Assembly: GCA_011391255.1 (NCBI GenBank)
Contig: JAABQV010000004.1
Location: 97,084 to 161,083, forward strand
Source: Dechloromonas sp.
Lineage (GTDB): Bacteria > Pseudomonadota > Gammaproteobacteria > Burkholderiales > Rhodocyclaceae
Length of the DNA stretch: 64,000 nt
Direction: 5' to 3'
Shown here: one piece after another, positions 1 through 64,000 of the stretch
Layout of the letters: each line of letters starts with the position of its first letter
How positions within the stretch are numbered: position 1 is the first letter of the stretch
Made by a program: the position numbers and the translations under genes
The notes under the pieces: model-generated
The model's database searches: none
Told to the model about the DNA's origin: nothing
Seen by the model: the letters and a program-made list of their open reading frames with translations, nothing else

Positions 1-104
1 GAGCCTGAGCGTCGGAGGCAGCCAACCAGATGGCCTTGGCTGTGCATGTGAGTCGCCAAGTGAGAACCAAGGAAGCCAGTGGCGCCGGTGATTAGTACTT
101 TCAT
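1..104 (-). CDS. NAD-dependent epimerase/reductase, SDR family (5' part only; runs off the window start)
   Basis: Manual translation from ATG at 104: MKVLITGATGFLGSHLATHMHSQGH..., a Rossmann GxxGxxG motif. ATGA overlap with the stop of the upstream epimerase. Not in the ORF track. Confidence 0.75.
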   Translation of the reverse strand, partial: MKVLITGATGFLGSHLATHMHSQGHLVGCLRRSG

Positions 105-670
105 GCCGTAGGGGAGTAGGTAAAGGGGCTCTGGAGACTCTCGAAGGGGGGATGGGTACGATCTCGTTCCGAGACTTGCGGAGTGTCTTCGGCCCAGGGA
201 ATACCCGCCGAGTTCCAGAGAACTCCACTGTCGTGTTCGGCGGAGTGGGAGGAGGAGGTCTTGTAGGCGACGATGGCGGTTTCACTCAGTGTGCAGAACC
301 CGTGGGCAAGGCCACGGGGGATGTAGAGCATGTTGCCATCCTCGGCCGAAAGACCTATTACTGCGTGCTGGCCGAAGGTCGGAGAACCCCGACGAAGGTC
401 AAGTACGGCATCCTGAATCACGCCATCAACACAGTAGACCAGCTTTATATGGGCTACCGGTGGAGCCTGGAAATGCAGGCCACGGACAACACCGCAGTGG
501 GAAACTGAGTAGAAGTCCTCGCTGAAATCGGTGCAAAGTCCCATTTCGCGAAATGCTTCTTGCTGAAAAACTTTGATCAAGTGGCCTCGGTGATCTTTAT
601 GGATTGGCGGACGGATCTCAAGGCACCCCGTAATGGCGGTTGGGAAAATGCGAAACGCGGTTTGGCTCAT
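101..670 (-). CDS. rfbC: RmlC/RfbC-family NDP-4-keto-6-deoxyhexose 3,5-(or 5-)epimerase
   Basis: Cupin motifs VVRGLHFQ, KLVYCVDG, DLRRGSPTFG, IPRGLAHGF. Likely start MSQTAF at 670. Confidence 0.88.
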   Translation of the reverse strand: MSQTAFRIFPTAITGCLEIRPPIHKDHRGHLIKVFQQEAFREMGLCTDFSEDFYSVSHCGVVRGLHFQAPPVAHIKLVYCVDGVIQDAVLDLRRGSPTFGQHAVIGLSAEDGNMLYIPRGLAHGFCTLSETAIVAYKTSSSHSAEHDSGVLWNSAGIPWAEDTPQVSERDRTHPPFESLQSPFTYSPTA

Positions 671-689
671 CGACAATGCACGCCGCAGA

Positions 690-806
690 TCAGAAATCTG
701 TCGCCGACGATTTGCCGAGTTTTGTATCCCGTGAAGACGGCGAGGGCATGGGGGCATGACCCACGAGGTTAATGATCATTTCAAAGATGAAAAGCGGCTT
801 GCTCAT
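690..806 (-). pseudogene. 38-codon remnant beginning MSKPLFIFEM, resembling the N-terminus of NeuB/SpsE-family nonulosonate synthases
   Basis: The first 10 residues match the recalled family start (xxLFIFEMANNH); similarity is then lost and a stop follows at 690-692. Confidence 0.35.
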
Positions 807-816
807 GGCTTGATAT

Positions 817-833
817 TTTCGTGAGTGAGGCAG
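817..833. repeat. Left copy of the direct repeat flanking the TA block (tttcgtgagtgaggcag)
   Basis: Matches 2187-2199 (tttcgtgaggcag) except for an extra gtga. Confidence 0.6.
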
Positions 834-838
834 TTGGG

Positions 839-1267
839 TCAATTGGATAAGCGATTTTGTAGCTTCGCCAGTTCCGGGCCATAGGTGTCGGAAATTTCTG
901 CAAACATTTGAGCCGTTTGTTCTGGGAGGTAGTCGTGGACGATGCGGTTCCGGATGTTTCTCATGTTTAGCCAGAGATCGGTGCTGCTGATCAGGCTGAG
1001 TTTTTCCATACGATTGAGCAAGGTTCGTGTGGTGTCAGATTGCTCAGCAAATTCTGCGAGTTCGAGGCTTCTAAAATAGCGCAGCGCACATTCGATGGCA
1101 CGGACAAAGCGATTAGAGAGTGCGTCGTAGGGTTCCAGTGCCTTGGGTGAATAGTTACTGCCCGGCTGGTAGGGGTGAAATTCGCTCAGTGATGCAGCAA
1201 CGAGTTGGAGCGCCTTGAGGGCCTTTTGGCGGTTATTCTCGGCTAGTGCGACAAGGTCTTCATTCAT
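839..1267 (-). CDS. HEPN-domain toxin (HI0074/HepT-like) of an MNT-HEPN pair
   Basis: RNRIVH (Rx4H) HEPN motif; all-helical 142 aa; overlaps the MNT gene by 4 bp. Confidence 0.8.
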   Translation of the reverse strand: MNEDLVALAENNRQKALKALQLVAASLSEFHPYQPGSNYSPKALEPYDALSNRFVRAIECALRYFRSLELAEFAEQSDTTRTLLNRMEKLSLISSTDLWLNMRNIRNRIVHDYLPEQTAQMFAEISDTYGPELAKLQNRLSN

Positions 1268-1563
1268 AGCTCGACGCCTGTCTTTTTGGCGATTCGATGG
1301 ATAGGCGTCGGTTGGCTGCCCTGCTGAAGCAACAGGATATCTATTTTCTGGTCGCCGAGTGATGTTTGCAGGGCAGTTTCCAGGGCAACGGACTCGCGAA
1401 AGGCGTTTTCCAGTACTTTGGGCGTTTCAATCAGCAGGTCGATATCACCACCCTTGGCATTGTCGTCGGTGCGTGAACCAAATAACCACACGCGCGCATC
1501 CGGACCTAATTGCTGGTGGGTGGTTTGGCGGATGATTTTTGCTTGTTCGGTCGTTAGTCGCAT
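1264..1563 (-). CDS. Minimal nucleotidyltransferase (MNT) antitoxin
   Basis: LFGSR...GGDIDLL and KIDIL nucleotidyltransferase motifs; 99 aa. Confidence 0.85.
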   Translation of the reverse strand: MRLTTEQAKIIRQTTHQQLGPDARVWLFGSRTDDNAKGGDIDLLIETPKVLENAFRESVALETALQTSLGDQKIDILLLQQGSQPTPIHRIAKKTGVEL

Positions 1564-1928
1564 CAGATTTGATAGGGGACTCGAACGCCGGGTTCATCAT
1601 CTGCAAAATCCTTGGTATTGCGAGTCACCAGGATGCGCTTATCGACTTGAGCACTTGCCCAAACGATGGCGTCGGGCAACTTTATGCGATGCTTTTTTCG
1701 GAGCACTACGGCCAAATTGCTGACCTGTTCGTCAATTGGCAAGTTGGCGAATCCATTCAGGAAGCTACGCAAAATTGCTTCTGTTTCCGGCGTTGCACCG
1801 ACCATGACTTCCATCCAGGTAATCAGACTGATGGCTTTGTCCGAGTATCTCTCCAACTCGATTTTTGCCTGATCGACCCCGTTCAGATAATCGATCAGGA
1901 TGTTGGTGTCGAAGAGCGCGCTTACCAT
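1563..1928 (-). CDS. vapC: PIN-domain (VapC-family) toxin
   Basis: LFDTNILIDYL, ITWMEV, DAIVWASA, LVTRNTKDF PIN motifs. Confidence 0.88.
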   Translation of the reverse strand: MVSALFDTNILIDYLNGVDQAKIELERYSDKAISLITWMEVMVGATPETEAILRSFLNGFANLPIDEQVSNLAVVLRKKHRIKLPDAIVWASAQVDKRILVTRNTKDFADDEPGVRVPYQI

Positions 1929-2134
1929 TCAGATCTTGCCTGTTCTTGATACGTAAGCCCGTCGACCTTGTGTTGTTTCCAAAGCCCGAAGGTTTCAACA
2001 GTGCTGGGTCTCTTCTTTTCAAGATAAGCCGAGATTGCCTGCCGGATTATTTCGGCACGAGAGACTTTTTCGGTCTTGCAAATAGCTGCCAAGTCTTTGA
2101 TTTGTCGATCAGGAATGTCAATCAGGGTGCGCAT
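1922..2134 (-). CDS. Ribbon-helix-helix (CopG-like) VapB antitoxin
   Basis: MRTLIDIPD...VSRAEIIRQAI RHH pattern; overlaps vapC by 7 bp. Confidence 0.78.
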   Translation of the reverse strand: MRTLIDIPDRQIKDLAAICKTEKVSRAEIIRQAISAYLEKKRPSTVETFGLWKQHKVDGLTYQEQARSEW

Positions 2135-2186
2135 GGCGTGTCCCACATAAGATATGGACTCAATATATCACATGGAACATTCAGAC

Positions 2187-2199
2187 TTTCGTGAGGCAG
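2187..2199. repeat. Right copy of the direct repeat flanking the TA block (tttcgtgaggcag)
   Basis: Lies 6 bp past the rfbH stop; matches 817-833. Confidence 0.6.
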
Positions 2200-2205
2200 A
2201 ATTCT

Positions 2206-3513
2206 TCAGCGTCCGCAGAAATCCTCAAGTGTTTGCACGAGATAGTCCAAAGCTGCCTGTTCCAATCCTGGCCATAGACCAACCCAGAAAGTCCGGTTCA
2301 TGATGCGGTCAGCATTGCCTAAGGTGCCGGCGATGCGGTAGTGCCGACCAGCCATATAAGGCTGGCGGATCAGGTTGCCGGCAAACAACAAACGTGAGCC
2401 AACTTTTTGTTGGTCAAGGTAACGCAACAGGTCAACACGGATGAAGGGAGCATCGTCAGTTAGTGTGATCGGGAAGCCGAACCAGGATGGATTGCTACCG
2501 AGGGTGGCCTTGGGCAGGATCAAATGCTTAACACCGGCCAGGTGTTCGCCAAGGTAGGCAAAGTTGTCTTGCCGGGCGGCGATGAAGCCCGTTAGTCGAT
2601 CAAGTTGGGCAAGGCCGATGGCGGCCTGCATGTCGGTGATCTTGAGGTTGTAGCCAAGATGCGAGTAAACATATTTGTGATCGTAACCGGCAGGGAGTTC
2701 GCCTAGCTGCCAATCAAAGCGTTTGCCACAGGTATTGTCGCAACCAGGGTTGCACCAGCAGTCGCGGCCCCAGTCGCGGAATGATTCGACGATGCGTTTG
2801 AGTAAGGGGTCTGAAGTAAACACGGCACCGCCTTCGCCCATGGTGATGTGGTGGGCGGGGTAGAAAGACAGGGTGCCGAGGTGGCCGAAAGTGCCGACTT
2901 TTTTGCCCCGATAGGTCGAGCCAAGCGCGTCGCAGCAATCTTCAATCAGCCAGAGCTTGTGACGATCGGCAATGGCGCGAATTTCTTCGGCGGCAAAAGG
3001 GTTGCCCAAGGTATGGGCGATCATGATTGCGCGCGTTTTGTCGGATATTGCAGCTTCGATAGTTTCTGGAAGCGGGTTGTAGGTAGGGATTTCGGAGTCG
3101 ATAAAGACCGGTATCAGGCCATTTTGCAGAATGGGGTTGATAGTGGTCGGGAAGCCGGCGGCACTCGTAATGACTTCATCGCCGGGTTTGAGCTGACGTT
3201 CGCCGAGTAGCGGCGAGGTTAGAGCGGTCAGGGCGAGAAGATTGGCGCTGGATCCCGAATTGCAGGTTGATACATGCGAAACGCCCAGATAGGTGGCGAG
3301 CTTGTTTTCAAAGGCATCGTTGAAGCGGCCGGTGGTCAGCCAGGCATCGAGTGATGCATCAACGAGATTAACGAGTTCTTCTGGGCCGAGCACTTTGCCG
3401 GCTGGGGGAACGCTGGTTTGTCCCGGGATGAAGGCGCTTGGGCTGAGTTTCTTTTCTGCGTAGGCGCGAACTAGCTCAAGAATGGCGGCGCGGTCACTGT
3501 TTTGCGAGTTCAT
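2206..3513 (-). CDS. rfbH: CDP-4-keto-6-deoxy-D-glucose 3-dehydrase (E1, DdhC)
   Basis: PMP-dependent DegT-like fold with His at the catalytic position ([14 protein letters not shown]) and the Fe-S cysteine segment [16 protein letters not shown]. Confidence 0.95.
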
Positions 3514-4570
3514 CGGTTATATATTTTTCTATTTGGCCAAGGGTGTAGTCGCGCATGTTTGTTACGGTCAACCAGTTTTTATGCCAGGAAATTGTAGCGG
3601 CTAAAGCGCTATCGAGTGACCAGCATGGTTGCCAGCCAAGTTGTCGCCGAGCTAGCGATGAATCAAGGCGCAGCAGGCCTGCTTCGTGCGGGAAGGCATG
3701 CGCTTCCTGTTCCCAGGCAGCGTCATCGCCCCATAGCTTGGCCAGACGGTCGGCAATTGCTCCGGCAGGTAGGCAGTCTTGTTCGTTGGGGCCAAAGTTC
3801 CAGGCAGCGTTTGTGGTTGGCTTAGTCGAAAGATGTTCGGCGAGTAGCAAGTAGCCGGCTAGTGGTTCAAGCACATGTTGCCATGGGCGGACAGCGTTAG
3901 GGCGGCGGAGTTGAGCGGTCTGATTTTGTGAGAAGGCGGCCAGAAGATCGGGAATCAGTCGATTGGCTGACCAATCACCACCGCCAAAAACATTGCCGGC
4001 TCTGGCTGTGGCAACGGCGACGCCGGCTTCCGTCAGAAAGGATTGTCGATAAGCGGCGGTCACCAGTTCGGCACAGGCTTTGCTGCTGCTATAAGGGTCG
4101 TGGCCTCCGAGCGCTTCGTTTTCACGATAGGGCCAAGGCCATTCCTTGTTGCCGTAGCATTTGTCGCTGGTGACGACGACCACAGCTCGGACGCTAGGCG
4201 CTTTACGGACGGCTTCGAGCAGATTGGCGGTGCCTTGTACATTGGTTGAGAAGGTGCCGAGTGGATCGCGATAGCCTTCTCCGACAAGCGCCTGGGCCGC
4301 CAAGTGAAAGACTATTTCGGGTTGGCTGGCAGTGACAGATTTTTGCAGGGTGTCGAAATCGCGGATGTCGCCGATGATTGAGTTCATCCCTCGTGTTACA
4401 TCGGCCACTTTGAAAAGACTCGGATTAGTGCCGGGTGGCAGGGCGTAGCCAGCGACCGTGGCACCCATTTTCTGGAGCCATAGCGACAACCAACTGCCTT
4501 TAAAACCGGTATGACCAGTGATGAAAACCCGCTTTCCCTTCCAGAACGCGGGATTTACCAGATTTTCCAT
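3494..4570 (-). CDS. rfbG: CDP-glucose 4,6-dehydratase (DdhB)
   Basis: [35 protein letters not shown] motifs. Confidence 0.95.
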
Positions 4571-5325
4571 GGTGCGTTCCCGGTTTTCCAGAGGTCTTCA
4601 AGCAGCATTTTGTCGCGGAGCGTATCCATGGGCTGCCAGAAACCCTCATGTTCCCATGCAGCGAGTTGTCCGGTAGCGGTTAGTTCATGAAGTGGCTTGC
4701 CTTCCCAGGACTGATCATCGTTGTCGATGAGATCGATAACGTCGCTATTCAGAACGAAAAAACCCCCATTGATCATGCCACCTTCGCCATGAGGCTTTTC
4801 CCGGAAGGATGAGACTCTTCCTTTGGCGATTTCCATGGCTCCAAATCGTCCGGGTGGAGTAACGGCACAAGCGGTAGCTGCAAGGCCGTGCTGGCGATGA
4901 AATTCGATCTGTCGCTTGATATCTACATTGGCAACGCCGTCACCGTAGGTGAAACAAAAAGGCTCATCGCCCTCAATAAAGCGCCTGACCCTTTTCAAGC
5001 GACCACCCGTGGCCGTATTTTCACCTGTGTCCACCAGCGTAACCCGCCAAGGCTCTGCATGCTTTTCGTGAACTTCCATCCGGTTGTTGATCATGTCAAA
5101 AGTGACATCGGAGGTGTGGAGAAAATAGTTGGCGAAATACTCTTTAACAACGTAGCCCTTGTAGCCGAGACAAATTACAAAGTCATTAATGCCATGAGCA
5201 GAGTAAATTTTCAAGATGTGCCAAATGATCGGCTTGCCACCGATTTCAATCATGGGCTTGGGTTTCAGGTGTGACTCCTCGCTGATACGAGTGCCCAGCC
5301 CACCCGCGAGAATAACTGCTTTCAA
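4555..5325 (-). CDS. rfbF: Glucose-1-phosphate cytidylyltransferase (DdhA)
   Basis: [38 protein letters not shown]; TTG start. Confidence 0.95.
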
Positions 5326-5906
5326 GGTTTCCCCAAGGCTATTCCGGACTCAAAGTAGATATCATTCAGGCTAATTTTGAGTTCCAGACTGGCGATTTCA
5401 ACGATGTTACCGGGCTCGTAGGTGACGATGTCCCAGACAATATCCCCACGCCGACGGTAGATTTCTACCTGGGCGTGATCCTGGCTAACAATTAAATATT
5501 CTTTGAGGCTGGCCAGAGTAAGGTAAGCGCGGAGTTTTTCTCGGCGGTCAATGGCTTCGGTACTGAGGGATGTGATTTCGATAAGCACCACAGGTTCTTC
5601 AACGGTTTGTTGCTGGCTATCGAGTTCTTGTGGACGGTTTTCACAGGTGACCATTACGTCTGGGTAGAAGTAGCTTTGTTCTTCATGCAGTCGCAATTTG
5701 ACACCTTCGATCAGCGCGCGGCAGGGGGTCTCTTTGAGGTGGCTGCGTAGCGCCGAGGTAAAATTTAAGGCAATGACTTTGTGCTGGATTGAGGCGCCGG
5801 TCATGGCGAAGATTTCGCTGGCGATAAATTCGTTGCGTACGGGTGATTGTGCCTCGAAGGCTAGGTATTCGCTTTCGGTTAGCGTGCTGTAGACGGATGT
5901 CTTCAT
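5322..5906 (-). CDS. Uma2-family PD-(D/E)xK endonuclease-like protein
   Basis: [36 protein letters not shown] pattern. Confidence 0.8.
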
Positions 5907-5921
5907 TCGCTGTTCTTGAGA

Positions 5922-7691
5922 TTACGGGGCACTGACAACCCTGTTTTTGCCAGTCTGCTTGGCTTTGTACATGGCCTCGTCGGCGCGCTTGATTACCGTC
6001 GCCTGCGTGTCGTCCGGCAGCATTTGAGTGACGCCGGCACTGAAGGTGATCAGTACCTTTTCGTTGTCGTTCAGGAAGAATTTCTTGGTCAGCTCGCGTT
6101 GCAGACGGGTGAGGGCAACGATGCCATCTTCAAGCGGGGTTTCAGGCAGCAGAATGACAAATTCTTCACCACCAAAGCGGGCGACGGTGTCTTGCGGGCG
6201 GAGTGCTTCCTTGCAGACTTGTGCAAGGTGGATGAGTGCTTGATCTCCTACATCGTGACCCAATGAGTCATTCAATTTCTTGAAGTTGTCGATATCGAGC
6301 ATGCCAACGCAGAGCAGGGTGTCGTGGCGCTGGGCGCGGGCAACCTCCTTGTTGAACATGTCTTCCAGCCCGCGCCGGTTGAGGGCGCCGGTTAACTGGT
6401 CATGGCGAACGAGGTCGCTGGTGGTTTCCAACTCGGCTTCCAACTCATGAATCCGGGCTTCAGATTTTTTGACCTTTTCCTGGGTTGACCGCAACTCATC
6501 GCGCGAACGCTGTGCGTTGAGTTGGATATTGCGCGTTTCGTGCATGACCTCGTTCAAGACGCTACCCAATTCGGAAATGTCGTTAGCTGAGCTGATTTTG
6601 TCGGCGCAACCTTCGATTTTGTCGTGGTACTCGGAGGTGGCGTCAGCAAAGTCAGCAAGGTGATCAACGAAACCGGCCAGCATTTGCTTGATCGCTTCCC
6701 GCGCTTCAAAGAGACTGGTTTTGAGCTGGCTTTGTTTGTAGAGAACTTCTTTGAGTCGACGTTCGGCATCGTCAACAGTGCGTTGTGAAAGTGGTTTGTC
6801 GACAATTTCTCGAACAATGTCGATCTGGCCATGCAGCCAGTTGTCATCAATGACCAGTTCGGTAATGTTTTCGACCAGAAGTCGCAGTAGATTGAGAAGA
6901 CTGCGGCGTAACTCTGCTTGGTCTTCAGCAAGCAATTCGAGTTTGAAAGCAAAGCGTTTGAGGCGAGCGAGGAAGTCCTGCATTTGCTCAAGCTTGCGCG
7001 CGCCACGGATGTCGCCGGCGAGTAGTTTGGCATCGCTGGAAAGCTGAGGGCTTTCAATCAATTGCGTAGCGATTGCGGTTTCAAGAGTGAAGGCGAAAAG
7101 TTCGCGTAGCTCAGGTAGCAGGTCTTCAGAATGTTGCGGGTTAACGATTGCAGGTGGCGGGCTGCTTGGCGCTTCCGGGATTGCTTCGCCGTCAACTTGC
7201 GTTTCATTTTCCTTGCCCTGACCCCAGGAGCGAATCAGACTTTGCAGGCGGTTGAAGAGTGTTTCTGGATTTGCGCCGGCACCAGCAAGCAGGTGGTCAA
7301 GTGACTCCCGCTTGCGCGCAGCAGTTAAGCCAATATGCTTGGCATCCCATTGCCGGATCAGGTTGCCGATTAGCTCGGCCCATGCCAGCTTTTGCGCTTC
7401 AGCCAGAGTGCTGACAAACTGCGCTAGCCGATTCGTGTATTCCTCCCAATTGGCGGCCTTGACCGCCTCGTCGAGCTGGCGCGCCAGGCGCATTTGGTCG
7501 GGGGAGCTTTTGGGTAGGGCGGTGGCGAGGGAGCGTAGCTCTTTTTCCGGGAAGTCTTCCTTCGCCGGCTTGCTTCCTGATATCTCGTGGTAGAGCGTGA
7601 GATAGTTATCCGGTGTCGGTGGAATGCGCCGAGTAGCGAGCAAACGCAGTGTTTCGCGGGCGATTTCGAAGGGGTTGGTTAGCGTGGTCAT
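5922..7691 (-). CDS. Cytoplasmic diguanylate cyclase (helical N-terminus plus GGDEF domain)
   Basis: DIDNFKKLND, RPQD I-site, RFGGEEF, RADEAMYKAK. Confidence 0.92.
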   Translation of the reverse strand: MTTLTNPFEIARETLRLLATRRIPPTPDNYLTLYHEISGSKPAKEDFPEKELRSLATALPKSSPDQMRLARQLDEAVKAANWEEYTNRLAQFVSTLAEAQKLAWAELIGNLIRQWDAKHIGLTAARKRESLDHLLAGAGANPETLFNRLQSLIRSWGQGKENETQVDGEAIPEAPSSPPPAIVNPQHSEDLLPELRELFAFTLETAIATQLIESPQLSSDAKLLAGDIRGARKLEQMQDFLARLKRFAFKLELLAEDQAELRRSLLNLLRLLVENITELVIDDNWLHGQIDIVREIVDKPLSQRTVDDAERRLKEVLYKQSQLKTSLFEAREAIKQMLAGFVDHLADFADATSEYHDKIEGCADKISSANDISELGSVLNEVMHETRNIQLNAQRSRDELRSTQEKVKKSEARIHELEAELETTSDLVRHDQLTGALNRRGLEDMFNKEVARAQRHDTLLCVGMLDIDNFKKLNDSLGHDVGDQALIHLAQVCKEALRPQDTVARFGGEEFVILLPETPLEDGIVALTRLQRELTKKFFLNDNEKVLITFSAGVTQMLPDDTQATVIKRADEAMYKAKQTGKNRVVSAP

Positions 7692-7715
7692 ATGGGAAAG
7701 CGGTGGCGATCAGGC

Positions 7716-7721
7716 TATAAT
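7716..7721 (+). promoter_or_regulatory. Sigma70 -10 box upstream of tRNA-Thr
   Basis: Perfect TATAAT 17 bp before the tRNA start; no clear -35. Confidence 0.45.
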
Positions 7722-7738
7722 CTTACCCCTTGTCGCGT

Positions 7739-7812
7739 GCCCCCGTAGCATGAAGGTCGTGCAGTTGATTTGTAATCATCAGGTATCAGTTCGATTCTGG
7801 TCGGGGGCACCA
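7739..7812 (+). tRNA. tRNA-Thr(UGU), atypical D-arm, 74 nt
   Basis: Acceptor GCCCCCG/CGGGGGC, anticodon loop TTTGTAA, T-loop TTCGATT, encoded ACCA. Confidence 0.8.
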
Positions 7813-7828
7813 ATAAAGTCAGATAGTT

Positions 7829-7854
7829 AAGCCATTCTTCGGAGTGGCTTTTTT
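7829..7854. terminator. Intrinsic terminator between the convergent tRNAs
   Basis: aagccattc-TTCG-gagtggctt followed by a T run. Confidence 0.75.
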
Positions 7855-7890
7855 GTTTCTAACGGCCGCGATCCATTGTCCCTGTTGTTT

Positions 7891-7966
7891 TGGTGCCCCC
7901 AGCACGAATCGAACGTGCGACCCCATTCTTAGGAGGAATGTGCTCTATCCACTGAGCTATGGAGGC
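7891..7966 (-). tRNA. tRNA-Arg(CCU)
   Basis: Canonical 76-nt cloverleaf; anticodon stem CATTC/GAATG, loop CTCCTAA, CCA end. Confidence 0.95.
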
Positions 7967-8094
7967 GAGTAAATTACGAGATTCTGATGGTGAGGATGTC
8001 ACCCTCCAGCTCACTACCCGCCAGCATTCTACCGGTGGTAGAGTAAGGATAGCTAGATTGCCTGATGGTCAGCCAAAATAATAAAGGGGATGCC

Positions 8095-10137
8095 ATGTTT
8101 TCAAGTTTTGAACGCCGTCCAATTGCGCAACAACTGATGATCGTCACCATGCTTGCACTTTTCGCAGTATTTGCGGTGCTTGCGCTGGTTGTCCAAAAAA
8201 ACGCTGATCGTGCGGCGATGACGGTGGCCGAGCAAAATCTTGAGCATGAGGCGCGCATCATGGCCGGGATGCTTGATTCGATTTTTGAGGCGGTTAAGGA
8301 TAGAGGTGAGAAGCAGTCCCGCTTCTTCCTCAAATTCGCTGGCGGAACGCCGACATTTTCGCCCGAGTTGACCAAAACCGGCGAAGTTGATTTGCCAACG
8401 ATGCGCATCAATGGCGAGGTACAAAACGGCAATCCCCGTCTTTTGCAGGCCTTCAAGGATATGACCGGTGAGGAAACCGCCTTTCTGGCGATCAACGATG
8501 GCAAGGTGTACCGCTTATCTACCTTACTCAAGGACAAGAGTGGCAAGCCGGTGAACGGTGTGCCCCTCCCCGAAAATGACCCGGTTAGCAAGGCGGTATT
8601 GGCTGGACAGGATTATGTAGGTCTGGCGATACGCGGTGGAAAATACAATTTTGTTACCGTCAAGGTTTTCAAGAGTGCCGAGGGTAAACCAGTTGGGGCG
8701 TATTCTGTTCGCATTGGGCTGGATGCCGAACTCAAGCGTATTCGCGATCAGTTTGGCAGCCTGGTGGCAGGTAAAACGGGATATGTCTATATCGTCCGGC
8801 CAACCGAAGAGAAGGAGATTGGCGAGTTTGTGCTGCATCCCAAATTTCAGGAAGTGGCAGTTGCCGAATCTGCTATTCCCGAGATTGCCAAAACCAAGAT
8901 TCGCGAGATGCTGACCGCCAAAAACGGCGCTTTCCATTACAGCATGCCGGATGCCAGCGGGAGCGAGCGCGACAAGCTTGTTTTTGCAGCGACATCGCCC
9001 GCCTGGGGCTGGACGGTGGCGACTGGCAGCTGGAGTGACGAGTACCTTGAAGAGAGTCGTCATCTGCGCAATATCGTCATGATTGTTAGCGCCGTTGCCG
9101 CCATCATCTTGGCCTTGCTGATTTTAGTGATGGTGAGAGCAAGATTAGCCGGGCTTCGTCAGTTGGTCGGTGAGGTTTCTCGCGTCAGTACCGGCGATCT
9201 GCGGGTCGAGATCCATGATGCCGATGCGGCCAGTCGCAACGAGGTTCACGAAATTGCCCATGCCATCAATGTGATGGCCGGCAGCATGCGCAAATTGGTT
9301 TGCGGGGTGTCTGATTCGTCCATGCAGGTCGGCATTGCGGCCGGGGAGTTACAGCAGGCGGCCAATTCGGCAATGGAAAGCTCGCAGCAGGCATCGCATT
9401 CGGCAAGTGGTATTGCGGCATCGGTCGAGCAAATGTCGGTCAGCATTTCGCATGTTGCCGACAATGCCAATCACGCGGCAAAGATTTCGGAAGAGGCCAA
9501 GTCAGTCACCGAATCGGGGCGTGCGGTGGTTGGCCGGGCGATGAGCGATCTTGAACGGGTGGCCAGTGATATCAACGAATCAGCCGGCTTGATTCAGTCA
9601 TTGGGCGAGCGATCGAAGCAAATCTCGAGTGTTGTCGGCGTGATTCGCGAGATCGCCGAGCAGACTAATCTGCTCGCGCTTAATGCGGCTATTGAAGCGG
9701 CGCGTGCCGGAGAGCAGGGGCGGGGCTTTGCGGTGGTGGCTGATGAGGTACGCAAATTGGCTGAGCGGACGGCGATGTCCACACAGGAAATTTCCAGCAC
9801 CGTGCAGGCGATCCTTGATGAAACCGGGGTGGCCGTCAAACGCATGCAGGCCGTCAGCAGCAGCATGGTGGTTAGCGTTGGACTGGCGCGCGAAGCGGGC
9901 GATTCGTTGGCGACCATCGACGAGCATGCCCAGCAAACCGTCGATACCGTACAAATAATTGCGGACAATACTCGGGAGCAAAGTTCGGCCAGTCAGGAAA
10001 TTGCCCGCCTGGTCGAAAATATCGCCCAGATGGCCGAGGGAAGTAGCAGCCTCGCGATCACCAACTCGGAGCGCGCGCGTAATTTGCAGACCCTGGCGAC
10101 CCAGTTGCAGGCGCAGTTGTCCCGCTTCACGACTTAA
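8095..10137 (+). CDS. Methyl-accepting chemotaxis protein with periplasmic Cache-type domain
   Basis: Two TM helices, HAMP, and the signalling tip [38 protein letters not shown]; SD aaagggga before ATG 8095. Confidence 0.92.
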
Positions 10138-10199
10138 AACGTTAGAATTCAGGCCTTCCCAACACGGCGCCTTGAGGGGTGCCGTTTTTAATTGGTGCC

Positions 10200-12119
10200 A
10201 TGCCTTACCTCAAATTAGCTGATGCTTGTCTCGCCTACGGCCACGTGCCGCTTCTTGACCATACTGATTTTATGCTCGACCCGGGTGAGCGCGTTGCGCT
10301 GATCGGCCGTAACGGCACCGGTAAATCCTCGCTGCTGGCGGCTTTGGCGGCTGGCTCTGGGCGCGGCAAGCTCGATGATGGCGAGGTCTGGGTACAGCCC
10401 GGCATTCGTGTTGGCTACGTGCCGCAGGAGCCACCTTTCGACATGGACGCTACCGTCTTCGAGGCGGTGGTTTCCGGCATGGGCGAAACCTCGAAGATTC
10501 TTGCTGAATATCATGACGTGGTGCATCACCTGTCCGAAGGTACCGGTGATCAGGATGATCTGCTGGCGCGCATGGAAACCCTGCAGCATGAGTTGGAGTC
10601 GCGCGGTGCCTGGGCTTATGAGGCGCAGGCCGAGAAGGTGATCGACCGTTTTGGCCTGGACCCCGAAGCCAATGTCGGCAGTCTGTCCGGTGGTCAGAAA
10701 AAACGTCTGGCGCTGGCGCAGGCGCTGGCTGTCGCGCCGGAAGTTTTGCTGCTTGATGAACCAACCAATCACCTCGATATCGCGGCCATCGAATGGCTGG
10801 AAAACCTGTTGATCGAAACCGGTACCACCTTGTTATTCATCACCCATGACCGTTCATTCCTCAATCGGGTCTGTACCCGCATCGTTGAGTTGGATCGCGG
10901 CAAGCTGGTCAGCTTCCCGGGTACTTTTGCCGAGTATCAGGCGCGCAAGGAAGCCTTGCTGCATGAAGAAGGTTTAGCCAACGCACGGGCCGACAAGCTG
11001 CTCAAGGAAGAGGAAGTCTGGATCCGCAAAGGCGTTGAAGCGCGGCGTACGCGGGCGGTTTTCCGCGTCCAGCGTCTGGATATTTTGCGGGCTGAACGTC
11101 AAGCGCGGCGCGAGCGCATGGGCAAGGTCAATCTGCAACTCGATTCCGGCGACAAGAGCGGCAAACTGGTCTCTGAACTCGAACATGTCAGCAAGTCTTA
11201 CGGTCAACGGCCAATTGTTCGTGATTTTTCGGCGCGTATTCAGCGCGGCGACAAGATTGGTGTGATCGGCCCCAACGGTGCCGGAAAAACCACTTTGTTG
11301 CGCATGATACTTGGCGAATTGCAGCCGGATAGTGGCATCGTGCGCCAAGGAACGAAGATCGATGTTGCCTACTTTGACCAGTTCCGTACCCAGCTGAATC
11401 CCGATTCAACCCTGATCGACGTCATTTCACCGGGCTCGGATTTCGTTGAAATTGGCGGTGCACGCAAGCATGTGATCGGCTACCTCGAGGACTTCCTCTT
11501 CGCGCCCGAGCGCTCGCGCTCGCCGGTTAGTTCATTGTCCGGTGGTGAGCGTAATCGCCTGCTACTGGCTCGCCTGTTTGCCAAGCCGGCGAATGTGCTG
11601 GTGCTTGACGAGCCAACCAACGACCTCGATATCGAAACACTGGAATTGCTCGAAGAGTTGCTGGCCAAGTACGAAGGTACGCTGTTCCTCGTCAGCCACG
11701 ACCGGACCTTTCTCGACAATGTCGTGACGCAAACGATAGCCGCAGAAGGTGACGGTGGCTGGCGCGAATACGCCGGTGGCTACAGTGATTGGGCGAATTA
11801 CAAGGCGAGCGTGCAGAAAGAGGAGAGCGCGCGACTGAAAGCCGAGTCAAAAGCACCGGTCAAAGCGGCTGAGCCAGCCAGACCAAAACTGGAGAAGCTG
11901 TCCTGGAAAGAACAGAAGGAGTTGGAAGGCTTGCCGGCGAAAATTGCCGCACTTGAGGGTGAGCAGTCTGATTTAAGCCAGCGTCTGGCCGATACAAAAA
12001 TCTATCAGAGTGATCCGGATGGCGCGCAACAGGCGGTGACACGTTTGGCAGCGATTGACGACGAATTGCTTGACTGCCTCGAGCGCTGGGAGATGCTTGA
12101 AGCGCGCGCGGCCGGCTGA
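10200..12119 (+). CDS. uup: ABC-F family ATPase Uup
   Basis: Two ABC cassettes (GRNGTGKS, GPNGAGKT, LSGG, LLDEPTNHLD) and a C-terminal KLSWKEQKEL coiled coil. Confidence 0.88.
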   Translation: MPYLKLADACLAYGHVPLLDHTDFMLDPGERVALIGRNGTGKSSLLAALAAGSGRGKLDDGEVWVQPGIRVGYVPQEPPFDMDATVFEAVVSGMGETSKILAEYHDVVHHLSEGTGDQDDLLARMETLQHELESRGAWAYEAQAEKVIDRFGLDPEANVGSLSGGQKKRLALAQALAVAPEVLLLDEPTNHLDIAAIEWLENLLIETGTTLLFITHDRSFLNRVCTRIVELDRGKLVSFPGTFAEYQARKEALLHEEGLANARADKLLKEEEVWIRKGVEARRTRAVFRVQRLDILRAERQARRERMGKVNLQLDSGDKSGKLVSELEHVSKSYGQRPIVRDFSARIQRGDKIGVIGPNGAGKTTLLRMILGELQPDSGIVRQGTKIDVAYFDQFRTQLNPDSTLIDVISPGSDFVEIGGARKHVIGYLEDFLFAPERSRSPVSSLSGGERNRLLLARLFAKPANVLVLDEPTNDLDIETLELLEELLAKYEGTLFLVSHDRTFLDNVVTQTIAAEGDGGWREYAGGYSDWANYKASVQKEESARLKAESKAPVKAAEPARPKLEKLSWKEQKELEGLPAKIAALEGEQSDLSQRLADTKIYQSDPDGAQQAVTRLAAIDDELLDCLERWEMLEARAAG

Positions 12120-12983
12120 TTACACATGATCGACCTCGGCGCCATCTGCCTCGCGGGCTGGCATCGGGTCCACGCCAATGCGCTGGCGCACCGCTTCCGG
12201 GGTGATGTTGAGCAACAGCCCGATCTCGATGTAGTCGTCCGGCAACGCCGGATTGTCCCAGCCATTGGCTGAGTGGCGGGCCAAGCGGACGGCAAGTGCA
12301 ACGTTACGCTCGCGTAAATTGCTGCTGTTCTCATCACTGATCAGATTTTGCAGCAGCTCAGGCAGGTGCCAGGCCTTGATCAGTTCCTTCTGAATATCCT
12401 GAAAGGTCATGCCCAGCGTGTTGAGCTGCGCATCATTGCTGCGCAGCGTCGGATGAGCCAGTTGCTGGGCGCGTATTTCCAGCCCCAGGTCAGGCGCAAA
12501 AGACCATACCAGTAACTCTGCCAGATCATGCAACAAGGCAGCAATGCGGACTTCTTCCATATTCACATCGTTCCGCCAGATTGCCCATTCCTGCGCATAA
12601 TCGGCGGCGCGCTGGGCACGCCTGATGATCTGCAGGACACCGAGCAGTCCATGCTGATCGCGCCCCTTGAGCATACCTTCAACAGTAATCAGATCGTTGA
12701 AGTGCTTGAAGAAAGGCTCAACGCCAATCATCATCACAGCGCTGGCGACAGTGGTGATGTCGCGTTGCAGTGAGCGACTACTGATCGACTGTGTCAGAGA
12801 AAAAACGCGCGCTGTCATCAGCGGATCTTGAATGGCTATAAGGGAAAGTCCGCGCGCATCAACATCGTCCATGTGCAGGCGCATTTCGTCGATGCGGCGC
12901 TTGGTGACCCGTAGCACCGGCACGCTGTTCTCGCTAAAGTGCGATACCCAGGCATTGATGTCCGCTAAGGGATGGTCGAGCAT
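12120..12983 (-). CDS. HDOD-domain protein
   Basis: QDPLMTARV, AVMMIG, AALLHDLAEL, AWHLPE HDOD features. Confidence 0.82.
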   Translation of the reverse strand: MLDHPLADINAWVSHFSENSVPVLRVTKRRIDEMRLHMDDVDARGLSLIAIQDPLMTARVFSLTQSISSRSLQRDITTVASAVMMIGVEPFFKHFNDLITVEGMLKGRDQHGLLGVLQIIRRAQRAADYAQEWAIWRNDVNMEEVRIAALLHDLAELLVWSFAPDLGLEIRAQQLAHPTLRSNDAQLNTLGMTFQDIQKELIKAWHLPELLQNLISDENSSNLRERNVALAVRLARHSANGWDNPALPDDYIEIGLLLNITPEAVRQRIGVDPMPAREADGAEVDHV

Positions 12984-13087
12984 GCTGTATTTCCGTGAAA
13001 TGGCGCTACGCCGAGTTTAAGGGGGGAGGCGGGGGTGAGCAAGTTCGCTCATGCGATAATGCGTTTTTTTGATCAATTGTTGACATC

Positions 13088-13729
13088 ATGCGCTATGCCA
13101 TCGTTCCGGTAACTCCCTTTGAGCAGAATTGCACTATTTTCTGGTGCGAAAAAACCCGTCAGGCAGCGGTGATTGATCCGGGTGGTGACGTCGACCGCAT
13201 TCAGCAGTTGCTCGCCGATGAAAAGCTGACGCTCGCGAAAATACTGGTAACGCACGGCCATATCGACCATGCAGGCGCAGTAGCGGCGCTTGCCGAGTTG
13301 ACTGGTGTGCCGATTGAAGGGCCGCACACCGAAGACAGTTTCTGGATTGATGGCATGCCGCAGCAAAGCAAGATGTTTGGTTTTCCTGACGTGAAAACCT
13401 TTGTGCCGACCCGCTGGCTGGTCGCGGGTGACAAGGTGAGTTTTGGCGAAGTCGAGCTCGACGTACTGCATTGCCCCGGGCACACGCCGGGGCATGTGGT
13501 CTTTTTCCATGCCCCGAGCAAGCTGGCACAGGTCGGTGATGTGTTGTTTCAGGGCTCGATCGGACGCACCGATTTTCCTCGCGGTGATCACGAAACGCTG
13601 ATTCGCTCAATCCACGAACAACTTTTCCCGCTCGGCGATGATGTTGAGTTCATCCCAGGTCATGGCCCGATGTCGACTTTCGGCGAGGAGCGCCGCTACA
13701 ACCCGTTTCTTAGCGGGAGGTTCGGCTAG
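13088..13729 (+). CDS. Metallo-beta-lactamase-fold hydrolase (YcbL/GloC family)
   Basis: [31 protein letters not shown] motifs. Confidence 0.88.
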
Positions 13730-14886
13730 GACGCATCCTCGGCAGGCGGATTGATTTTCTCTGCCCAGCTCAGTGCTTCAAGTTGGGCGTCAACGTAGTC
13801 AACACCGCTAAACGGCAGCGCCGCCAGGGCATCAGCCGCTGCCGAAAAGTCCCGCACATCGGCAGCGCTGATCAGCTTGAGTAGTTGCCCCAGCCCCCCT
13901 TGATGGCTTGCCAGTGCGAGGCTAACCGGTTCCGGCAGGGATAGTTGCTGGAGAACTTCACTGATCGACATATTCAGCAGCACATCGAGCAGAGAGAACG
14001 AGCCGATCATGAAGGCGGCGTCGTTGAGGTATTCGAGCTCTGGCGCGGGGCTGAGCCGGCTGGATAGAATTTCCATCAGGCGCCCGCGCGCCGCCGCTTT
14101 TTGGAGTAGTGGGCTGGGGTGCTGGCCGTTGTTCGGGTCAGCATAAACCAATAGCTGGATCCAGCGCTGCAACTGCCGGCGCCCGAGCAGATTGATTGCC
14201 TGCGAGAAGCTGGAGATCGGTGCGCGCGGAGCATTGGCGGCCGAATTGACGAGGCGTAGCAGGCTGTAGGAAAGCTTCGGCTCCTGGCGCAAAACCGCTT
14301 CCAGCGCTTCGGTGTCAGCATCAGCAGCGATCAGGCTCAGTATTTTAAGGAGTTTGAGTCGAGTAAGGTCGGCCTTGCCAGCGGCGCTCGTGCGTTTCGT
14401 CAGAAACTCTGTGGTGCTGAGGGTGCAATGATTGTCTTGCGACCAGTGGTGGTCGCCGTGCGTTTGAATATCGGTGGCAACCACTGTGGTGCGGCTGGCC
14501 AGGCCTAGCAGTGAGTAAGGCGGTAAGGTGTGAGCGTGGCCGATGCCGATTACCAGATAATTCCAGGTGCCGGTGGCCGGCATCTTGTCGCGTGGTGATA
14601 CGGCGATTCCCAGCACCCGCTTGGTCGCGCGAAAGCCTGCTTCAACTTCCCCGATTTTATTCGCTGCAATAAAGAGAGGAACAATACGTTGATTGAGGCC
14701 GGGATTTTCGGCCAGCGCGGCGACAGGAATCAACCAGGGATGGCGAGGATTGAATTCACTTAGCCGCGGGCTGTTGATCAGATGCTGAAGTGCTTCACCT
14801 TCATGGCTGCCCTCAACCAGGTAGCCGGCACAGTCGTCGGTTTTGCCTAACAGCGGATGAATAAGGAGCAAGTCTGGCGTCGGCAT
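13726..14886 (-). CDS. HDOD-domain protein (YuxH/CdgJ-like C-terminus, no recognisable EAL motif)
   Basis: [41 protein letters not shown]; start MPTPD at 14886. Confidence 0.75.
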
Positions 14887-15008
14887 GTGAGCTTTCTTGA
14901 TATTTGAAATCGATATTAGCAAAATCCAGCAGCATTTTGGCGGATACAAACCTGCCTGTTTGCGGTCGACGGCGAAAATAGGTCAAAAATGCTTCGTATA
15001 ATCGTTCT

Positions 15009-15626
15009 ATGACTCCTTCTTACTGGCAACAGGCTTCCCGCGAACTGGCCACCGGCGATCCGCAGATGGCTGAATTGGTTGAGCGCTTCAGCGATGTCGG
15101 ACTGGCCTCGCGCGGCGACCCGTTTTCAACCCTGGCGCGTTCGGTGGTTGGCCAGCAGATTTCGGTCAAGGCAGCTGATGCGGTCTGGACCAGGTTTTCC
15201 GCCTGCGTTGGTACGGTAACACCGGAGGCAGTTCAAGCAGCGGGAATTTCGGGGTTGGCCGGATGTGGCTTGTCGCAGCGCAAAATCGAGTACTTGTCTG
15301 ATCTCGCCGGACATTTTGCCAGCGGCCGTCTCGAACCGGCACGCTGGAATACGATGAGCGACGCCGGCGTGATCGACGAATTGACCGAGGTGCGTGGTAT
15401 CGGCCGGTGGACGGCGGAGATGTTTCTGATTTTCAACCAATTGCGCCCGGATATCTTCCCGCTCGACGATATTGGTTTGCAGCGGGCTATTTTTGAACGC
15501 TATTTTGGTGGCGAAAAACAGACGCTGAAAATTCTGCATGCCTACGGCGAACGTTGGCGTCCATGGCGTTCGGTCGCTACCTGGTATCTGTGGCGCTATC
15601 TCGATCCGGTTTTGGTTGAGTATTAA
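15009..15626 (+). CDS. DNA-3-methyladenine glycosylase (AlkA-like, HhH-GPD)
   Basis: SVVGQQIS, VRGIGRWTAEMFLIF, PLDDIG, WRPWRS. Confidence 0.88.
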   Translation: MTPSYWQQASRELATGDPQMAELVERFSDVGLASRGDPFSTLARSVVGQQISVKAADAVWTRFSACVGTVTPEAVQAAGISGLAGCGLSQRKIEYLSDLAGHFASGRLEPARWNTMSDAGVIDELTEVRGIGRWTAEMFLIFNQLRPDIFPLDDIGLQRAIFERYFGGEKQTLKILHAYGERWRPWRSVATWYLWRYLDPVLVEY

Positions 15627-15682
15627 GCGAGCTTTTTTGCCTTTGAGGTAAAATATTGCCGAATCAAGATAACGGGCTGTCC

Positions 15683-16651
15683 ATGAAAACAAGTTTCCTC
15701 GACTTCGAACAATCGCTTGCTGAACTCGAAGCCAAGATAGAAGAATTCCGCAGCGTTCAGGATGATTCGGCGGTTGATATCTCGAAAGAGATTGACCAGC
15801 TTGAAGCCAAGAGCGATCAGTTGACCAAGGAAATCTACGCCAAGCTGACACCGTGGCAGATTTCCCAGGTCTCGCGCCACCCGCAGCGCCCTTACACGCT
15901 GGATTATCTGTCGCTGATTTTTACCGATTTTGAAGAGCTGCATGGTGATCGTGCCTTTGCCGATGATCACGCCATCGTTGGTGGCATGGCGCGACTCAAT
16001 GGCCAGCCGGTGATGGTGATCGGTCACCAAAAGGGTCGCGACACCAAGGAAAAAATCTTCCGCAATTTCGGCATGCCGCGTCCGGAAGGTTACCGCAAGG
16101 CTTTGCGCCTGATGAAACTGGCCGAAAAATTCGGCATGCCGGTGCTCACTTTTGTTGACACGCCCGGTGCTTATCCCGGCATTGACGCTGAAGAACGTGG
16201 CCAGTCCGAGGCTATCGGCCGCAATCTTTATGTGATGGCCGAGTTGAAGGTGCCAATCATCGTCACCATTATCGGTGAAGGCGGCTCCGGCGGTGCGCTG
16301 GCTATTGCCGTCGGCGATCTCGTGCAGATGCTGCAAAACTCAACCTATTCGGTGATTTCGCCCGAGGGTTGCGCAACGATACTCTGGAAGAGTGCCGAGC
16401 GTGCGCCAGAGGCTGCTGAAACCATGGGCATCACCGCGCAGCGCCTGAAATCATTGGGCTTGATCGACAAGATCGTCCCCGAGCCGCTCGGCGGCGCACA
16501 TCGCGACCATGTTGCGATGGCCAATAGTCTCAAAAAATCGCTGCTAGAAGCGCTCAAGCATTACACCGCGATGCCGACCAGCGAGTTGCTGGAAAATCGT
16601 TTCGAGCGCTTGATGAGCTACGGTCGTTTCAAGGAACAAGCTGTCAAATGA
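15683..16651 (+). CDS. accA: Acetyl-CoA carboxylase carboxyltransferase alpha subunit
   Basis: [38 protein letters not shown]. Confidence 0.97.
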
Positions 16652-16652
16652 T

Positions 16653-17591
16653 TTGCTGAGCCGGGTCGGAGACTTTGTCGCGGCCCGCACGACCAAGGAT
16701 GAGCCGCTGCTGGTCGGGCTCTCCGGCGGTTGTGACTCGGTGGTATTGCTGCATCTGCTGGCCTCTCTCGGCCTCGGTGCAAGGATCTCAGCGCTGCATG
16801 TACATCACGGCCTTTCGCCCAATGCCGATCAATGGGCGGATTTTTGCACCGGTTTTTGCCAAAGACTCGATTTGCCCTTGCGTGTAGCGAGGGTTACGGT
16901 CAACCCGGAATCCGGGCATGGAATCGAGGCGGCTGCACGTCGTGAGCGTTATGCGGCATTTGCTGAATCCGGCAGTTCTGCGATTTTCCTCGCCCACCAT
17001 CAAGGTGATCAGGCCGAAACTCTGCTCTTCAATTTGTTGCGTGGCAGCGGTGTTGCCGGTGCGGCGGCGATGGCAGATGAGCGCCGGCATGGCGAGTTGC
17101 GCATCCTGCGTCCCCTGTTGCCGGTGCCGCGCGCCGACTTGCTTACTTACGCAGAGGCCAACCGGCTTGAGTGGATAGATGACGAAAGTAACGACGACAC
17201 GGCCTTTTCCCGAAATTTTTTGCGCCACGAGGTGTTGAGCGTTATCAATCAACGCTTTCCATCTGCCGAGCGAAATCTGGCGCAGGCCGCCCGTCATTTT
17301 TCAGAAGCGGCAAGTTTGCTTGATGAACTGGCTGCCGGTGACTGGCAAATGGCGAGCGAGGGCGAGGCGCTAAATTTGAGCCGATTACGGACGTTGACCG
17401 CAACACGCATCAAAAACTTGCTGCGTTATCGCCTGCGCCAGCTTTCCTGGCAGGTGCCGGTCAGTGCCCGGCTGGAAGAATTCGTCCGGCAGTTGCAAAG
17501 CGCCGGCGCGGATCGCCATCCCGAGCTAAAACTCAGCGCCGGCATCATGCGAGCCGGCAAAGGGCGCTTGCTCTGGGTCGCCAATAAATAA
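16653..17591 (+). CDS. tilS: tRNA(Ile)-lysidine synthetase (short form)
   Basis: PP-loop LSGGCDS, HVHHGL, AHHQGDQAET, RPLL, RNFLRH; follows accA. Confidence 0.92.
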   Translation: MLSRVGDFVAARTTKDEPLLVGLSGGCDSVVLLHLLASLGLGARISALHVHHGLSPNADQWADFCTGFCQRLDLPLRVARVTVNPESGHGIEAAARRERYAAFAESGSSAIFLAHHQGDQAETLLFNLLRGSGVAGAAAMADERRHGELRILRPLLPVPRADLLTYAEANRLEWIDDESNDDTAFSRNFLRHEVLSVINQRFPSAERNLAQAARHFSEAASLLDELAAGDWQMASEGEALNLSRLRTLTATRIKNLLRYRLRQLSWQVPVSARLEEFVRQLQSAGADRHPELKLSAGIMRAGKGRLLWVANK

Positions 17592-17669
17592 CATTCTGTT
17601 ACCAAGCGACGTTTCGCAGTCAGACCCCATAAGTTACAATCTGAGGATTACTTTTTTGCTCATAAAGCC

Positions 17670-18548
17670 ATGATTACTGGATCCATAGTCGCCATTGTTA
17701 CGCCGATGCAAGAGGATGGCAGCCTCGACCTCGGTTCCCTGCGCAAGCTCGTCGATTTTCACGTCCAGGAGGGCACTGATGCCATCGTCGTCGTTGGCAC
17801 CTCAGGCGAGTCGCCGACGGTCAATGTTGATGAACACTGCGAGCTGATTCGCGTCACGGTAGATCATGTTGCCGGCCGCGTGCCCGTCATCGCCGGCACC
17901 GGTGCCAACTCGACCCGCGAAGCCATCGAGTTGACCGAGTTCGCCAAAAAGGCCGGTGCCGACATGGCGCTGTCGGTCGTCCCCTATTACAACAAGCCGA
18001 CCCAGGAAGGCCTCTACCAGCATTTCAAGGCGATTGCCGAAGCAGTCGAGTTGCCGGTGCTGCTCTACAACGTACCGGGTCGCACGGTGGCTGATATGTC
18101 CAACGACACCATCCTGCGCCTGGCGCAGGTGCCGGGTATTGTCGGGGTCAAAGATGCGACCGGCAATCTGGATCGTGCCTGTGACCTGATCGCCCGCGCC
18201 CCAAAAGATTTTGGACTGTATAGCGGTGACGACATGACCTGTGTTGCCTCGATCATGCTTGGTTTTCACGGCAATATTTCAGTCACTGCCAACGTCGCCC
18301 CGCGCCTCATGCACGAGATGTGTGTTGCAGCGGCTGCCGGTGATGTTGCCAAGGCTCGCGAAATCCATTTTAAGCTGCTCGGCCTGCATCGCGATCTGTT
18401 CTGCGAAGCTAATCCGATCCCGGTCAAGTGGGCGGTTCAACAACTTGGTTTGATCCCGGGTGGCATTCGTTTGCCACTCACCCCGCTGTCTGATGCTAAC
18501 CATCCCCGGGTTCGCGCAGCAATGCAGCAAGCCGGCCTAATGGCCTGA
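17670..18548 (+). CDS. dapA: 4-hydroxy-tetrahydrodipicolinate synthase
   Basis: [21 protein letters not shown] Schiff-base lysine, NPIPVK. Confidence 0.97.
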
Positions 18549-18558
18549 CGGAGTGATT

Positions 18559-19686
18559 ATGAATCAACGGCTTTCCCGCCTCACTTTAGCGTTACTGGCA
18601 ATTTTTGCTGCCAGTTGCACCATACTTCCCGAAACTCCGAAGATTGAATACAAATCGGCTGCAGGCAAAGTTCCGACCCTGGAGGTGCCACCCGATCTTT
18701 CGCAGATCACCAAGGATGACCGTTTTGCGGTACCCGATGCCGCCGGCAAGGGCTCGGCTACCTTCTCCGCTTACACAGCGGATCGCTCGCCAGCAGCGCA
18801 GGCGCAAAATTCAGTCGTCTTGCCAGCAGTGGAAAAGGTACGTGTTGAGCGCTCGGGCAATCAGCGCTGGCTGGTCGTTGCTCTCCCGGCCGACAAATTG
18901 TGGGATACGGTCAAGGATTTCTGGCAGGAAACCGGCTTTCTGGTCAATATCGAACGCCCTGACGCCGGCGTGATGGAAACCGATTGGGCAGAAAATCGCG
19001 CCAAGATTGGTGGCGACATTATTCGTAACACATTAGGAAAATTCCTTGATTCGCTCTATTCAACCGGTGAGCGGGATAAATTCCGCACCCGTTTTGAACA
19101 GGGTGCAGAACCTGGCAGTACGGATATTTTCATCAGCCATCGTGGTATGGAAGAGGTCTATACCTCTTCCGCGAAAGAAGATACACGCTGGCAGCCGCGC
19201 CAGCCCGATCCCGAGCTTGAGGCTGAAATGCTGCGTCGGCTTATGGTGCGTCTTGGCAGTGAAGAGAAACGTGCTTCTGCGGCAGTGGAAACTGCCAAGG
19301 CTGAGCCGCGCGCCAAATTGGCCAAGGCTGATGATGGATCAGGTACGCTTGAGGTGCTTGAACGTTTTGACCGCGCCTGGCGTCGTGTTGGCTTGGCGCT
19401 CGACCGCGTTGGCTTTACCGTTGAAGACCGTGATCGTTCAAAAGGCCTCTACTTTGTGCGCTACGTCGATCCCGAAGCAGACAACACCAAGAAAGATACC
19501 GGCATGATGTCCAAGCTGGCCTTTTGGAAGAAAGCGGATTCGACAGATACCAAGGTTCAGTATCGTATCTATGTGCGTGATAGCGGCAATCGCACGGTTG
19601 TTCAGGTCTTGTCGAGTGAGGGTGGTGTCGATAAATCGGATACTTCCAAGAAAATTCTCGGGCTCTTGTACGAGCAACTGCAGTAA
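18559..19686 (+). CDS. bamC: Outer-membrane assembly lipoprotein BamC (NlpB/DapX)
   Basis: Lipobox AASC, LEVPPDL, METDWAENR, RAWRRVGLALDR; conserved position after dapA. Confidence 0.88.
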   Translation: MNQRLSRLTLALLAIFAASCTILPETPKIEYKSAAGKVPTLEVPPDLSQITKDDRFAVPDAAGKGSATFSAYTADRSPAAQAQNSVVLPAVEKVRVERSGNQRWLVVALPADKLWDTVKDFWQETGFLVNIERPDAGVMETDWAENRAKIGGDIIRNTLGKFLDSLYSTGERDKFRTRFEQGAEPGSTDIFISHRGMEEVYTSSAKEDTRWQPRQPDPELEAEMLRRLMVRLGSEEKRASAAVETAKAEPRAKLAKADDGSGTLEVLERFDRAWRRVGLALDRVGFTVEDRDRSKGLYFVRYVDPEADNTKKDTGMMSKLAFWKKADSTDTKVQYRIYVRDSGNRTVVQVLSSEGGVDKSDTSKKILGLLYEQLQ

Positions 19687-19701
19687 AACCACGAATCATC
19701 G

Positions 19702-19725
19702 AAAGGCTCCTTCGGGAGCTTTTTT
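19702..19725 (+). terminator. Intrinsic terminator of the dapA-bamC operon
   Basis: aaaggctcc-TTCG-ggagc followed by a T run. Confidence 0.8.
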
Positions 19726-19745
19726 ATTTCACTAAATTTTTGACG

Positions 19746-19772
19746 AAAAAAACGGGGCAGAGCCCCGTTTTT
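19746..19772. terminator. Bidirectional terminator hairpin
   Basis: A7-cggggc-aga-gccccg-T5. Confidence 0.75.
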
Positions 19773-19787
19773 ATTATGCGAGAAGAA

Positions 19788-20063
19788 TTACTTCTTCATT
19801 GCGTCAGCAGCAACACCTTTGCCGGCTTCGACAACAGCTTTGGCTGCGTCGGCAGCAGCAGGAGCGGCCGGAGCAGCAGCTTCGGCTGGCTTTGCGGCTT
19901 CAGCCGGGGCGGCAGGAGCGGCCGGGGCGGCAGCAGGAGCGGCCGGAGCAGCAACCGGAGCCGGAGCAGCAGCAGGAGCAGGAGCAGCCGGAGCTTCCGG
20001 AGCTTTACCACAGGCAGACAGAGCAGCAGCAAGCAGAGCAGCAACGAGGATTGACTTATTCAT
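19788..20063 (-). CDS. Small Ala/Pro-rich lipoprotein
   Basis: Signal peptide with lipobox LSAC, then PAAPA repeats; SD ggggga-like upstream; own terminator. Confidence 0.75.
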   Translation of the reverse strand: MNKSILVAALLAAALSACGKAPEAPAAPAPAAAPAPVAAPAAPAAAPAAPAAPAEAAKPAEAAAPAAPAAADAAKAVVEAGKGVAADAMKK

Positions 20064-20191
20064 GGGGGGATTTCCTTATCGACAAGTTACAGAATAAAAA
20101 ATTCTAAATTTGAGTTGATCGGTAACTCCAATCAGTTCCCGATTGTATCAATATTTGCGGCGTTTGTTGCACTGCGCCAACGATTGGTCGT

Positions 20192-20668
20192 CTAAAGCCC
20201 CAAGTTTGTCGTTCCTACAACGTTGCCCGGGCTAGCCCAGATTTCCTCAAAGCGCTGCAGGTAAGGTCTGATGGCATCCGCTTCGTCGATCAGCAACTTG
20301 CTGCGGGCTTGGTCACGGTCAAAACGTATCAGCCCGTGCTGGTTGTCGACCAGAATCATGGCATCACGCAAGGAAGCCAGTTGTTCACTGGTTTCCTGAA
20401 CGGTGACGATATGGGCATAAACCGCGAATAGTTGCAGCAGTTGGCTTTGTTGCCGGCGCATTGGTTCAGCGTCGCGGACGGCGATTCGGATACTGTTTGG
20501 CTGCGCCGATTGCAGCAAAACCTTGAGCCAGTTAAGGCGAGCCGGTTCATGCAGGCGCAGTTTGACGAGATCCTCGTCATAGATCAGCAATTTGCGTTGA
20601 GCCAGCCCAAGCAGTCGTTCAGTGGCTGCTTGATGGGCGCTCCAGTCGGTGATGAGTTCGCGTGACAT
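20192..20668 (-). CDS. Conserved hypothetical protein
   Basis: 158-aa ORF with normal codon usage, divergent from rlmD; no firm family call. Confidence 0.65.
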   Translation of the reverse strand: MSRELITDWSAHQAATERLLGLAQRKLLIYDEDLVKLRLHEPARLNWLKVLLQSAQPNSIRIAVRDAEPMRRQQSQLLQLFAVYAHIVTVQETSEQLASLRDAMILVDNQHGLIRFDRDQARSKLLIDEADAIRPYLQRFEEIWASPGNVVGTTNLGL

Positions 20669-20719
20669 GGCGGTGATTTTAACGGATTGTTAGAATTCGT
20701 GCTTTTTTGGGAGTTGACC

Positions 20720-22015
20720 GTGCCAATCGGGATTATCGAGTCGCTGGACTATGAGGCACGGGGCATTGCTCGCCATGAAGGCAAGGCTATCTTCGTTGAG
20801 GGCGCGCTGCCGGGTGAAAAAGTTGAGTATGCGAGTTTTCGCAAAAAATCGAGTTACGAACTGGCGCATCTGGTTGAGGTTTTAACGCCGTCAGCGAACC
20901 GGGTTGAACCGCGCTGCCCGCATTTTGGTGTGTGTGGGGGATGTGCGATGCAGCATCTTGACCCGCTTGCGCAACTTGCCAGCAAACAACGGGTGCTTGA
21001 GGATACGCTCTGGCATCTGGGTCGGGTTCGCGCCGGGCAGATCCTGCCGCCGATCCAGGGCGCGCCGTGGGGCTATCGTCATCGCGCCCGGCTTGGGGTG
21101 CGAAAAGTCTCAAAAAGCGAAGTCCTGATCGGTTTTCACGAGCGGCGCAGCAGCTTCATCGCCGATATCCGCACTTGTGATGTTTTGCCGCCAGCCGTTT
21201 CCGCGTTGTTGATGCCCTTGCGTCGGCTATTTGCCTCTTTGTCGGTCATTGATAAATTGCAGCAACTCGATATCGCGCTCGGTGAGCATTGCACCGCCTT
21301 GCTGTTGCGTATTTTGACGCCACTGAGTCTGCGCGATGAAAAAAATCTGCGTGACTTTGCCGACGCGCACGGCGTGGTTTTCTATTTGCAACCCAAAGGG
21401 CCGGACAGCGTTTATCGCTTTTGCCCCGGCGATGCGCCGCCGCTCAGCTACACCTTGCCCGAGTTTGGGATCGAGCTGGCCTTTCAGCCTGCTGACTTCA
21501 CGCAGGTCAATCATGCCGTCAATCGTATTCTGGTTCGCCGTGCCTTACGCTTGCTTGATCCTCAGCCGGGGGAGCGGATCGCTGATTTATTCTGTGGCCT
21601 CGGTAATTTTACCTTGCCCATCGCCCGCTCCGGCGCTTACGTCGTCGGTGTCGAGGGCAGTCAGGGCTTGGCACTGCGCGGGCAGGAGAGCGCCCGGGCG
21701 AATGGCTTGGCCGGGTCAGTCGAATTTTCGGTGGCCAATCTTTTTCAATGCACGCCAGAATCGCTGGCGAAACTGGGGCGTTTCGACAAGATGCTGATCG
21801 ACCCGCCGCGCGAAGGCGCTATCGAGGTGGTCAATGCACTGGGTAATGATGCGCCGCGCCGGATTGTCTATGTTTCCTGCAATCCCGCCTCACTCGCCCG
21901 CGATGCTGCAGTACTGGTCAATGGCAAAGGTTATCGTTTCTCGGCGGTAGGTGTGCTCAACATGTTCCCCCATACCGCCCATGTTGAATCGGTGGCTTTA
22001 TTCGAGCAACCATAA
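20720..22015 (+). CDS. rlmD: 23S rRNA (uracil1939-C5)-methyltransferase
   Basis: TRAM domain, CPHFGVCGGC Fe-S motif, DLFCGLGNF, DPPR, YVSC, MFPHTAHVES; GTG start. Confidence 0.93.
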   Translation: MPIGIIESLDYEARGIARHEGKAIFVEGALPGEKVEYASFRKKSSYELAHLVEVLTPSANRVEPRCPHFGVCGGCAMQHLDPLAQLASKQRVLEDTLWHLGRVRAGQILPPIQGAPWGYRHRARLGVRKVSKSEVLIGFHERRSSFIADIRTCDVLPPAVSALLMPLRRLFASLSVIDKLQQLDIALGEHCTALLLRILTPLSLRDEKNLRDFADAHGVVFYLQPKGPDSVYRFCPGDAPPLSYTLPEFGIELAFQPADFTQVNHAVNRILVRRALRLLDPQPGERIADLFCGLGNFTLPIARSGAYVVGVEGSQGLALRGQESARANGLAGSVEFSVANLFQCTPESLAKLGRFDKMLIDPPREGAIEVVNALGNDAPRRIVYVSCNPASLARDAAVLVNGKGYRFSAVGVLNMFPHTAHVESVALFEQP

Positions 22016-22039
22016 AAAAGGGTGGCCGCAGCCACCCTT
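22014..22039. terminator. Terminator hairpin between rlmD and yccA
   Basis: aagggtggc-cgca-gccaccctt; the A run gives a U tract on the minus strand. Confidence 0.7.
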
Positions 22040-22057
22040 GAAGTGAGTCTGGTCCGG

Positions 22058-22750
22058 TTAGTCGCGATCACCCGTAAAAGCCATGATCAGTTGCAGCAAA
22101 CTGACGAAAACATTGTAAATGCTCAGATAGACCGACAGGGTGGCTGAAACGTAGTTGGTTTCACCGCCCTGAACAATGCGGCTGATGTCATAGAGAATGT
22201 AGGCAGAAAAAATCATCACGGCGGCGGCCGAGATAGCCAGCGAAAGCGCGGGTATCTGGAAGAAAATATTCGCTACGGCAGCCAACAGAATCACGATCAT
22301 CCCGACGAACAGGAACTTGCCCATATTGCTGAAATCGCGCTTGCTCACCGTCGCAACAGTGGCCATGGTGAAAAATATTGCACCTGTTCCGGCGCCCGCC
22401 ATCGCAATCATCGACCCGCCGTTGGAGAAGCCCAGCGCGACCTGAAGAATGCGCGACAACATGAGACCCATGAAGAAGGTAAAGCCTAGCAGTAGTGCAA
22501 CACCCAGCCCGCTCTCCTTGTTCTTCTCGATACCCCACATGAAACCCCAGGCGATACCGAGGAAAAGCATGAAGCCGATAAACGGGCTGCCGGCCATAAA
22601 GCTGAAGTTCATCTGCACGCCGACTATCGCACCCAAAACCGTAGGAACCATCGACAGGGCAAGTAGCAAATACGTATTGCGCAACACACGGTTCTGTTGC
22701 TGGGTATATTGTTGGGTGCCTTGGCTGGCGATATTGAAGTCTGTTTGCAT
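22058..22750 (-). CDS. yccA: Bax inhibitor-1/YccA family membrane protein
   Basis: VLRNTYLLL, seven hydrophobic segments, ILYD, GETNYVSATLSVYL. Confidence 0.88.
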   Translation of the reverse strand: MQTDFNIASQGTQQYTQQQNRVLRNTYLLLALSMVPTVLGAIVGVQMNFSFMAGSPFIGFMLFLGIAWGFMWGIEKNKESGLGVALLLGFTFFMGLMLSRILQVALGFSNGGSMIAMAGAGTGAIFFTMATVATVSKRDFSNMGKFLFVGMIVILLAAVANIFFQIPALSLAISAAAVMIFSAYILYDISRIVQGGETNYVSATLSVYLSIYNVFVSLLQLIMAFTGDRD

Positions 22751-22874
22751 GTAATCTCTTTCAGTGGTTACGACAAGAGCTAAGACTAACTGAGCGGACG
22801 GAAAGTTTCAATAATTGTTGAGTGTTGCAGTCAGGTAATAATTTTCGACCCTGTGATATTATTCGGCTCTTCGC

Positions 22875-22962
22875 GGGTCTGTGGCAGAGCGGTTGAATGC
22901 ACCGGTCTTGAAAACCGGCGTGGGGAAACCCATCGTGAGTTCGAATCTCACCGGACCCGCCA
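22875..22962 (+). tRNA. tRNA-Ser(UGA)
   Basis: 88-nt type II cloverleaf; acceptor GGGTCTG/CGGACCC, anticodon loop CTTGAAA, long variable arm, GCCA end. Confidence 0.95.
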
Positions 22963-22975
22963 AAAAACTTATGAT

Positions 22976-22988
22976 TATCAATGACTTA
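22976..22988 (+). promoter_or_regulatory. IHF-binding consensus next to the tRNA-Ser 3' end
   Basis: TATCAATGACTTA is an exact match to WATCAANNNNTTR. Confidence 0.6.
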
Positions 22989-23046
22989 GATGTCATTCCA
23001 GATGATCTAACAAGTTGCTGGATTGCTTTGCTACCTCTTGGTTTGA

Positions 23047-23083
23047 AGGACAAGTAGGACAAGGGAAGGACAAATTAGGGCAA
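23047..23083. repeat. Four AGG(A/G)CAA direct repeats, putative integrase arm-type sites
   Basis: AGGACAA at 23047, 23056 and 23067; AGGGCAA at 23077; spacing 9-11 bp. Confidence 0.5.
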
Positions 23084-23213
23084 TCCCAAGTTTGTGAAGA
23101 TCCAACTCTGCATCCAGAGTGGAGCCTATCAGGGGCGGCGTTTAAACACAATTTTTGGGTTTCCTTGGGTTTGGTTTTCCATGTTTCCTACAGAGACTTC
23201 TTAAGTGCCTTCC

Positions 23214-23470
23214 GTAACGCGTAACACCGTAACGGCAACATGGGGGCAACTGGCGGCAAACACTATTGCGTTTGGTCTTTGCCTGTGTGGGGGCAAGGGC
23301 AACCCATATATATAAATCTTTCTCTTTTTAAAGTTACATTGTTACTGCGTTACAAAATGCTCTAAAGCCTGATAGGACAAGGCTTTAGATAGTAACAAAG
23401 GCAGTAACGTAGATTCAGATCTACGTTACAAATGCACCGACCACGGCTACTGCTTGCGATCCTTCGGTAC
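23214..23470. repeat. GTAAC/GTTAC iteron-and-hairpin module, copy 1
   Basis: GTAAC at 23214/23221/23229, GTTAC at 23333/23341/23349, 10-bp IR 23361-23389, GTAAC 23392, 11-bp IR 23404-23429. Confidence 0.8.
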
Positions 23471-23526
23471 GCTTGCAGGAAAAAATCTGAAAAAGAAGAA
23501 CAATGCCTAAGTCCCTCTCCTGCTTT

Positions 23527-23856
23527 TCATTCGAGTGAGAGTTCAGCAACGGCTTCCGCTAATCCACCTTCAACAATCTCGCACGAGACGCCAAGCATCA
23601 GATTCAGCGGCAAGTTGAAGTTCTCAATTATCAGGCCGTCAGGATCGACAATACGACCATCTTTTCTTGCCAGCGCACCGCCGAAACGTTCGGCGAGCTT
23701 ATCGACTTGCGGTCTTGTGTCTTTGAGGTAATCGAAAGTGTCTGACCGTCGCTGCTGAGCATGCGGGTCATGAATGGACGGGCAAAGCGCATACTGCACT
23801 TGCAGATGCCGCCGCAGCGATGAGCGTTTGGCACTGGTGCCAGGAACAGTCGGCAC
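23527..23856 (-). CDS. Possible small hypothetical protein or gene fragment between the two modules
   Basis: 109-aa ORF with GTG start; no recognisable motif. Confidence 0.25.
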   Translation of the reverse strand: MPTVPGTSAKRSSLRRHLQVQYALCPSIHDPHAQQRRSDTFDYLKDTRPQVDKLAERFGGALARKDGRIVDPDGLIIENFNLPLNLMLGVSCEIVEGGLAEAVAELSLE

Positions 23857-23983
23857 AACACCAATAATCAGGAAAACCCTTGGGGAAATTCCAACTCATG
23901 AGATTTTCCCCATCCGGCCTTCCCAGGAATCCCCAACCTTCTGAATATTCCCACCAGCTTGAACATCCATCGAGATATGGGCC

Positions 23984-24243
23984 GTAACGCTGTAACGGCG
24001 TAACACTGGGAATAGGATGATAGGAAGGAGCAGGGGGTTACCGGTGAGGGACGGCAGCGGCGGTAAGCAAATAACCCCTATATTTCTTTCTTTATCTCTA
24101 TAGAAGTTACGTTGTTACAACGTTACAGATCTCTTGAAAGCCTTATATAGCAAGGCTTTCCGGCGTAACGAAGGGCGTAACGTAGATTGAAATCTACGTT
24201 ACAAAATCACTGACCACGGCGACTGCTTTCGCTTCCTTCGGTA
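23984..24243. repeat. GTAAC/GTTAC iteron-and-hairpin module, copy 2
   Basis: GTAAC at 23984/23992/24000, GTTAC at 24106/24114/24122, 9-bp IR 24136-24160, GTAAC 24165, IR 24177-24202. Confidence 0.8.
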
Positions 24244-24280
24244 TTCTGTGTACTTCACTGATGCTTAAGTTTGTAATTAC

Positions 24281-24643
24281 ATGACTCCGCGCTTTGTTGA
24301 TGCCCCACTACGGATAGTTTCGCCGAGCTTCGACTCGCCATTGACGGATGTGGTTATTGAGCTTGACCACCTGCGGCGACTTCGACTGGCCGGCAACACG
24401 CCCAAAGCGGTATTCCATCAACTCAAAGATATTTTTCACATGCTCGAAAGCCTGGGTTCTGCCCGCATTGAGGGGAATCACACCACTCTCGCTGATTACA
24501 TCGAGAGCAAGATAGATTCGCCGGCCAACCCAAGCGACCAGATTCAGGAAGTTGGGAATATCGAGCGGGCAATGAATTATGTCGAAGAGGCTGTCGAGGC
24601 AAATGGTCACATAATCAATGGAAAAAACCAACAAACCAGTTGA
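24281..24643 (+). pseudogene. 5' fragment of a Fic-family protein gene
   Basis: [24 protein letters not shown] is a Fic N-terminal pattern; the ORF stops at 120 aa, before any HPFxDGNGR motif. Confidence 0.7.
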
Positions 24644-25814
24644 CCGCGAAACACTGTACAACGAGGTCTGGACCGACCCGGTAATTCTTGTCGCACCTCG
24701 CTACGGCCTCTCCGACGTTGGCCTCGCCAAAATCTGCCGTGCCTTGTCGATTCCTTTGCCAAGCCGTGGCTATTGGGCGAAGGTCAAAGCAGGCCGAATC
24801 ATGGGGAGGGCACCGCTTCCCAAGTTGAAGCAACAAGGAGAAATCAACACAGGATTGGTGAAACTGCCCCCAGAAAAGGCAGCAGTTCGCGAAGCAGCGA
24901 GAAAGACTGCCGCGAAAATTCGCAAAGAAACGCCAGTATTGCCACCACCAGAGGAGACTTCCTCGTCGTCGCCCCATCCCTTGGTTCGAGCGACTTCAAA
25001 GCGATTGCGGCAGCGAGATGGCTGGCCCGAGGACACCCAACTCCGCACAGCGCCAAAAGAGGTGCTGAATCTCTCCGTAACACGTGACTCAATTGAACGT
25101 GCCCTCGGCATTGTTGATGTTTTGCTGAAGGCGCTAATCAAGCAGGGGTTTGATGTCGAGGTAAATGCTGAACGTGGTGTGACTCTTCTTAAATGGGTGG
25201 AAACTGGAACCACCATTGAATTCGTAATGACCGAGTACGTCCGTCGTTCGCGGCATCAAATAACACCGGCTGAGGAACGGGCTCAGAAACGTTATTGGGC
25301 GCGTAATCGTTGGGATAGTTCGGTAAGTTTTCCGCATACACCGATGTATGACTACACGCCGAGCGGGGTGCTCACCATTCAAGTTGGACGATGGCCTTCG
25401 AAAACTTGGAAAGATACGCCGAAGACTCAGCTTGAGAAGCGCATGGGAGAGGTAATAGTTGGTATTGTCGTATTTGCGCAGGATACATACGCGAAAGAAC
25501 TTGAGGAGGCCCGTCGAAAAGAGGCCCATCGCCTTGCCGTTGAGCGTTTTGAATTTCTGACCAAAAGTCGCGCTAGGGAAGTTGAGCGCTTCAAGCACCT
25601 TGAGGGCTCTGCCAAGGATTGGAAGAGAGCAGTGCGACTACGTGCCTACGCTGATGTGGTTGAGGCCGACGCTAGGTCGAAAGGCGACTTGTCTCCTGCG
25701 CAACTGGAATTGCTGGCTTGGGCGCGAGCCAAGGCAGATTGGCTGGACCCGCTTATCCAGGTTTCTGACCCGATTCTTGATGCGCCAGAGCCAAAGAAAC
25801 CGAGCTATTGGTGA
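24618..25814 (+). CDS. Conserved hypothetical protein of genomic islands, HTH-like N-terminus
   Basis: [12 protein letters not shown]...[12 protein letters not shown]...PSRGYWAK N-terminus; C-terminal coiled coil ending [12 protein letters not shown]. Confidence 0.75.
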
Positions 25815-25960
25815 GCAATTTTATTTTGGACAGCTTATGCTTTATTTTCCGGTCAAGTTATAGCTAACGGCACAAATACTGAGTATTGATGCGGGTTTTT
25901 TGCTTCTGGATATGACTTTATACGAATTTGCGTGTGCGGGATTGCCATGCGATGTGATTT

Positions 25961-26467
25961 TCAACGCGCCCAAGCCGCGAACCACTCAGTAAGTGCTCGG
26001 CTTTCGCCGAGTTCGGTCAAGCGTTGGTCGATGCTGTCGTGATTGCCCCACACTACATCGGCCAGTTCGCCTTGGGCAGTGAGCGACTCAATCTCGTGGC
26101 AGTAAAGTCCGAGATCGCGTTGCACGTAGAAACCGTAGCTTCGGCAGGCGACCGGGCGTTGCGCATAAACCGGGCAGGCACCGGTTAATTGATCAAGCAG
26201 GGGACAAACTACGGGGCGTGATGATTGCACAGCGAGGGCGGCGACCTTCCGGCTGATTCCCTCAAGTTGCTCCGGCGCGAGTGCCGCCAGTCCCTCGTGT
26301 AGCAGCGCCCATTCTGCCGCGCTGAGTTTTGGCACCTCGGCAAGCCTTCTGCAACAGGTGTCACAACCCTTGCCGCAAAGCCAGTCAGAGTTATTCTCAC
26401 GGATGTTGTCGACGCGGGCGTCGATATCAAGATGAAGCTGATGCAGCGCGCGCTCTTTTTCAGGCAT
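25961..26467 (-). CDS. YkgJ-family cysteine-cluster protein
   Basis: CGKGCDTCC and CPLLD...CPVYAQRPVACRSY. Confidence 0.82.
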   Translation of the reverse strand: MPEKERALHQLHLDIDARVDNIRENNSDWLCGKGCDTCCRRLAEVPKLSAAEWALLHEGLAALAPEQLEGISRKVAALAVQSSRPVVCPLLDQLTGACPVYAQRPVACRSYGFYVQRDLGLYCHEIESLTAQGELADVVWGNHDSIDQRLTELGESRALTEWFAAWAR

Positions 26468-26476
26468 TGCCTCGCC

Positions 26477-27316
26477 TCACTGGCGAACTTCGCGCACGTT
26501 GTCTGGCGCGGCAAACTCCCCGCTGCTGCGGAAGGGGTTGATGTCCAGCCCGCCGCGCCGGGTGTAACGGGCGTAAACCGAGAGTGCTTGCGGGGCGCAT
26601 TGGCGTGTAATGTCGCAAAAAATGCGCTCGACACACTGCTCGTGGAATTCGTTGTGATTGCGGAATGAAACGATGTAGCGCAGCAGGCCGGCGTGGTCGA
26701 TGCGCTTGCCCCGGTAGCGGATAACGACCATCGCCCAGTCCGGCTGACCAGTCACCAGGCAATTGGATTTGAGCAGATGGGAGTAAACAATTTCTTCGAC
26801 ATTTCCGCCGTTGACCGTAACAAGTTGCTCAGGGGACGGCTGGTAGGTGTCGCAATCGATATCGAGGTCATCAATCAGGATGCCTTCCGGGTAGCCGGGC
26901 GTTGCTTGCGGTCGACTGCCTAAATGCTCGATTTTTGCGCTGACGGCAGCGCCAGCGGTAGTCGACAGATCACGCACGAGCGTTGCTTCGACTTCAGCTG
27001 CACTGGCAAAGTGCGTCTGGTTAAACGAATTCAGGTAGAGCTTGAAGGACTTCGATTCGATCAGATTAGGGCTGCTGGCCGGCACGCGAAAAGTCGCTAG
27101 CGCAACGACCGGCTTGCCCTTTGGGTTGAGCCAGGAGACTTCGTAAGCATTCCAGATGTCTTCCCCAGTAAAAGGCAACGATGCGCCGCGGATGCCTAGT
27201 TCGTCCCGCTTCAGCTGGCGCGGGATGGGATAAAGCAGTTCGGGTGCGTAATTGGCTCGGTACTCGCTTGGTTTGCCGAGTGGGGATAGGGTGCCGGGGT
27301 CGTTGGGTTGCGTCAT
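26477..27316 (-). CDS. queF: NADPH-dependent 7-cyano-7-deazaguanine reductase (bimodular)
   Basis: IESKSFKLYLNSF, KSNCLVTGQPDW, EFHEQCVERIF, YTRRGGLDINP. Confidence 0.96.
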   Translation of the reverse strand: MTQPNDPGTLSPLGKPSEYRANYAPELLYPIPRQLKRDELGIRGASLPFTGEDIWNAYEVSWLNPKGKPVVALATFRVPASSPNLIESKSFKLYLNSFNQTHFASAAEVEATLVRDLSTTAGAAVSAKIEHLGSRPQATPGYPEGILIDDLDIDCDTYQPSPEQLVTVNGGNVEEIVYSHLLKSNCLVTGQPDWAMVVIRYRGKRIDHAGLLRYIVSFRNHNEFHEQCVERIFCDITRQCAPQALSVYARYTRRGGLDINPFRSSGEFAAPDNVREVRQ

Positions 27317-27525
27317 GGTGATCGATTTTACCGGATTGGCAACGGCTGTCTCGAGCTAGCTCTCGGGAAAGTGCCGGAGCGTTTCGCGGCGTAGTACAGA
27401 ATTTTGCAGGCGGCGAAACCAACCCAATTCAGTTATATGGTGTTATTCTTATTTACATAAGTTGCGGGGTTCGTTTGAGAAGTTTTCGCGGGCCGAAAAA
27501 TACAAATGCAATTGTGGGGACAAAC

Positions 27526-28713
27526 ATGAATTCATCGGTTCTGGCGCGCCTGAGGTGGTCGTATATCGGCTTTGGCGTTTCGGTTGCGCTCATCTTTCCT
27601 TTTTATGCCCAGTACTTTGTCGAATGGAAGCCGGGCATGCTGGTCTGGTTTGTCGTCGGCTGCCTCGTCGCCGGTGTGTCCATCGGCGTCTTTTCCTACC
27701 TCATCCTGAATCTGGTGCTGCTCTCAAAGCTCAAGGGAATGGCGGGGGTTGCCGAGCAGGTCGGTTCCGGAGACCTGACTGCCACGTATTCGCTCGAATC
27801 GCGCGACCTCATTGGCAACATTGCCAACTCGTTTCGCCAGATGGCCGGCAACATGCGCAGTATGGTCTCGGGTATTTCGACTACCTCGGGCGCGCTGAGC
27901 GACCAGAGTCATGCCATTAAAGGCCTAATGGAAGAACTGACCGACAAGCTCTCGTTGCATCAAGACAATTCGCGCCAGATCATCGGCCTTGTTGGTGCCC
28001 TGGATGATGCATCGGAAGGTATTGCCGGCAGCGCGTCTTCGGCCGTTGAAAACTCAAGGCTTTCGCAGGAATCAGCTGTCCAGGGGCGGGCAACGGTGCA
28101 GCGTGCGCAGGAGGGCATCCAGCGGATGAACGGAGCGGTGACCGGTTTGACTGAGGATATCGGCAATCTCGCCAAGCACTCGCAGGAAATCCAGAGCATT
28201 TCGTCTTCGATTCGTGAGATTGCTGACCAGACCAATCTTCTCGCGCTCAACGCTGCGATTGAGGCAGCCAGGGCTGGTGAGGCTGGTCGTGGCTTTGCTG
28301 TCGTCGCTGACGAAGTGCGCAAGCTCTCAGAAAAGACCAGTTCGGCAACGCGCGAGATAGAACAAGTGCTGGCGCGTATCCATGAACGGATCGTTGATGC
28401 CGTCGAGAAATCCGACAATAGCCTGAAAGAAATGGAAGTTGGCCGCCAGCTTTCGGAGGCAACCGGAACTGCTCTCGATCAGATTGTCAATAGCATCGCC
28501 AGCCTGACTACTAAAATCGCCAATGTCGCCGAGATGGCTTCCGATCAACAAACAATTTCAATGGTTGTCCTGGGTCGCATCAAGCAGGATGAGGGCAATA
28601 CGGACGAGGCCTTCAGCCGGGCACGTAGTTGTATGCTGGCTACCAGTGATCTCGCCAACCTTGCCGAAGACCTGACGGCTCAGGTTTCGCGCTTCAAGCT
28701 CGACGAGGCTTAG
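27526..28713 (+). CDS. Methyl-accepting chemotaxis protein (two TM helices, almost no periplasmic loop)
   Basis: HAMP plus [36 protein letters not shown]. Confidence 0.9.
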
Positions 28714-29171
28714 CGGCAAAAATGGCGTTGACCGTAACAAGGCCTCTGGCGATGTTTTACGTTGAGTGACCTGCGGTTGGCACCGGCATTTCCTCGTCAG
28801 CATACGCCAGAGACTGCACATCCATCCTGCGAAAGACCGAGCAGCGGCGAAACACCTCGATGCTCGGCGACAACTGCTTCGATTCCAACCCGGCCACCAT
28901 ACGGCTTGAGCGTGACGATCGCATGATTACGATTTAGCTGGTTGGCGCGGCAGGCGATGGCAAGTACGAGGGGCAGAACGTCAGTCTGACGCAAAAGAGC
29001 AATGATCTGCGTGTTGACGGGCTCAATATATACACCGGTAAGACCGACGAATTGCTATGCAGAGCACGATAGAGCGGTGCCGCTGGCTGGTGAAAGATTT
29101 TGAGGCAGAAATTTGGCACTTCTGCGGTTGTTGTCACGACGGATCTTGATGATGCGCTACGGATGGGACGA

Positions 29172-30212
29172 TCAAAACAATTCGATCTCACCCTTGTTGG
29201 TGGCCTTTGGCGCCAGTTTTCCAGACTCCACCAACACTTCGAAGCACTGGGTCTGGTTTCTGCCATGTTGCTTGGCGAAATAAAGCGCCTCGTCAGCACG
29301 GTCAATCACATCTGAGGGCGTATCGTGGGTCAGTAGTTGGCTGTACCCGATGCTCACCGTCACGTGCCCGACGCGACTGAAGGTATGGGCAGCGACAGCC
29401 TCCCTGAAGCGATCGAAGGCTGCCTGCACATTGGCTTGCTTGGCGGGTTGCAGGACTGCGACAAACTCTTCGCCGCCAAAGCGGAAAATCTGGTCATCGA
29501 AGCGAAACGATTCGCGCATCAGGCGGGCGAACATGACGAGTACTTCATCGCCAATCAAATGTCCGTGCGTGTCGTTAATCCGCTTGAAGAAATCGATGTC
29601 ACAGACGGCCAGCCAATGGCGGCTATCGACACCGGCTTTGCGCCGGCGCAGTCCTTTTTGCATCGAGAGTTCATCGCTGGCAGCCTTGCCCATGACCTCA
29701 AAAAGATGCTTGTCGAAGGTTTTGCGATTGGCGAGTCCCGTCAGCGTATCCGCTTCACCATAATCAAGTAGGGCAATGTGATGGGTGAAATACTCAACCA
29801 GTCCCATCAGCAATACGCGGTTCTCGGAGGAAAAATCCTCGCTGATGACGATGTCGACAAGATAAATCAGGCTTTCCAGCGAGTGGACCGGGAAAACCAG
29901 TCGCTGCGAACCATCTTCGAGCAATTTAAAAACGATGGATGCTTCACGTTCTGCCTGCCGGAGCAAGGGATCACGGGTTATCGGCCAGGAAAAATCACGC
30001 TCCGGCAAATAGGCGTTGTGCGAGAACGAACCTTCCGGGCCGATTCCTGCGCAGGAAAAGACGACTGTATGCGTGGTACTTGAAAAACAACGGTAAATTC
30101 TCAGTGAACGCGGCCCGAAAATATCGAGCATGGCTTCGACCAACGCAGTATTAATCTCTGTTCGATCGCGTCGCGCCGAAATTCGGACTATGTGATCGAT
30201 GAGCTTCAGCAT
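29172..30212 (-). CDS. Diguanylate cyclase (GAF-like N-terminus plus GGDEF domain)
   Basis: DTLTGLANR, DIDFFKRIND, RFDD I-site, RFGGEEF; start MLKLID at 30212. Confidence 0.9.
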   Translation of the reverse strand: MLKLIDHIVRISARRDRTEINTALVEAMLDIFGPRSLRIYRCFSSTTHTVVFSCAGIGPEGSFSHNAYLPERDFSWPITRDPLLRQAEREASIVFKLLEDGSQRLVFPVHSLESLIYLVDIVISEDFSSENRVLLMGLVEYFTHHIALLDYGEADTLTGLANRKTFDKHLFEVMGKAASDELSMQKGLRRRKAGVDSRHWLAVCDIDFFKRINDTHGHLIGDEVLVMFARLMRESFRFDDQIFRFGGEEFVAVLQPAKQANVQAAFDRFREAVAAHTFSRVGHVTVSIGYSQLLTHDTPSDVIDRADEALYFAKQHGRNQTQCFEVLVESGKLAPKATNKGEIELF

Positions 30213-30344
30213 GGGAGGCGCGTTGGCAAGGGGGATTAATAATGGGGCATTGATTATAACGAATGGTCTAAAAAACACCATTTTCTTCATGTTCTTGTCT
30301 GGCTTCGATATTCAGGCTCTTCGGTGATGATTTGCTGTAGCAGC

Positions 30345-30350
30345 TATAAT
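30345..30350 (+). promoter_or_regulatory. Sigma70 -10 box of the ribF-ileS operon
   Basis: Perfect TATAAT 23 bp before the ribF ATG. Confidence 0.45.
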
Positions 30351-30373
30351 CCTCACTTTTTTTCGAGTCACAA

Positions 30374-31294
30374 ATGCGGGTTTTTCGCGGCTTTTCGCGT
30401 CCGGTTCCAAGCCCTACGGCTGTGGCGATTGGCAATTTCGACGGGGTTCACCTCGGCCATGTGGCCTTGCTGAAACGTTTGGTCGATGTCGCTGGCACGG
30501 CTAACTTGCCGGCGACCATTCTGACTTTCGAGCCGCACCCGCGTGAGTTTTTCAATTCCGCCTCGGCGCCTGCGCGCCTGAGCACGTTGCGCGAGAAGTT
30601 GGAGTTACTCGCCGCCAACGGGGTTGAGCAGGCCATGGTGTGCCATTTTAACGCCGGTTTTGCTGCGCTTTCGGCAACGAAGTTTGTCGAAGATGTCCTG
30701 ATTGGTGGTCTGCAGACAAGTCACTTAATCGTTGGCGATGACTTTCGTTTCGGCAAGAGTCGCTCCGGTGATTTCGCGATGCTGCAAACGGCCGGGCAGC
30801 AGTCCGGATTTTTGGTTGAAGCGATGGGTAGCGTGACGCTGGGTGACGTTCGCGTCTCCAGCTCAGCTGTGCGTGGGGCGCTAGCTGATGGCGATATGCA
30901 ACTGGCGGCAGGCTTGCTCGGCAGGCCGTATGTCATCGACGGCAGGGTTCGCCATGGCGACAAAGTCGGACGTCAGCTTGGCTTTGCGACAGCGAATATC
31001 CGCATTAAGCACAACCCGCTGCCGATGAGCGGGGTTTTCGCGGTTGAAGTCACCGGCCTCGGTGATGCCCCATTGCCTGGCGTCGCCAATCTCGGCATCC
31101 GGCCAACGGTGGGCGGTACGCGGCCGATCCTTGAAGTGCATTTGTTTGATTTTGAGCGTGATATTTACGGCGCCCACCTTTCCGTTCGTTTCGTTCATAA
31201 ATTGCGTAACGAACAACGTTTTCCAAATTTTGATGCCCTCAAGGCGCAGATCGCAGCAGATGCGCTGGCCGCCCGGGTATTTTTCAAGCTTTGA
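30374..31294 (+). CDS. ribF: Bifunctional riboflavin kinase/FAD synthetase
   Basis: IGNFDGVHLGH, VGDDFRFG, GFATANI, NLGIRPT, EVHLFDF. Confidence 0.96.
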   Translation: MRVFRGFSRPVPSPTAVAIGNFDGVHLGHVALLKRLVDVAGTANLPATILTFEPHPREFFNSASAPARLSTLREKLELLAANGVEQAMVCHFNAGFAALSATKFVEDVLIGGLQTSHLIVGDDFRFGKSRSGDFAMLQTAGQQSGFLVEAMGSVTLGDVRVSSSAVRGALADGDMQLAAGLLGRPYVIDGRVRHGDKVGRQLGFATANIRIKHNPLPMSGVFAVEVTGLGDAPLPGVANLGIRPTVGGTRPILEVHLFDFERDIYGAHLSVRFVHKLRNEQRFPNFDALKAQIAADALAARVFFKL

Positions 31295-31303
31295 GTGCGA
31301 TAA

Positions 31304-34102
31304 ATGGCTGATTATAAAAACACCCTGAACCTGACCGACACCGCTTTCCCGATGCGCGGCGATTTGCCCAAGCGCGAGCCGCAGTGGGTTGGCATCTGGC
31401 AGGAAAAGAAGCTCTACCAGCGTATCCGCGAGGTGTGCGCCGGTCGTCCGCGTTTTGTGCTGCACGACGGCCCGCCTTACGCCAACGGCGATATTCACAT
31501 CGGCCACGCGGTCAACAAGATTTTGAAGGACATTATTGTTCGCTCAAAAACGCTCGCCGGCTTTGATGCGCCCTATGTGCCGGGCTGGGATTGCCACGGC
31601 CTGCCGATTGAGCACCAGATTGAAAAACTGCACGGCAAGAATATTGCCGCCGACAAGGTGCGCGAGCTTTCGCGCGCCTACGCCGCCGAGCAGGTTGAGC
31701 GTCAGAAGAAGGACTTCATCCGCCTCGGTGTGCTCGGCGACTGGGGCAATCCTTATCTGACGATGAATTACTCGGCGGAAGCCGGCGAGATTCGTGCGCT
31801 CGGCAAAATTCTTGAGCAGGGCTATCTCTATCAGGGTTTGAAGCCGGTTAACTGGTGTCTGGATTGCGGTTCGGCGCTGGCTGAGGCGGAAGTCGAGCAC
31901 GAAGATAAAACTTCGCCGGCGATTGATGTGGCTTTTGAAGTGCATGCCAACCATGCCGAAAAGCTCGCCACTGCCTTTGGCCTCACCCATTTGCGCGGCC
32001 CCGCCTTTGCCGTGATCTGGACGACGACCCCGTGGACTTTGCCGGCCAACGAGGCAGTCAGCGTCCATCCTGAACTGACCTACGATCTCGTTGAAACTGA
32101 AAAGGGCGCGCTGATTCTAGTTCGCGAACTGGTTGAGGCGGCACTCAAGCGTTATGCGCTGGAAGGAAAAACGATTGCTTCGACCACGGGTGACAAGCTT
32201 GACCAGATTCTGCTCAAGCACCCGTTCCAGAATCGTGATGTGGCGATTATTTGCGGCACCCACGTGACAACTGAAGCGGGTACGGGTCTGGTGCACACGG
32301 CGCCGGCGCATGGCGTTGACGACTACAACATTGGCAAGAAATACGGCCTGCCGGTGAATAATCCGGTCGGTAACGACGGCAAATTCCTCGGCAATACACC
32401 GCCGTTGTCGGTTGGCGAACTGGCTGGCAAGTCAGTCTGGGAAGCCAATCCGATGGTGCTGCAGGAACTCGAATCCTGCGGTCGACTGCTGAAACACGAG
32501 AAAATTTCACACAGCTACCCGCATTGCTGGCGCCACAAGACGCCGATCATCTTCCGGGCGACGACGCAGTGGTTCATCGGCATGGATCACAAGCAGAACG
32601 AGGATGCCTCGACGTTGCGCTGGATCGCCGAACGTGCCGTCGATGAAACGCAGTTCTTCCCGGCCTGGGGCCGCGCCCGCCTCGAAGGCATGATGAAAAC
32701 GCGCCCGGACTGGTGCGTCTCGCGCCAGCGTAACTGGGGCGTGCCGATTCCGTTCTTTCTGCACAAGGAAAGCGGCCTGCCGCACCCGCGTACCGCCGAA
32801 CTGGTCGAACTGGTTGCCCAGCGCGTCGAAAAGGCAGGCATCGAAGCCTGGTTCAGTCTCGATCCGGCTGAATTGCTCGGTGCCGAAGCCGATCAATACA
32901 ACAAGATGAAGGACACGCTGGACGTCTGGTTCGATTCCGGCACGACGCACTGGCACGTGCTGCGCGGCTCGCATGCGGCGGAACTGGCTTATCCGGCGGA
33001 TTTGTATCTTGAAGGCTCCGACCAGCATCGCGGCTGGTTCCAGTCCTCGCTGCTCTCCGGTTGCGCGATTGATGGGCGCGCGCCTTATAAAGCGTTGCTG
33101 ACGCACGGTTTCGTTGTCGACGGCAAGGGCCACAAGATGTCGAAGTCGAAAGGCAACGTCATCGCACCGCAGCAGGTTTCCGACAAAATGGGCGCCGAAA
33201 TTCTGCGTTTATGGACGGCCTCCACCGATTACTCCGGTGAGCTGTCGATTTCCGACGAAATCCTCAAGCGTGTTGTCGAAGGCTACCGCCGCATCCGCAA
33301 CACCCTGCGTTTCGTCCTCGCCAATACCAGCGATTTCGATGCCGCCAAAGACATGCTGCCGGTCGATCAATGGCTGGAAATCGATCGCTATGCGCTGGCA
33401 CTGAGCCGCGAATTGCAGTCTGATTGTCATGCAGATTATGACCGTTACGAATTCCATCGCGTCGTGCAATCCCTGCAAACCTTTTGCTCCGAAGATCTTG
33501 GCGGTTTCTACCTCGATATTCTGAAAGACCGCCTCTACACCACGGCGCCCAATTCACCGGCGCGCCGCTCGGCACAGTCGGCGCTCTGGCACATCCTGCA
33601 AGCCTTCACCAAACTGATGGCGCCGATTCTCTCGTTTACTGCCGAAGAGGTCTGGCAGTTGCTGACCAAGGATGTCGAGCAATCGATCATGCTGCACACT
33701 TGGCACGAATTGCCCAAGCCGGAAGGCGAGGGCGAGCTGCTGGCCAAGTGGTCGCAAATTCGCAACGTGCGCGCCGAAGTGACTAAGGCGCTCGAAGAAC
33801 TGCGCGAAGCCAGCAAGATCGGTTCCTCATTGCAAGCCGAAGTTGAGCTGCATTGTGCCGGCGAGAAATTTGATCTGCTGAGCTCGCTCGGCGATGACCT
33901 CAAGTTCGTGCTGATTGCTTCCAAGGTTGACGTCATCCGGGCCGAGGAAGAAAAGCTGGTCGCCCAGGCGTCAACGCATGGCAAGTGCGAACGCTGCTGG
34001 CATGTACGTGAGGATGTCGGTGCTAATGCCGAGCATCCGACCTTGTGCGGGCGCTGCGTCAGTAATCTGCATGGCGCCGGCGAGGTTCGCAGCTGTGCCT
34101 GA
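31304..34102 (+). CDS. ileS: Isoleucine--tRNA ligase
   Basis: [29 protein letters not shown]-terminal CERCW...CGRC zinc finger. Confidence 0.98.
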
Positions 34103-34583
34103 TGTCAAGCGCTGGTACGCGCTGGCGGTGCTGGTCATCGTCCTCGATCAGCTCAGTAAATGGGTCGTGCTGGAGAATATCCATTATGGCGAGACGATCT
34201 ACGTCGCGCCTTTCTGGAACTGGGTGCTGACCTACAACCCAGGCGCCGCCTTCAGTTTTCTCGCCGATCAGCCGGGCTGGCAGCGCTGGTTTTTCAGTAT
34301 TCTGGCGATTGCGGTTTCCGGCTGGATAGCCTTTGAGCTAAGGAAGCACCCCGAGCAATGGCTTCTTTCATTGGCACTGGCGCTGGTCATGGGCGGCGCT
34401 CTTGGCAACGTGATTGATCGCCTGCGCTTTGGTGCGGTGGTCGATTTCATCCAGTGGCACGCTGCCGGCTTTTACTGGCCGGCCTTTAACGTCGCCGATT
34501 CGGCCATCACCGTCGGGGCAATTTTGCTGATCGTTGAGCAGTTGACCGCAACTAACAAGAAAATTCAGGAAAAAACACCATGA
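34095..34583 (+). CDS. lspA: Lipoprotein signal peptidase
   Basis: LDQLSK, NPGAAFS, GNVIDR, FNVAD; GTG start overlapping the ileS end. Confidence 0.95.
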
Positions 34584-35011
34584 CCGCAGCCGTGCGTTCC
34601 GACAGCTATTTGACCCTGCATTACCGGATCACCGCGCTCGATGGTGAGGAATTTCTCTCAACCTTCGACATGAGCCCGGCGACCTTGCAAATGGGGAGCG
34701 GCCAACTCGCCGAAAATCTTGAATCGGTGTTGATCGGGCTGCCAGCCCATGAAACATTCGTTTTTGAGCTGGAGCCTGAGCAAGCCTTCGGTCAGCACAA
34801 TGCCCGCCTGGTCGAGCGTATTGCCCGCAGCGGTTTGCCAGCCGATATGGAACTCAAGGAAAATTCTGTCGTCGAATTTAGCGCCCCTCAAGGCGGTACC
34901 TTCGCCGGCTTCCTGCGCGAACTTGATGCCACCCATGCCTTGTTTGACTTCAATCACCCGATGGCCGGAAAAGCGATCCGCTTCGAAGTGAAAATTATTG
35001 GGATCATGTAA
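34580..35011 (+). CDS. fkpB: FKBP-type peptidyl-prolyl isomerase (SlpA/FkpB)
   Basis: TLHYR, FELEPEQAFG, DFNHPMAGKAIRFEV; position after lspA. Confidence 0.88.
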   Translation: MTAAVRSDSYLTLHYRITALDGEEFLSTFDMSPATLQMGSGQLAENLESVLIGLPAHETFVFELEPEQAFGQHNARLVERIARSGLPADMELKENSVVEFSAPQGGTFAGFLRELDATHALFDFNHPMAGKAIRFEVKIIGIM

Positions 35012-35141
35012 ATATCCGGCTTTCCTGGAAACTGGATGGCTAATGCGGAGCCGGAATTGGGTCATCAGCTCCGGCGCTTGGCATCCCGGCGTACTTGTCG
35101 GGCAAGCTTAGAAAAATGCTGCCACAAGTTTAAGGTTATTC

Positions 35142-35171
35142 TTGCGTGAAAGGCTTTGATGCTGATAAAAT
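35142..35171 (+). promoter_or_regulatory. Sigma70 promoter of rpsT
   Basis: TTGCGT, 18-bp spacer, extended -10 TGa-TAAAAT. Confidence 0.45.
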
Positions 35172-35206
35172 CTCTAATTCAGATTTTTCTATACCGGATA
35201 ATTTAC

Positions 35207-35479
35207 ATGGCCAATACCGCACAAGCTCGCAAGCGTGCCCGTCAAGCTGACAAGCAGCGCTCGCATAACGCCAGCCAGCGTTCGACCCTGCGTACCGCGA
35301 TCAAGCGTGTGCGTCAGGCGATTGAAGCAGGTGACAAGGCAGCCGCCCAGAGCGTTTTTCAGCAATCTGTTGCTGTGATCGATCGCCTTGCTGACAAGAA
35401 GATTTGTCACAAGAACAAGACTTCCCGCACCAAGAGCCGTTTGTCTGCTCAGATCAAGGCAATTGCTGCAGCTGCCTAA
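35207..35479 (+). CDS. rpsT: 30S ribosomal protein S20
   Basis: [13 protein letters not shown]...[12 protein letters not shown]. Confidence 0.96.
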
Positions 35480-35496
35480 TCTAACGGTCAAACAAT

Positions 35497-35524
35497 AAAA
35501 AAGGCACCTTCGGGTGCCTTTTTT
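35497..35524. terminator. Bidirectional intrinsic terminator
   Basis: A6-ggcacc-TTCG-ggtgcc-T6. Confidence 0.85.
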
Positions 35525-35545
35525 ATTGCCGGCTTGCCGGGAAAT

Positions 35546-35845
35546 TCAGTGTTTATCGTTGAGCAGGCAAACGCCATCAACGATTTGTAAGTCGTTGTCT
35601 TGAGCGAAGTTAAGCATGAAGCGGTATGCCATCGGCTCGATTTCGCCGAGGCGCCCATCGACGAAAACGGCTTTTTCGCCGTTGTAGTCACCGGGGCCGA
35701 CGTAGGGGGAGTATTTCATTCGGCGTTCTGCGCCAAAGGCTGACATTACGCCGCATAAGCGTTCTGCCCAGTCACTCGGGCGGAATTTGCGACCTTGCGT
35801 GGTCAGTCCCACAATGATGAACGTGGTCGATTCTGATGTGGACAT
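35546..35845 (-). CDS. DUF3579-family protein
   Basis: GLTTQGRKFRPSDWAERLCGVM signature. Confidence 0.8.
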   Translation of the reverse strand: MSTSESTTFIIVGLTTQGRKFRPSDWAERLCGVMSAFGAERRMKYSPYVGPGDYNGEKAVFVDGRLGEIEPMAYRFMLNFAQDNDLQIVDGVCLLNDKH

Positions 35846-36025
35846 TGTTTTACTCTGCGTTATCTTGCGTTACGACCTTTTTCAGCCATTCTAGCAGAAG
35901 CGTCCCCACTGTTGCATCCGTGCCTTTTTCTTGGGAAGAGTATCTTTCTATAGAATGAGATACGTTGTGTTTGTAGAAACGGCTGCATATACTAAGTCTA
36001 CATTGTTGATCTGTAGGGGTTTTAT

Positions 36026-36256
36026 ATGCAGTCCTCATCGGTCATGAAGTATCAGTTCAAAATTCGGACGCGCTCCGGAGTGCTTGTTGAGAACCTGTCG
36101 ATATTCGGGCAGAGCGAGGCTGATGCCTCCCGAAAGTTGCGTCAGATCTACAACGGTTGCGAAATCATCGAATCCGGATGCACGCAGCCACCGTTCAATG
36201 GTCGCCACGGACTTTTGAATTACGAGGAAGTCGTTGATCTGATTATCGCAGCGTGA
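36026..36256 (+). CDS. Small hypothetical protein
   Basis: 76-aa ORF (alternative start MKYQF at 36044) filling an otherwise empty gap. Confidence 0.5.
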   Translation: MQSSSVMKYQFKIRTRSGVLVENLSIFGQSEADASRKLRQIYNGCEIIESGCTQPPFNGRHGLLNYEEVVDLIIAA

Positions 36257-37016
36257 TGTTGAGATCGCCACGCTCGACCAGTTCCTTGAGTAGGCTGGTG
36301 TGATCATGAGCGCCGCTGCTTGAAGCGTTGTGGCGATAGACGTCGCAGTTGAGCGACGGGCTCTCGGCAACCGAAACGTTTTCCGAAATAACAATATCCA
36401 GAACATCATCGCCATAGCGATCGCGCAATTTGTTGCGCACATCATCGCTCATGCGGCGGCGGCGGTCGAAACGGGTCAGCAGGTAGCGACGTTCGACACG
36501 GCGCTTCAAAACCGGCTCAAGTACTTGCAGGGTGCGCGTGATATGTTCAGCTGCTTGTAGCGAGAGATAGTCGGTCGAGATCGGTATCAGCAGGCAGTCG
36601 CAGGCAAAAATGGCATTCAGGGCGAGGACGCCGATATAGGGGCAGCAATCAATCAGCGTTGGCCGCGGGTTGGTGGTTTCCAGTTCTTCCAGGCCGTGGC
36701 GCAGCTTGTTAAGGATGGCCGGGCCTTTACCAAAGATGGAGTCGACCTTGATCAGTTGTTGGTGCGCCGGAATCAGATGGCCGATATGCTCCCACGGCAG
36801 TTCTAGTTCATGCAGGCTGCGCAAATCCTGGTAAAAGGCAAAAAGACTGCGGTTGGCTTCCAGCGGGGCTTGGCCGTGGATGCTGGAGAGGTGACCCTGG
36901 GGGTCGAGATCAAGCATCAGTGGCGTGTTTCCGGAGCGCCGGAGAGCGGCGCCAAGGTTTAAGGTTGTCGTAGTTTTGCCGACGCCACCTTTTTGATTAA
37001 ATATTGCGATACGCAT
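36243..37016 (-). CDS. ParA-family ATPase (orphan)
   Basis: Deviant Walker A NQKGGVGKTTT, DLDPQG, LIDCCP, ISENVSVAESP. Confidence 0.88.
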   Translation of the reverse strand: MRIAIFNQKGGVGKTTTTLNLGAALRRSGNTPLMLDLDPQGHLSSIHGQAPLEANRSLFAFYQDLRSLHELELPWEHIGHLIPAHQQLIKVDSIFGKGPAILNKLRHGLEELETTNPRPTLIDCCPYIGVLALNAIFACDCLLIPISTDYLSLQAAEHITRTLQVLEPVLKRRVERRYLLTRFDRRRRMSDDVRNKLRDRYGDDVLDIVISENVSVAESPSLNCDVYRHNASSSGAHDHTSLLKELVERGDLNITLR

Positions 37017-37154
37017 GGTTTTGCCGTTCTATACAAGGCTCTATTTTTCACTTAACATCTTGGCTTGTGCAACTAATTCGGGATTATACGTCTCGTGGGT
37101 TTCGCAATCGTTCTGGCGGCGGTGGCCGTCTTTTTCGTTTTTGGGGTCGCGCGC

Positions 37155-38327
37155 ATGTCTCATGTCATGAATACCTATGCCCGGTTGCCAGTGACGTTCA
37201 GTCACGGAAATGGCTGTCGGATCACCGATATCAACGGCAAGGAGTACTTGGACGCCTTGGCAGGTATTGCAGTTTCTACGCTGGGTCATGCCCACCCCAA
37301 GCTTGTCGCGGCAATTGCTGCGCAGGCCGGGCGAATGTTGCATACCTCCAATCTCTACGCGATTCGCGAGCAGGAGCAGCTGTCCGACAAGTTGGCTGCG
37401 CTGTCAGGGATGGACGAGATTTTCTTTTGCAATTCAGGTTGCGAGGCCAACGAGGCGGCGATCAAGCTGGCGCGTTTCTTCGGCCATAAGAAGGGTATTG
37501 ACCTTCCGACGGTGATCGTCATGGAAAAAGCTTTCCACGGCAGGACGATGGCAACCCTTTCGGCTACTGGCAACCGTAAGGCGCAGGCCGGCTTTGAACC
37601 TTTGGTATCGGGCTTCGTGCGGGTTCCCTACAATGACCTGGAGGCGATCCGGGCGGTTGCCGAACACAATAAAAATGTGGTCGCGGTGATGTTCGAGGTG
37701 ATTCAGGGCGAGGGCGGAATTCACTTGGCCTCCACCGAATTTCAAAAGGGTTTGCGCCAGCTTTGCAATGAGCGTGACTGGCTGATGATTTGTGACGAGG
37801 TTCAGTGCGGTATGGCGCGCACCGGCAAGTGGTTCGGCTACCAGCACGCCGGCGTACAACCCGATGTGGCAACGCTGGCCAAAGGCTTGGGTTCGGGTGT
37901 GCCGATTGGCGCCTGTATGGTCAGTGGCAAAGCGGCTGGTTTGTTCGGGCCGGGTAATCATGGTTCAACTTTTGGCGGAAATCCACTGGCTTGTGCCGCT
38001 GCCCTGACGACGATTGCAACGATTCAAGAAGATGGCCTGATGGCGAATGCCGAGATCGTTGGCAGTTATCTTCGCTCGTTGATGACCGAGGCGCTGGCCG
38101 GGTTCAAAGGTCTGGTCGAGATTCGCGGTCATGGCTTGATGGTTGGTATCGAGCTTGATCGTCCGTGTGGCGAACTCGTTGGCAAGGCGCTGGCAGCCGG
38201 TTTGTTGATCAACGTGACGGCCGACAAGGTGATTCGCTTCTTGCCGCCCCTGATCTTTGGAAAAAATGAGGCTAAAGAACTGGTTGACCGTATCTCTCCC
38301 CTCATCAAGGACTTCTTGGCGGCCTAA
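37155..38327 (+). CDS. argD: Acetylornithine aminotransferase
   Basis: FCNSGCEANEAAIKLAR, FHGRT, DEVQCG, LAKGLG, HGSTFGGNP. Confidence 0.93.
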   Translation: MSHVMNTYARLPVTFSHGNGCRITDINGKEYLDALAGIAVSTLGHAHPKLVAAIAAQAGRMLHTSNLYAIREQEQLSDKLAALSGMDEIFFCNSGCEANEAAIKLARFFGHKKGIDLPTVIVMEKAFHGRTMATLSATGNRKAQAGFEPLVSGFVRVPYNDLEAIRAVAEHNKNVVAVMFEVIQGEGGIHLASTEFQKGLRQLCNERDWLMICDEVQCGMARTGKWFGYQHAGVQPDVATLAKGLGSGVPIGACMVSGKAAGLFGPGNHGSTFGGNPLACAAALTTIATIQEDGLMANAEIVGSYLRSLMTEALAGFKGLVEIRGHGLMVGIELDRPCGELVGKALAAGLLINVTADKVIRFLPPLIFGKNEAKELVDRISPLIKDFLAA

Positions 38328-38330
38328 ATT

Positions 38331-39254
38331 ATGGCGATCAAACATTTTCTGCAGTTTAAGGATTTCACGCGCGACGAATTAGCCTATGTCTTCGATCGCA
38401 CGCGCTGGATCAAGAACCAGTTCAAGTCTTATGAAAAATACTGGCCGCTGACTGATCGCACCTTGGTAATGATCTTCGAGAAGGCGAGCACGCGTACCCG
38501 GCTTTCTTTTGAGGCCGGTATGCATCAGCTGGGTGGCTCGGCGATTTACCTGAATACCCGTGATTCGCAGCTGGGGCGCGGTGAGCCGGTCGAGGATGCG
38601 GCGCAGGTGATTTCGCGGATGAGCGATGTCGTGATGATCCGCACCTTCGAGCAGGAAATCATCGAGCGCTTTGCCGCAAATTCGCGCGTGCCGGTAATCA
38701 ACGGGCTGACCAATGAGTATCACCCGTGCCAGATTCTCGCTGATATTTTTACCTACTTTGAGCACCGGGGCAGCATCCAGGGCAAGACCGTGGCCTGGGT
38801 CGGCGATGCGAACAATATGTGCAATACCTGGTTGCAAGCGGCGGCAGTGCTTGATTTCAAAGTCAATGTGTCAACGCCGCCGGGTTACGAGTTACAACCC
38901 GGCTTGATTGAGGGCGTGAATCCAGCGAACTTCGAAGTTTTTGCTGACCCAATGGACGCCTGTCGTGGCGCCGACCTGGTGACTACCGATGTGTGGACGT
39001 CAATGGGTTTCGAGGCCGAGAACGATGTCCGGATGAAAGCCTTCGCCGACTGGTGTGTTGATGGTGAGATGATGCGTGTCGCGGATCCCAAGGCGATCTT
39101 TATGCATTGCCTGCCCGCGCATCGTGGTGAAGAAGTGACTGGCGAGGTCATTGATGGTCCGCAGTCGGTGGTTTGGGACGAAGCCGAGAACCGGCTGCAC
39201 GTGCAGAAAGCGTTGATGGAATACCTGCTGCTGGGCAGGCTTGAAACAAAATAA
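38331..39254 (+). CDS. argF: Ornithine carbamoyltransferase
   Basis: [17 protein letters not shown] motifs. Confidence 0.96.
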
Positions 39255-39264
39255 GGAAATTGAA

Positions 39265-40566
39265 ATGAGTGATATCAAAAAGGTTGTTCTGGCTTATTCC
39301 GGTGGTCTGGATACCTCAGTCATTCTCAAGTGGCTGCAGGATGTTTATAAGTGCGAGGTGGTTACCTTCACTGCCGACCTCGGCCAGGGTGAAGAACTGG
39401 AGCCGGCGCGCGCCAAGGCCCTTAAGGCCGGCATCAAGCCGAAGAACATCTATATTGACGACGTCCGCGAGGAGTTTGTCCGCGACTTCGTCTTCCCGAT
39501 GTTCCGTGCCAACACCGTTTATGAAGGCGAGTATCTGCTCGGTACTTCGATTGCCCGTCCGTTGATCGCCAAGCGTTTGATCGAGATCGTCAATGAGACC
39601 GGCGCCGATGCGATTTGCCATGGCGCGACCGGCAAGGGGAATGACCAGGTTCGTTTCGAGCTCGGCGCCTACGCGCTTAAGCCGGGTATCAAGGTCATTG
39701 CCCCGTGGCGTGAGTGGGATTTGATGTCGCGCGAAAAACTGATGGCCTATGCCGAGAAGCATGGTATCGACATCGACATGAAGCACAAGAAGGGCGGCTC
39801 GCCATATTCGATGGACGCCAACCTGCTGCACATTTCCTACGAAGGTCGCCATCTGGAAGATCCGGCGGCCGAGGCGGAGGAGTCGATGTGGCGCTGGACC
39901 GTTTCGCCGGAAAAAGCACCGAACAAGGCCGAATACCTTGAGCTCGATTTCGTCAAGGGCGATGTCGTTGCGATCAATGGCAAGAAAATGAAGGCGCACG
40001 AAGTTCTGGCAACGCTAAACAAGCTTGGCGGTCAGCACGGCATTGGTCGTCTCGATCTGGTCGAAAACCGCTACGTCGGCATGAAGTCGCGCGGCTGTTA
40101 CGAAACCCCGGGCGGCACGATTCTGCTGCGTGCGCACCGCGCCATCGAGTCAGTGACGCTCGACCGCGAAGTTGCCCATCTCAAGGATGATCTGATGCCG
40201 CGCTATGCAAGCATGGTGTACAACGGCTATTGGTGGAGCCCGGAGCGCAAGGCGCTGCAGGTGCTGATCGACCATACGCAGGAAAACGTCAACGGCATGG
40301 TTCGCCTAAAGCTGTACAAGGGCAACGTGATTGTCGTCGGCCGTGATTCCAAGACTGATTCGCTGTTTGACTCGACCATCGCGACTTTTGAGGATGATGC
40401 CGGTGCCTACGACCAGAAGGATGCGGCCGGTTTCATCAAGCTCAATGCATTGCGCATGCGTATCGCCGCCAATCTGACGGCGCGTAAACAGGCTAAACCG
40501 GCGGCGAAGAAGGCGGTTCCTCCGAAGGCTGCAGCCAAGAAAACAGCCTCGAAGAAAAAGGCTTAA
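39265..40566 (+). CDS. argG: Argininosuccinate synthase with a Lys/Ala-rich C-terminal tail
   Basis: [40 protein letters not shown]. Confidence 0.96.
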
Positions 40567-40569
40567 TTT

Positions 40570-40794
40570 ATGGAATCGAGCACCCTGTTCGGTTTGACCG
40601 AGGAGCAGATTGCTGACTTTGGTGCAACCTGGGGGGTGGGCGCGTTCATCCTTTTCATGCTGTTCATCATTGGCGAGATTGCCTGGAAATCGAAAGCAGG
40701 GAAAACGGGGACGTTTGTCCTTTTCTTCGTACTGTCTTTTGGCATGGTCGGCTTTATCGCCAAGGCAATTATTCAAAAAATGTGGGGTATTTAA
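40570..40794 (+). CDS. DUF2788-family small membrane protein
   Basis: FMLFIIGEIAWKSKAGKTGTFVLFFVL pattern. Confidence 0.78.
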   Translation: MESSTLFGLTEEQIADFGATWGVGAFILFMLFIIGEIAWKSKAGKTGTFVLFFVLSFGMVGFIAKAIIQKMWGI

Positions 40795-41106
40795 ATGTCG
40801 CAATACGATAATGTTTCGGTGATTAAAAAGGGCAATGTTTACTTTGATGGCAAGTGCGTCAGCCACACGGTTGTTCTGGCCGATGGCACCAAAAAAACAG
40901 TTGGAGTCATCATGCCGTCCAGCCTGACCTTCAACACCGGTGCTCCGGAGATCATGGAAGGTGTCGGGGGTTCATGCCGCGTCAAGCTTAAGGGCGAGAG
41001 CGAGTGGAAGACTTATGGTGAAGGCCTCTCCTTCAACGTGCCGGGCAATTCCAGCTTTGAGATTGCCTGCGACGAGCCGTATCACTACGTTTGCCACTTT
41101 GGATAA
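40795..41106 (+). CDS. ppnP: Pyrimidine/purine nucleoside phosphorylase
   Basis: [37 protein letters not shown]. Confidence 0.9.
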
Positions 41107-41111
41107 GCACC

Positions 41112-41606
41112 ATGCCGAGCTTTGACTTTACTTCTGAAGCAGACATCGAGGCGTTGAAAAATGCCATTGATGTGACCACCCGTCAGATCGACAACCGTTA
41201 CGACTTCAAAGGGACGACGGCCAAGGTCGAGCTGAACGAAAAAGACAAGGTGATTACCTTGCACGGTGACTCGGATTTTCAGCTTGATCAGATCAAGGAT
41301 CTCCTTTTTCCCGCCATGGAAAAAAAGGAGAAAGAGAGCGTCAAGCGACTTGATCACCAGAAAATTGTCAGCGTTTCCGGCAACAAGGTGAAGCAGGAGA
41401 TGAAGATCCGTGATGGCATCGACAGCGATCTGGCCAAGAAAATCGTCAAGATGATCAAGGATGGCAAGCTCAAGGTGCAGGCCTCGATTCAGGGCGATTC
41501 GGTGCGCGTTCAGGGCGCCAAGCGTGATGATCTGCAGGGCTGTATTGCGCTGGTGACCAAGTCGATTACTGATTTCCCGATCAAGTACGGGAATTTCCGC
41601 GACTAG
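41112..41606 (+). CDS. yajQ: YajQ-family nucleotide/c-di-GMP-binding protein
   Basis: MPSFD, NRYDFKG, KVQASIQGD, KRDDLQ, NFRD end. Confidence 0.93.
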   Translation: MPSFDFTSEADIEALKNAIDVTTRQIDNRYDFKGTTAKVELNEKDKVITLHGDSDFQLDQIKDLLFPAMEKKEKESVKRLDHQKIVSVSGNKVKQEMKIRDGIDSDLAKKIVKMIKDGKLKVQASIQGDSVRVQGAKRDDLQGCIALVTKSITDFPIKYGNFRD

Positions 41607-41716
41607 TTTGCTGCACCCCAAGGGTACTGATGAAGCCTCTGCACAGCAAGACGGCAAGCGAAGCTTGCACGTCGCTGTGGATTCCTGCGGCGCGCGGTCA
41701 ACGCCGAAAATCGGGT

Positions 41717-41747
41717 AAAAAACGGGCAGCTTGACTGCCCGTCTTTT
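41717..41747. terminator. Bidirectional terminator
   Basis: A run, acgggcag-cttga-ctgcccgt, then cT4. Confidence 0.75.
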
Positions 41748-41756
41748 CGTCTGGGA

Positions 41757-42470
41757 TCAGCGTTGCAGGCCTTTGATCCAGACCGAGTAAAGTTGCTGGG
41801 ACAACTGGCGCATGACCGGCAGCCGCTCAGCGATTTGTGCCTGCATTTGCTCAGGATTCTGAACGCTGGGCAGATCGGCGACCGCCAATGCTTCATCAGC
41901 CCATTGTTCGCACCAGGTGGCGATCATTTCCGGGGTCATTTCAACGTGGCACTGCATACCCAGATGCGGGCCGAGGGCGAACATCTGGTGGCTGCAGTGG
42001 GCGTTGGAAACGAGGTGGGTTGCCCCGGCGGGCAGGCTGAAGGTTTCACCATGCCAGTGAAAAGCCATTGCTGATTTGCCGGAAAACTCACCCAGCCAAT
42101 CGGCGGCGATCTTGCCTTCGGCGCCAACAGCCGCACCCCAGCCAATTTCCTTGACCGGGTTTCTAGTTACTGTGCCACCGAGCGCCTTGCTCATCAGCTG
42201 GCCGCCCAGGCAGTGACCGATAACCGGCACATTCTTCGCCACCGCTTCGCGGATCAGCGCGCACACCGGTGCTATCCAGGGCAGCGGATCGTTGACGCTC
42301 ATCGGCCCGCCCATAAAACAAAGGCCGGAAAAGCTGTCGACCGCAACCGGCACGGCCTCGCCTTCATCGAGGGCAATCAGTTTCCATGGAATCCCTTGCT
42401 GCTCAAGGAATATGGCAAAATAGCCCGGACCTTCAGTGGGGGAGTGGCGAAAAATGGCAACTGGGCGCAT
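41757..42470 (-). CDS. Type 1 glutamine amidotransferase-like protein
   Basis: MGGPMSVND, GHCLGGQL (nucleophile Cys), QCHVE (His-Glu); start MRPVAIF. Confidence 0.88.
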   Translation of the reverse strand: MRPVAIFRHSPTEGPGYFAIFLEQQGIPWKLIALDEGEAVPVAVDSFSGLCFMGGPMSVNDPLPWIAPVCALIREAVAKNVPVIGHCLGGQLMSKALGGTVTRNPVKEIGWGAAVGAEGKIAADWLGEFSGKSAMAFHWHGETFSLPAGATHLVSNAHCSHQMFALGPHLGMQCHVEMTPEMIATWCEQWADEALAVADLPSVQNPEQMQAQIAERLPVMRQLSQQLYSVWIKGLQR

Positions 42471-42492
42471 GCTGGGCAAAGTGGTGGGTGGA

Positions 42493-43128
42493 GTGAGCTT
42501 GCATATTACCTTGCTGGCTTTCCTTTGCTGCTTCCCGGTGCATGCTGCAGCGGTCGATATTGGTCTGGCTGGCATCATGGGTAGTCGGGCGATGCTGATG
42601 ATCAATGGTAGCGAGCCGAAAGCGGTTGCTGTTGGTCAGTCAATTGAGGGCATCCGGCTGATTTCTGTGAGTAGCGATCAGGTGGTTGTCGAGGTGGATG
42701 GAAAAAAACGGCCTTTGCGAATTGGTCAGCATGCGGTTGGGAGTGCCAGCGCTGATGGCTCCGGCAAGGTCATTTTGACTGCCGATAGCCGGGGGCATTT
42801 TGTGACGAATGGTGCGGTTAACGGCGTTTCTGTGCGCTTTTTGGTCGATACCGGAGCGACCATGATCTCCCTTGGTGCCAGCGATGCGAAGCGGATCGGA
42901 ATCGATCCAAGCAAGGGCCAGCGCGGCATGACGAATACGGCCAATGGTCAGGCGCAGGTAAGTATGGTGAAGTTGGATAAGGTGCGCGTTGGCGATGTCA
43001 CGCTGCACAATGTGGATGGATTGGTGCACCAAAATGATCTGCCGGTAGCGCTGCTCGGTATGAGTTTTTTGAACCGCATGGAAATGCAGCGCGATGGCGG
43101 TACGATGACGCTGAAAAAACAATATTAG
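42493..43128 (+). CDS. Clan AA retropepsin-like aspartic protease (TIGR02281-like)
   Basis: FLVDTGATMI, TANG, LLGMSFL; signal peptide; start uncertain. Confidence 0.85.
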   Translation: MSLHITLLAFLCCFPVHAAAVDIGLAGIMGSRAMLMINGSEPKAVAVGQSIEGIRLISVSSDQVVVEVDGKKRPLRIGQHAVGSASADGSGKVILTADSRGHFVTNGAVNGVSVRFLVDTGATMISLGASDAKRIGIDPSKGQRGMTNTANGQAQVSMVKLDKVRVGDVTLHNVDGLVHQNDLPVALLGMSFLNRMEMQRDGGTMTLKKQY

Positions 43129-43140
43129 GAGAGAGAAGTC

Positions 43141-43398
43141 ATGCCGGGTCGGGATAAAGAAATTACGCTATTGAGCCGCGAGTTGGAAATATTGATGAAT
43201 GAGCGGCAAACCCTGCTGCGCGTGGTTGGTGCTTCCGCCGCCCTGATCGCCACTCTCGACAGCAAGCGTCTGCCGGTAGGTGCCGTTGAAGCCGCCGATA
43301 TGGTTGCAACCTCGATTAACGGTCTTTCCGAAGAAACGCTCCAGGATGCGCTGAACGCGGTGCATGCCGAAATCGAGGACGACGCGACGACGGCATGA
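43141..43398 (+). CDS. Small hypothetical protein
   Basis: 85-aa helical ORF with SD ggagag; ATGA overlap with the next gene. Confidence 0.7.
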   Translation: MPGRDKEITLLSRELEILMNERQTLLRVVGASAALIATLDSKRLPVGAVEAADMVATSINGLSEETLQDALNAVHAEIEDDATTA

Positions 43399-43988
43399 GC
43401 GTCGATCTCGCGCAGATTCGGCGCAGTCTGCTGACTGAGCCGCTGGCCGGGCAATTTATTCAGGAGGATGGCGGCGAAGGTCTTCCGCTGACCCCGGCTG
43501 CTGTGCTTTTCCCGATTGTCTTGCGCGAAGGTGGTGCCACGGTTTTATTGACTCAACGCACGGCACATTTGCGTGATCACGCCGGGCAAATAAGTTTCCC
43601 CGGTGGTCGGGTCGAAGAAGAAGATATCTCGCCCAGTCACACTGCGCTACGCGAAACCGAGGAGGAAATCGGCCTTGCCCGCGAGCACATTGAGATCATT
43701 GGCTTTTTGCCGGAGTATCGCACCGGTACCGGTTTTTGTGTGACACCAGTGGTTGCGCTGGTGCGCCCGCCATTTGTCATCAAACCTGACCCCTTTGAGG
43801 TGGCAGAAGTTTTTGAGGTGCCGCTGGCTTTTTTTCTTGATCCCGAAAATCACCAGCCCCACTCGATGCATTATCGTGGCGCCTTACGCCACTTTTTCGC
43901 GATGCCCTACGGAGATTACTTTATTTGGGGCGCGACGGCCGGCATGATCCGCTCCCTGACTGAGCGTCTTGGCTTACATCCGGCCTGA
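43395..43988 (+). CDS. CoA pyrophosphatase (Nudix, NudL/PCD1 family)
   Basis: HAGQISFPGGR...ALRETEEEIG, IWGATA. Confidence 0.9.
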   Translation: MSVDLAQIRRSLLTEPLAGQFIQEDGGEGLPLTPAAVLFPIVLREGGATVLLTQRTAHLRDHAGQISFPGGRVEEEDISPSHTALRETEEEIGLAREHIEIIGFLPEYRTGTGFCVTPVVALVRPPFVIKPDPFEVAEVFEVPLAFFLDPENHQPHSMHYRGALRHFFAMPYGDYFIWGATAGMIRSLTERLGLHPA

Positions 43989-44253
43989 GATGTCACCGGA
44001 TTGTCAGGAAAATTCCTGTTGAATTCGACGATTTCGCTACGTTGTCGGTGAGTTTTTTGGGTATGATCGAAGAGTTTCCTTTGCGTGTGACGGTTGCTTT
44101 CAGCGCCATCGCAGGGAACTGGATCGCGGTTCATTGCGGGCGAACGCAAGCGCCCCGTGGATGCCGGGTTTTGACCCGGTAGCTCGATCGTAGGTATGTT
44201 TTTGTTGGGGCTTGCCGCCTGGTGAGCCAAACACAATTTATCAGGAGATTTAC

Positions 44254-45435
44254 ATGAGCAGAGATGTCGTCGTTCTAAGTGCAGTTCGTTCCCCAATTGG
44301 CTCTTTCGGTGGTTCCCTGGCCGATTTTGAAAGCACCGAACTCGCCGGTGTGGTGATGAAGGAAGCGATTGCCCGCTCCGGTGTTGATCCGCAAGCCATT
44401 AATTACGTAACCGTTGGCACGACGATGCCGACCGATTCCCGCTACGCTTACGTTTCCCGCGTTGCCTCCATTCAGGCCGGCTTGTCAATGGATTCAGTGG
44501 CAATGCAGGTTTCCCGTCTGTGCGCCTCCGGCCTGCAGGGTATCGTTACCACCGCCCAAAACCTGATGCTGGGTGATGCCGATTACGGTATCGGTGGTGG
44601 CGTTGAAGTCATGTCCAAAGCAGCTTACCTGATGCCGGCGCTGCGTAGCGGTGCCCGCATGGGCGACACCAAGGCAATCGACTCCATGGTTGCCGTGCTG
44701 ACTGACCCGTTTGGCGTTGGCCACATGGGTATCACCGCTGAAAATCTCGCCGTCAAACATGGCTTTACCCGTGAAGATCAGGATGCGCTGGCTGTTGAAT
44801 CGCAGCGTCGCGCCACGGTTGCTATCGCCGAAGGTCGTTTCAAGTCACAGATTTTCCCGATCGTCAAACAGACCCGCAAGGGCGAAGTAGTTTTCGACAC
44901 CGACGAGTACGTCAAGTCCAACACGACGATGGAAACGTTGGCCAAGATGAAACCGGCTTTCAAGAAAGACGGTACCGTTACCGCCGGTAACGCTTCCGGT
45001 ATCAATGACGGCGCGGCATTCTTCGTTTTGGCTGCCGCCGATGTCGCTGCCAAGGCTGGTCACAAGGCGATGGCTCGTATCGCTTCCTACGCGGTTGCTG
45101 GTGTGCCAAATGACATCATGGGCGAAGGCCCGATCCCGGCAACCAAGTTGGCCCTGAAAAAGGCTGGCCTGACCCTGGATCAGATGGATGTCATCGAATC
45201 CAACGAAGCGTTTGCAGCGCAGGCTCTGACTGTTACCAAAGTGCTCGGTCTCGACCCGGCCAAGACCAACGTGAACGGCGGCGCTATCGCCCTCGGCCAC
45301 CCGGTTGGTTGTTCCGGTGCTTTCATCGCTACCAAGGCTTTGTACGAACTTGAGCGCGTTGGCGGCAAGTACGCACTGGTCACCATGTGTATCGGTGGCG
45401 GTCAGGGTATTGCGGTTATTTTCGAACGCGCCTGA
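44254..45435 (+). CDS. bktB: Acetyl-CoA C-acyltransferase (BktB-like beta-ketothiolase)
   Basis: RLCASG, TAGNASGINDGA, NEAFA, GHPVG, CIGGGQG; SD aggag. Confidence 0.88.
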   Translation: MSRDVVVLSAVRSPIGSFGGSLADFESTELAGVVMKEAIARSGVDPQAINYVTVGTTMPTDSRYAYVSRVASIQAGLSMDSVAMQVSRLCASGLQGIVTTAQNLMLGDADYGIGGGVEVMSKAAYLMPALRSGARMGDTKAIDSMVAVLTDPFGVGHMGITAENLAVKHGFTREDQDALAVESQRRATVAIAEGRFKSQIFPIVKQTRKGEVVFDTDEYVKSNTTMETLAKMKPAFKKDGTVTAGNASGINDGAAFFVLAAADVAAKAGHKAMARIASYAVAGVPNDIMGEGPIPATKLALKKAGLTLDQMDVIESNEAFAAQALTVTKVLGLDPAKTNVNGGAIALGHPVGCSGAFIATKALYELERVGGKYALVTMCIGGGQGIAVIFERA

Positions 45436-45453
45436 TCTCTCCCGTTGTTTTTC

Positions 45454-45489
45454 AAAAAGCCCACGGGAGCAATCTTGTGGGTTTTTTTT
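45454..45489 (+). terminator. Intrinsic terminator after the thiolase
   Basis: aaagcccacggga-gcaa-tcttgtgggt followed by a T8 run. Confidence 0.75.
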
Positions 45490-45593
45490 GCACCACTTTG
45501 TTTGAGGGCGCACCGAGTTGGGGCGCAAGGTTGGGCTGTGAATTCATAATTACATGATTTGATTCGCCTTTGGCCTGTGGCATGAAAACTGCT
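45489..45593 (+). promoter_or_regulatory. Sigma54 (-24/-12) promoter with two NtrC-like upstream boxes
   Basis: TGGCATGAAAACTGCT (GG-N10-GC) at 45578-45593; TGCACCA-ctt-TGTTTGA at 45489 and cGCACCg-agt-TGGgGCg at 45509. Confidence 0.6.
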
Positions 45594-45632
45594 GACTTAA
45601 TGCGGAGAGAATCCTCAGCGACGAGTCAAAAT

Positions 45633-47045
45633 ATGAACTTTTATAACGAAATGATCGACGCCGATAACGGTGTCCGCGCTCATTACCGGGCTTACGACGA
45701 ATGGCTCAAGGCCACGCCGGCTGACCGCATCGCACGCAAGCGAGCCGAGGCTGATCTGGCCTTTCACCGAGTTGGTATTACCTTTGCGGTTTATGGTGAA
45801 GAAGCGGGTAAGGAACGCCTGATTCCCTTCGACATCATTCCGCGCATCATCCCCTCGCAGGAATGGAAGTCGATGCAGGCCGGACTGCGCCAGCGGGTCA
45901 AAACGCTGAATTTGTTCCTGCACGATGTTTATCACGATCAGGAAATTCTCAAGGCGGGCAAGATCCCGGCTGAGCAGATTCTTAATAATGCGCAATACCG
46001 TCCGGTGATGAAGGGCGTCGATGTGCCGGGTGGCGTTTATGCGCACATAGCCGGCGTCGATATTGTCCGAGCCGGTGCCGGTGAGTTCTACGTGCTGGAA
46101 GACAACCTGCGCGTTCCCTCCGGCGTTTCCTACATGCTCGAAGACCGCAAGATGATGATGCGCCTCTTCCCCGAGTTGTTTGCCAAGCACAAGGTAGCGC
46201 CGGTTCAGCATTACCCGGACATGCTGCTGGAAAAGCTGCGCGCGGTGGCGCCGAATGGTGTCAATGATCCGACGGTCGTCGTCCTGACCCCCGGCGCCTA
46301 CAATAGCGCTTACTTTGAACACACCTTCCTCGCTCAACAGATGGGCGTCGAATTGGTTGAAGGCCGCGATCTTTTCGTCAAGAACGAAACGGTTTACATG
46401 CGCACGACGCAGGGGCCGCAGCGCGTCGATGTGATTTACCGCCGGATCGATGACGATTACATGGATCCGGAAGTTTTCCGTAGCGATTCGACGCTGGGTG
46501 TGCCTGGCATCCTGCGCGCCTATCAGGCTGGTAATGTGACCCTGGCTAACGCGATTGGCACTGGCGTCGCCGATGACAAGTCGATTTACCCCTATGTGCC
46601 GGAGATGATTCGCTTCTATCTGGGCGAGGAGCCGATTCTCAACAACGTGCCGACCCATATGTGTCGCAAGCCGGAAGAACTCAAATACGTGCTTGCTCAC
46701 CTCTCGGAACTGGTCGTCAAGGAAGTCCATGGCGCTGGCGGTTACGGCATGCTGGTTGGTCCTGCATCGACCAAGGAACAGATCGAGCATTTCCGCAAAC
46801 TGTTGATCGCCAAGCCGGATGGCTATATTGCTCAGCCGACGCTGGCGCTTTCCAATTGCCCGACTTTTGTCGAAGAAGGCATCGCCCCGCGCCACCTCGA
46901 TCTGCGCCCCTTCGTCTTGTCGTCCGGCAAGTGCGTCAATATGGTGCCCGGAGGATTGACCCGCGTCGCGCTCACCGAGGGCTCGCTGGTTGTTAATTCG
47001 TCGCAGGGCGGCGGTACCAAAGACACCTGGATTCTGGAGGACTGA
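45633..47045 (+). CDS. Circularly permuted type 2 ATP-grasp protein
   Basis: VLEDNLRVPSGVSY, VDVIYRRIDD, GVADDK, LVVKEVHGAGGYGM, DLRPF, NSSQGGGTKDTW. Confidence 0.9.
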   Translation: MNFYNEMIDADNGVRAHYRAYDEWLKATPADRIARKRAEADLAFHRVGITFAVYGEEAGKERLIPFDIIPRIIPSQEWKSMQAGLRQRVKTLNLFLHDVYHDQEILKAGKIPAEQILNNAQYRPVMKGVDVPGGVYAHIAGVDIVRAGAGEFYVLEDNLRVPSGVSYMLEDRKMMMRLFPELFAKHKVAPVQHYPDMLLEKLRAVAPNGVNDPTVVVLTPGAYNSAYFEHTFLAQQMGVELVEGRDLFVKNETVYMRTTQGPQRVDVIYRRIDDDYMDPEVFRSDSTLGVPGILRAYQAGNVTLANAIGTGVADDKSIYPYVPEMIRFYLGEEPILNNVPTHMCRKPEELKYVLAHLSELVVKEVHGAGGYGMLVGPASTKEQIEHFRKLLIAKPDGYIAQPTLALSNCPTFVEEGIAPRHLDLRPFVLSSGKCVNMVPGGLTRVALTEGSLVVNSSQGGGTKDTWILED

Positions 47046-47047
47046 TC

Positions 47048-48001
47048 ATGCTATCCCGCACCGCCGACCATCTTTTCTGGATGTCGCGCTACATTGAGCG
47101 CGCTGAAAATCTCGCCCGCCTGCTTGATGTCACCTGGCAAATGTCGCTGGTTCCGCAACCCGTTGAGGTTGCCAACCAGAACTGGAAGGCGATCATCGCC
47201 CTGAATAGCCTCGAAGAGTCGTTTGAAAAGAAGTATTCCACGGTCAACGCCGAAAACGTGCTGCGTTTTATGGTCAGCGACACCGACAACTATGCGTCGA
47301 TTCACAGCTGCCTGCGTTTGGCCCGGGAAAATGCGCACGCAGTGCGCGGCACAATCACCTCGGAAATGTGGGAGACGCTCAACTCAACCTGGCTCGATGC
47401 CCGTGAAAAAACCTTTGAGCAACTCTACGGCGCCGGGATTGCCGATTTTTTCGAGTGGGTTAAGATGCGCTCATCGCTGTCGCGCGGTACGACGCTGGGA
47501 ACCTTGTTGCAGGACGATTCCTATCACTTTATCCGCTTGGGTACCCTGCTCGAGCGTGCTGACAATACCGCCCGTATCCTCGATGTGAAGTATCACGTCC
47601 TTCGCCCGCAAGGTGAAGAAGAGGGGGCGACTGACTTCTACCAGTGGGGCGCCTTGTTGCGTTCGGTTTCCGCCTTCGAGGTCTACCGCAAGGCCTTCCG
47701 CGACGTAATTACACCGGAACGTGTCGCCGAGTTATTAGTACTACGCAGCGACATGCCGCGCTCACTGCATTTCTGCTTGAACGGCGTCATCAAGACGCTC
47801 GACCTGTTGGCGAATGCTCATTCGCATGAAACCCAGCGCCAGGCCGGCATGTTGCACGCGCTGTTGCACTATGCCCGGGTCGAGGACATTCTTGAGCAAG
47901 GCTTGCACGAGTGGCTGACCGACTTTATGGATCGTATTTACTTGCTCGGTAACGGTATCAGCAGGGATTTCCTGATGCCAATGGTCGAAGAAGCTGCCTG
48001 A
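47048..48001 (+). CDS. Alpha-E domain protein
   Basis: MLSRTADHLFWMSRYIERAEN and LERADNTARILD (two ER motifs). Confidence 0.9.
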   Translation: MLSRTADHLFWMSRYIERAENLARLLDVTWQMSLVPQPVEVANQNWKAIIALNSLEESFEKKYSTVNAENVLRFMVSDTDNYASIHSCLRLARENAHAVRGTITSEMWETLNSTWLDAREKTFEQLYGAGIADFFEWVKMRSSLSRGTTLGTLLQDDSYHFIRLGTLLERADNTARILDVKYHVLRPQGEEEGATDFYQWGALLRSVSAFEVYRKAFRDVITPERVAELLVLRSDMPRSLHFCLNGVIKTLDLLANAHSHETQRQAGMLHALLHYARVEDILEQGLHEWLTDFMDRIYLLGNGISRDFLMPMVEEAA

Positions 48002-48019
48002 TATCAACGGAGAATATTT

Positions 48020-51000
48020 GTGTCTATCCATGTTGCACTGAACCACGTTACGCATTACTCCTACGATCGCCTGATCAATCTTGGGCCGCAGGTCGTTCGC
48101 CTGCGTCCTTGCCCGCATTCGCGCACGCGCATTGTTTCCTACTCGCTGAAGATTGGGCCGGAGACGCATTTCATCAACTGGCAGCAGGATCCGCAGTCCA
48201 ACTGGCTGGCTCGTCTGGTGTTTCCAGAGAAAACACGGGATTTCCGTGTCGAGGTTGACCTCGTCGCCGAGATGTCGGTCATTAATCCCTTCGATTTCTT
48301 CCTTGAGCCTTACGCCGAAGAAATTCCCTTTACCTACGAAGCAGCGCAGCGCCACGAGCTCGAGCCATATTTGCAGAAATTGCCGGCCGGTCCGAAATTT
48401 CAGGCTTACGTCGACAGCATTTCGCTGACACCCTTGCGTAGCGTTGACTTCCTTGTTGCGCTGAACGCCCGCGTTCAACAATCGGTCGGCTACACCATTC
48501 GTATGGAACCCGGCGTTCAGACGCCGGAAGAGACCCTGGTCAAGGCCTCCGGCTCCTGCCGCGATTCGGCCTGGTTACTGGTGCAGATTCTGCGTCATAT
48601 CGGCCTCGCCGCGCGCTTTGTTTCCGGCTATTTAATCCAGTTGACCGCAGACGTTAAGTCGCTTGATGGCCCTTCAGGCCCGGAAAAGGATTTCACCGAT
48701 CTGCACGCCTGGTGCGAAGTTTATTTGCCGGGTGCCGGCTGGGTTGGCCTTGATCCGACTTCCGGCCTGTTCGCCGGCGAAGGCCATATTCCGCTCGCTT
48801 GCACCCCCGAGCCGTCATCGGCGGCGCCGGTCAGCGGCGGTATCGACGATTGCGAAACCGAGTTCGAGCATCACATGCAGGTGACGCGAATCTGGGAAGC
48901 GCCGCGGGTTACCAAGCCTTACACCGACGAACAATGGCTGGAAATTGAAGGCCTCGGCCATAAGGTTGACGAACAGTTGCTGGATATGGACGTTCGCCTT
49001 ACGCAAGGTGGCGAACCAACCTTTGTGGCGGTCGACGACCCCGATGGCGCCGAATGGAATACTGAGGCGATGGGCCCGACCAAGCGGCTTTACGCAGCCG
49101 AAGTCTTCCATCGTTTGCGTGAAAAATATGCCCCGCATGGCCTCATGCACTTTGGCCAGGGCAAGTGGTATCCCGGCGAGCAACTCCCGCGTTGGAGCTT
49201 GAATTGCTACTGGCGCAAGGATGCACAGCCGATCTGGAACGATCCCAGTCTTTACGCCAACGAAAAACTCGACTACGGCGTAACCAGCGCGCATTCCTCA
49301 GAATTTATGAGGCGGGTTGCTGAAAAGCTCAAGCTCGACCCGCAATACGTCTTCCCGGCTTTTGAAGATATCTATTACTACATGTGGCGCGAGCGCCGCC
49401 TGCCGGGTAATGTCGATCCCTTTGATTCGCGCGTTGATGATGAACTGGAGCGTGAGCGCCTGATGCGCGTATTCACGCAGGGAATGACCTACACCGTCGG
49501 CCATGTCTTCCCGGTGATGAAAAATGCTGCCGGCCAGTGGCAAACCGGGCCCTGGTTCCTGCGCTCCGAGCGCTGCTATCTGTTCCCCGGCGATTCCGCC
49601 ATGGGCTATCGTTTGCCGCTTGACTCGCAGCCATGGGCTTCGAAGGCTGATTATCCCTACATGACGCCGCCTGACCCGGCGCAACCGGTAGCCGCATTGC
49701 GCAGCCATGCCGAGATTCGTCGTCAGTTCGAGCGTGCCTCAACGCTGGCTGCAGGTTATGGCGAATCTACTGCCGGCCAAGTTGGTTCGCTTGCGGCAGG
49801 GCCGGGCGTCAGTGCCAGTGGTGATGGTTCGGGTGATGGCAATGGCCAGCGCCCAGACCTGCGCCCCTCAGCCAAACAATCCGCTGGCTGGATTACGCGC
49901 ATGGCGATGTCGGCCGAGCCGCGCGAAGGCAAGCTCTACATTTTCATGCCGCCGACCAATACGCTGGACGACTATCTTGAATTGGTTACCGCCGTCGAGT
50001 TAACCGCCGAAGAGATGCGTCTGCCGGTCATCCTCGAAGGTTACGAGCCGCCGTCAGATCCGCGCCTGACCAGCTTCCGCGTCACACCCGATCCGGGCGT
50101 TATCGAAGTCAATATTCACCCGGCGCATAGCTGGGATAAATTGGTCGAGCAAACCACCCATCTTTACGATGCCGCCCATATTTCGCGCCTGACGACTGAA
50201 AAATTCATGGTCGATGGCCGCCACACCGGCACCGGTGGCGGAAATCACTTTGTCCTTGGTGGTGCCACGCCCGCTGATTCACCGTTCCTCCGCCGTCCGG
50301 ATTTGCTGCGTAGCCTGGTCGCTTACTGGCACAATCATCCCAGCCTCTCCTACCTGTTCTCCGGCCTGTTCATCGGCCCGACCAGTCAGGCGCCGCGGGT
50401 TGATGAAGCGCGCAACGACAGCCTCTACGAGCTGGAAATCGCCTTCAGCCAGATTCCGCCGGTCGGTGACTACATTCCGCCCTGGCTGGTTGATCGCGTG
50501 TTGCGCAACTTGCTGACCGACGTTACCGGCAACACCCACCGCTCCGAGTTCTGTATCGACAAGCTCTTTTCACCGGATGGCCCGACCGGTCGTCTAGGTC
50601 TACTTGAATTGCGTGCTTTCGAAATGCCGCCGCATGCACGCATGTCGCTGACGCAGCAATTGCTGCTGCGCGCGATGATTGCCCGTTTCTGGGAAGAGCC
50701 CTACAACCCGCCGCGTCTGGCGCGCTGGGGAACCGAGTTGCACGACCGCTTCATGCTGCCACATTTTGTTGAGCAGGATTTCCGCGACGTCATGGAAGAA
50801 ATGCAGCTTGCCGGCTTCCCGATGCAGGTCGAATGGTTTGCCCCGCACTTCGAGTTCCGCTTCCCGAAATATGGTGACTTCACCGTCAAGGGGATCGAGT
50901 TCGAGTTGCGTCATGCGCTGGAGCCATGGCACGTCATGGGTGAGGAAGGTTCGCCCGGTGGCACGGTGCGTTACGTCGATTCGTCACTTGAGCGCGTTCA

Positions 51001-51400
51001 GGTCAAGATCAAGGGCATGGCGCCTGATCGTTACGTCCTGACCTGTAATGGCGTTGCCGTACCGCTGCAAAACACCGGCATCAACGGTGAGTTTGTTGCC
51101 GGTGTCCGCTATCGCGCCTGGCAGCCGCCGTCTTGCCTGCATCCGACGATAGGTGTCGATGCGCCTTTGGTCTTCGATATTGTCGATACCTGGATGCAAC
51201 GTTCCCTTGGGGGTTGTCAATACCATGTGGCGCATCCCGGCGGGCGCAGTTTTGATACCTGCCCGGTTAACGCATTTGAGGCAGAGAGCCGTCGTCTGGC
51301 GCGCTTCTTCCGCTTTGGCCACACGCCGGGAACAATGCAGGTGGCAGCGCCGGAGTTCAGCGCCGAACACCCGTTTACGCTAGACTTGCGCCGTTTTTAA
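48020..51400 (+). CDS. Transglutaminase-like domain plus DUF2126 putative amidoligase fusion
   Basis: GSCRDSAW/LHAW/LDPT catalytic triad; DPGVIEVN, HTGTGGGNH, QAPRVDE, GNTHRSEFCIDK, LELRAFEMPP. Confidence 0.88.
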   Translation: MSIHVALNHVTHYSYDRLINLGPQVVRLRPCPHSRTRIVSYSLKIGPETHFINWQQDPQSNWLARLVFPEKTRDFRVEVDLVAEMSVINPFDFFLEPYAEEIPFTYEAAQRHELEPYLQKLPAGPKFQAYVDSISLTPLRSVDFLVALNARVQQSVGYTIRMEPGVQTPEETLVKASGSCRDSAWLLVQILRHIGLAARFVSGYLIQLTADVKSLDGPSGPEKDFTDLHAWCEVYLPGAGWVGLDPTSGLFAGEGHIPLACTPEPSSAAPVSGGIDDCETEFEHHMQVTRIWEAPRVTKPYTDEQWLEIEGLGHKVDEQLLDMDVRLTQGGEPTFVAVDDPDGAEWNTEAMGPTKRLYAAEVFHRLREKYAPHGLMHFGQGKWYPGEQLPRWSLNCYWRKDAQPIWNDPSLYANEKLDYGVTSAHSSEFMRRVAEKLKLDPQYVFPAFEDIYYYMWRERRLPGNVDPFDSRVDDELERERLMRVFTQGMTYTVGHVFPVMKNAAGQWQTGPWFLRSERCYLFPGDSAMGYRLPLDSQPWASKADYPYMTPPDPAQPVAALRSHAEIRRQFERASTLAAGYGESTAGQVGSLAAGPGVSASGDGSGDGNGQRPDLRPSAKQSAGWITRMAMSAEPREGKLYIFMPPTNTLDDYLELVTAVELTAEEMRLPVILEGYEPPSDPRLTSFRVTPDPGVIEVNIHPAHSWDKLVEQTTHLYDAAHISRLTTEKFMVDGRHTGTGGGNHFVLGGATPADSPFLRRPDLLRSLVAYWHNHPSLSYLFSGLFIGPTSQAPRVDEARNDSLYELEIAFSQIPPVGDYIPPWLVDRVLRNLLTDVTGNTHRSEFCIDKLFSPDGPTGRLGLLELRAFEMPPHARMSLTQQLLLRAMIARFWEEPYNPPRLARWGTELHDRFMLPHFVEQDFRDVMEEMQLAGFPMQVEWFAPHFEFRFPKYGDFTVKGIEFELRHALEPWHVMGEEGSPGGTVRYVDSSLERVQVKIKGMAPDRYVLTCNGVAVPLQNTGINGEFVAGVRYRAWQPPSCLHPTIGVDAPLVFDIVDTWMQRSLGGCQYHVAHPGGRSFDTCPVNAFEAESRRLARFFRFGHTPGTMQVAAPEFSAEHPFTLDLRRF

Positions 51401-51478
51401 CCGGCAATTTGCAAGCGTGGCTTGCGCCCCGCAATGTCGGGGTGTGAGCCTGCGCTGCAAAACGTAAACTCAGGCGTC

Positions 51479-53998
51479 ATGGCTCGCACACTCCTCGCGA
51501 TTTACCCGCAAAGTCCTCGGCGTTTTGACGAAATGTTGACGTCGGACGGGGAGGTGCGTCCGCACTGGCGCAAGTTCTTCGAGCATCTTGATCAGGTCGA
51601 TCCCGAAGAAATGCGGCGACGGCTGGAGTTTGTCGACCGGCGCATTCAGGAAAACGGTGTTACTTACAACGTCTACGCCGATCCGAGTGGTGCCGACCGG
51701 CCATGGGCGCTTGATCCGCTGCCGCTGATCATTCCGCCGGAAGAGTGGGCCAAGGTCTCGGCAGCGGTTGCCCAGCGCGCCAAAGTCCTGAATGCCATGC
51801 TCGCCGATCTCTACGGTGAGCAAAAGCTGCTCGCTGACGGACTCTTGCCACCCTCGCTGGTCTTCGGTCAGCACGGGTTTTTATGGCCCTGTCACGGCAT
51901 CAAGCCGATTGGCGGTACCTGGCTACACAATTACGCCGTCGATCTGGCGCGTTCGCCCGATGGCAAATGGTGGGTCATCGCCGACCGCACGCAGGCGCCT
52001 TCCGGTGCCGGTTATGCACTGGAAAACCGGTTGGTTGTCTCGCAGGTTTTTCCGGACATGTTCCGTGACCTCAATGTTCAGCATCTCGCCGATTTTTTCC
52101 ACGATCAGCAGGACGGCCTGGCGGCACTGGCGCCAGTCGAAGGTGATGAACAGCCGCATATCGTTCTGCTGACGCCTGGGCCCTACAACGAAACCTATTT
52201 CGAGCATGCTTACCTCTCGCGCTACCTTGGCTTTCCGCTGGTAGAAGGTCAGGATTTAACGGTACGCGGTGACACCCTCTACCTGAAAACCCTGCACGGC
52301 CTGGAGCGGGTGCATGTCATCCTGCGTCGTCAGGATGATGATTATTGCGATCCGCTCGAACTGCGCGGTGCCTCGGCGCTCGGCATTCCCGGTCTGTTGA
52401 ATGTCATTCGCGCCGGGCGCGTCACTGTTGCCAATGCACTGGGTAGCGGCATGCTGTCCTCGGGTGCGATCATGGGCTTCCTGCCGGCGATTTGCCGAAA
52501 ATTGTTTGGCGAAGAATTGCTGATGCCGGCAGTTGGTACCTGGTGGTGCGGCGAGAAGCCGGCGCTGGAGTATGTCAAAAAGAACTTTGACGATCTGGTC
52601 ATAAAACCGTCCTATCCCACGCAGAGAATGGATCCGGTCTTCGGCTTCGAATTGAAGGGGGCGGCGCGCGTCGATTTGCTACAGCGCATTGAGGCACGTC
52701 CACATGCCTACGTCGCGCAGGAAATGGTCAATCTCTCGCAAGGCCCGACCTGGAGCCGTTCGCACGAGCGCCGTTTGCTGGCCCGGCCGGTTGGCTTGCG
52801 CGCCTATGCCGTCGCGACGAGCAGCGGCTACTCGGTTATGCCTGGCGGGTTGGCGCGTGTTGCCACCGGTGCAGGCACTCGAATTATCTCGATGCAGCGC
52901 GGCGGAGCCTCTAAAGATGCCTGGGTGCTGACCGATGGGCCGGTTAGCGCGTTCACCATGCTCAAGCCGTCATTGGGTGTGCGTGATCTGGTCCGTGAAG
53001 GTGCCAATCTGAGCTCGCGGGTCGTTGAAAACCTGTTCTGGCTGGGGCGTTATTCTGAACGCTTCGATGACAGTGCCCGCTTGCTGCGGGTGACGCTTGG
53101 CCGGCTGGTTGAAGCCGGCGGCGGACGAACCCCGGTCGTCGCCACCATCCTTGAGTTGGGTAAGCAACTTGGTGTCCTGCCAAAGCCGGAAGAAGACACG
53201 CCGGTTGTCGCAGGCTCAGACCATATTTTGCTTGAAGCCATTTACGATCCTAAGCAGCCCGGTAGTTTGGCCAGCAATATCCGTAGCCTGTTGTGGTCAG
53301 CCACCCATGTCCGCGAGCGCCTCTCGCTCGATCACTGGCATTCGCTGAACCGTCTGCAACGCGAGCAGCAGGCTGCGCTCAAGGCGCACCCGACGCTGAC
53401 CGAGGCGATTGCCTTCCTTGACCGTGTGCTCGGGGTCTCTTCCTCGTTGACCGGATTCGCGATGGACAACATGACGCGCGACGACGGTTGGCGCTTCCTG
53501 ATCATCGGCCGCAATCTTGAGCGCCTTTCTTTCCTCGCCAAAACCATCTCGCAGTTTGTTCGCATGCCCAAAACCAATGCGCCGGGCAATCTTGAGTGGT
53601 TGCTCGAGCTATCGGACTCAATCATCACCTACCGTTCGCGCTATTCCCGGTTGCCCGAGTTGCTGCCGGTGCTTGACCTGCTGGTGTTTGACGACAGCAA
53701 CCCGCACGGCGTCGTCTTTCAGGCCAGCATGCTGAGCCGTTACCTGGAGCGCATGGCGCGCGATCTGGACGACTACAGTGGCAGCAATCTGCCCGATGTG
53801 CTGAGCCGTCTGCGTGCTTTTGACCTTGCCTCACTAGAGGACATTCCCCTCGGAGAGTATGTCAACTGTCCGTCCTGCCTTGAATTGGCAGACCTGCTCA
53901 TTGAACTTGATCGTTCGGCGGTCAAGATCTCAGAGTGGCTGGGGATGCGCTACTTTACACATGTCGGCGACGTCAGCCGGCAGACCATGGCGCTGTGA
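51479..53998 (+). CDS. Circularly permuted ATP-grasp plus alpha-E fusion protein
   Basis: DRTQAPSGAGYALENR, VANALGSG, PGGLARV, SMQRGGASKD, then LFWLGRYSER and IGRNLER. Confidence 0.88.
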   Translation: MARTLLAIYPQSPRRFDEMLTSDGEVRPHWRKFFEHLDQVDPEEMRRRLEFVDRRIQENGVTYNVYADPSGADRPWALDPLPLIIPPEEWAKVSAAVAQRAKVLNAMLADLYGEQKLLADGLLPPSLVFGQHGFLWPCHGIKPIGGTWLHNYAVDLARSPDGKWWVIADRTQAPSGAGYALENRLVVSQVFPDMFRDLNVQHLADFFHDQQDGLAALAPVEGDEQPHIVLLTPGPYNETYFEHAYLSRYLGFPLVEGQDLTVRGDTLYLKTLHGLERVHVILRRQDDDYCDPLELRGASALGIPGLLNVIRAGRVTVANALGSGMLSSGAIMGFLPAICRKLFGEELLMPAVGTWWCGEKPALEYVKKNFDDLVIKPSYPTQRMDPVFGFELKGAARVDLLQRIEARPHAYVAQEMVNLSQGPTWSRSHERRLLARPVGLRAYAVATSSGYSVMPGGLARVATGAGTRIISMQRGGASKDAWVLTDGPVSAFTMLKPSLGVRDLVREGANLSSRVVENLFWLGRYSERFDDSARLLRVTLGRLVEAGGGRTPVVATILELGKQLGVLPKPEEDTPVVAGSDHILLEAIYDPKQPGSLASNIRSLLWSATHVRERLSLDHWHSLNRLQREQQAALKAHPTLTEAIAFLDRVLGVSSSLTGFAMDNMTRDDGWRFLIIGRNLERLSFLAKTISQFVRMPKTNAPGNLEWLLELSDSIITYRSRYSRLPELLPVLDLLVFDDSNPHGVVFQASMLSRYLERMARDLDDYSGSNLPDVLSRLRAFDLASLEDIPLGEYVNCPSCLELADLLIELDRSAVKISEWLGMRYFTHVGDVSRQTMAL

Positions 53999-54972
53999 TG
54001 ATGGAAAAAGAGCCCGTCCGTTACCACGTGGTACACCAGACAACCTACGATTACGGCGGCAATGTCTCGTTATCGCAGCAACAACTGCATCTGTCGCCGC
54101 GCATCCTCGCCTGGCAGCGCATCGTCGAACAAAATATCGAGGTAACGCCAACACCCACATGGCGCCGCGATGGCGACGATGCCTTCGGCAACCCGGTGAC
54201 CTGGATCGCTTTCCATGTGCCGCACGACAGTTTGCGGATCAGTTCAGTAATGTCCGTAGAAGTCATCCCGCATCTCCCGGAGAATCTTGAAACCTCGATG
54301 CCCTGGGAAGAGTTGCGCGACCGCCTGGCCTACACTGCGGTGCCCCCCGAGCCGGAAGATCTCGACGCGACGCGCTTCCTTTTTGAGAGCGCCCATGTCC
54401 GCATCAAACACGAACTGGCCGATTACGCCGCCGATTGCTTTCCGCCAGAGACGCCGGTACTGGTGGGTGCCGAAGCCTTGATGGCGAAAATTTTCAAGGA
54501 ATTCAAGTTCGATCCGGAGGCGACCACGGTATCAACGCCGGTCATGGAAGTCCTCGAAAAGAAGCGTGGCGTTTGTCAGGACTTCGCACATCTAATGATC
54601 GCCTGTTTGCGCGCCCTTGGCCTGTCTGCCCGCTACGTCAGCGGCTACCTGCTGACCCGCCCGCCACCGGGCAAGCCGCGTCTGATCGGCGCTGATGCAT
54701 CGCATGCCTGGGTATCAGTTTACGCGCCGGGCTTTGGCGACAACTGGGTCGACTTCGACCCGACCAATAATCTGCTGCCCAATACCGAACATATCACGAT
54801 CGCCGTCGGCCGCGATTTCGGCGATATATCTCCGCTACGCGGCATAATTCTCGGCGGCGGCGGTGCCGAACCGGAAGTTGAGGTCACCGTGACGCCGCTC
54901 GACGAGGAAGAGTTACCGGAAGGACTCGAAGAACGCTTGTCCACACTGCCGGAGGAGGCAGAGAAGCCCTGA
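53998..54972 (+). CDS. Transglutaminase-family protein
   Basis: HQTTYDY N-terminus; GVCQDFAH, SHAW, DFDPTN triad. Confidence 0.9.
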   Translation: MMEKEPVRYHVVHQTTYDYGGNVSLSQQQLHLSPRILAWQRIVEQNIEVTPTPTWRRDGDDAFGNPVTWIAFHVPHDSLRISSVMSVEVIPHLPENLETSMPWEELRDRLAYTAVPPEPEDLDATRFLFESAHVRIKHELADYAADCFPPETPVLVGAEALMAKIFKEFKFDPEATTVSTPVMEVLEKKRGVCQDFAHLMIACLRALGLSARYVSGYLLTRPPPGKPRLIGADASHAWVSVYAPGFGDNWVDFDPTNNLLPNTEHITIAVGRDFGDISPLRGIILGGGGAEPEVEVTVTPLDEEELPEGLEERLSTLPEEAEKP

Positions 54973-56204
54973 TGCCAACGGTAGCCATCATCGGCGCCGG
55001 CCCGGCCGGGTTGATGGCGGCGGAACAACTTGGCGTCGCCCAAGAGTACTTTCTGCGGGGTGCAGTCAACGGCGTAAATGTCGATATTTTTGATGCCATG
55101 CCCTCGGTTGGTCGCAAGTTTTTGATCGCTGGCAAAGGCGGCATGAACATCACCCACAGTGAGCCACTGCCGGCTTTCATTGCCCGCTATGGCCAACGTG
55201 CTGAAAAAATCGCTCCGTTACTTGCAGCGTTCGGGCCACAAGCACTGCGCGAGTGGATCGCCGGGCTGGGGATTGAAACCTTTGTTGGCACCTCTGGCCG
55301 CGTCTTCCCCACTGAAATGAAGGCAGCCCCCTTGCTGCGTGCCTGGCTGCATCGCTTACGTGGCGCCGGGGTGCGCTTTCATGTCCGCCATCGCTGGCTC
55401 GGCTGGCAGGCTGATGGCAGCCTTCGCTTCGCGACGCCGGAAGGAGAGATAGCGGTCAATGCCGATATCGTCATACTCGCGCTCGGTGGCGGCAGCTGGA
55501 AAAAGCTCGGATCGGACGGTGCCTGGGTGCCAATTTTGGTGGAGCGCGGAATTCCCGTCCTACCGCTAAAGCCTGCCAACTGTGGTTTCGATGTGGCGTG
55601 GAGTGCCTATTTTCGTGAGCGTTTTGCCGGGCAGCCGATCAAGTCGGTGGTTGCCAGCGTTGGCGATCAAAGTCAGCAGGGCGAATTCAATATTACTGAA
55701 AACGGGATTGAAGGTGGCTTGATCTACGCTTTGTCGGCGCCGCTGCGCGATGCGTTAGAACGCGACGGCGAGGCAACGCTGACCCTTGATCTGGCGCCAG
55801 GGCGCAGCTTTGAGCGTTTGATTGCCGATCTTTCCAAACCGCAGGGGCGCGATTCTTTGTTCAATCACCTGCGCCGGCGGGTCGGGATTGAAGGCGTTAA
55901 GGCGGCATTGTTACGAGAATTCAGCCCAAATTCGGCGTTGACCGCGACAGCCTCATTGGCGGCAGCAATCAAGGCCTTGGCTGTGCCGGTTATCGCAACG
56001 CGGCCGCTTGATGAAGCGATTAGCAGCGCTGGCGGCGTGGCTTTTGAAGCTTTGGATGAAAATCTGATGTTGAAGCAAATGCCCGGCATTTTTTGTGCCG
56101 GCGAGATGCTCGATTGGGAAGCGCCCACCGGCGGCTACCTGCTCACCGCCTGTTTCGCCAGCGGTTATGTGGCCGGGCAGGGTGTCCGAGATTGGTTGGC
56201 GTAG
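54972..56204 (+). CDS. HI0933/TIGR03862-family flavoprotein
   Basis: GAGPAG, GRKFLIAGKGGMNITH, GTSGRVFP, AISSAGGV, GEMLDWEAPTGGYLL. Confidence 0.88.
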   Translation: MPTVAIIGAGPAGLMAAEQLGVAQEYFLRGAVNGVNVDIFDAMPSVGRKFLIAGKGGMNITHSEPLPAFIARYGQRAEKIAPLLAAFGPQALREWIAGLGIETFVGTSGRVFPTEMKAAPLLRAWLHRLRGAGVRFHVRHRWLGWQADGSLRFATPEGEIAVNADIVILALGGGSWKKLGSDGAWVPILVERGIPVLPLKPANCGFDVAWSAYFRERFAGQPIKSVVASVGDQSQQGEFNITENGIEGGLIYALSAPLRDALERDGEATLTLDLAPGRSFERLIADLSKPQGRDSLFNHLRRRVGIEGVKAALLREFSPNSALTATASLAAAIKALAVPVIATRPLDEAISSAGGVAFEALDENLMLKQMPGIFCAGEMLDWEAPTGGYLLTACFASGYVAGQGVRDWLA

Positions 56205-56214
56205 TGAGCTATAG

Positions 56215-56254
56215 TCCCCTCGCCCCACTTTTGGGGAGAGGGTTAGGGAGAGGG
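56215..56254. repeat. G/C-rich palindromic REP-like unit (tcccctcgcccc...ggggagagggttagggagaggg)
   Basis: Pyrimidine-rich half pairs with the purine-rich half; intergenic, between convergent genes. Confidence 0.55.
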
Positions 56255-56261
56255 CCTTCGG

Positions 56262-56330
56262 AAACCGTGGTCTGTCCCCGGTTTTCCCCGGTTTTCCCGG
56301 TTTTCCGCGGTTTTCTCGGTTGCCGGTTTT
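56262..56330. repeat. aaaccgtggtctgtccccggtttt unit followed by a (c)ccggtttt tandem array
   Basis: About six copies of an 8-10 bp unit from 56276 to 56330; aaaccg/cggttt stem. Confidence 0.65.
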
Positions 56331-56335
56331 GCTGA

Positions 56336-59300
56336 TTACTCCCCAATCAGACCGGGGTGGGCGCTGAGCACGTCGCGCAGGTGTTCGAGCGCACCCGGAA
56401 AATCAAAGTTGTCCATACGTCTTTCAAATTCGGCAAAGTCGGTATCGAGCGCGGCGCTGAGCAGGTCGTGGTGGCCTCGCAGCAGATCGCCGGCGCTCAT
56501 GTCATCAACTTCGAGCAGGGGGATCAGGCGAGCAATAATTTTACGTGCCGCAACCAAATCAGCTGCCACCGGGGGCAGGCTGGCATTGCTGGCGAGGATC
56601 GCTAGAAGGGCGTTAATTAGGCTGCAAAGGGTTTCTTCGAGGTGACTGAGTAGCGGCGTGGTTTGCTCTGGAGACTGGTTTTCCCGGAGCGCTGCTTCAA
56701 GTTCGGCGGCCGCACTGCGCAGGCTATTGAGGCCAAGCGAGCCGGCTGCGCCCTTGAGCGAGTGGGCGTGGCGCGTGGCGGTCGGATTGTCACCGGCGGT
56801 TATCGTGGTGCGCAGCAGCGTGGATGTGTCGCGATGATGAACAATAAACTTGATGAGTAAATCGAGATATTTATCCGGCTTGCCGCGCATGGTCGCCATG
56901 CCGGCCTTGGTATCGATGCCCGGGATTTCGTGGATTTTGGTTATCAGAGCCTCGATCGCTGCCGGGTCGGATATGCTGCCTTGGGGTGCCAGAGGGGCTG
57001 AGCTCAAGGGCTGGCTTTCCGGATTGGCAGGCAGGTTAGCCAGCCGAGTGGCGTAGAGGATGTCGGGCTTGGGGCCGGTGCCGGCAAGGATTTCAATCGC
57101 TACCGTCTGATTGATCCGGTCATCTTCAACCAGCAATAATTTTGCCTGACTGCGCGTGCGCCTGATTTCTGCCTCTAAATCGGCGTTGACCGCAACATTC
57201 GCCTGTTGCGGGGCATCAGCGGCGATATCCAGACAGGCGGTGATCCAGAACGTGCTGCCCTTGCCCGGCGTACTGATCACACCGGTTTCGCCGCCCATCA
57301 GCTGGGCAAGCTGGCGGGATATGGCAAGACCGAGGCCGGTGCCACCAAAACGGCGGGTGGTTGAGTTATCGGCTTGCTCAAAACTGCTGAAAAGGCGGGG
57401 AATCATCCCGGCCTCAATACCAATGCCGGTATCTTCAATCTCAAAACGCAGGATCACTTGCTGGCCGCGCGATTCAGTAACGCGGGCGCGCAGCAGAACA
57501 TGACCCTTCTCGGTGAATTTGACCGCATTGGAGAGGTAGTTGAGCAGAATCTGCTGCAGTCGTACCGGGTCTCCTCTGACCGCGCCCGGCAAGGCCGGGT
57601 CGATATCGGCAAGGAGAGCGAGGCCTTTGTCGCGGGTTTTGAATTCGAGCATGCCGAGGACATCACTGAGGACGCGGCCAGGGGCGAAATCGACTTTCTC
57701 AAGTTGCAGCTTTTCGGCCTCAATCTTTGATATGTCGAGAATGTCGTTGATAACAGCCAGCAGATGCTTTGCCGAATCAGAGACTTGAGCGAGCCGATCC
57801 TGTTGCTGGCGCTCGGTGGCGTCGCGCTGCATCAGGTGGGTGATGCCGATGACGGCGTTGAGCGGCGTGCGAATTTCGTGGCTCATGTTTGAAAGAAAGG
57901 CGCTTTTGGCGCGACTGGCCTGCTCGGCCAACTCTTTGGCCAGCCGCAATTCGCTGGTGCGTTCATCAACCATGAACTCAAGGCGGCGCTGATAGTCGGC
58001 CAGTTCGGCCTCCGTTTTACGTTTTTGGGTGACATCGGCAACAAAGGAGAAAATGTGCTGCTCGCCATCAAAATCAAGCAACGCCGCTGAAATCTCGACG
58101 TTGTGTGGCTTTCCGGCACGGTCAAGCCAGATCGCATCGTGGCTGACGACGGCTTTGGATTCGTTCAGCCTGGACAGCCAGGCTTGGCGCACCTCAGGAT
58201 CCGTCCAGATGCCGGCTTCGATCGAGGTGCGGCCAATCAATTCTTCCTCGCTCCAGCCAAAGTCGCGCTCAAATTTGTTGTTGATATCAACAACGTGGCC
58301 ATCGCTGCTACGGGAGATGACGGCAGCCAGCGGGCTGGCGTCAAAAGCAATTTGAAAGCGCTGACGCAGGGTGCGAGCCGAATCCTCGGCAGCGAGCAGC
58401 GATTGGTATCGGCGCAAGCCATGCGTCTGGAAGATGAAGCCAAGCAAGCCGGCGGCGGCGAGGAGCAGGCCGATGGTGACGGCGATGATTAGCCATGACG
58501 CGGTCTGCCAGGCAGCGAGTGCTTCGCTGCGTGAAATTTTGGCGACCAAAGCCCATTCTGATTCAGGGACTTTGCTCAGGTAAGCGAGCACTGGCGTGCC
58601 GTCGATGTCGATGCCTTGAACATGCCCCAGGCGATCACCAAAAATCGCCATGACGGCCGGTGACATGGCATCGCTGGCAGGGATGCGGGTATTGAGGGCA
58701 GAACCGATTTGCCGTCGGCGATCATTGACCAGTTGCGCATGCTCACCGTCACGGCGGACTAGCCAGAATTCGGCGCTGGTGCTCGGTAAAGGCCATTTTT
58801 TCAGTGCCGGGTAGAGAAAAGTGTCGAGATTGGCCTGAAGAATGACTGAGCCCACTTGCCGCGCTGTCTCGCCCTGAGTTGTGAAAAGCGGGGCAATGAC
58901 GTCGATATGAACATAGCCGCCATTGGGCGACAGATGAACGTCGCTGAGTTTGGGTGGCCTGCTCTGCACCGGGGTTTTGAGTAGTTCAAGAATGTGCTCG
59001 GAGAGAGCGGTTGAACGCCTGCTGGCGCTGGCGAGGATTTCCCCCTCCATGTTGGTGACGATCACGTCGTGGTAACGATAGTTTTGCGCGATGCTGCGCA
59101 ACCGCGCCTCAACCGCATCGCTGATCCGGCCTTGACTGCCTTTGCGCATCCGTTCAACTTCCTGAATCAGGGGCGCGCTCTCGCTGAGCACCTTGGCGTC
59201 AGCGTAGCGCTCGCCGCGCCATTGGGCGATCTGGTCGTTGAGCAGAGTGTTGAAGGCTTCGAGATGCTGCTCAGATTTGCTCAGGGCGCGTGCCTTTTCG

Positions 59301-59404
59301 CTTTGATACAGCCAGGTTCCGCCGGCAGCAATCAGCAGAAAAACGAGCGCGAAGGCGGGCAGAATCCAGGATGGCGAGGTGCTGGTGGTGTTGTCCGGTT
59401 TCAT
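56336..59404 (-). CDS. Membrane-bound hybrid histidine kinase (periplasmic sensor, PAS, HisKA, HATPase, truncated REC, Hpt)
   Basis: [37 protein letters not shown]; receiver domain lacks its core. Confidence 0.88.
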
Positions 59405-62400
59405 GCTTGCTCGCTGGTCTTTACTGTTGCTTCAAGTACGGTCAACGCCGATTCAAAGTCGAAATTATTGAGGTTGGTTTTGAAGTTTTTTTGCTGCTCG
59501 CCAAAGAGCTGGGCGAAGAATGCCGGATGCTCGTCCAGCGTTTTGATCGCCGCGAAATCATCATTACCGAGTTGCTTGCGCATCGTCTCAATGATTGCTC
59601 TGGCGGCTTTTTTGTCGCTTTCCGGCACTGCCGGCGATTCGCTCTTGCCCGGATTTAATCCGGCAAGGGCTTGCTGCAGGCTACTGTAATGGCGCGCCGT
59701 TTCGTCGAGTAGCGTTTTGATTTCGGCCAGCGGCCGGCTTTCCTTGATCGCGCTTTCAAGGCGCGCGGCGGATTGTTGGAGATCGGTGGCGCCCAGCGAT
59801 CCGGAGGCGCCTTTGATCGAATGGGCAAGGCGGCGGGCTTCGTTGTGGTCGTCAGTCTCAAGAAGTTCGGTAATGCGTTTGAAATCGCCGTTGTGGCTTT
59901 CGGCAAAGCCGTTGAGCAGGCGGCGATAGGTGGCGACCCGCCCAAGTACCGAGCGCAAGCCAAGATCGGCATTGAGGCCGGGGATCTGGTGCAGTTCGGC
60001 AGCATCGCTTGGCTCGGGGGCTTTCGGCTGGCTGGTTGCTTGCTTCGGCGCCGGCTGGTCGCGTTTGGGCAACCATTGCAGGAGGGCTGAGAACAGCACT
60101 TTTGGATCGACCGGCTTGGCAATGTGATCATTCATGCCGGCTTCGATGCAGGCGTTGCGGTCTTCGTCAAATGCATTGGCGGTCATTGCCAGAATCGGTA
60201 TATCTGCCCAGCCGGGCAATTGGCGAATGTTGCGGGTTGCCTCGAGACCATCCATTAGCGGCATCTGCATATCCATCAAGACCAGATCGAAGTGCTGACC
60301 GGTGGCGATGGCCAGGGCTTCGGCGCCGTCATGCGCGACGACCACACGCAAGCCGGCACATTCAAGCAGATCGCGGGCGACTTCCACGTTGGTCGGGTTG
60401 TCTTCGGCGAGCAGAATGAAGGCGCCACCATGAACTGCCGCCACTTCGTATTCCCGATGGTCATGCGGCCCAGGAGGGGGACTGGCCTCTGAGCCAGGTA
60501 GCGCCGGATCGAGACGGGCAGTGAACCAGAAGGTGCTGCCGCTGCCGACTTCGCTGCTGACGCCAATGGCGCCACCCATTGCTTCGGCAAGACGCAGGCT
60601 GATTGCCAGACCGAGACCGGTACCGCCAAAGCGCCGGGTGGTCGAGGTGTCGGCCTGCTCAAACGGGTTGAAGAGCCGTGCCTGAACTTGCGGGCTGATA
60701 CCGATGCCGGTGTCGCGTACCTCGCAGCGCACATAAAGCCCGGAGGGGCTGGTGTGCAGCAGTCGCGCACTCATCGTGATACGCCCCTGTTCGGTGAATT
60801 TGACCGCGTTGGAGAGGAAGTTGAGCAGAATTTGTTGCAGGCGCATGGCGTCACCACGCATGACGTTCGGCAGGGCCGGATCGATCTCGATGCTGATCGG
60901 TAAGCTTTTGGCGGCGGCCTTGACGAGGATCAATTCGCGCGCATTACCGAGAATGTCTGCCGGATTGAGATTGGTGCTCTCGAGTACCAGTTTGCCGGCT
61001 TCTATTTTTGAGAAGTCGAGAATTTCGTTGAGCACGGCGAGCAGGTGTTGAGCAGCATTGCCAACCTTGCCGAGACGTTCGCGCTGGGTAGGTGTTTCAG
61101 CGTCGCGCCGCGCCAGATGGCTGAGACCCATGATGGCATTGAGCGGGGTGCGAATCTCATGGCTCATGTTGGCGAGAAAGGAGCTCTTTGCCCGGCTGGC
61201 TGATTCTGCCTCTTCCTTGGCAATGCTGAGTTGGGCGGTGCGTTCTTCGACCAGGGTTTCCAGATGCTGTTGCATGCTTTCCTGGGCGACCCGTTGCTCG
61301 GTGATGTCCTGAATGGTGCCGACCATTTCCAGAATTTGTCCCTGGTCATTGATTTTTAACTTGCCACTGCCGCGCAGCCAGCGGGTGCGTCCATCGACGG
61401 GGCGGATGATACGGTACTCATTGCTGAATGGCTGTTGCTTGCCGAGAACTTCATCCGCCAGATAGATTCGCATGCGTACCTGGTCTTCGGGATGAATCAG
61501 TGCCTGCCAGCCATCGACATCGCGCTGGTAGTCAGCATTGATCCCGAAAATCTCATCGAGTAGCGCTGAGCTTTCCCAGGCGTTGCTGTCAGGTATGAAA
61601 CGATAGTGACCCAAGCGCGCAATCGACTGCGCCTCGCGTAATTCGGCTTCACTTTCGGCGAGTTTGTGCAGCGCCTGCAGGCGCCCGATGCCGGCAGCGA
61701 CTTCTCCGGTCAGTTCTTCAAGCAGGGAGATTTCCGGCTCGTCGAAAGCATCAGTTAATTCACTGTAAATATTGATCGCACCAAAAATGTTGCCGGCAAT
61801 TCGCAGGGGCATCGCGATCGATGAACGGTAGCCGCAGGCGATGGCGTCTTCACGTGATCGGACAAAATTGGGGTCGTTAAGGATATCGCGACAGATGACC
61901 GGGATGCCGGTACGGATCGCTTTACCGGTTGGCCCCTGACCAAAGTCGTTATCGGCCCAGGAGACCTTGATCGCATCAAGGTAGCCTGGGTCGAATCCTG
62001 ATTCGGCAATCGGCCTTACCGAGCGATCGGCATTTTGTCCGGCTTGGGCAACCCAGGTCATGCGGTAGCCACCAACCTCGGTGATGAGGATGGCGATCTC
62101 GGTCAAGAAACTGGCTTCGCTAGCGTTTCGGCTCATCGCCTGCGCAACGCCGCTCATTAATGTCAGAGCCCGATTCTGGCGGGTGATTTGCTCGCGTTCG
62201 AGGCGCTTGCGGGTAATGTCGGTGAGAATGCCAACACTTAAGCGAGGTGCCCCGCCAGGGGTTTTGTCGACAAGACAGGCATTGGCTTCATACCAAAGCC
62301 AGCGGCCATCGCTTGCTTGGACGCGGTATTCCTGAGAGCCTGGTTCAATACCTTTGTCTAATTTCTCAAAAGCTCCGGTGACGCTGGCAGCGTCATCGGG

Positions 62401-63390
62401 GTGTATGACCGAAAGCCACCCGGCCATCGTTGATGGCGGTTCGATACTGGAGCGCTGCAGCAGCTTAATGAGCGCGTTACTCAAAATCAATTCACTGGTT
62501 TCGTGCAAATACTCCCAGCCGCCGGCGCCCGAAGCTTCCATTGCCAGTTGCAGATGAGTTTCCAGGCGGCGCTGCTGGTGTTCGTGCAGCGCCTCGTTTA
62601 CCGCCGATTCCATTTGATGGAGTGCAAGCTGCTCGAAAAGCCGGTGCTGGCTGATGACGCCAACAATCATGCCGTGAATGTCAACGACGGCCATGTGGCG
62701 CAGATGACGCTCGGTCATGAATTCGAGGGCTTCAGTGACCGACTTGTCGACCCCGATACTGAAAACCGGTTTGCTCATTGCATCGGAGATCGGCACCTGT
62801 TTTGGGTCGGGATGATCGTGCAGGAGGCGTGGCATGTCACGCTCGGTAAGGATGCCCAGCGGCTTGCCATCCTCGGCTACTACCGTGTAGTCAGCCTTGG
62901 TTTCGACCATCAGGGCGATCGCCTGATCGAGCGTGCTGTCTGGCAGCAAGCACGGCATCTGGCGATCCATCAGGTTGTCGAGTGAGCGCAGTTTTTTGAA
63001 GATGTTGGTGCCGAGAAACAGCCGGAAATCGGTATCGCTGACGATGCCGGCGGTTTTGCCTTCGCTATCGACGACGACCAGATGGCGGATGCCCTTGGTG
63101 TCGATCAGGCTACGTGCGCTCAGCAGGTCGAGATCGCTGGCGGCCGTAATAAGCGATTCGGACATGATTTCGCTGGCCGCAGTCTCCGGCTTGCGGGACT
63201 CATGCAGGGCGCGGGTGATGTCGCTCTCGGTGATGATGCCGATAGAGAGGTTATCGCGGTCAACCATCTAACTGGAGATCTTTTCGCGCGACATCAGCAG
63301 CGCGAGGCTTCTGAGCGATGTTTCCGGAGTCACGCTGCACACGCTGCGTGTCATGATGTCGGCCAGAGTGGATAAAGGCATCGGTCGCAT
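59401..63390 (-). CDS. Cytoplasmic hybrid histidine kinase (4xCBS, PAS, GAF, PAS, HisKA, HATPase, REC, Hpt) with an in-frame TAG at 63268-63270
   Basis: The upstream 61-aa ORF and the 1288-aa ORF are in frame ([20 protein letters not shown]). [23 protein letters not shown]. Confidence 0.82.
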
Positions 63391-63500
63391 GGTTGGTTGT
63401 GTCGTGACGGGTTGTATCGTTTGCTTAGAAAGGGTGCTCGAGCACGACCTCAACTACCGGGGTCGTGCGCATCGCCAGCACCACCTGGTCGCCAAGAAAC

Positions 63501-64000
63501 TTACTCTGCGTAGGCGTCAGCGATTGCTTTGAAGCGTTCAAAATTGTCGGTGAATGCCTGAACGATGTCCGGGTCAAAGTGCGTACCGCTGTCGCCGGTA
63601 ATGATCGTCTGTGCCTGTTCGAAACTCATGGCGGATTTGTAAACCCGCTTGCAGATTAGAGCATCAAAGACATCGGCGAGCGCCATTAGCCGGGCGGCAA
63701 TCGGAATGGCGTCGCCGGCGAGCCCGTCCGGGTAGCCGCTGCCATTCCACTTTTCATGGTGGTAGTGGGCGATTTCCTTGGCCAGCGCGAGAAACTCGAC
63801 TTGCTCGGAGGCGTCGGCTTCAGCCTGGGCGATGGCGTCGCTGCCGAGTTTGGCGTGCGTGCGCATGATCACCCATTCTTCCGGCGTCAACGGGCCCGGT
63901 TTGAGCAGGATGTGGTCGGGAATGCCGACTTTGCCGATGTCGTGCAGCGGTGCCGATTTGGCCAGCGAGGCGATGGTCTTGTCGTCAAGAAAGTGCGCAA
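63501..64000 (-). CDS. HD-GYP c-di-GMP phosphodiesterase, RpfG-like (3' part; 5' end outside the window)
   Basis: SAPLHDIGKVGIPD, HHEKWNGSGYP, ADVFDAL. Confidence 0.9.
   Translation of the reverse strand, partial: AHFLDDKTIASLAKSAPLHDIGKVGIPDHILLKPGPLTPEEWVIMRTHAKLGSDAIAQAEADASEQVEFLALAKEIAHYHHEKWNGSGYPDGLAGDAIPIAARLMALADVFDALICKRVYKSAMSFEQAQTIITGDSGTHFDPDIVQAFTDNFERFKAIADAYAE

Follow-up and report, generated by a model that had tools for sequence, protein, structure and literature searches.

Two diverged copies of a GTAAC/GTTAC iteron module lie 3' of a tRNA-Ser gene in the 64-kb stretch of DNA analysed here (the window), and by analogy with known systems they appear, on a modest balance of probability, to be replication origins of the type used by the SF3 primase-helicases of phages and satellites, now without an initiator in cis. 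The copies start 770–773 bp apart and follow one plan: three GTAAC, a spacer of ~100 nt, three inverted GTTAC, a hairpin, a single GTAAC, a palindrome and a tail (Table 1). A sequence-only reading of this DNA had described the same architecture, and all of its features (iterons, spacer, hairpin, palindrome and tail) are present. Two corrections concern the ends: module 1 continues to ~23497, and module 2 is cut at 24243.

Table 1. Features of the islet behind tRNA-Ser and of its two modules, in window positions.
Feature	Position	Strand	Details
tRNA-Ser (anticodon UGA)	22875..22962	+	ARAGORN, Rfam
Variable islet	22965..25826	.	2,862 bp; both modules and truncated cargo genes
Module 1 left iteron triplet	23214, 23221, 23229 (23214..23233)	+	GTAACx3, 7-8 bp spacing
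Module 1 spacer	23234..23332	+	99 nt; end cccATATATATAAATCTTTCTCTTTTT / ATATATATAAATCTTTCTCTTTTT
Module 1 middle iteron triplet	23333, 23341, 23349 (23333..23353)	+	GTTACx3, exactly 8 bp apart, inverted relative to the left triplet
Module 1 38-nt interval	23354..23391	+	contains hairpin TCTAAAGCCT/AGGCTTTAGA
Module 1 hairpin	23361-23370 with 23380-23389		perfect, 10 bp
Module 1 single GTAAC	23392	+	
Module 1 palindrome	23404-23429	+	GTAACGTAGAT-TCAG-ATCTACGTTAC; block with GTAAC 23392..23429
Module 1 tail	23430..23497	+	ACAAA..CAC.G.CCACGGC, CTTGC/CTTCG/CTTGC, CAGGAAAAAA
ORF109	23527..23856	-	between modules; C-terminal ~65 aa match nucleoside 2-deoxyribosyltransferase (PF05014)
Module 2 left iteron triplet	23984, 23992, 24000 (23984..24004)	+	GTAACx3, 8 bp spacing
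Module 2 spacer	24005..24105	+	101 nt; purine/G-rich, then TATATTTCTTTCTTTATCTCTATAG tract
Module 2 middle iteron triplet	24106, 24114, 24122 (24106..24126)	+	GTTACx3, 8 bp spacing
Module 2 38-nt interval	24127..24164	+	contains hairpin GAAAGCCTT/AAGGCTTTC
Module 2 hairpin	24136-24144 with 24152-24160		9 bp
Module 2 single GTAAC	24165	+	block with palindrome 24165..24202
Module 2 palindrome	24177-24202	+	GTAACGTAGATT-GA-AATCTACGTTAC; arms as in module 1
Module 2 tail	24203..24243	+	ends early at recombination junction
Truncated Fic gene	24281..24643	+	120/385 aa, Fic_N only
ORF398	24618..25814	+	last islet gene; cluster of 3 members

Each window module contains 9 GTAAC/GTTAC pentamers, two of which form the arms of the palindrome in module 1, while full-length relatives contain 13–14 and have, 3' of their tail, another cluster of 3–4 GTAAC and one GTTAC, which both window copies lack. 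The opposed triplets border the ~100-nt spacer, which is AT/CT-rich only in its last ~25 nt and G-rich over the remainder. In module 1 it is rich in G-runs at first and then ends in ATATATATA and a polypyrimidine tract, and this spacer is presumed to be the unwinding region; at the position of its end, relatives carry AT-rich or alternating purine-pyrimidine tracts. The left GTAAC triplet of module 1 shows no variation in any relative, and the 38-nt interval that follows the middle triplet begins with AAAATGC, as it does in many relatives. The tail of module 1, from gaccacggc through ccttcggta, comprises three CTTGC/CTTCG repeats 9–10 nt apart and an A-run, which are also kept in relatives, and homology to the relatives stops at its end.

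Neither the triplets nor the palindrome are expected by chance in the window: the triplet pattern occurs 3 times against 0.01 expected, and the palindrome twice against 0 expected. The proposal that the motifs are conserved while the spacers have diverged holds well. Modules 1 and 2 are 79% identical overall, with only 44% identity in the central spacer, and between them the pentamer positions are identical at 45 of 45 sites and the other positions at 125 of 215 (p = 5e-10). Among five full-length members of the family, invariance extends to 45 of 45 pentamer columns but to only 59 of 234 others (p = 3e-23). Invariant pentamers among variable spacers suggest that selection acts on the modules as arrays of protein-binding sites, as had been proposed, and the fact that all nine pentamers are under selection, in the two copies and in each relative, is an argument for a protein that still binds them. 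A search of the window with an nhmmer profile of the family yielded no additional copy; elsewhere the profile matched only at loci that had been selected by pattern, and thus adds no independent evidence.

The same layout recurs across many phyla and among viral contigs. A pattern made of the iterons alone matched 57 genomic and 92 viral loci, well above chance, and 44 loci have the full plan, including features outside the query: at least two clustered GTAAC lying 60–200 nt upstream, a tract 5' of the GTTAC triplet that is AT-rich or alternates purines and pyrimidines, and an inverted GTTAC 3' of the GTAAC pair. From the GTTAC triplet to the next GTAAC there are 38–40 nt in 35 of 52 distinct modules (25–55 nt was allowed by the search), and many of the intervals begin with AAAA(T)GC. 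Because the cross-phylum loci were found with a GTTAC query, the iteron sequence that they share is partly an effect of the search.

Four of the 44 loci belong to Rhodocyclales, and in 28 of the other 40 a primase/helicase gene ends or starts at the module. The flanking gene is VapE-like at 8 loci, encodes DUF5906 with Prim-Pol, D5_N, PriCT_2 or DUF3854 at 5, DUF927 with HTH_56 at 2 and a Toprim-P-loop protein at 2, and at the remaining 11 it belongs to a family without a Pfam hit. The latter family shows a distant D5-like helicase kinship in profile comparison and ~30% identity to annotated DNA primases of Bordetella, Pararheinheimera and Bdellovibrio phages. The L001-type flanking protein was identified through hhalign and phage annotations; a PDB sequence search with it gave no match. 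The 28 loci include several near-duplicates and represent at least six unrelated initiator families.

One VapE-linked viral module (L097/L105) resembles module 1 outside the iterons as well, the shared stretch reading GTTACaaaatgccctcaaagccttgata in L105 and GTTACaaaatgctctaaagcctgata in module 1. Pararheinheimera phage KLER1-1 carries the same plan 3' of its primase gene; there the iterons read GTAAG/CTTAC and a TATATA tract is present. No GTAAC/GTTAC class of origins is described in the papers searched. Tandem (GTTACNNN)n arrays from Solirubrobacterales, Ignavibacteria and Thermoanaerobaculia, as well as repeats from Alistipes, were set aside as unrelated.

Strict homologues of the window modules comprise 10 full copies, one partial copy and one truncated by a contig end, in 8 Rhodocyclales loci. 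One genome of each species was scanned for the pattern GTTACx3 at 8 bp, 25–55 nt and GTAAC-N5-10-GTAAC, which gave two clear homologues, one in a Dechloromonas genome (L005) and one in an uncultured betaproteobacterium (L037). The window itself is from an organism resembling Azonexus and Dechloromonas, its IleRS clustering at 90% identity or more with proteins so named. A search of metagenomes specific to the family brought in L060 and L061/L063, and look-ups through the neighbouring DUF2779 protein added L156, L157, L158 and L159. The metagenome matches L058, L059 and L062 were rejected as chance matches. In BLAST, the 1.08-kb module region matched no phage or plasmid record, and scans of viral contigs for the exact palindrome found none.

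No replication gene lies beside the module in any of these 8 loci, where tblastn with 8–14 primase/helicase queries covered ~100 kb of related loci, and an integrase is nearby in only one of them, 2.4 kb upstream. With the same number of primase/helicase proteins as queries, tblastn found no such gene in the 64-kb window. For integrases, one query (from L157) had no tblastn match in the window, and none is recognisable among the ORFs of 22–40 kb. The absence of an adjacent replication gene from all eight relatives makes the initiator-less state a rule of the family and not a local accident, which speaks against the earlier idea that the window modules had been left behind by the loss of an adjacent primase and integrase. 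The related expectation that homologues would be found near primase/helicase genes failed for the strict Rhodocyclales homologues (0 of 8) and was borne out by the architectural relatives (28 of 40).

A gene for a DUF2779 protein, a predicted 3'-5' exonuclease with a PD-(D/E)XK domain (PMC3985635), precedes the module in 6 of the 8 relatives, and the module starts 15–25 bp past its stop codon. This adjacency hints at a different partner for the module. The unit made of a 74-aa membrane protein, DUF2779 and the module occurs in at least four distinct chromosomal settings, once adjoining an integrase and tRNA-Ser. Variable cargo with defence, toxin-antitoxin and metal-efflux functions is located 3' of the module in most relatives, and includes mobile mystery proteins A/B (HTH plus Fic), AbiE, ParE/Phd, HEPN, TIR, cation efflux and UvrD/DEAD helicases.

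The match to the experimentally defined origin of SaPI Rep makes the origin reading well supported by analogy, and the primase/helicase-origin architecture, first proposed from the letters of the window, is consistent both with the 28 of 40 loci that adjoin such genes and with the SaPI origin (PMC9371898). A GTAAC-specific initiator from a phage or satellite would be the natural candidate for the protein that binds the pentamers. Its C-terminal winged-helix domain may bind the GTAAC pentamers, so that the opposed triplets would load helicase on both sides of the ~100-bp spacer, which would melt, while the hairpins, extra iterons and CTTCG repeats on the right side might aid priming or loading. 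Since such an initiator is encoded neither in the islet nor in the window, the modules would be silent unless a phage or satellite supplies one. The window modules are thus probably silent origins, which could be fired only by an incoming relative or could trap it. An incoming initiator would either make them fire and amplify the adjacent cargo, or be titrated by them; trans-activation or a decoy function, both suggested before, is kept by analogy as the most sensible reading. What weakens the origin reading most is that the hallmark position just after rep is lacking in 8 of 8 Rhodocyclales loci.

It is also conceivable, although rather unlikely, that the modules are kept as phage-responsive elements, which would capture a VapE/D5-type initiator and thereby starve the origin of the invader or over-replicate the local cargo. 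Starving the invader would be a natural, chromosomal case of phage-encoded resistance (Per), while over-replication would raise the dose of adjoining defence, toxin or nuclease cargo, the DUF2779 nuclease included; the module would be a sensor or decoy instead of a relic.

The surroundings of the modules bring in recombination. The islet starts 2–3 bp past the 3' end of tRNA-Ser and has a lower GC content. When the window is compared with the relatives, only the modules are conserved, while the rest of the islet is a patchwork, and the islet is a decayed mosaic of truncated cargo genes. ORF109 is the C-terminal third of a nucleoside 2-deoxyribosyltransferase gene, with DNA homology over 23451-23730; in L165 an intact copy of 195 aa adjoins the same module tail, with 93.6% identity over that segment. 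As a cargo fragment of this kind, ORF109 was ruled out as the remnant of a replication gene. The Fic fragment is 97.6% identical to L160-L162 over 24240-24613, and at the end of module 2 the homology to intact Fic loci begins at 24240, while that to other modules runs to 24242. Intact Fic genes have no upstream module, which places the cut in module 2 at 24243. ORF398 has no match in Pfam, NCBIfam or PHROG. One metagenome contig, of low depth and with 20 nt on its shorter side, fuses 22964 to 25827 and is missing the islet, which suggests that islet-free strains exist. The metagenomes that contain this contig also hold other module variants.

One could ask whether the pentamers serve as arm-type or accessory sites of a recombinase (integrase, excisionase or resolvase) that puts together the cargo cassettes of these islands, the window copies being scars of such events. 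This explanation, which is unlikely, accounts for the position of modules at borders between unrelated cargo segments, as in L157, where two full modules and a partial one are split by differing cargo, for the exact coincidence of the end of module 2 with the junction of the Fic fragment, for the behaviour of the islet as an indel and for the integrase upstream of one relative. In L157 and L159, moreover, a copy of ~45 bp of the 3' end of DUF2779 is duplicated beside a module, although this duplicated end is part of another inserted element with end motifs of its own. However, the ends of the islet (the 22964/25827 junction) are without direct repeats, and the modules begin 250 bp away from the tRNA junction and lie kilobases from the sole integrase seen. 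Sites of 5 bp at 8-bp spacing around a melt-prone centre are atypical for arm sites, and the 28 other loci place the architecture after primase/helicase genes, not after recombinases.

An origin of transfer is an improbable alternative, in which a relaxase from a conjugative helper would nick by the conserved palindrome, the pentamers would be sites for accessory proteins and the islands would be mobilisable. The hairpin is indeed conserved together with its 3' flank, ACAAA..CAC.G.CCACGGC, and the islands have no transfer or replication genes of their own. Short repeats ~8 bp apart also suit accessory proteins of the ribbon-helix-helix type. Nevertheless, every locus examined, in the family and in the wider class, is without relaxase and coupling-protein genes; for relaxase families this covers the genes called in L156-L159 and, for the wider class, the flanks. 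That class is linked to primase/helicase genes and turns up often in viral contigs, and opposed iteron sets around an unwinding tract are a hallmark of replication origins, not of oriT.

The right halves of the modules fold into hairpins beyond what is found for shuffled sequences (z = -6.5 for module 1 and z = -4.7 for module 2), and this excess is smaller in the relatives. The arms of the palindrome are kept across relatives, while its loop varies in sequence and is 4–5 nt long, and the inner two stem pairs change together, being AT/AT in the window and CC/GG in the rest. Because the palindrome has a C.A mismatch in most relatives, the structural reading is only modestly supported, and the one double change set beside this recurrent mismatch did not give strong support for covariation. 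A fold of the left half into one long hairpin, with the GTAAC triplets pairing with the GTTAC triplets, was rejected, as the 3-nt gaps between the pentamers are non-complementary in every copy.

That the right half serves the downstream cargo as a promoter or operator, a structured leader or a small RNA, and that the pentamers are operators of a repressor, is quite improbable. Hairpins that are kept, with one double change that preserves pairing, would agree with it, as would the cargo genes of L060, L061 and L158, which read out of the module in the same direction. The cargo is, however, frequently on the opposite strand (ORF109 in the window, L157 and L159). The modules have no Rfam match at the gathering score or up to E = 5, promoter and terminator scans of the module region gave no excess of such sites, and the region appears in no RNA run, which is weak evidence. 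Besides the C.A mismatch, hairpin 1 is rebuilt from other sequence, and 13–14 sites per 350 bp are far above the need of an operator.

A packaging signal, that is, a pac/cos mimic bound by the small terminase subunit of a helper phage so that the island is packaged, is very improbable: its support is a phage family of 57 contigs in which an array GTTACx3-N25-GTAACx2-N17-GTTAC lies directly 5' of the small-terminase gene, but this family is without the left GTAAC triplet and the spacer and so has a different arrangement, full modules are positioned 3' of primase/helicase genes, and a terminase gene is near no member of the module family. The partial array before the small-terminase gene does indicate that such arrays are not always origins. 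Each of these alternatives fits some of the features, and none has the gene associations in other lineages that the origin reading has.

If the modules are origins, they would define a cross-phylum class of GTAAC-iteron origins with a fixed geometry and provide a sequence rule for locating the origins of VapE/D5/DUF927-type primase-helicases, which are mostly unmapped. The Rhodocyclales family would then indicate that such origins are maintained by selection next to defence and toxin cargo even where no initiator is present, and would raise the question whether chromosomal origin copies are helper-dependent amplifiers or anti-phage decoys. For the window itself the yield is modest, as the modules mark a decayed variable islet behind tRNA-Ser.

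Among the closest known systems are the origins of SaPIs, where 6–12 penta- or hexanucleotide iterons lie directly 3' of rep, half on each side of an AT-rich centre and in opposite orientations. They are bound through the C-terminal winged helix of Rep, a self-loading SF3 helicase that melts the origin independently of ATP (PMC9371898). The window modules are similar to those of the SaPI/PICI elements SaPI1, SaPIbov1 and SaPI5 in the 5–6 nt iterons and in their number, 9 being within the range of 6–12, and the left half of each module shows the opposed iteron sets of that plan, around a spacer that is AT/CT-rich only in its last ~25 nt. The wider GTAAC class also sits directly 3' of the initiator gene. 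Unlike the SaPI origins, the window modules and their close relatives have no rep gene beside them and are thus not found downstream of rep. Their iteron sequence is different, the window spacer is mostly G-rich with a short AT/CT tract, and the host is a Gram-negative member of Rhodocyclales. The module family also has an additional right half, in which hairpins, a palindrome formed by two iterons and CTTCG repeats are joined, in full-length relatives, by a third iteron cluster.

The ori and crr of P4 resemble the modules in being part of a satellite origin with short direct and inverted iterons, bound by the C-terminal domain of a primase-helicase. The type I iteron of P4 is the octamer TGTTCACC, bound by the alpha protein, and crr is a second cis element of repeated iteron-bearing units. 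This octamer is absent from both strands of 22963-25826, and the window has no alpha-like gene. The modules are diverged copies in a mosaic islet and not the ori/crr pair of one replicon. The label "P4-like" given to them by the sequence-only reading was dropped, and SaPI Rep is the better experimental model.

A looser parallel for the hairpin-rich right half is the origin of pRN1, a stem-loop 3' of the prim-pol/SF3 helicase gene orf904, in which the integrity of the hairpin matters; similar arrangements in bacteriophages were pointed out by the authors of that work (PMC4234260). The pRN1 origin differs in being a single stem-loop of ~100 nt on an archaeal plasmid, with no arrays of pentamer iterons.

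In the Per system of phage Sfi21 from Streptococcus thermophilus, copies of the phage origin block the superinfecting phage, and the likeness to the modules lies in a non-coding origin copy without an initiator, which is activated by, or titrates, the proteins of the infecting phage (PMC6356513). The Per effect needs a raised copy number of the origin, whereas the window copies are single and chromosomal. Per has mostly been studied with plasmid clones. By analogy, the orphan modules could act in a Per-like manner.

The nucleoside 2-deoxyribosyltransferase (PF05014) gene lying between the two modules is truncated at its 5' end, and an intact relative at locus L165 adjoins the same module tail as in the window. 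The module and the nucleoside 2-deoxyribosyltransferase gene are thus a unit that travels together. Of the Fic gene, only the first 120 codons are left; intact 385-aa copies are found on three small metagenome contigs (L160-L162) with a DNA identity of 97.6% and an upstream region that differs from that of the window. ORF398, the last islet gene, begins before the truncated Fic frame has ended; it has no match in Pfam, NCBIfam or PHROG and belongs to a 90% cluster of three sequences only. In one low-depth contig of a sediment metagenome (run X1) the 2,862-bp islet is skipped and position 22964 is joined to 25827, with neither microhomology nor a direct repeat present at this joint.

In every family member, the top strand of the spacer that separates the two iteron triplets is strongly enriched in purines and G-runs. 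In the window modules and their relatives, such as the Rhodocyclales locus L037, the spacer contains many runs of GGG to GGGGG, the G-rich stretch coming first and being followed by a polypyrimidine tract.

In two other Rhodocyclales loci, L157 and L159, a second element is inserted into the 3' end of the DUF2779 nuclease gene, about 45 bp of which is duplicated. The element has repeated motifs at its ends, e.g., GAGAGAAGATATACCATCTC and TACCGATATATCGGAACA, and in L159 carries AbiEi/AbiEii as cargo. It appears to be a site-specific cassette or transposon with that gene end as its target.

Coordinates of features in the window and at other loci
Locus	Feature	Positions	Strand
Window	PF05014 gene, truncated	23451-23856	minus
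Window	Fic gene, truncated	24240-24643	
Window	ORF398	24618-25814	
L037	Spacer G-runs	480-590	minus
L157	DUF2779-end element	12650-13230	
L159	DUF2779-end element	7295-9290	
L068	Small-terminase array	4633-4745	
L164	Origin-like region	4190-4683	

Long head-to-head tandem arrays, (GTTACNNN)n then (GTAACNN)n, which could form large hairpins, were seen in genomes of Solirubrobacterales, Thermoanaerobaculia, Ignavibacteria and Didemnitutus (L007, L010, L015, L016, L022, L033, L034, L050-L052, L056, L057), each genome having many of them. At the loci whose flanks were read, they occupy intergenic gaps, often with converging genes on either side, and those of L056 and L057 adjoin a tRNA. In Alistipes/Rikenellaceae (L004, L008, L013, L014, L035, L044), four to five GTAAC at 11-bp spacing precede GTTACx3; these units are multi-copy, frequently doubled and in several cases located at contig ends, which suggests a repeated end of a mobile element.

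Pararheinheimera phage KLER1-1 (L164) has an unannotated origin-like region 3' of its annotated DNA primase, terminal in the linear record, in which long TATATA runs are flanked on both sides by GCTTACA/TGTAAGC and GCTAA repeats. In a phage family of 57 viral contigs (among L067-L155, e.g., L068), GTTACx3-N25-GTAACx2-N17-GTTAC follows a conserved TTTCTATAGATGTTTTTAC box and lies immediately 5' of the small-terminase gene; this array may be a pac site or a promoter rather than an origin.

Follow-up and report, generated by a model that had tools for sequence, protein, structure and literature searches.

A modular ATP-grasp, Alpha-E, transglutaminase-like and DUF2126 gene cluster preceded by a sigma-54 promoter motif in an uncultured Azonexaceae bacterium

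Gene content and boundaries of the cluster

Within the 64-kb stretch of DNA that was analysed as a whole, referred to here as the window, five co-oriented genes, g1-g5, lie between positions 45633 and 54972, and a flavoprotein gene, g6, is coupled to the stop codon of g5. The first-pass annotation, made by reading the sequence, had assigned ligase, Alpha-E, transglutaminase and DUF2126 domains to these five products, and every one of them was found by Pfam. The genes and the elements that surround them are as follows.

45460-45489, plus strand: intrinsic terminator belonging to the bktB-like thiolase gene upstream; eight U come after its hairpin (−19.7 kcal/mol, z = −4.7)
45489-45514, plus strand: element of two GCACC half-sites, 20 nt apart, at 45490-45494 and 45510-45514, read in the sequence
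45578-45593, plus strand: sigma-54 -24/-12 motif, TGGCAT-N5-CTGCT, ~40 nt before the g1 start codon
45633-47045, plus strand: g1, stand-alone circularly permuted ATP-grasp ligase, 470 aa (Pfam CP_ATPgrasp_2, E 7.5e-168)
47048-48001, plus strand: g2, stand-alone Alpha-E protein, 317 aa (Pfam Alpha-E, E 2e-98)
48020-51400, plus strand: g3, transglutaminase-like and DUF2126 fusion, 1126 aa (Pfam Bact_transglu_N, Transglut_core and DUF2126)
51401-51478, plus strand: g3-g4 spacer with a stem-loop (fold −39.9 kcal/mol, z = −4.3)
51479-53998, plus strand: g4, ATP-grasp and Alpha-E fusion, 839 aa (Pfam; start codon conserved in orthologues)
53998-54972, plus strand: g5, stand-alone transglutaminase-like thiol enzyme, 324 aa (Pfam Bact_transglu_N and Transglut_core)
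54972-56204, plus strand: g6, HI0933-like flavoprotein of family TIGR03862 (TGATG overlap with g5)

The intergenic gaps from g1 to g6 are 2, 18, 78, −1 and −1 nt. The start codon of g1 is backed by orthologous open reading frames. The g4 gene most likely starts at the ATG at 51479, which gives the 839 aa found in orthologues, rather than at 51422, and the start of g5 is most likely the ATG at 53998, which overlaps the g4 stop codon in TGATG, the longest-ORF start at 53935 being probably wrong. The g6 ATG and the g5 stop codon have one base in common, again in a TGATG junction, and the overlap of the flavoprotein gene with the last stop is as the first reading described it.

The cluster encodes three amide-ligase domains and two thiol transglutaminase-fold enzymes, the number originally counted, with their conserved residues intact; degenerate catalytic residues were looked for on the alignments, and all conserved catalytic positions were intact. 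The description of the operon as doubled holds in that two copies are present, but these are old paralogues that share 34% identity in the ATP-grasp, 24% in Alpha-E and 39% in the transglutaminase core. Since paralogue identity is only 24-39%, the doubling reflects ancient paralogy, and a recent tandem duplication as its source is ruled out. Rfam returned no family for the cluster, spacers and 5' leader included; PADLOC gave no defence-system match, and no named NCBIfam family covers g1-g5. The cluster comes from an uncultured sediment bacterium of the Azonexaceae (Rhodocyclales), and the sequencing runs with matching DNA are sediment and groundwater metagenomes.

Conservation of the two modules and the place of Anbu

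Conservation was assessed in 81 loci from several phyla, anchored on the DUF2126 fusion, 72 of which had enough downstream sequence to be judged. In 66 of these 72 loci an ATP-grasp/Alpha-E fusion lies directly downstream of the DUF2126 fusion and in 65 a transglutaminase comes next, the same order as in the window, and we refer to these three genes (g3-g5) as the trio. Clustered at 50% identity, the DUF2126 fusions form over 3,000 groups, and g3 orthologues of proteobacteria are 59-62% identical to those of Verrucomicrobia, Planctomycetes and Acidobacteria. The g1-g2-type pair is a separable module that is found beside the trio, some kilobases off or elsewhere. Among the 48 loci whose flanks are complete, 25 have the pair no more than 10 kb from the trio, in several orientations and in different phyla; 7.5 kb separate pair and trio in Dechloromonas denitrificans, and the trios of Pseudomonas, Serratia and some further loci have no pair in that range. 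The window therefore holds an ordinary copy built of two separable modules, the pair and the near-invariant trio, and it is a standard, fully intact copy of a widespread circularly permuted ATP-grasp/Alpha-E/transglutaminase-like/DUF2126 system. The five-gene layout is not special either and recurs in Marinobacter, Burkholderiales, Vicinamibacterales and Verrucomicrobia loci. There is nothing unusual about this copy itself; the family, in turn, is among the larger "known unknowns" of bacterial genomes.

The g6 flavoprotein is a lineage-specific neighbour of the Azonexaceae. A gene of its type directly follows the trio only in four Azonexaceae loci (L001-L004), and in one further locus (L011) it lies 1.9 kb downstream of the trio on the opposite strand. 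A census of flanking genes in the 81 loci, taking open reading frames of at least 100 aa, gave no further conserved partner, and the neighbours (ComEC, RidA, LOG, azurin, radical SAM, ParC and histidine kinases) were specific to lineages.

The cluster had been reported to lack an Anbu gene, and neither tblastn with the Aeromonas and Acinetobacter Anbu proteins nor Pfam scans of Anbu-sized open reading frames revealed an Anbu or proteasome homologue in the 64-kb window. It had also been proposed that the transglutaminases stand in for the missing peptidase. Anbu is found near the trio in only 2 of the 81 loci, so that its absence is the rule and needs no compensation, and this proposal is unsupported. 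An ATP-grasp/Alpha-E/transglutaminase operon without Anbu is present, for example, on pSymB of S. meliloti. The peptide-ligation/tagging system predicted by Iyer, Abhiman, Burroughs and Aravind in 2009, which reportedly stresses an NTN-hydrolase peptidase, has the same domain set as the cluster, including a glutamine synthetase (GS)-like amidoligase (DUF2126 is a "putative amidoligase" according to Pfam), but its peptidase is missing here and in 79 of the 81 trio loci. Valas and Bourne likewise recorded ATP-grasp/Alpha-E/transglutaminase operons that lack Anbu (PMC3235984).

Operons that end in Anbu were found in Aeromonas (L085) and Acinetobacter (L086); their ATP-grasps are 69% and 55% identical to g1, respectively, and the Aeromonas Alpha-E is 43% identical to g2. 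In the Anbu operon of Pseudomonas putida (PP_2688-2685) and Yersinia bercovieri the order is ATP-grasp, Alpha-E, transglutaminase and Anbu. The first two genes are of the same families as g1 and g2, and a link of NtrC and sigma-54 to nitrogen limitation exists on both sides (PMC7801951), in the window as the motif only. The window differs from that operon in lacking both Anbu and a small transglutaminase directly behind Alpha-E, and the 1126-aa fusion g3 follows g2 instead. The modular map that emerges, with an invariant trio, a mobile pair and an optional third transglutaminase or Anbu, can guide the choice of components for co-expression.

Promoter motif and probable nitrogen regulation

The terminator at 45460-45489 sets the cluster apart from upstream transcription. 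Downstream of it, TGGCATGAAAACTGCT at 45578-45593 is the sole match to TGGCAY-N5-YTGCW in the whole window; it scores only 8/11, owing to its -12 element CTGCT, and its GG and GC elements are conserved in two related loci (L002 and L004), the spacer being variable. Upstream regions of the orthologues in 80 loci of several phyla were scored for the same motif, and a match of at least 9/11 lies in the 150 nt before 41 of 79 trio starts and before 12 of 33 pair starts, compared with 1.6% expected. Base preferences that did not enter the score, a G after TGGCAC and a C before TTGC, recur in these motifs. The occurrence of a sigma-54 motif upstream of both modules across phyla is new in this analysis. 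The two GCACC half-sites, a candidate target of an enhancer-binding protein, show partial conservation upstream of the orthologous clusters in L002 and L004 and do not fit the palindromic NtrC consensus, and no clear NtrC-type palindrome was seen in the region upstream of the cluster.

The enrichment of the motif across loci agrees with the published nitrogen regulation in Burkholderia and P. putida. In an ntrC mutant of Burkholderia cenocepacia, I35_5080-83, whose products are an ATP-grasp, an Alpha-E, a transglutaminase and a "large transglutaminase-domain protein", were down 6- to 9-fold, and they depend on sigma-54 (PMC5491218); in P. putida PP_2686-2688 were up 11- to 37-fold on nitrogen limitation under the control of NtrB/NtrC (PMC7801951). 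The family belongs to the nitrogen-starvation regulon in both species tested. The Burkholderia genes (strain H111; BCAM1233-1236), for which dependence on NtrC and sigma-54 at nitrogen limitation was shown experimentally (PMC5491218), appear to be homologous to those of the window, judging by the product names and the Burkholderia loci in our set; unlike the window, they include an additional small transglutaminase, placed after Alpha-E and before the large fusion as it is in L036 and L008. The link to nitrogen starvation suggested in the first-pass annotation is supported by the conserved motif together with the expression data from relatives (PMC5491218, PMC7801951). We suggest that g1-g6 are most likely transcribed from the single sigma-54 promoter at 45578-45593 and that the cluster is probably turned on under nitrogen scarcity by an activator of the NtrC type. 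The promoter, shared across phyla, also indicates which condition to use in experiments.

Pair and trio might be independent modules that act on different substrates, have no joint function and are merely adjacent here, as their separation in D. denitrificans and the trios of Pseudomonas, Serratia and others with no pair within 10 kb would suggest; moreover, where the two stand apart, each has its own sigma-54 motif. However, the modules occur together far above chance (the 25 of 48 loci given above), carry the same type of promoter and are co-regulated in Burkholderia, and in the window they are 18 nt apart at the g2-g3 junction with no promoter motif between them. We consider independence of the two modules quite improbable.

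The stem-loop in the g3-g4 spacer is very stable and has no U tract, and it may be an element of mRNA processing, stability or attenuation. The corresponding spacers of related Rhodocyclales also hold hairpins, of non-conserved sequence. A stable hairpin as a trait of the whole family was rejected, the median z being −0.9 and 13 of 53 spacers falling below −2.

Ligases, Alpha-E and transglutaminase-fold enzymes

The circularly permuted ATP-grasp (PF14403/PF04174) occurs twice in the cluster, in g1 and g4. Over its full length g1 matches PDB 3N6X (E 9e-224), a structural-genomics entry named "putative glutathionylspermidine synthase" whose activity is not demonstrated, and it keeps 58 of the 58 ATP-grasp positions that are conserved in at least 95% of the family. 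The fusion g4 (Pfam CP_ATPgrasp_2, E 2e-153; Alpha-E, E 1e-64) keeps 57 of these, with one A to S change. The Yersinia ATP-grasp frees phosphate from ATP, and glutamate and glutamine give no stimulation (PMC6376114).

The g3 product divides into a transglutaminase-like domain (residues 1-275) and the DUF2126 putative amidoligase (residues 276-1126; Pfam E = 0, 1346 bits). The Cys-His-Asp triads read from the sequence earlier were recovered in the N-terminal domain of g3, as C180 (GSCRDSAW), H229 (DLHAW) and D245 (GLDPT), and in g5 (Transglut_core, Pfam E 3e-23), as GVCQDFAHL, SHAWV and DFDPT, which align onto the triad of PDB 3ISR (E 9e-13). This entry is a transglutaminase-like putative cysteine protease of Cytophaga hutchinsonii, with no demonstrated activity, and it is also matched by the N-terminal part of the AlphaFold2 model of g3 (pLDDT 85.4) in Foldseek (E 5e-14, TM-score 0.73). 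The rest of the model weakly resembles glutamine synthetases, YbdK and GmaS (E 0.02-0.05, probability 0.9-0.97). When the g3 alignment was run as a profile against the PDB, the transglutaminase part alone gave matches, and DUF2126 none. An internal duplication of DUF2126 was considered by comparing residues 290-578 with 625-1126, and none was found.

Alpha-E (PF04168) adjoins an ATP-grasp in both copies, g2 starting 2 nt after g1 and the second copy being fused in g4. The AlphaFold2 model of g2 (pLDDT 86.5) is all-helical, with 16 helices, and found no fold match in a PDB search; in PDB searches no solved structure was matched for either Alpha-E or DUF2126. By hhalign the protein is an internal repeat, its two halves being homologous (probability 98.9%, E 4e-17), and both halves carry an ER motif. 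W11, R14, R18, R24, R100 and R170, which are invariant in the family, are present in both g2 and g4, and E17 and E169 are nearly invariant in the family alignment. Alpha-E had been put forward as the acceptor of a tag, for which we find no support: in g4 it forms one polypeptide with the ATP-grasp, both of its internal repeats hold invariant Arg/Glu motifs and neither terminus is conserved, and on these grounds it resembles a subunit or specificity domain of an enzyme. With its duplicated, new fold, this partner domain offers residues worth mutating.

We tentatively favour, over a dedicated protein tag, a small gamma-glutamyl-type conjugate of a peptide or amine that would be made and broken in nitrogen scavenging or recycling, a possible reading that comes from analysis of the folds. 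Each ATP-grasp with its Alpha-E partner, free or fused, would form a two-part ATP-dependent carboxylate-amine ligase, DUF2126 would be a third ligase with a glutamine-synthetase/YbdK-like fold, and the amide bonds so formed would be hydrolysed or transferred by the two Cys-His-Asp enzymes. This reading is favoured because its set of folds recurs in the pathways of glutathione, glutathionylspermidine and gamma-glutamyl amines (GshA or YbdK, GshB, GspSA, PuuA/PuuD, GmaS), where GS/GCS-like and ATP-grasp ligases are combined with a Cys-His thiol amidase. The Puu and Gma pathways are under nitrogen regulation, and GspSA fuses a ligase to an amidase, as g3 does. The likeness is an analogy only: the thiol enzymes of those pathways have a CHAP or GATase fold instead of the transglutaminase fold, Alpha-E has no counterpart there, and there is no relationship at sequence level beyond the ATP-grasp annotation. 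Against this reading stand the weak resemblance of DUF2126 to GS (E about 0.02) and the failure of glutamate and glutamine to stimulate the Yersinia ATP-grasp (PMC6376114), and the frequent action of transglutaminase-fold enzymes on proteins, together with the linkage of the pair to Anbu in some genomes, would favour peptide or protein substrates.

These last points lead to the tagging of proteins or peptides, predicted by Iyer et al. and also proposed in the first-pass annotation, in which the ligases would put Glu/Gln-type amino-acid or peptide tags on Alpha-E or other proteins and the transglutaminase-fold enzymes would remove or transfer them, by analogy with pupylation by PafA and Dop, so that proteins are turned over when the cell is starved of nitrogen. 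PafA and Dop belong to the GS/GCS-type ligases; DUF2126 resembles GS and YbdK weakly at fold level, and the g3 Foldseek matches listed do not include PafA or Dop. The Pup-proteasome system serves amino-acid recycling, a role that the regulation by nitrogen starvation recalls. Transglutaminase-fold enzymes often act on glutamine or isopeptide bonds of proteins, and the Foldseek matches on the transglutaminase side of g3 include TgpA, TG2 and PeiP; the near-invariant Glu residues of Alpha-E could also be read in favour of tagging. However, there is neither a small tag gene nor room for one in the gaps of the cluster, and the rarity of Anbu near the trio also counts against a tag. The fusion in g4 and the non-conserved terminus suit a subunit better than a substrate, and the identity of g3 across phyla fits a universal small substrate at least equally well. 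The pair does sit in Anbu-ended operons of other genomes (PMC6376114, PMC5666114), but pull-downs gave no complexes and Anbu peptidase activity was undetected (PMC6376114). The prediction of Iyer et al. is cited in passages of both papers (PMC6376114, PMC5666114). In all, we regard such tagging as doubtful, and we consider it unlikely that the cluster is, more specifically, an NtrC/sigma-54-controlled Gram-negative protein modification like pupylation, in which the ligases would put amino-acid tags on proteins when nitrogen runs short, the transglutaminase-fold enzymes edit or remove these tags and Alpha-E select the substrate.

ATP-grasp ligases also produce cyanophycin, poly-glutamate tails and peptide antibiotics, and three ligase domains could work in sequence on a non-ribosomal peptide polymer or secondary metabolite, such as a poly-amino-acid reserve or a surface polymer, that the transglutaminases would mature or cross-link. 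This is very improbable: genes for transport, export, precursors or tailoring are missing from the cluster, the neighbours vary by lineage, no Pfam signal-peptide or membrane domain was matched in the products of g1-g5, and induction at nitrogen limitation speaks against the making of a nitrogen-rich polymer.

Mycobacterium tuberculosis has Rv2566-Rv2567-Rv2569c, which we take to be the same trio as g3-g5, and, at a separate locus, Rv2411c-Rv2410c-Rv2409c, presumably the same pair with a transglutaminase. When Rv2411c and Rv2567 were produced as candidate ATP-binding ligases, they made no GABA-trehalose (bioRxiv 10.64898/2026.04.15.718621). A published study describes Rv2569c as a "serine protease" that is secreted (PMC11081392), a description that fits poorly with a thiol enzyme of the cytoplasm.

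Gene content and modular architecture

The + strand between 45633 and 56204 is filled by six co-oriented open reading frames, g1-g6, and a Pfam scan confirmed the domain content that the first-pass annotation had given for the first five of them.

Genes of the cluster (window positions)
45633-47045, + strand: g1, circularly permuted ATP-grasp (Pfam E 7.5e-168)
47048-48001, + strand: g2, Alpha-E (Pfam E 2e-98)
48020-51400, + strand: g3, 1126 aa, Bact_transglu_N, Transglut_core and DUF2126 'putative amidoligase' (Pfam 1346 bits)
start ATG 51479, + strand: g4, 839 aa, ATP-grasp and Alpha-E fusion (Pfam)
start ATG 53998, + strand: g5, Bact_transglu_N and Transglut_core (Pfam)
54972-56204, + strand: g6, HI0933-like flavoprotein (Pfam), TIGR03862 (NCBIfam)

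No named NCBIfam family was matched by g1-g5. The start codons of g4 and g5 were shifted to the listed positions by orthologue alignment, giving intergenic gaps from g1 to g6 of 2, 18, 78, -1 and -1 nt, with the g5 ATG overlapping the g4 stop and one base common to the g5 stop and the g6 ATG. The Cys-His-Asp triads of both transglutaminases had been described as intact, and alignment bore this out: the triad is C180, H229 and D245 in g3, and in g5 the triad of PDB entry 3ISR is matched by the motifs GVCQDFAHL, SHAWV and DFDPT. Among 107 family members, 58 ATP-grasp positions reach 95% conservation or more; g1 keeps all 58 and g4 keeps 57, the exception being an A to S change. The catalytic-type residues of the cluster are all intact. 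The cluster is real and was rightly described, and its kind is already known; bioinformatic descriptions of the neighbourhood go back to 2008-2009 (PMC3235984; Iyer 2009, through citations in PMC6376114 and PMC5666114).

The g3 family comprises 3,135 clusters at 50% identity (E < 1e-30), the majority being full-length fusions of transglutaminase and DUF2126. For comparison, a scan of species-representative genomes yielded 80 loci, from Beta-, Gamma- and Alphaproteobacteria, Verrucomicrobiota, Planctomycetes and Acidobacteriota (g3 identity 59-82%), and we labelled their open reading frames by BLAST with the domains of the window. The doubled five-gene layout that the first-pass annotation had pointed out is not special: the ATP-grasp/Alpha-E fusion lies immediately 3' of the DUF2126 fusion in 66/72 evaluable loci, a transglutaminase follows it in 65 of these 66, and the window's complete layout, with the stand-alone ATP-grasp and Alpha-E pair (g1-g2) immediately 5' of the g3-g4-g5 trio and co-oriented with it, recurs in 9 loci, including Marinobacter, Burkholderiales, Vicinamibacterales and one Verrucomicrobia MAG. 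Strong selection acts on the trio as a unit, and the pair is its frequent partner, found within 10 kb in 25 of the 48 loci with full flanks. Placement of the pair varies: some loci have it divergent from the trio, others have it downstream. It lies 2.5-7 kb from the trio in Comamonadaceae and 7.5 kb from it in Dechloromonas denitrificans, and no pair was found within 10 kb of the trio in Pseudomonas and Serratia. The paralogues of the window are, judged by their sequences, old (identities of 34% for ATP-grasp, 24% for Alpha-E and 39% for the transglutaminase core).

The window locus is an ordinary new member of a known system, and its local features are only the lack of the third small transglutaminase found in some loci (L008, L042, L045, L078 and L025), the pair directly abutting the trio, and the coupled flavoprotein gene. 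The latter lies immediately 3' of the trio in four Azonexaceae loci only, with a further copy 1.9 kb downstream of the trio on the opposite strand in locus L011; the remaining neighbours of the compared loci are lineage-specific synteny. We regard the locus as of moderate interest, and this only through the family-wide question of function.

The first-pass annotation had also stressed the absence of Anbu, the proteasome-like peptidase that ends some operons of this type. Two Anbu queries, from ATP-grasp/Alpha-E/transglutaminase/Anbu operons of Aeromonas and Acinetobacter, were searched by tblastn against the window and 86 loci, and neither these queries nor Pfam scans of open reading frames in the Anbu size range revealed a proteasome-like gene in the 64 kb, in agreement with that annotation. 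Anbu was detected near the trio in two loci only, L044 (17676-18386) and L051 (6386-7123), where it is convergent with the pair and not downstream of it; its absence is therefore the norm for the trio architecture. Trio and Anbu are separated in L044 by a methylene-tetrahydromethanopterin dehydrogenase gene. Similarly, ATP-grasp, Alpha-E and transglutaminase genes occur without Anbu on Sinorhizobium meliloti pSymB, and COG2308 is present in genomes lacking Anbu according to Valas and Bourne (PMC3235984). Since g1 is 69% identical to the ATP-grasp of the Aeromonas operon ending in Anbu, a value within the range of the trio-linked copies, the pair is, at the level of sequence similarity, one family with or without Anbu after it. 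MnmC/MnmD-type tRNA-modification genes were observed near ATP-grasp/Alpha-E genes on S. meliloti pSymB (L083, 2011-2727) and on a plasmid of Burkholderia sp. YI23 (L084, 7244-7978), as were a FAD oxidoreductase and a DEAD-box helicase in S. meliloti; these neighbourhoods may be coincidence.

Sigma-54 motifs of the pair and the trio

A sigma-54 type element, TGGCAT-N5-CTGCT, is located at 45578-45593, about 40 nt 5' of the g1 ATG, and is the sole match to its pattern in 64 kb. Two further Azonexaceae loci, L002 and L004, share its GG and GC elements in their orthologous regions, with a variable spacer. We scored GG-N10-GC sites against TGGCAC-N5-TTGCA in the 150 nt 5' of each start, and sites reaching at least 9/11 were present before 41/79 trio starts and 12/33 pair starts, against an expectation of 1.6% estimated from the loci themselves. 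These sites lie mostly 30-90 nt 5' of the start codon and display base preferences outside the scoring, a G after TGGCAC and a C before TTGC. Where the modules are separated, each has a motif of its own, as 5' of g3 in the Azonexaceae locus L001, and both modules carry sigma-54 motifs. The enrichment agrees with published experiments on nitrogen regulation of the system in two species: in Burkholderia cenocepacia, I35_5080-83 are sigma-54 dependent under nitrogen limitation and down 6- to 9-fold in an ntrC mutant (PMC5491218), and in Pseudomonas putida the genes PP_2686-2688 of the Anbu operon, under NtrB/NtrC, are induced 11- to 37-fold by nitrogen limitation (PMC7801951). Upstream of the cluster in the window, no clear NtrC palindrome was found; two GCACC half-sites are present, 20 nt apart.

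A strong intrinsic terminator (45460-45489; -19.7 kcal/mol, z = -4.7, eight U) closes the bktB-like thiolase gene that precedes the cluster, and this flanking terminator together with the gene spacing suggests that g1-g6 are co-transcribed in this organism. Between the sigma-54 motif and the ATG of g1, the 5' leader (45604-45632) contains the block CTCAGCGACGAGTC, which is invariant in three Azonexaceae loci (the window, L002 and L004) and has neither a clear Shine-Dalgarno sequence nor an Rfam match. The g3-g4 spacer (51401-51478) harbours a very stable stem-loop without a U tract (-39.9 kcal/mol, z = -4.3). Related Rhodocyclales spacers have other sequences and also form hairpins, two of them terminator-like; the hairpin is not family-wide, with z < -2 in 13/53 spacers only.

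Protein folds and a proposed role

The g1 protein matches PDB 3N6X, a structural-genomics entry named 'putative glutathionylspermidine synthase' (E 9e-224). Alpha-E has no PDB sequence match, and its confident, all-helical model of 16 helices (pLDDT 86.5) has no PDB structural match (best E 0.04, TM-score 0.24). The protein is built from two homologous halves (hhalign probability 98.9%, E 4e-17), each with a (R/G)R(Y/L)xERAxNxAR motif. Its invariant residues are mainly arginines (R14, R18, R24, R100 and R170), and 90% or more of the sequences keep E17 and E169; all seven are found in g2 and likewise in the g4 Alpha-E domain, and the C-terminus is neither conserved nor ordered. The AlphaFold2 model of g3 was confident (pLDDT 85.4, pTM 0.84) and 3ISR superposes on its first 290 residues (E 5e-14, TM-score 0.73). 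For the DUF2126 part, neither a sequence-level PDB match nor an internal duplication was found, and the model gave weak, consistent structural matches to glutamine synthetases, YbdK and gamma-glutamylmethylamide synthetase (E 0.02-0.05, probability 0.9-0.97). In 5/28 diverse g3-family proteins the catalytic Cys (C180 column of alignment A1) gives way to A, H, P or D, with the Asp invariant and the His nearly so; the fused transglutaminase domain may therefore only bind, without catalysis, in some lineages.

In light of these data, we propose that the cluster would be expressed as one sigma-54 operon under nitrogen limitation, that ATP-grasp with Alpha-E would form a two-part carboxylate-amine ligase, probably as a 1:1 working complex because the two are fused in g4, that DUF2126 would be a GS/GCS-like ligase, and that the transglutaminase-fold thiol enzymes would hydrolyse or transfer the amide bonds so formed. 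The product could then be a small gamma-glutamyl-type peptide or amine conjugate, made and broken in nitrogen scavenging, a proposal that we put, regulatory part included, at somewhat under an even chance. It is suggested by the fold set of the cluster (GCS/GS-like ligase, GspS-like ATP-grasp, and thiol amidase fused to ligase), which mirrors glutathione/glutathionylspermidine metabolism and the gamma-glutamyl amine-utilisation pathways, and by the absence of a tag gene from the cluster, which has no room for one. Protein tagging, as proposed by Iyer et al. (2009) and the first-pass annotation, is a serious rival that we consider rather unlikely; the link to Anbu in other genomes and the usual substrates of transglutaminase-fold enzymes speak for it. 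The biochemistry known for the system is limited: the Yersinia ATP-grasp frees phosphate from ATP, a reaction that Glu and Gln do not stimulate, and the same work found no peptidase activity for Anbu and no stable complexes (PMC6376114). Rv2411c and Rv2567 do not make GABA-trehalose (bioRxiv 10.64898/2026.04.15.718621). Three results, namely the modular map with its counts, the sigma-54 motifs conserved across phyla, and the Alpha-E protein's internal duplication and orphan fold, appear to extend past the literature examined and may already be in Iyer 2009.

Source and flanking regions

The best homologues belong to Dechloromonas, Azonexus and other Azonexaceae (identity up to 91-97%), and a run search placed the DNA only in sediment and groundwater metagenomes and found no RNA runs. 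The cluster is preceded by arginine-biosynthesis genes, a NUDIX gene and the thiolase gene. On its 3' side (56336-63267, - strand), and convergent with it, are two large hybrid histidine kinases of 1022 and 1288 aa with PAS/GAF/CBS, HisKA, HATPase, receiver and Hpt domains; sensor kinases also follow the flavoprotein gene in D. denitrificans, and chemotaxis genes do so in L002. Between the convergent flavoprotein and kinase genes, a GC-rich hairpin without a U tract (about 56216-56242) precedes an intergenic tandem array (56275-56321) in which CCCGGTTTT is repeated about 4-5 times with a period of 9-10.

Further upstream, 3 kb from the cluster and on the opposite strand, a class-I glutamine amidotransferase/peptidase C26-like gene (41757-42605, - strand), of the family of gamma-glutamyl hydrolases, keeps the same position in L002. 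Within a sugar-nucleotide gene region, likely toxin-antitoxin or mobile-type genes lie at 839-1563 and 5322-5906, namely a nucleotidyltransferase substrate-binding/HepT-like open reading frame, preceded by a small partner, and a putative endonuclease of the Uma2 family. The segment 22000-26000, with a GC content of about 0.50 against 0.55-0.59 elsewhere in the window and several short open reading frames without assignment, may have been acquired.
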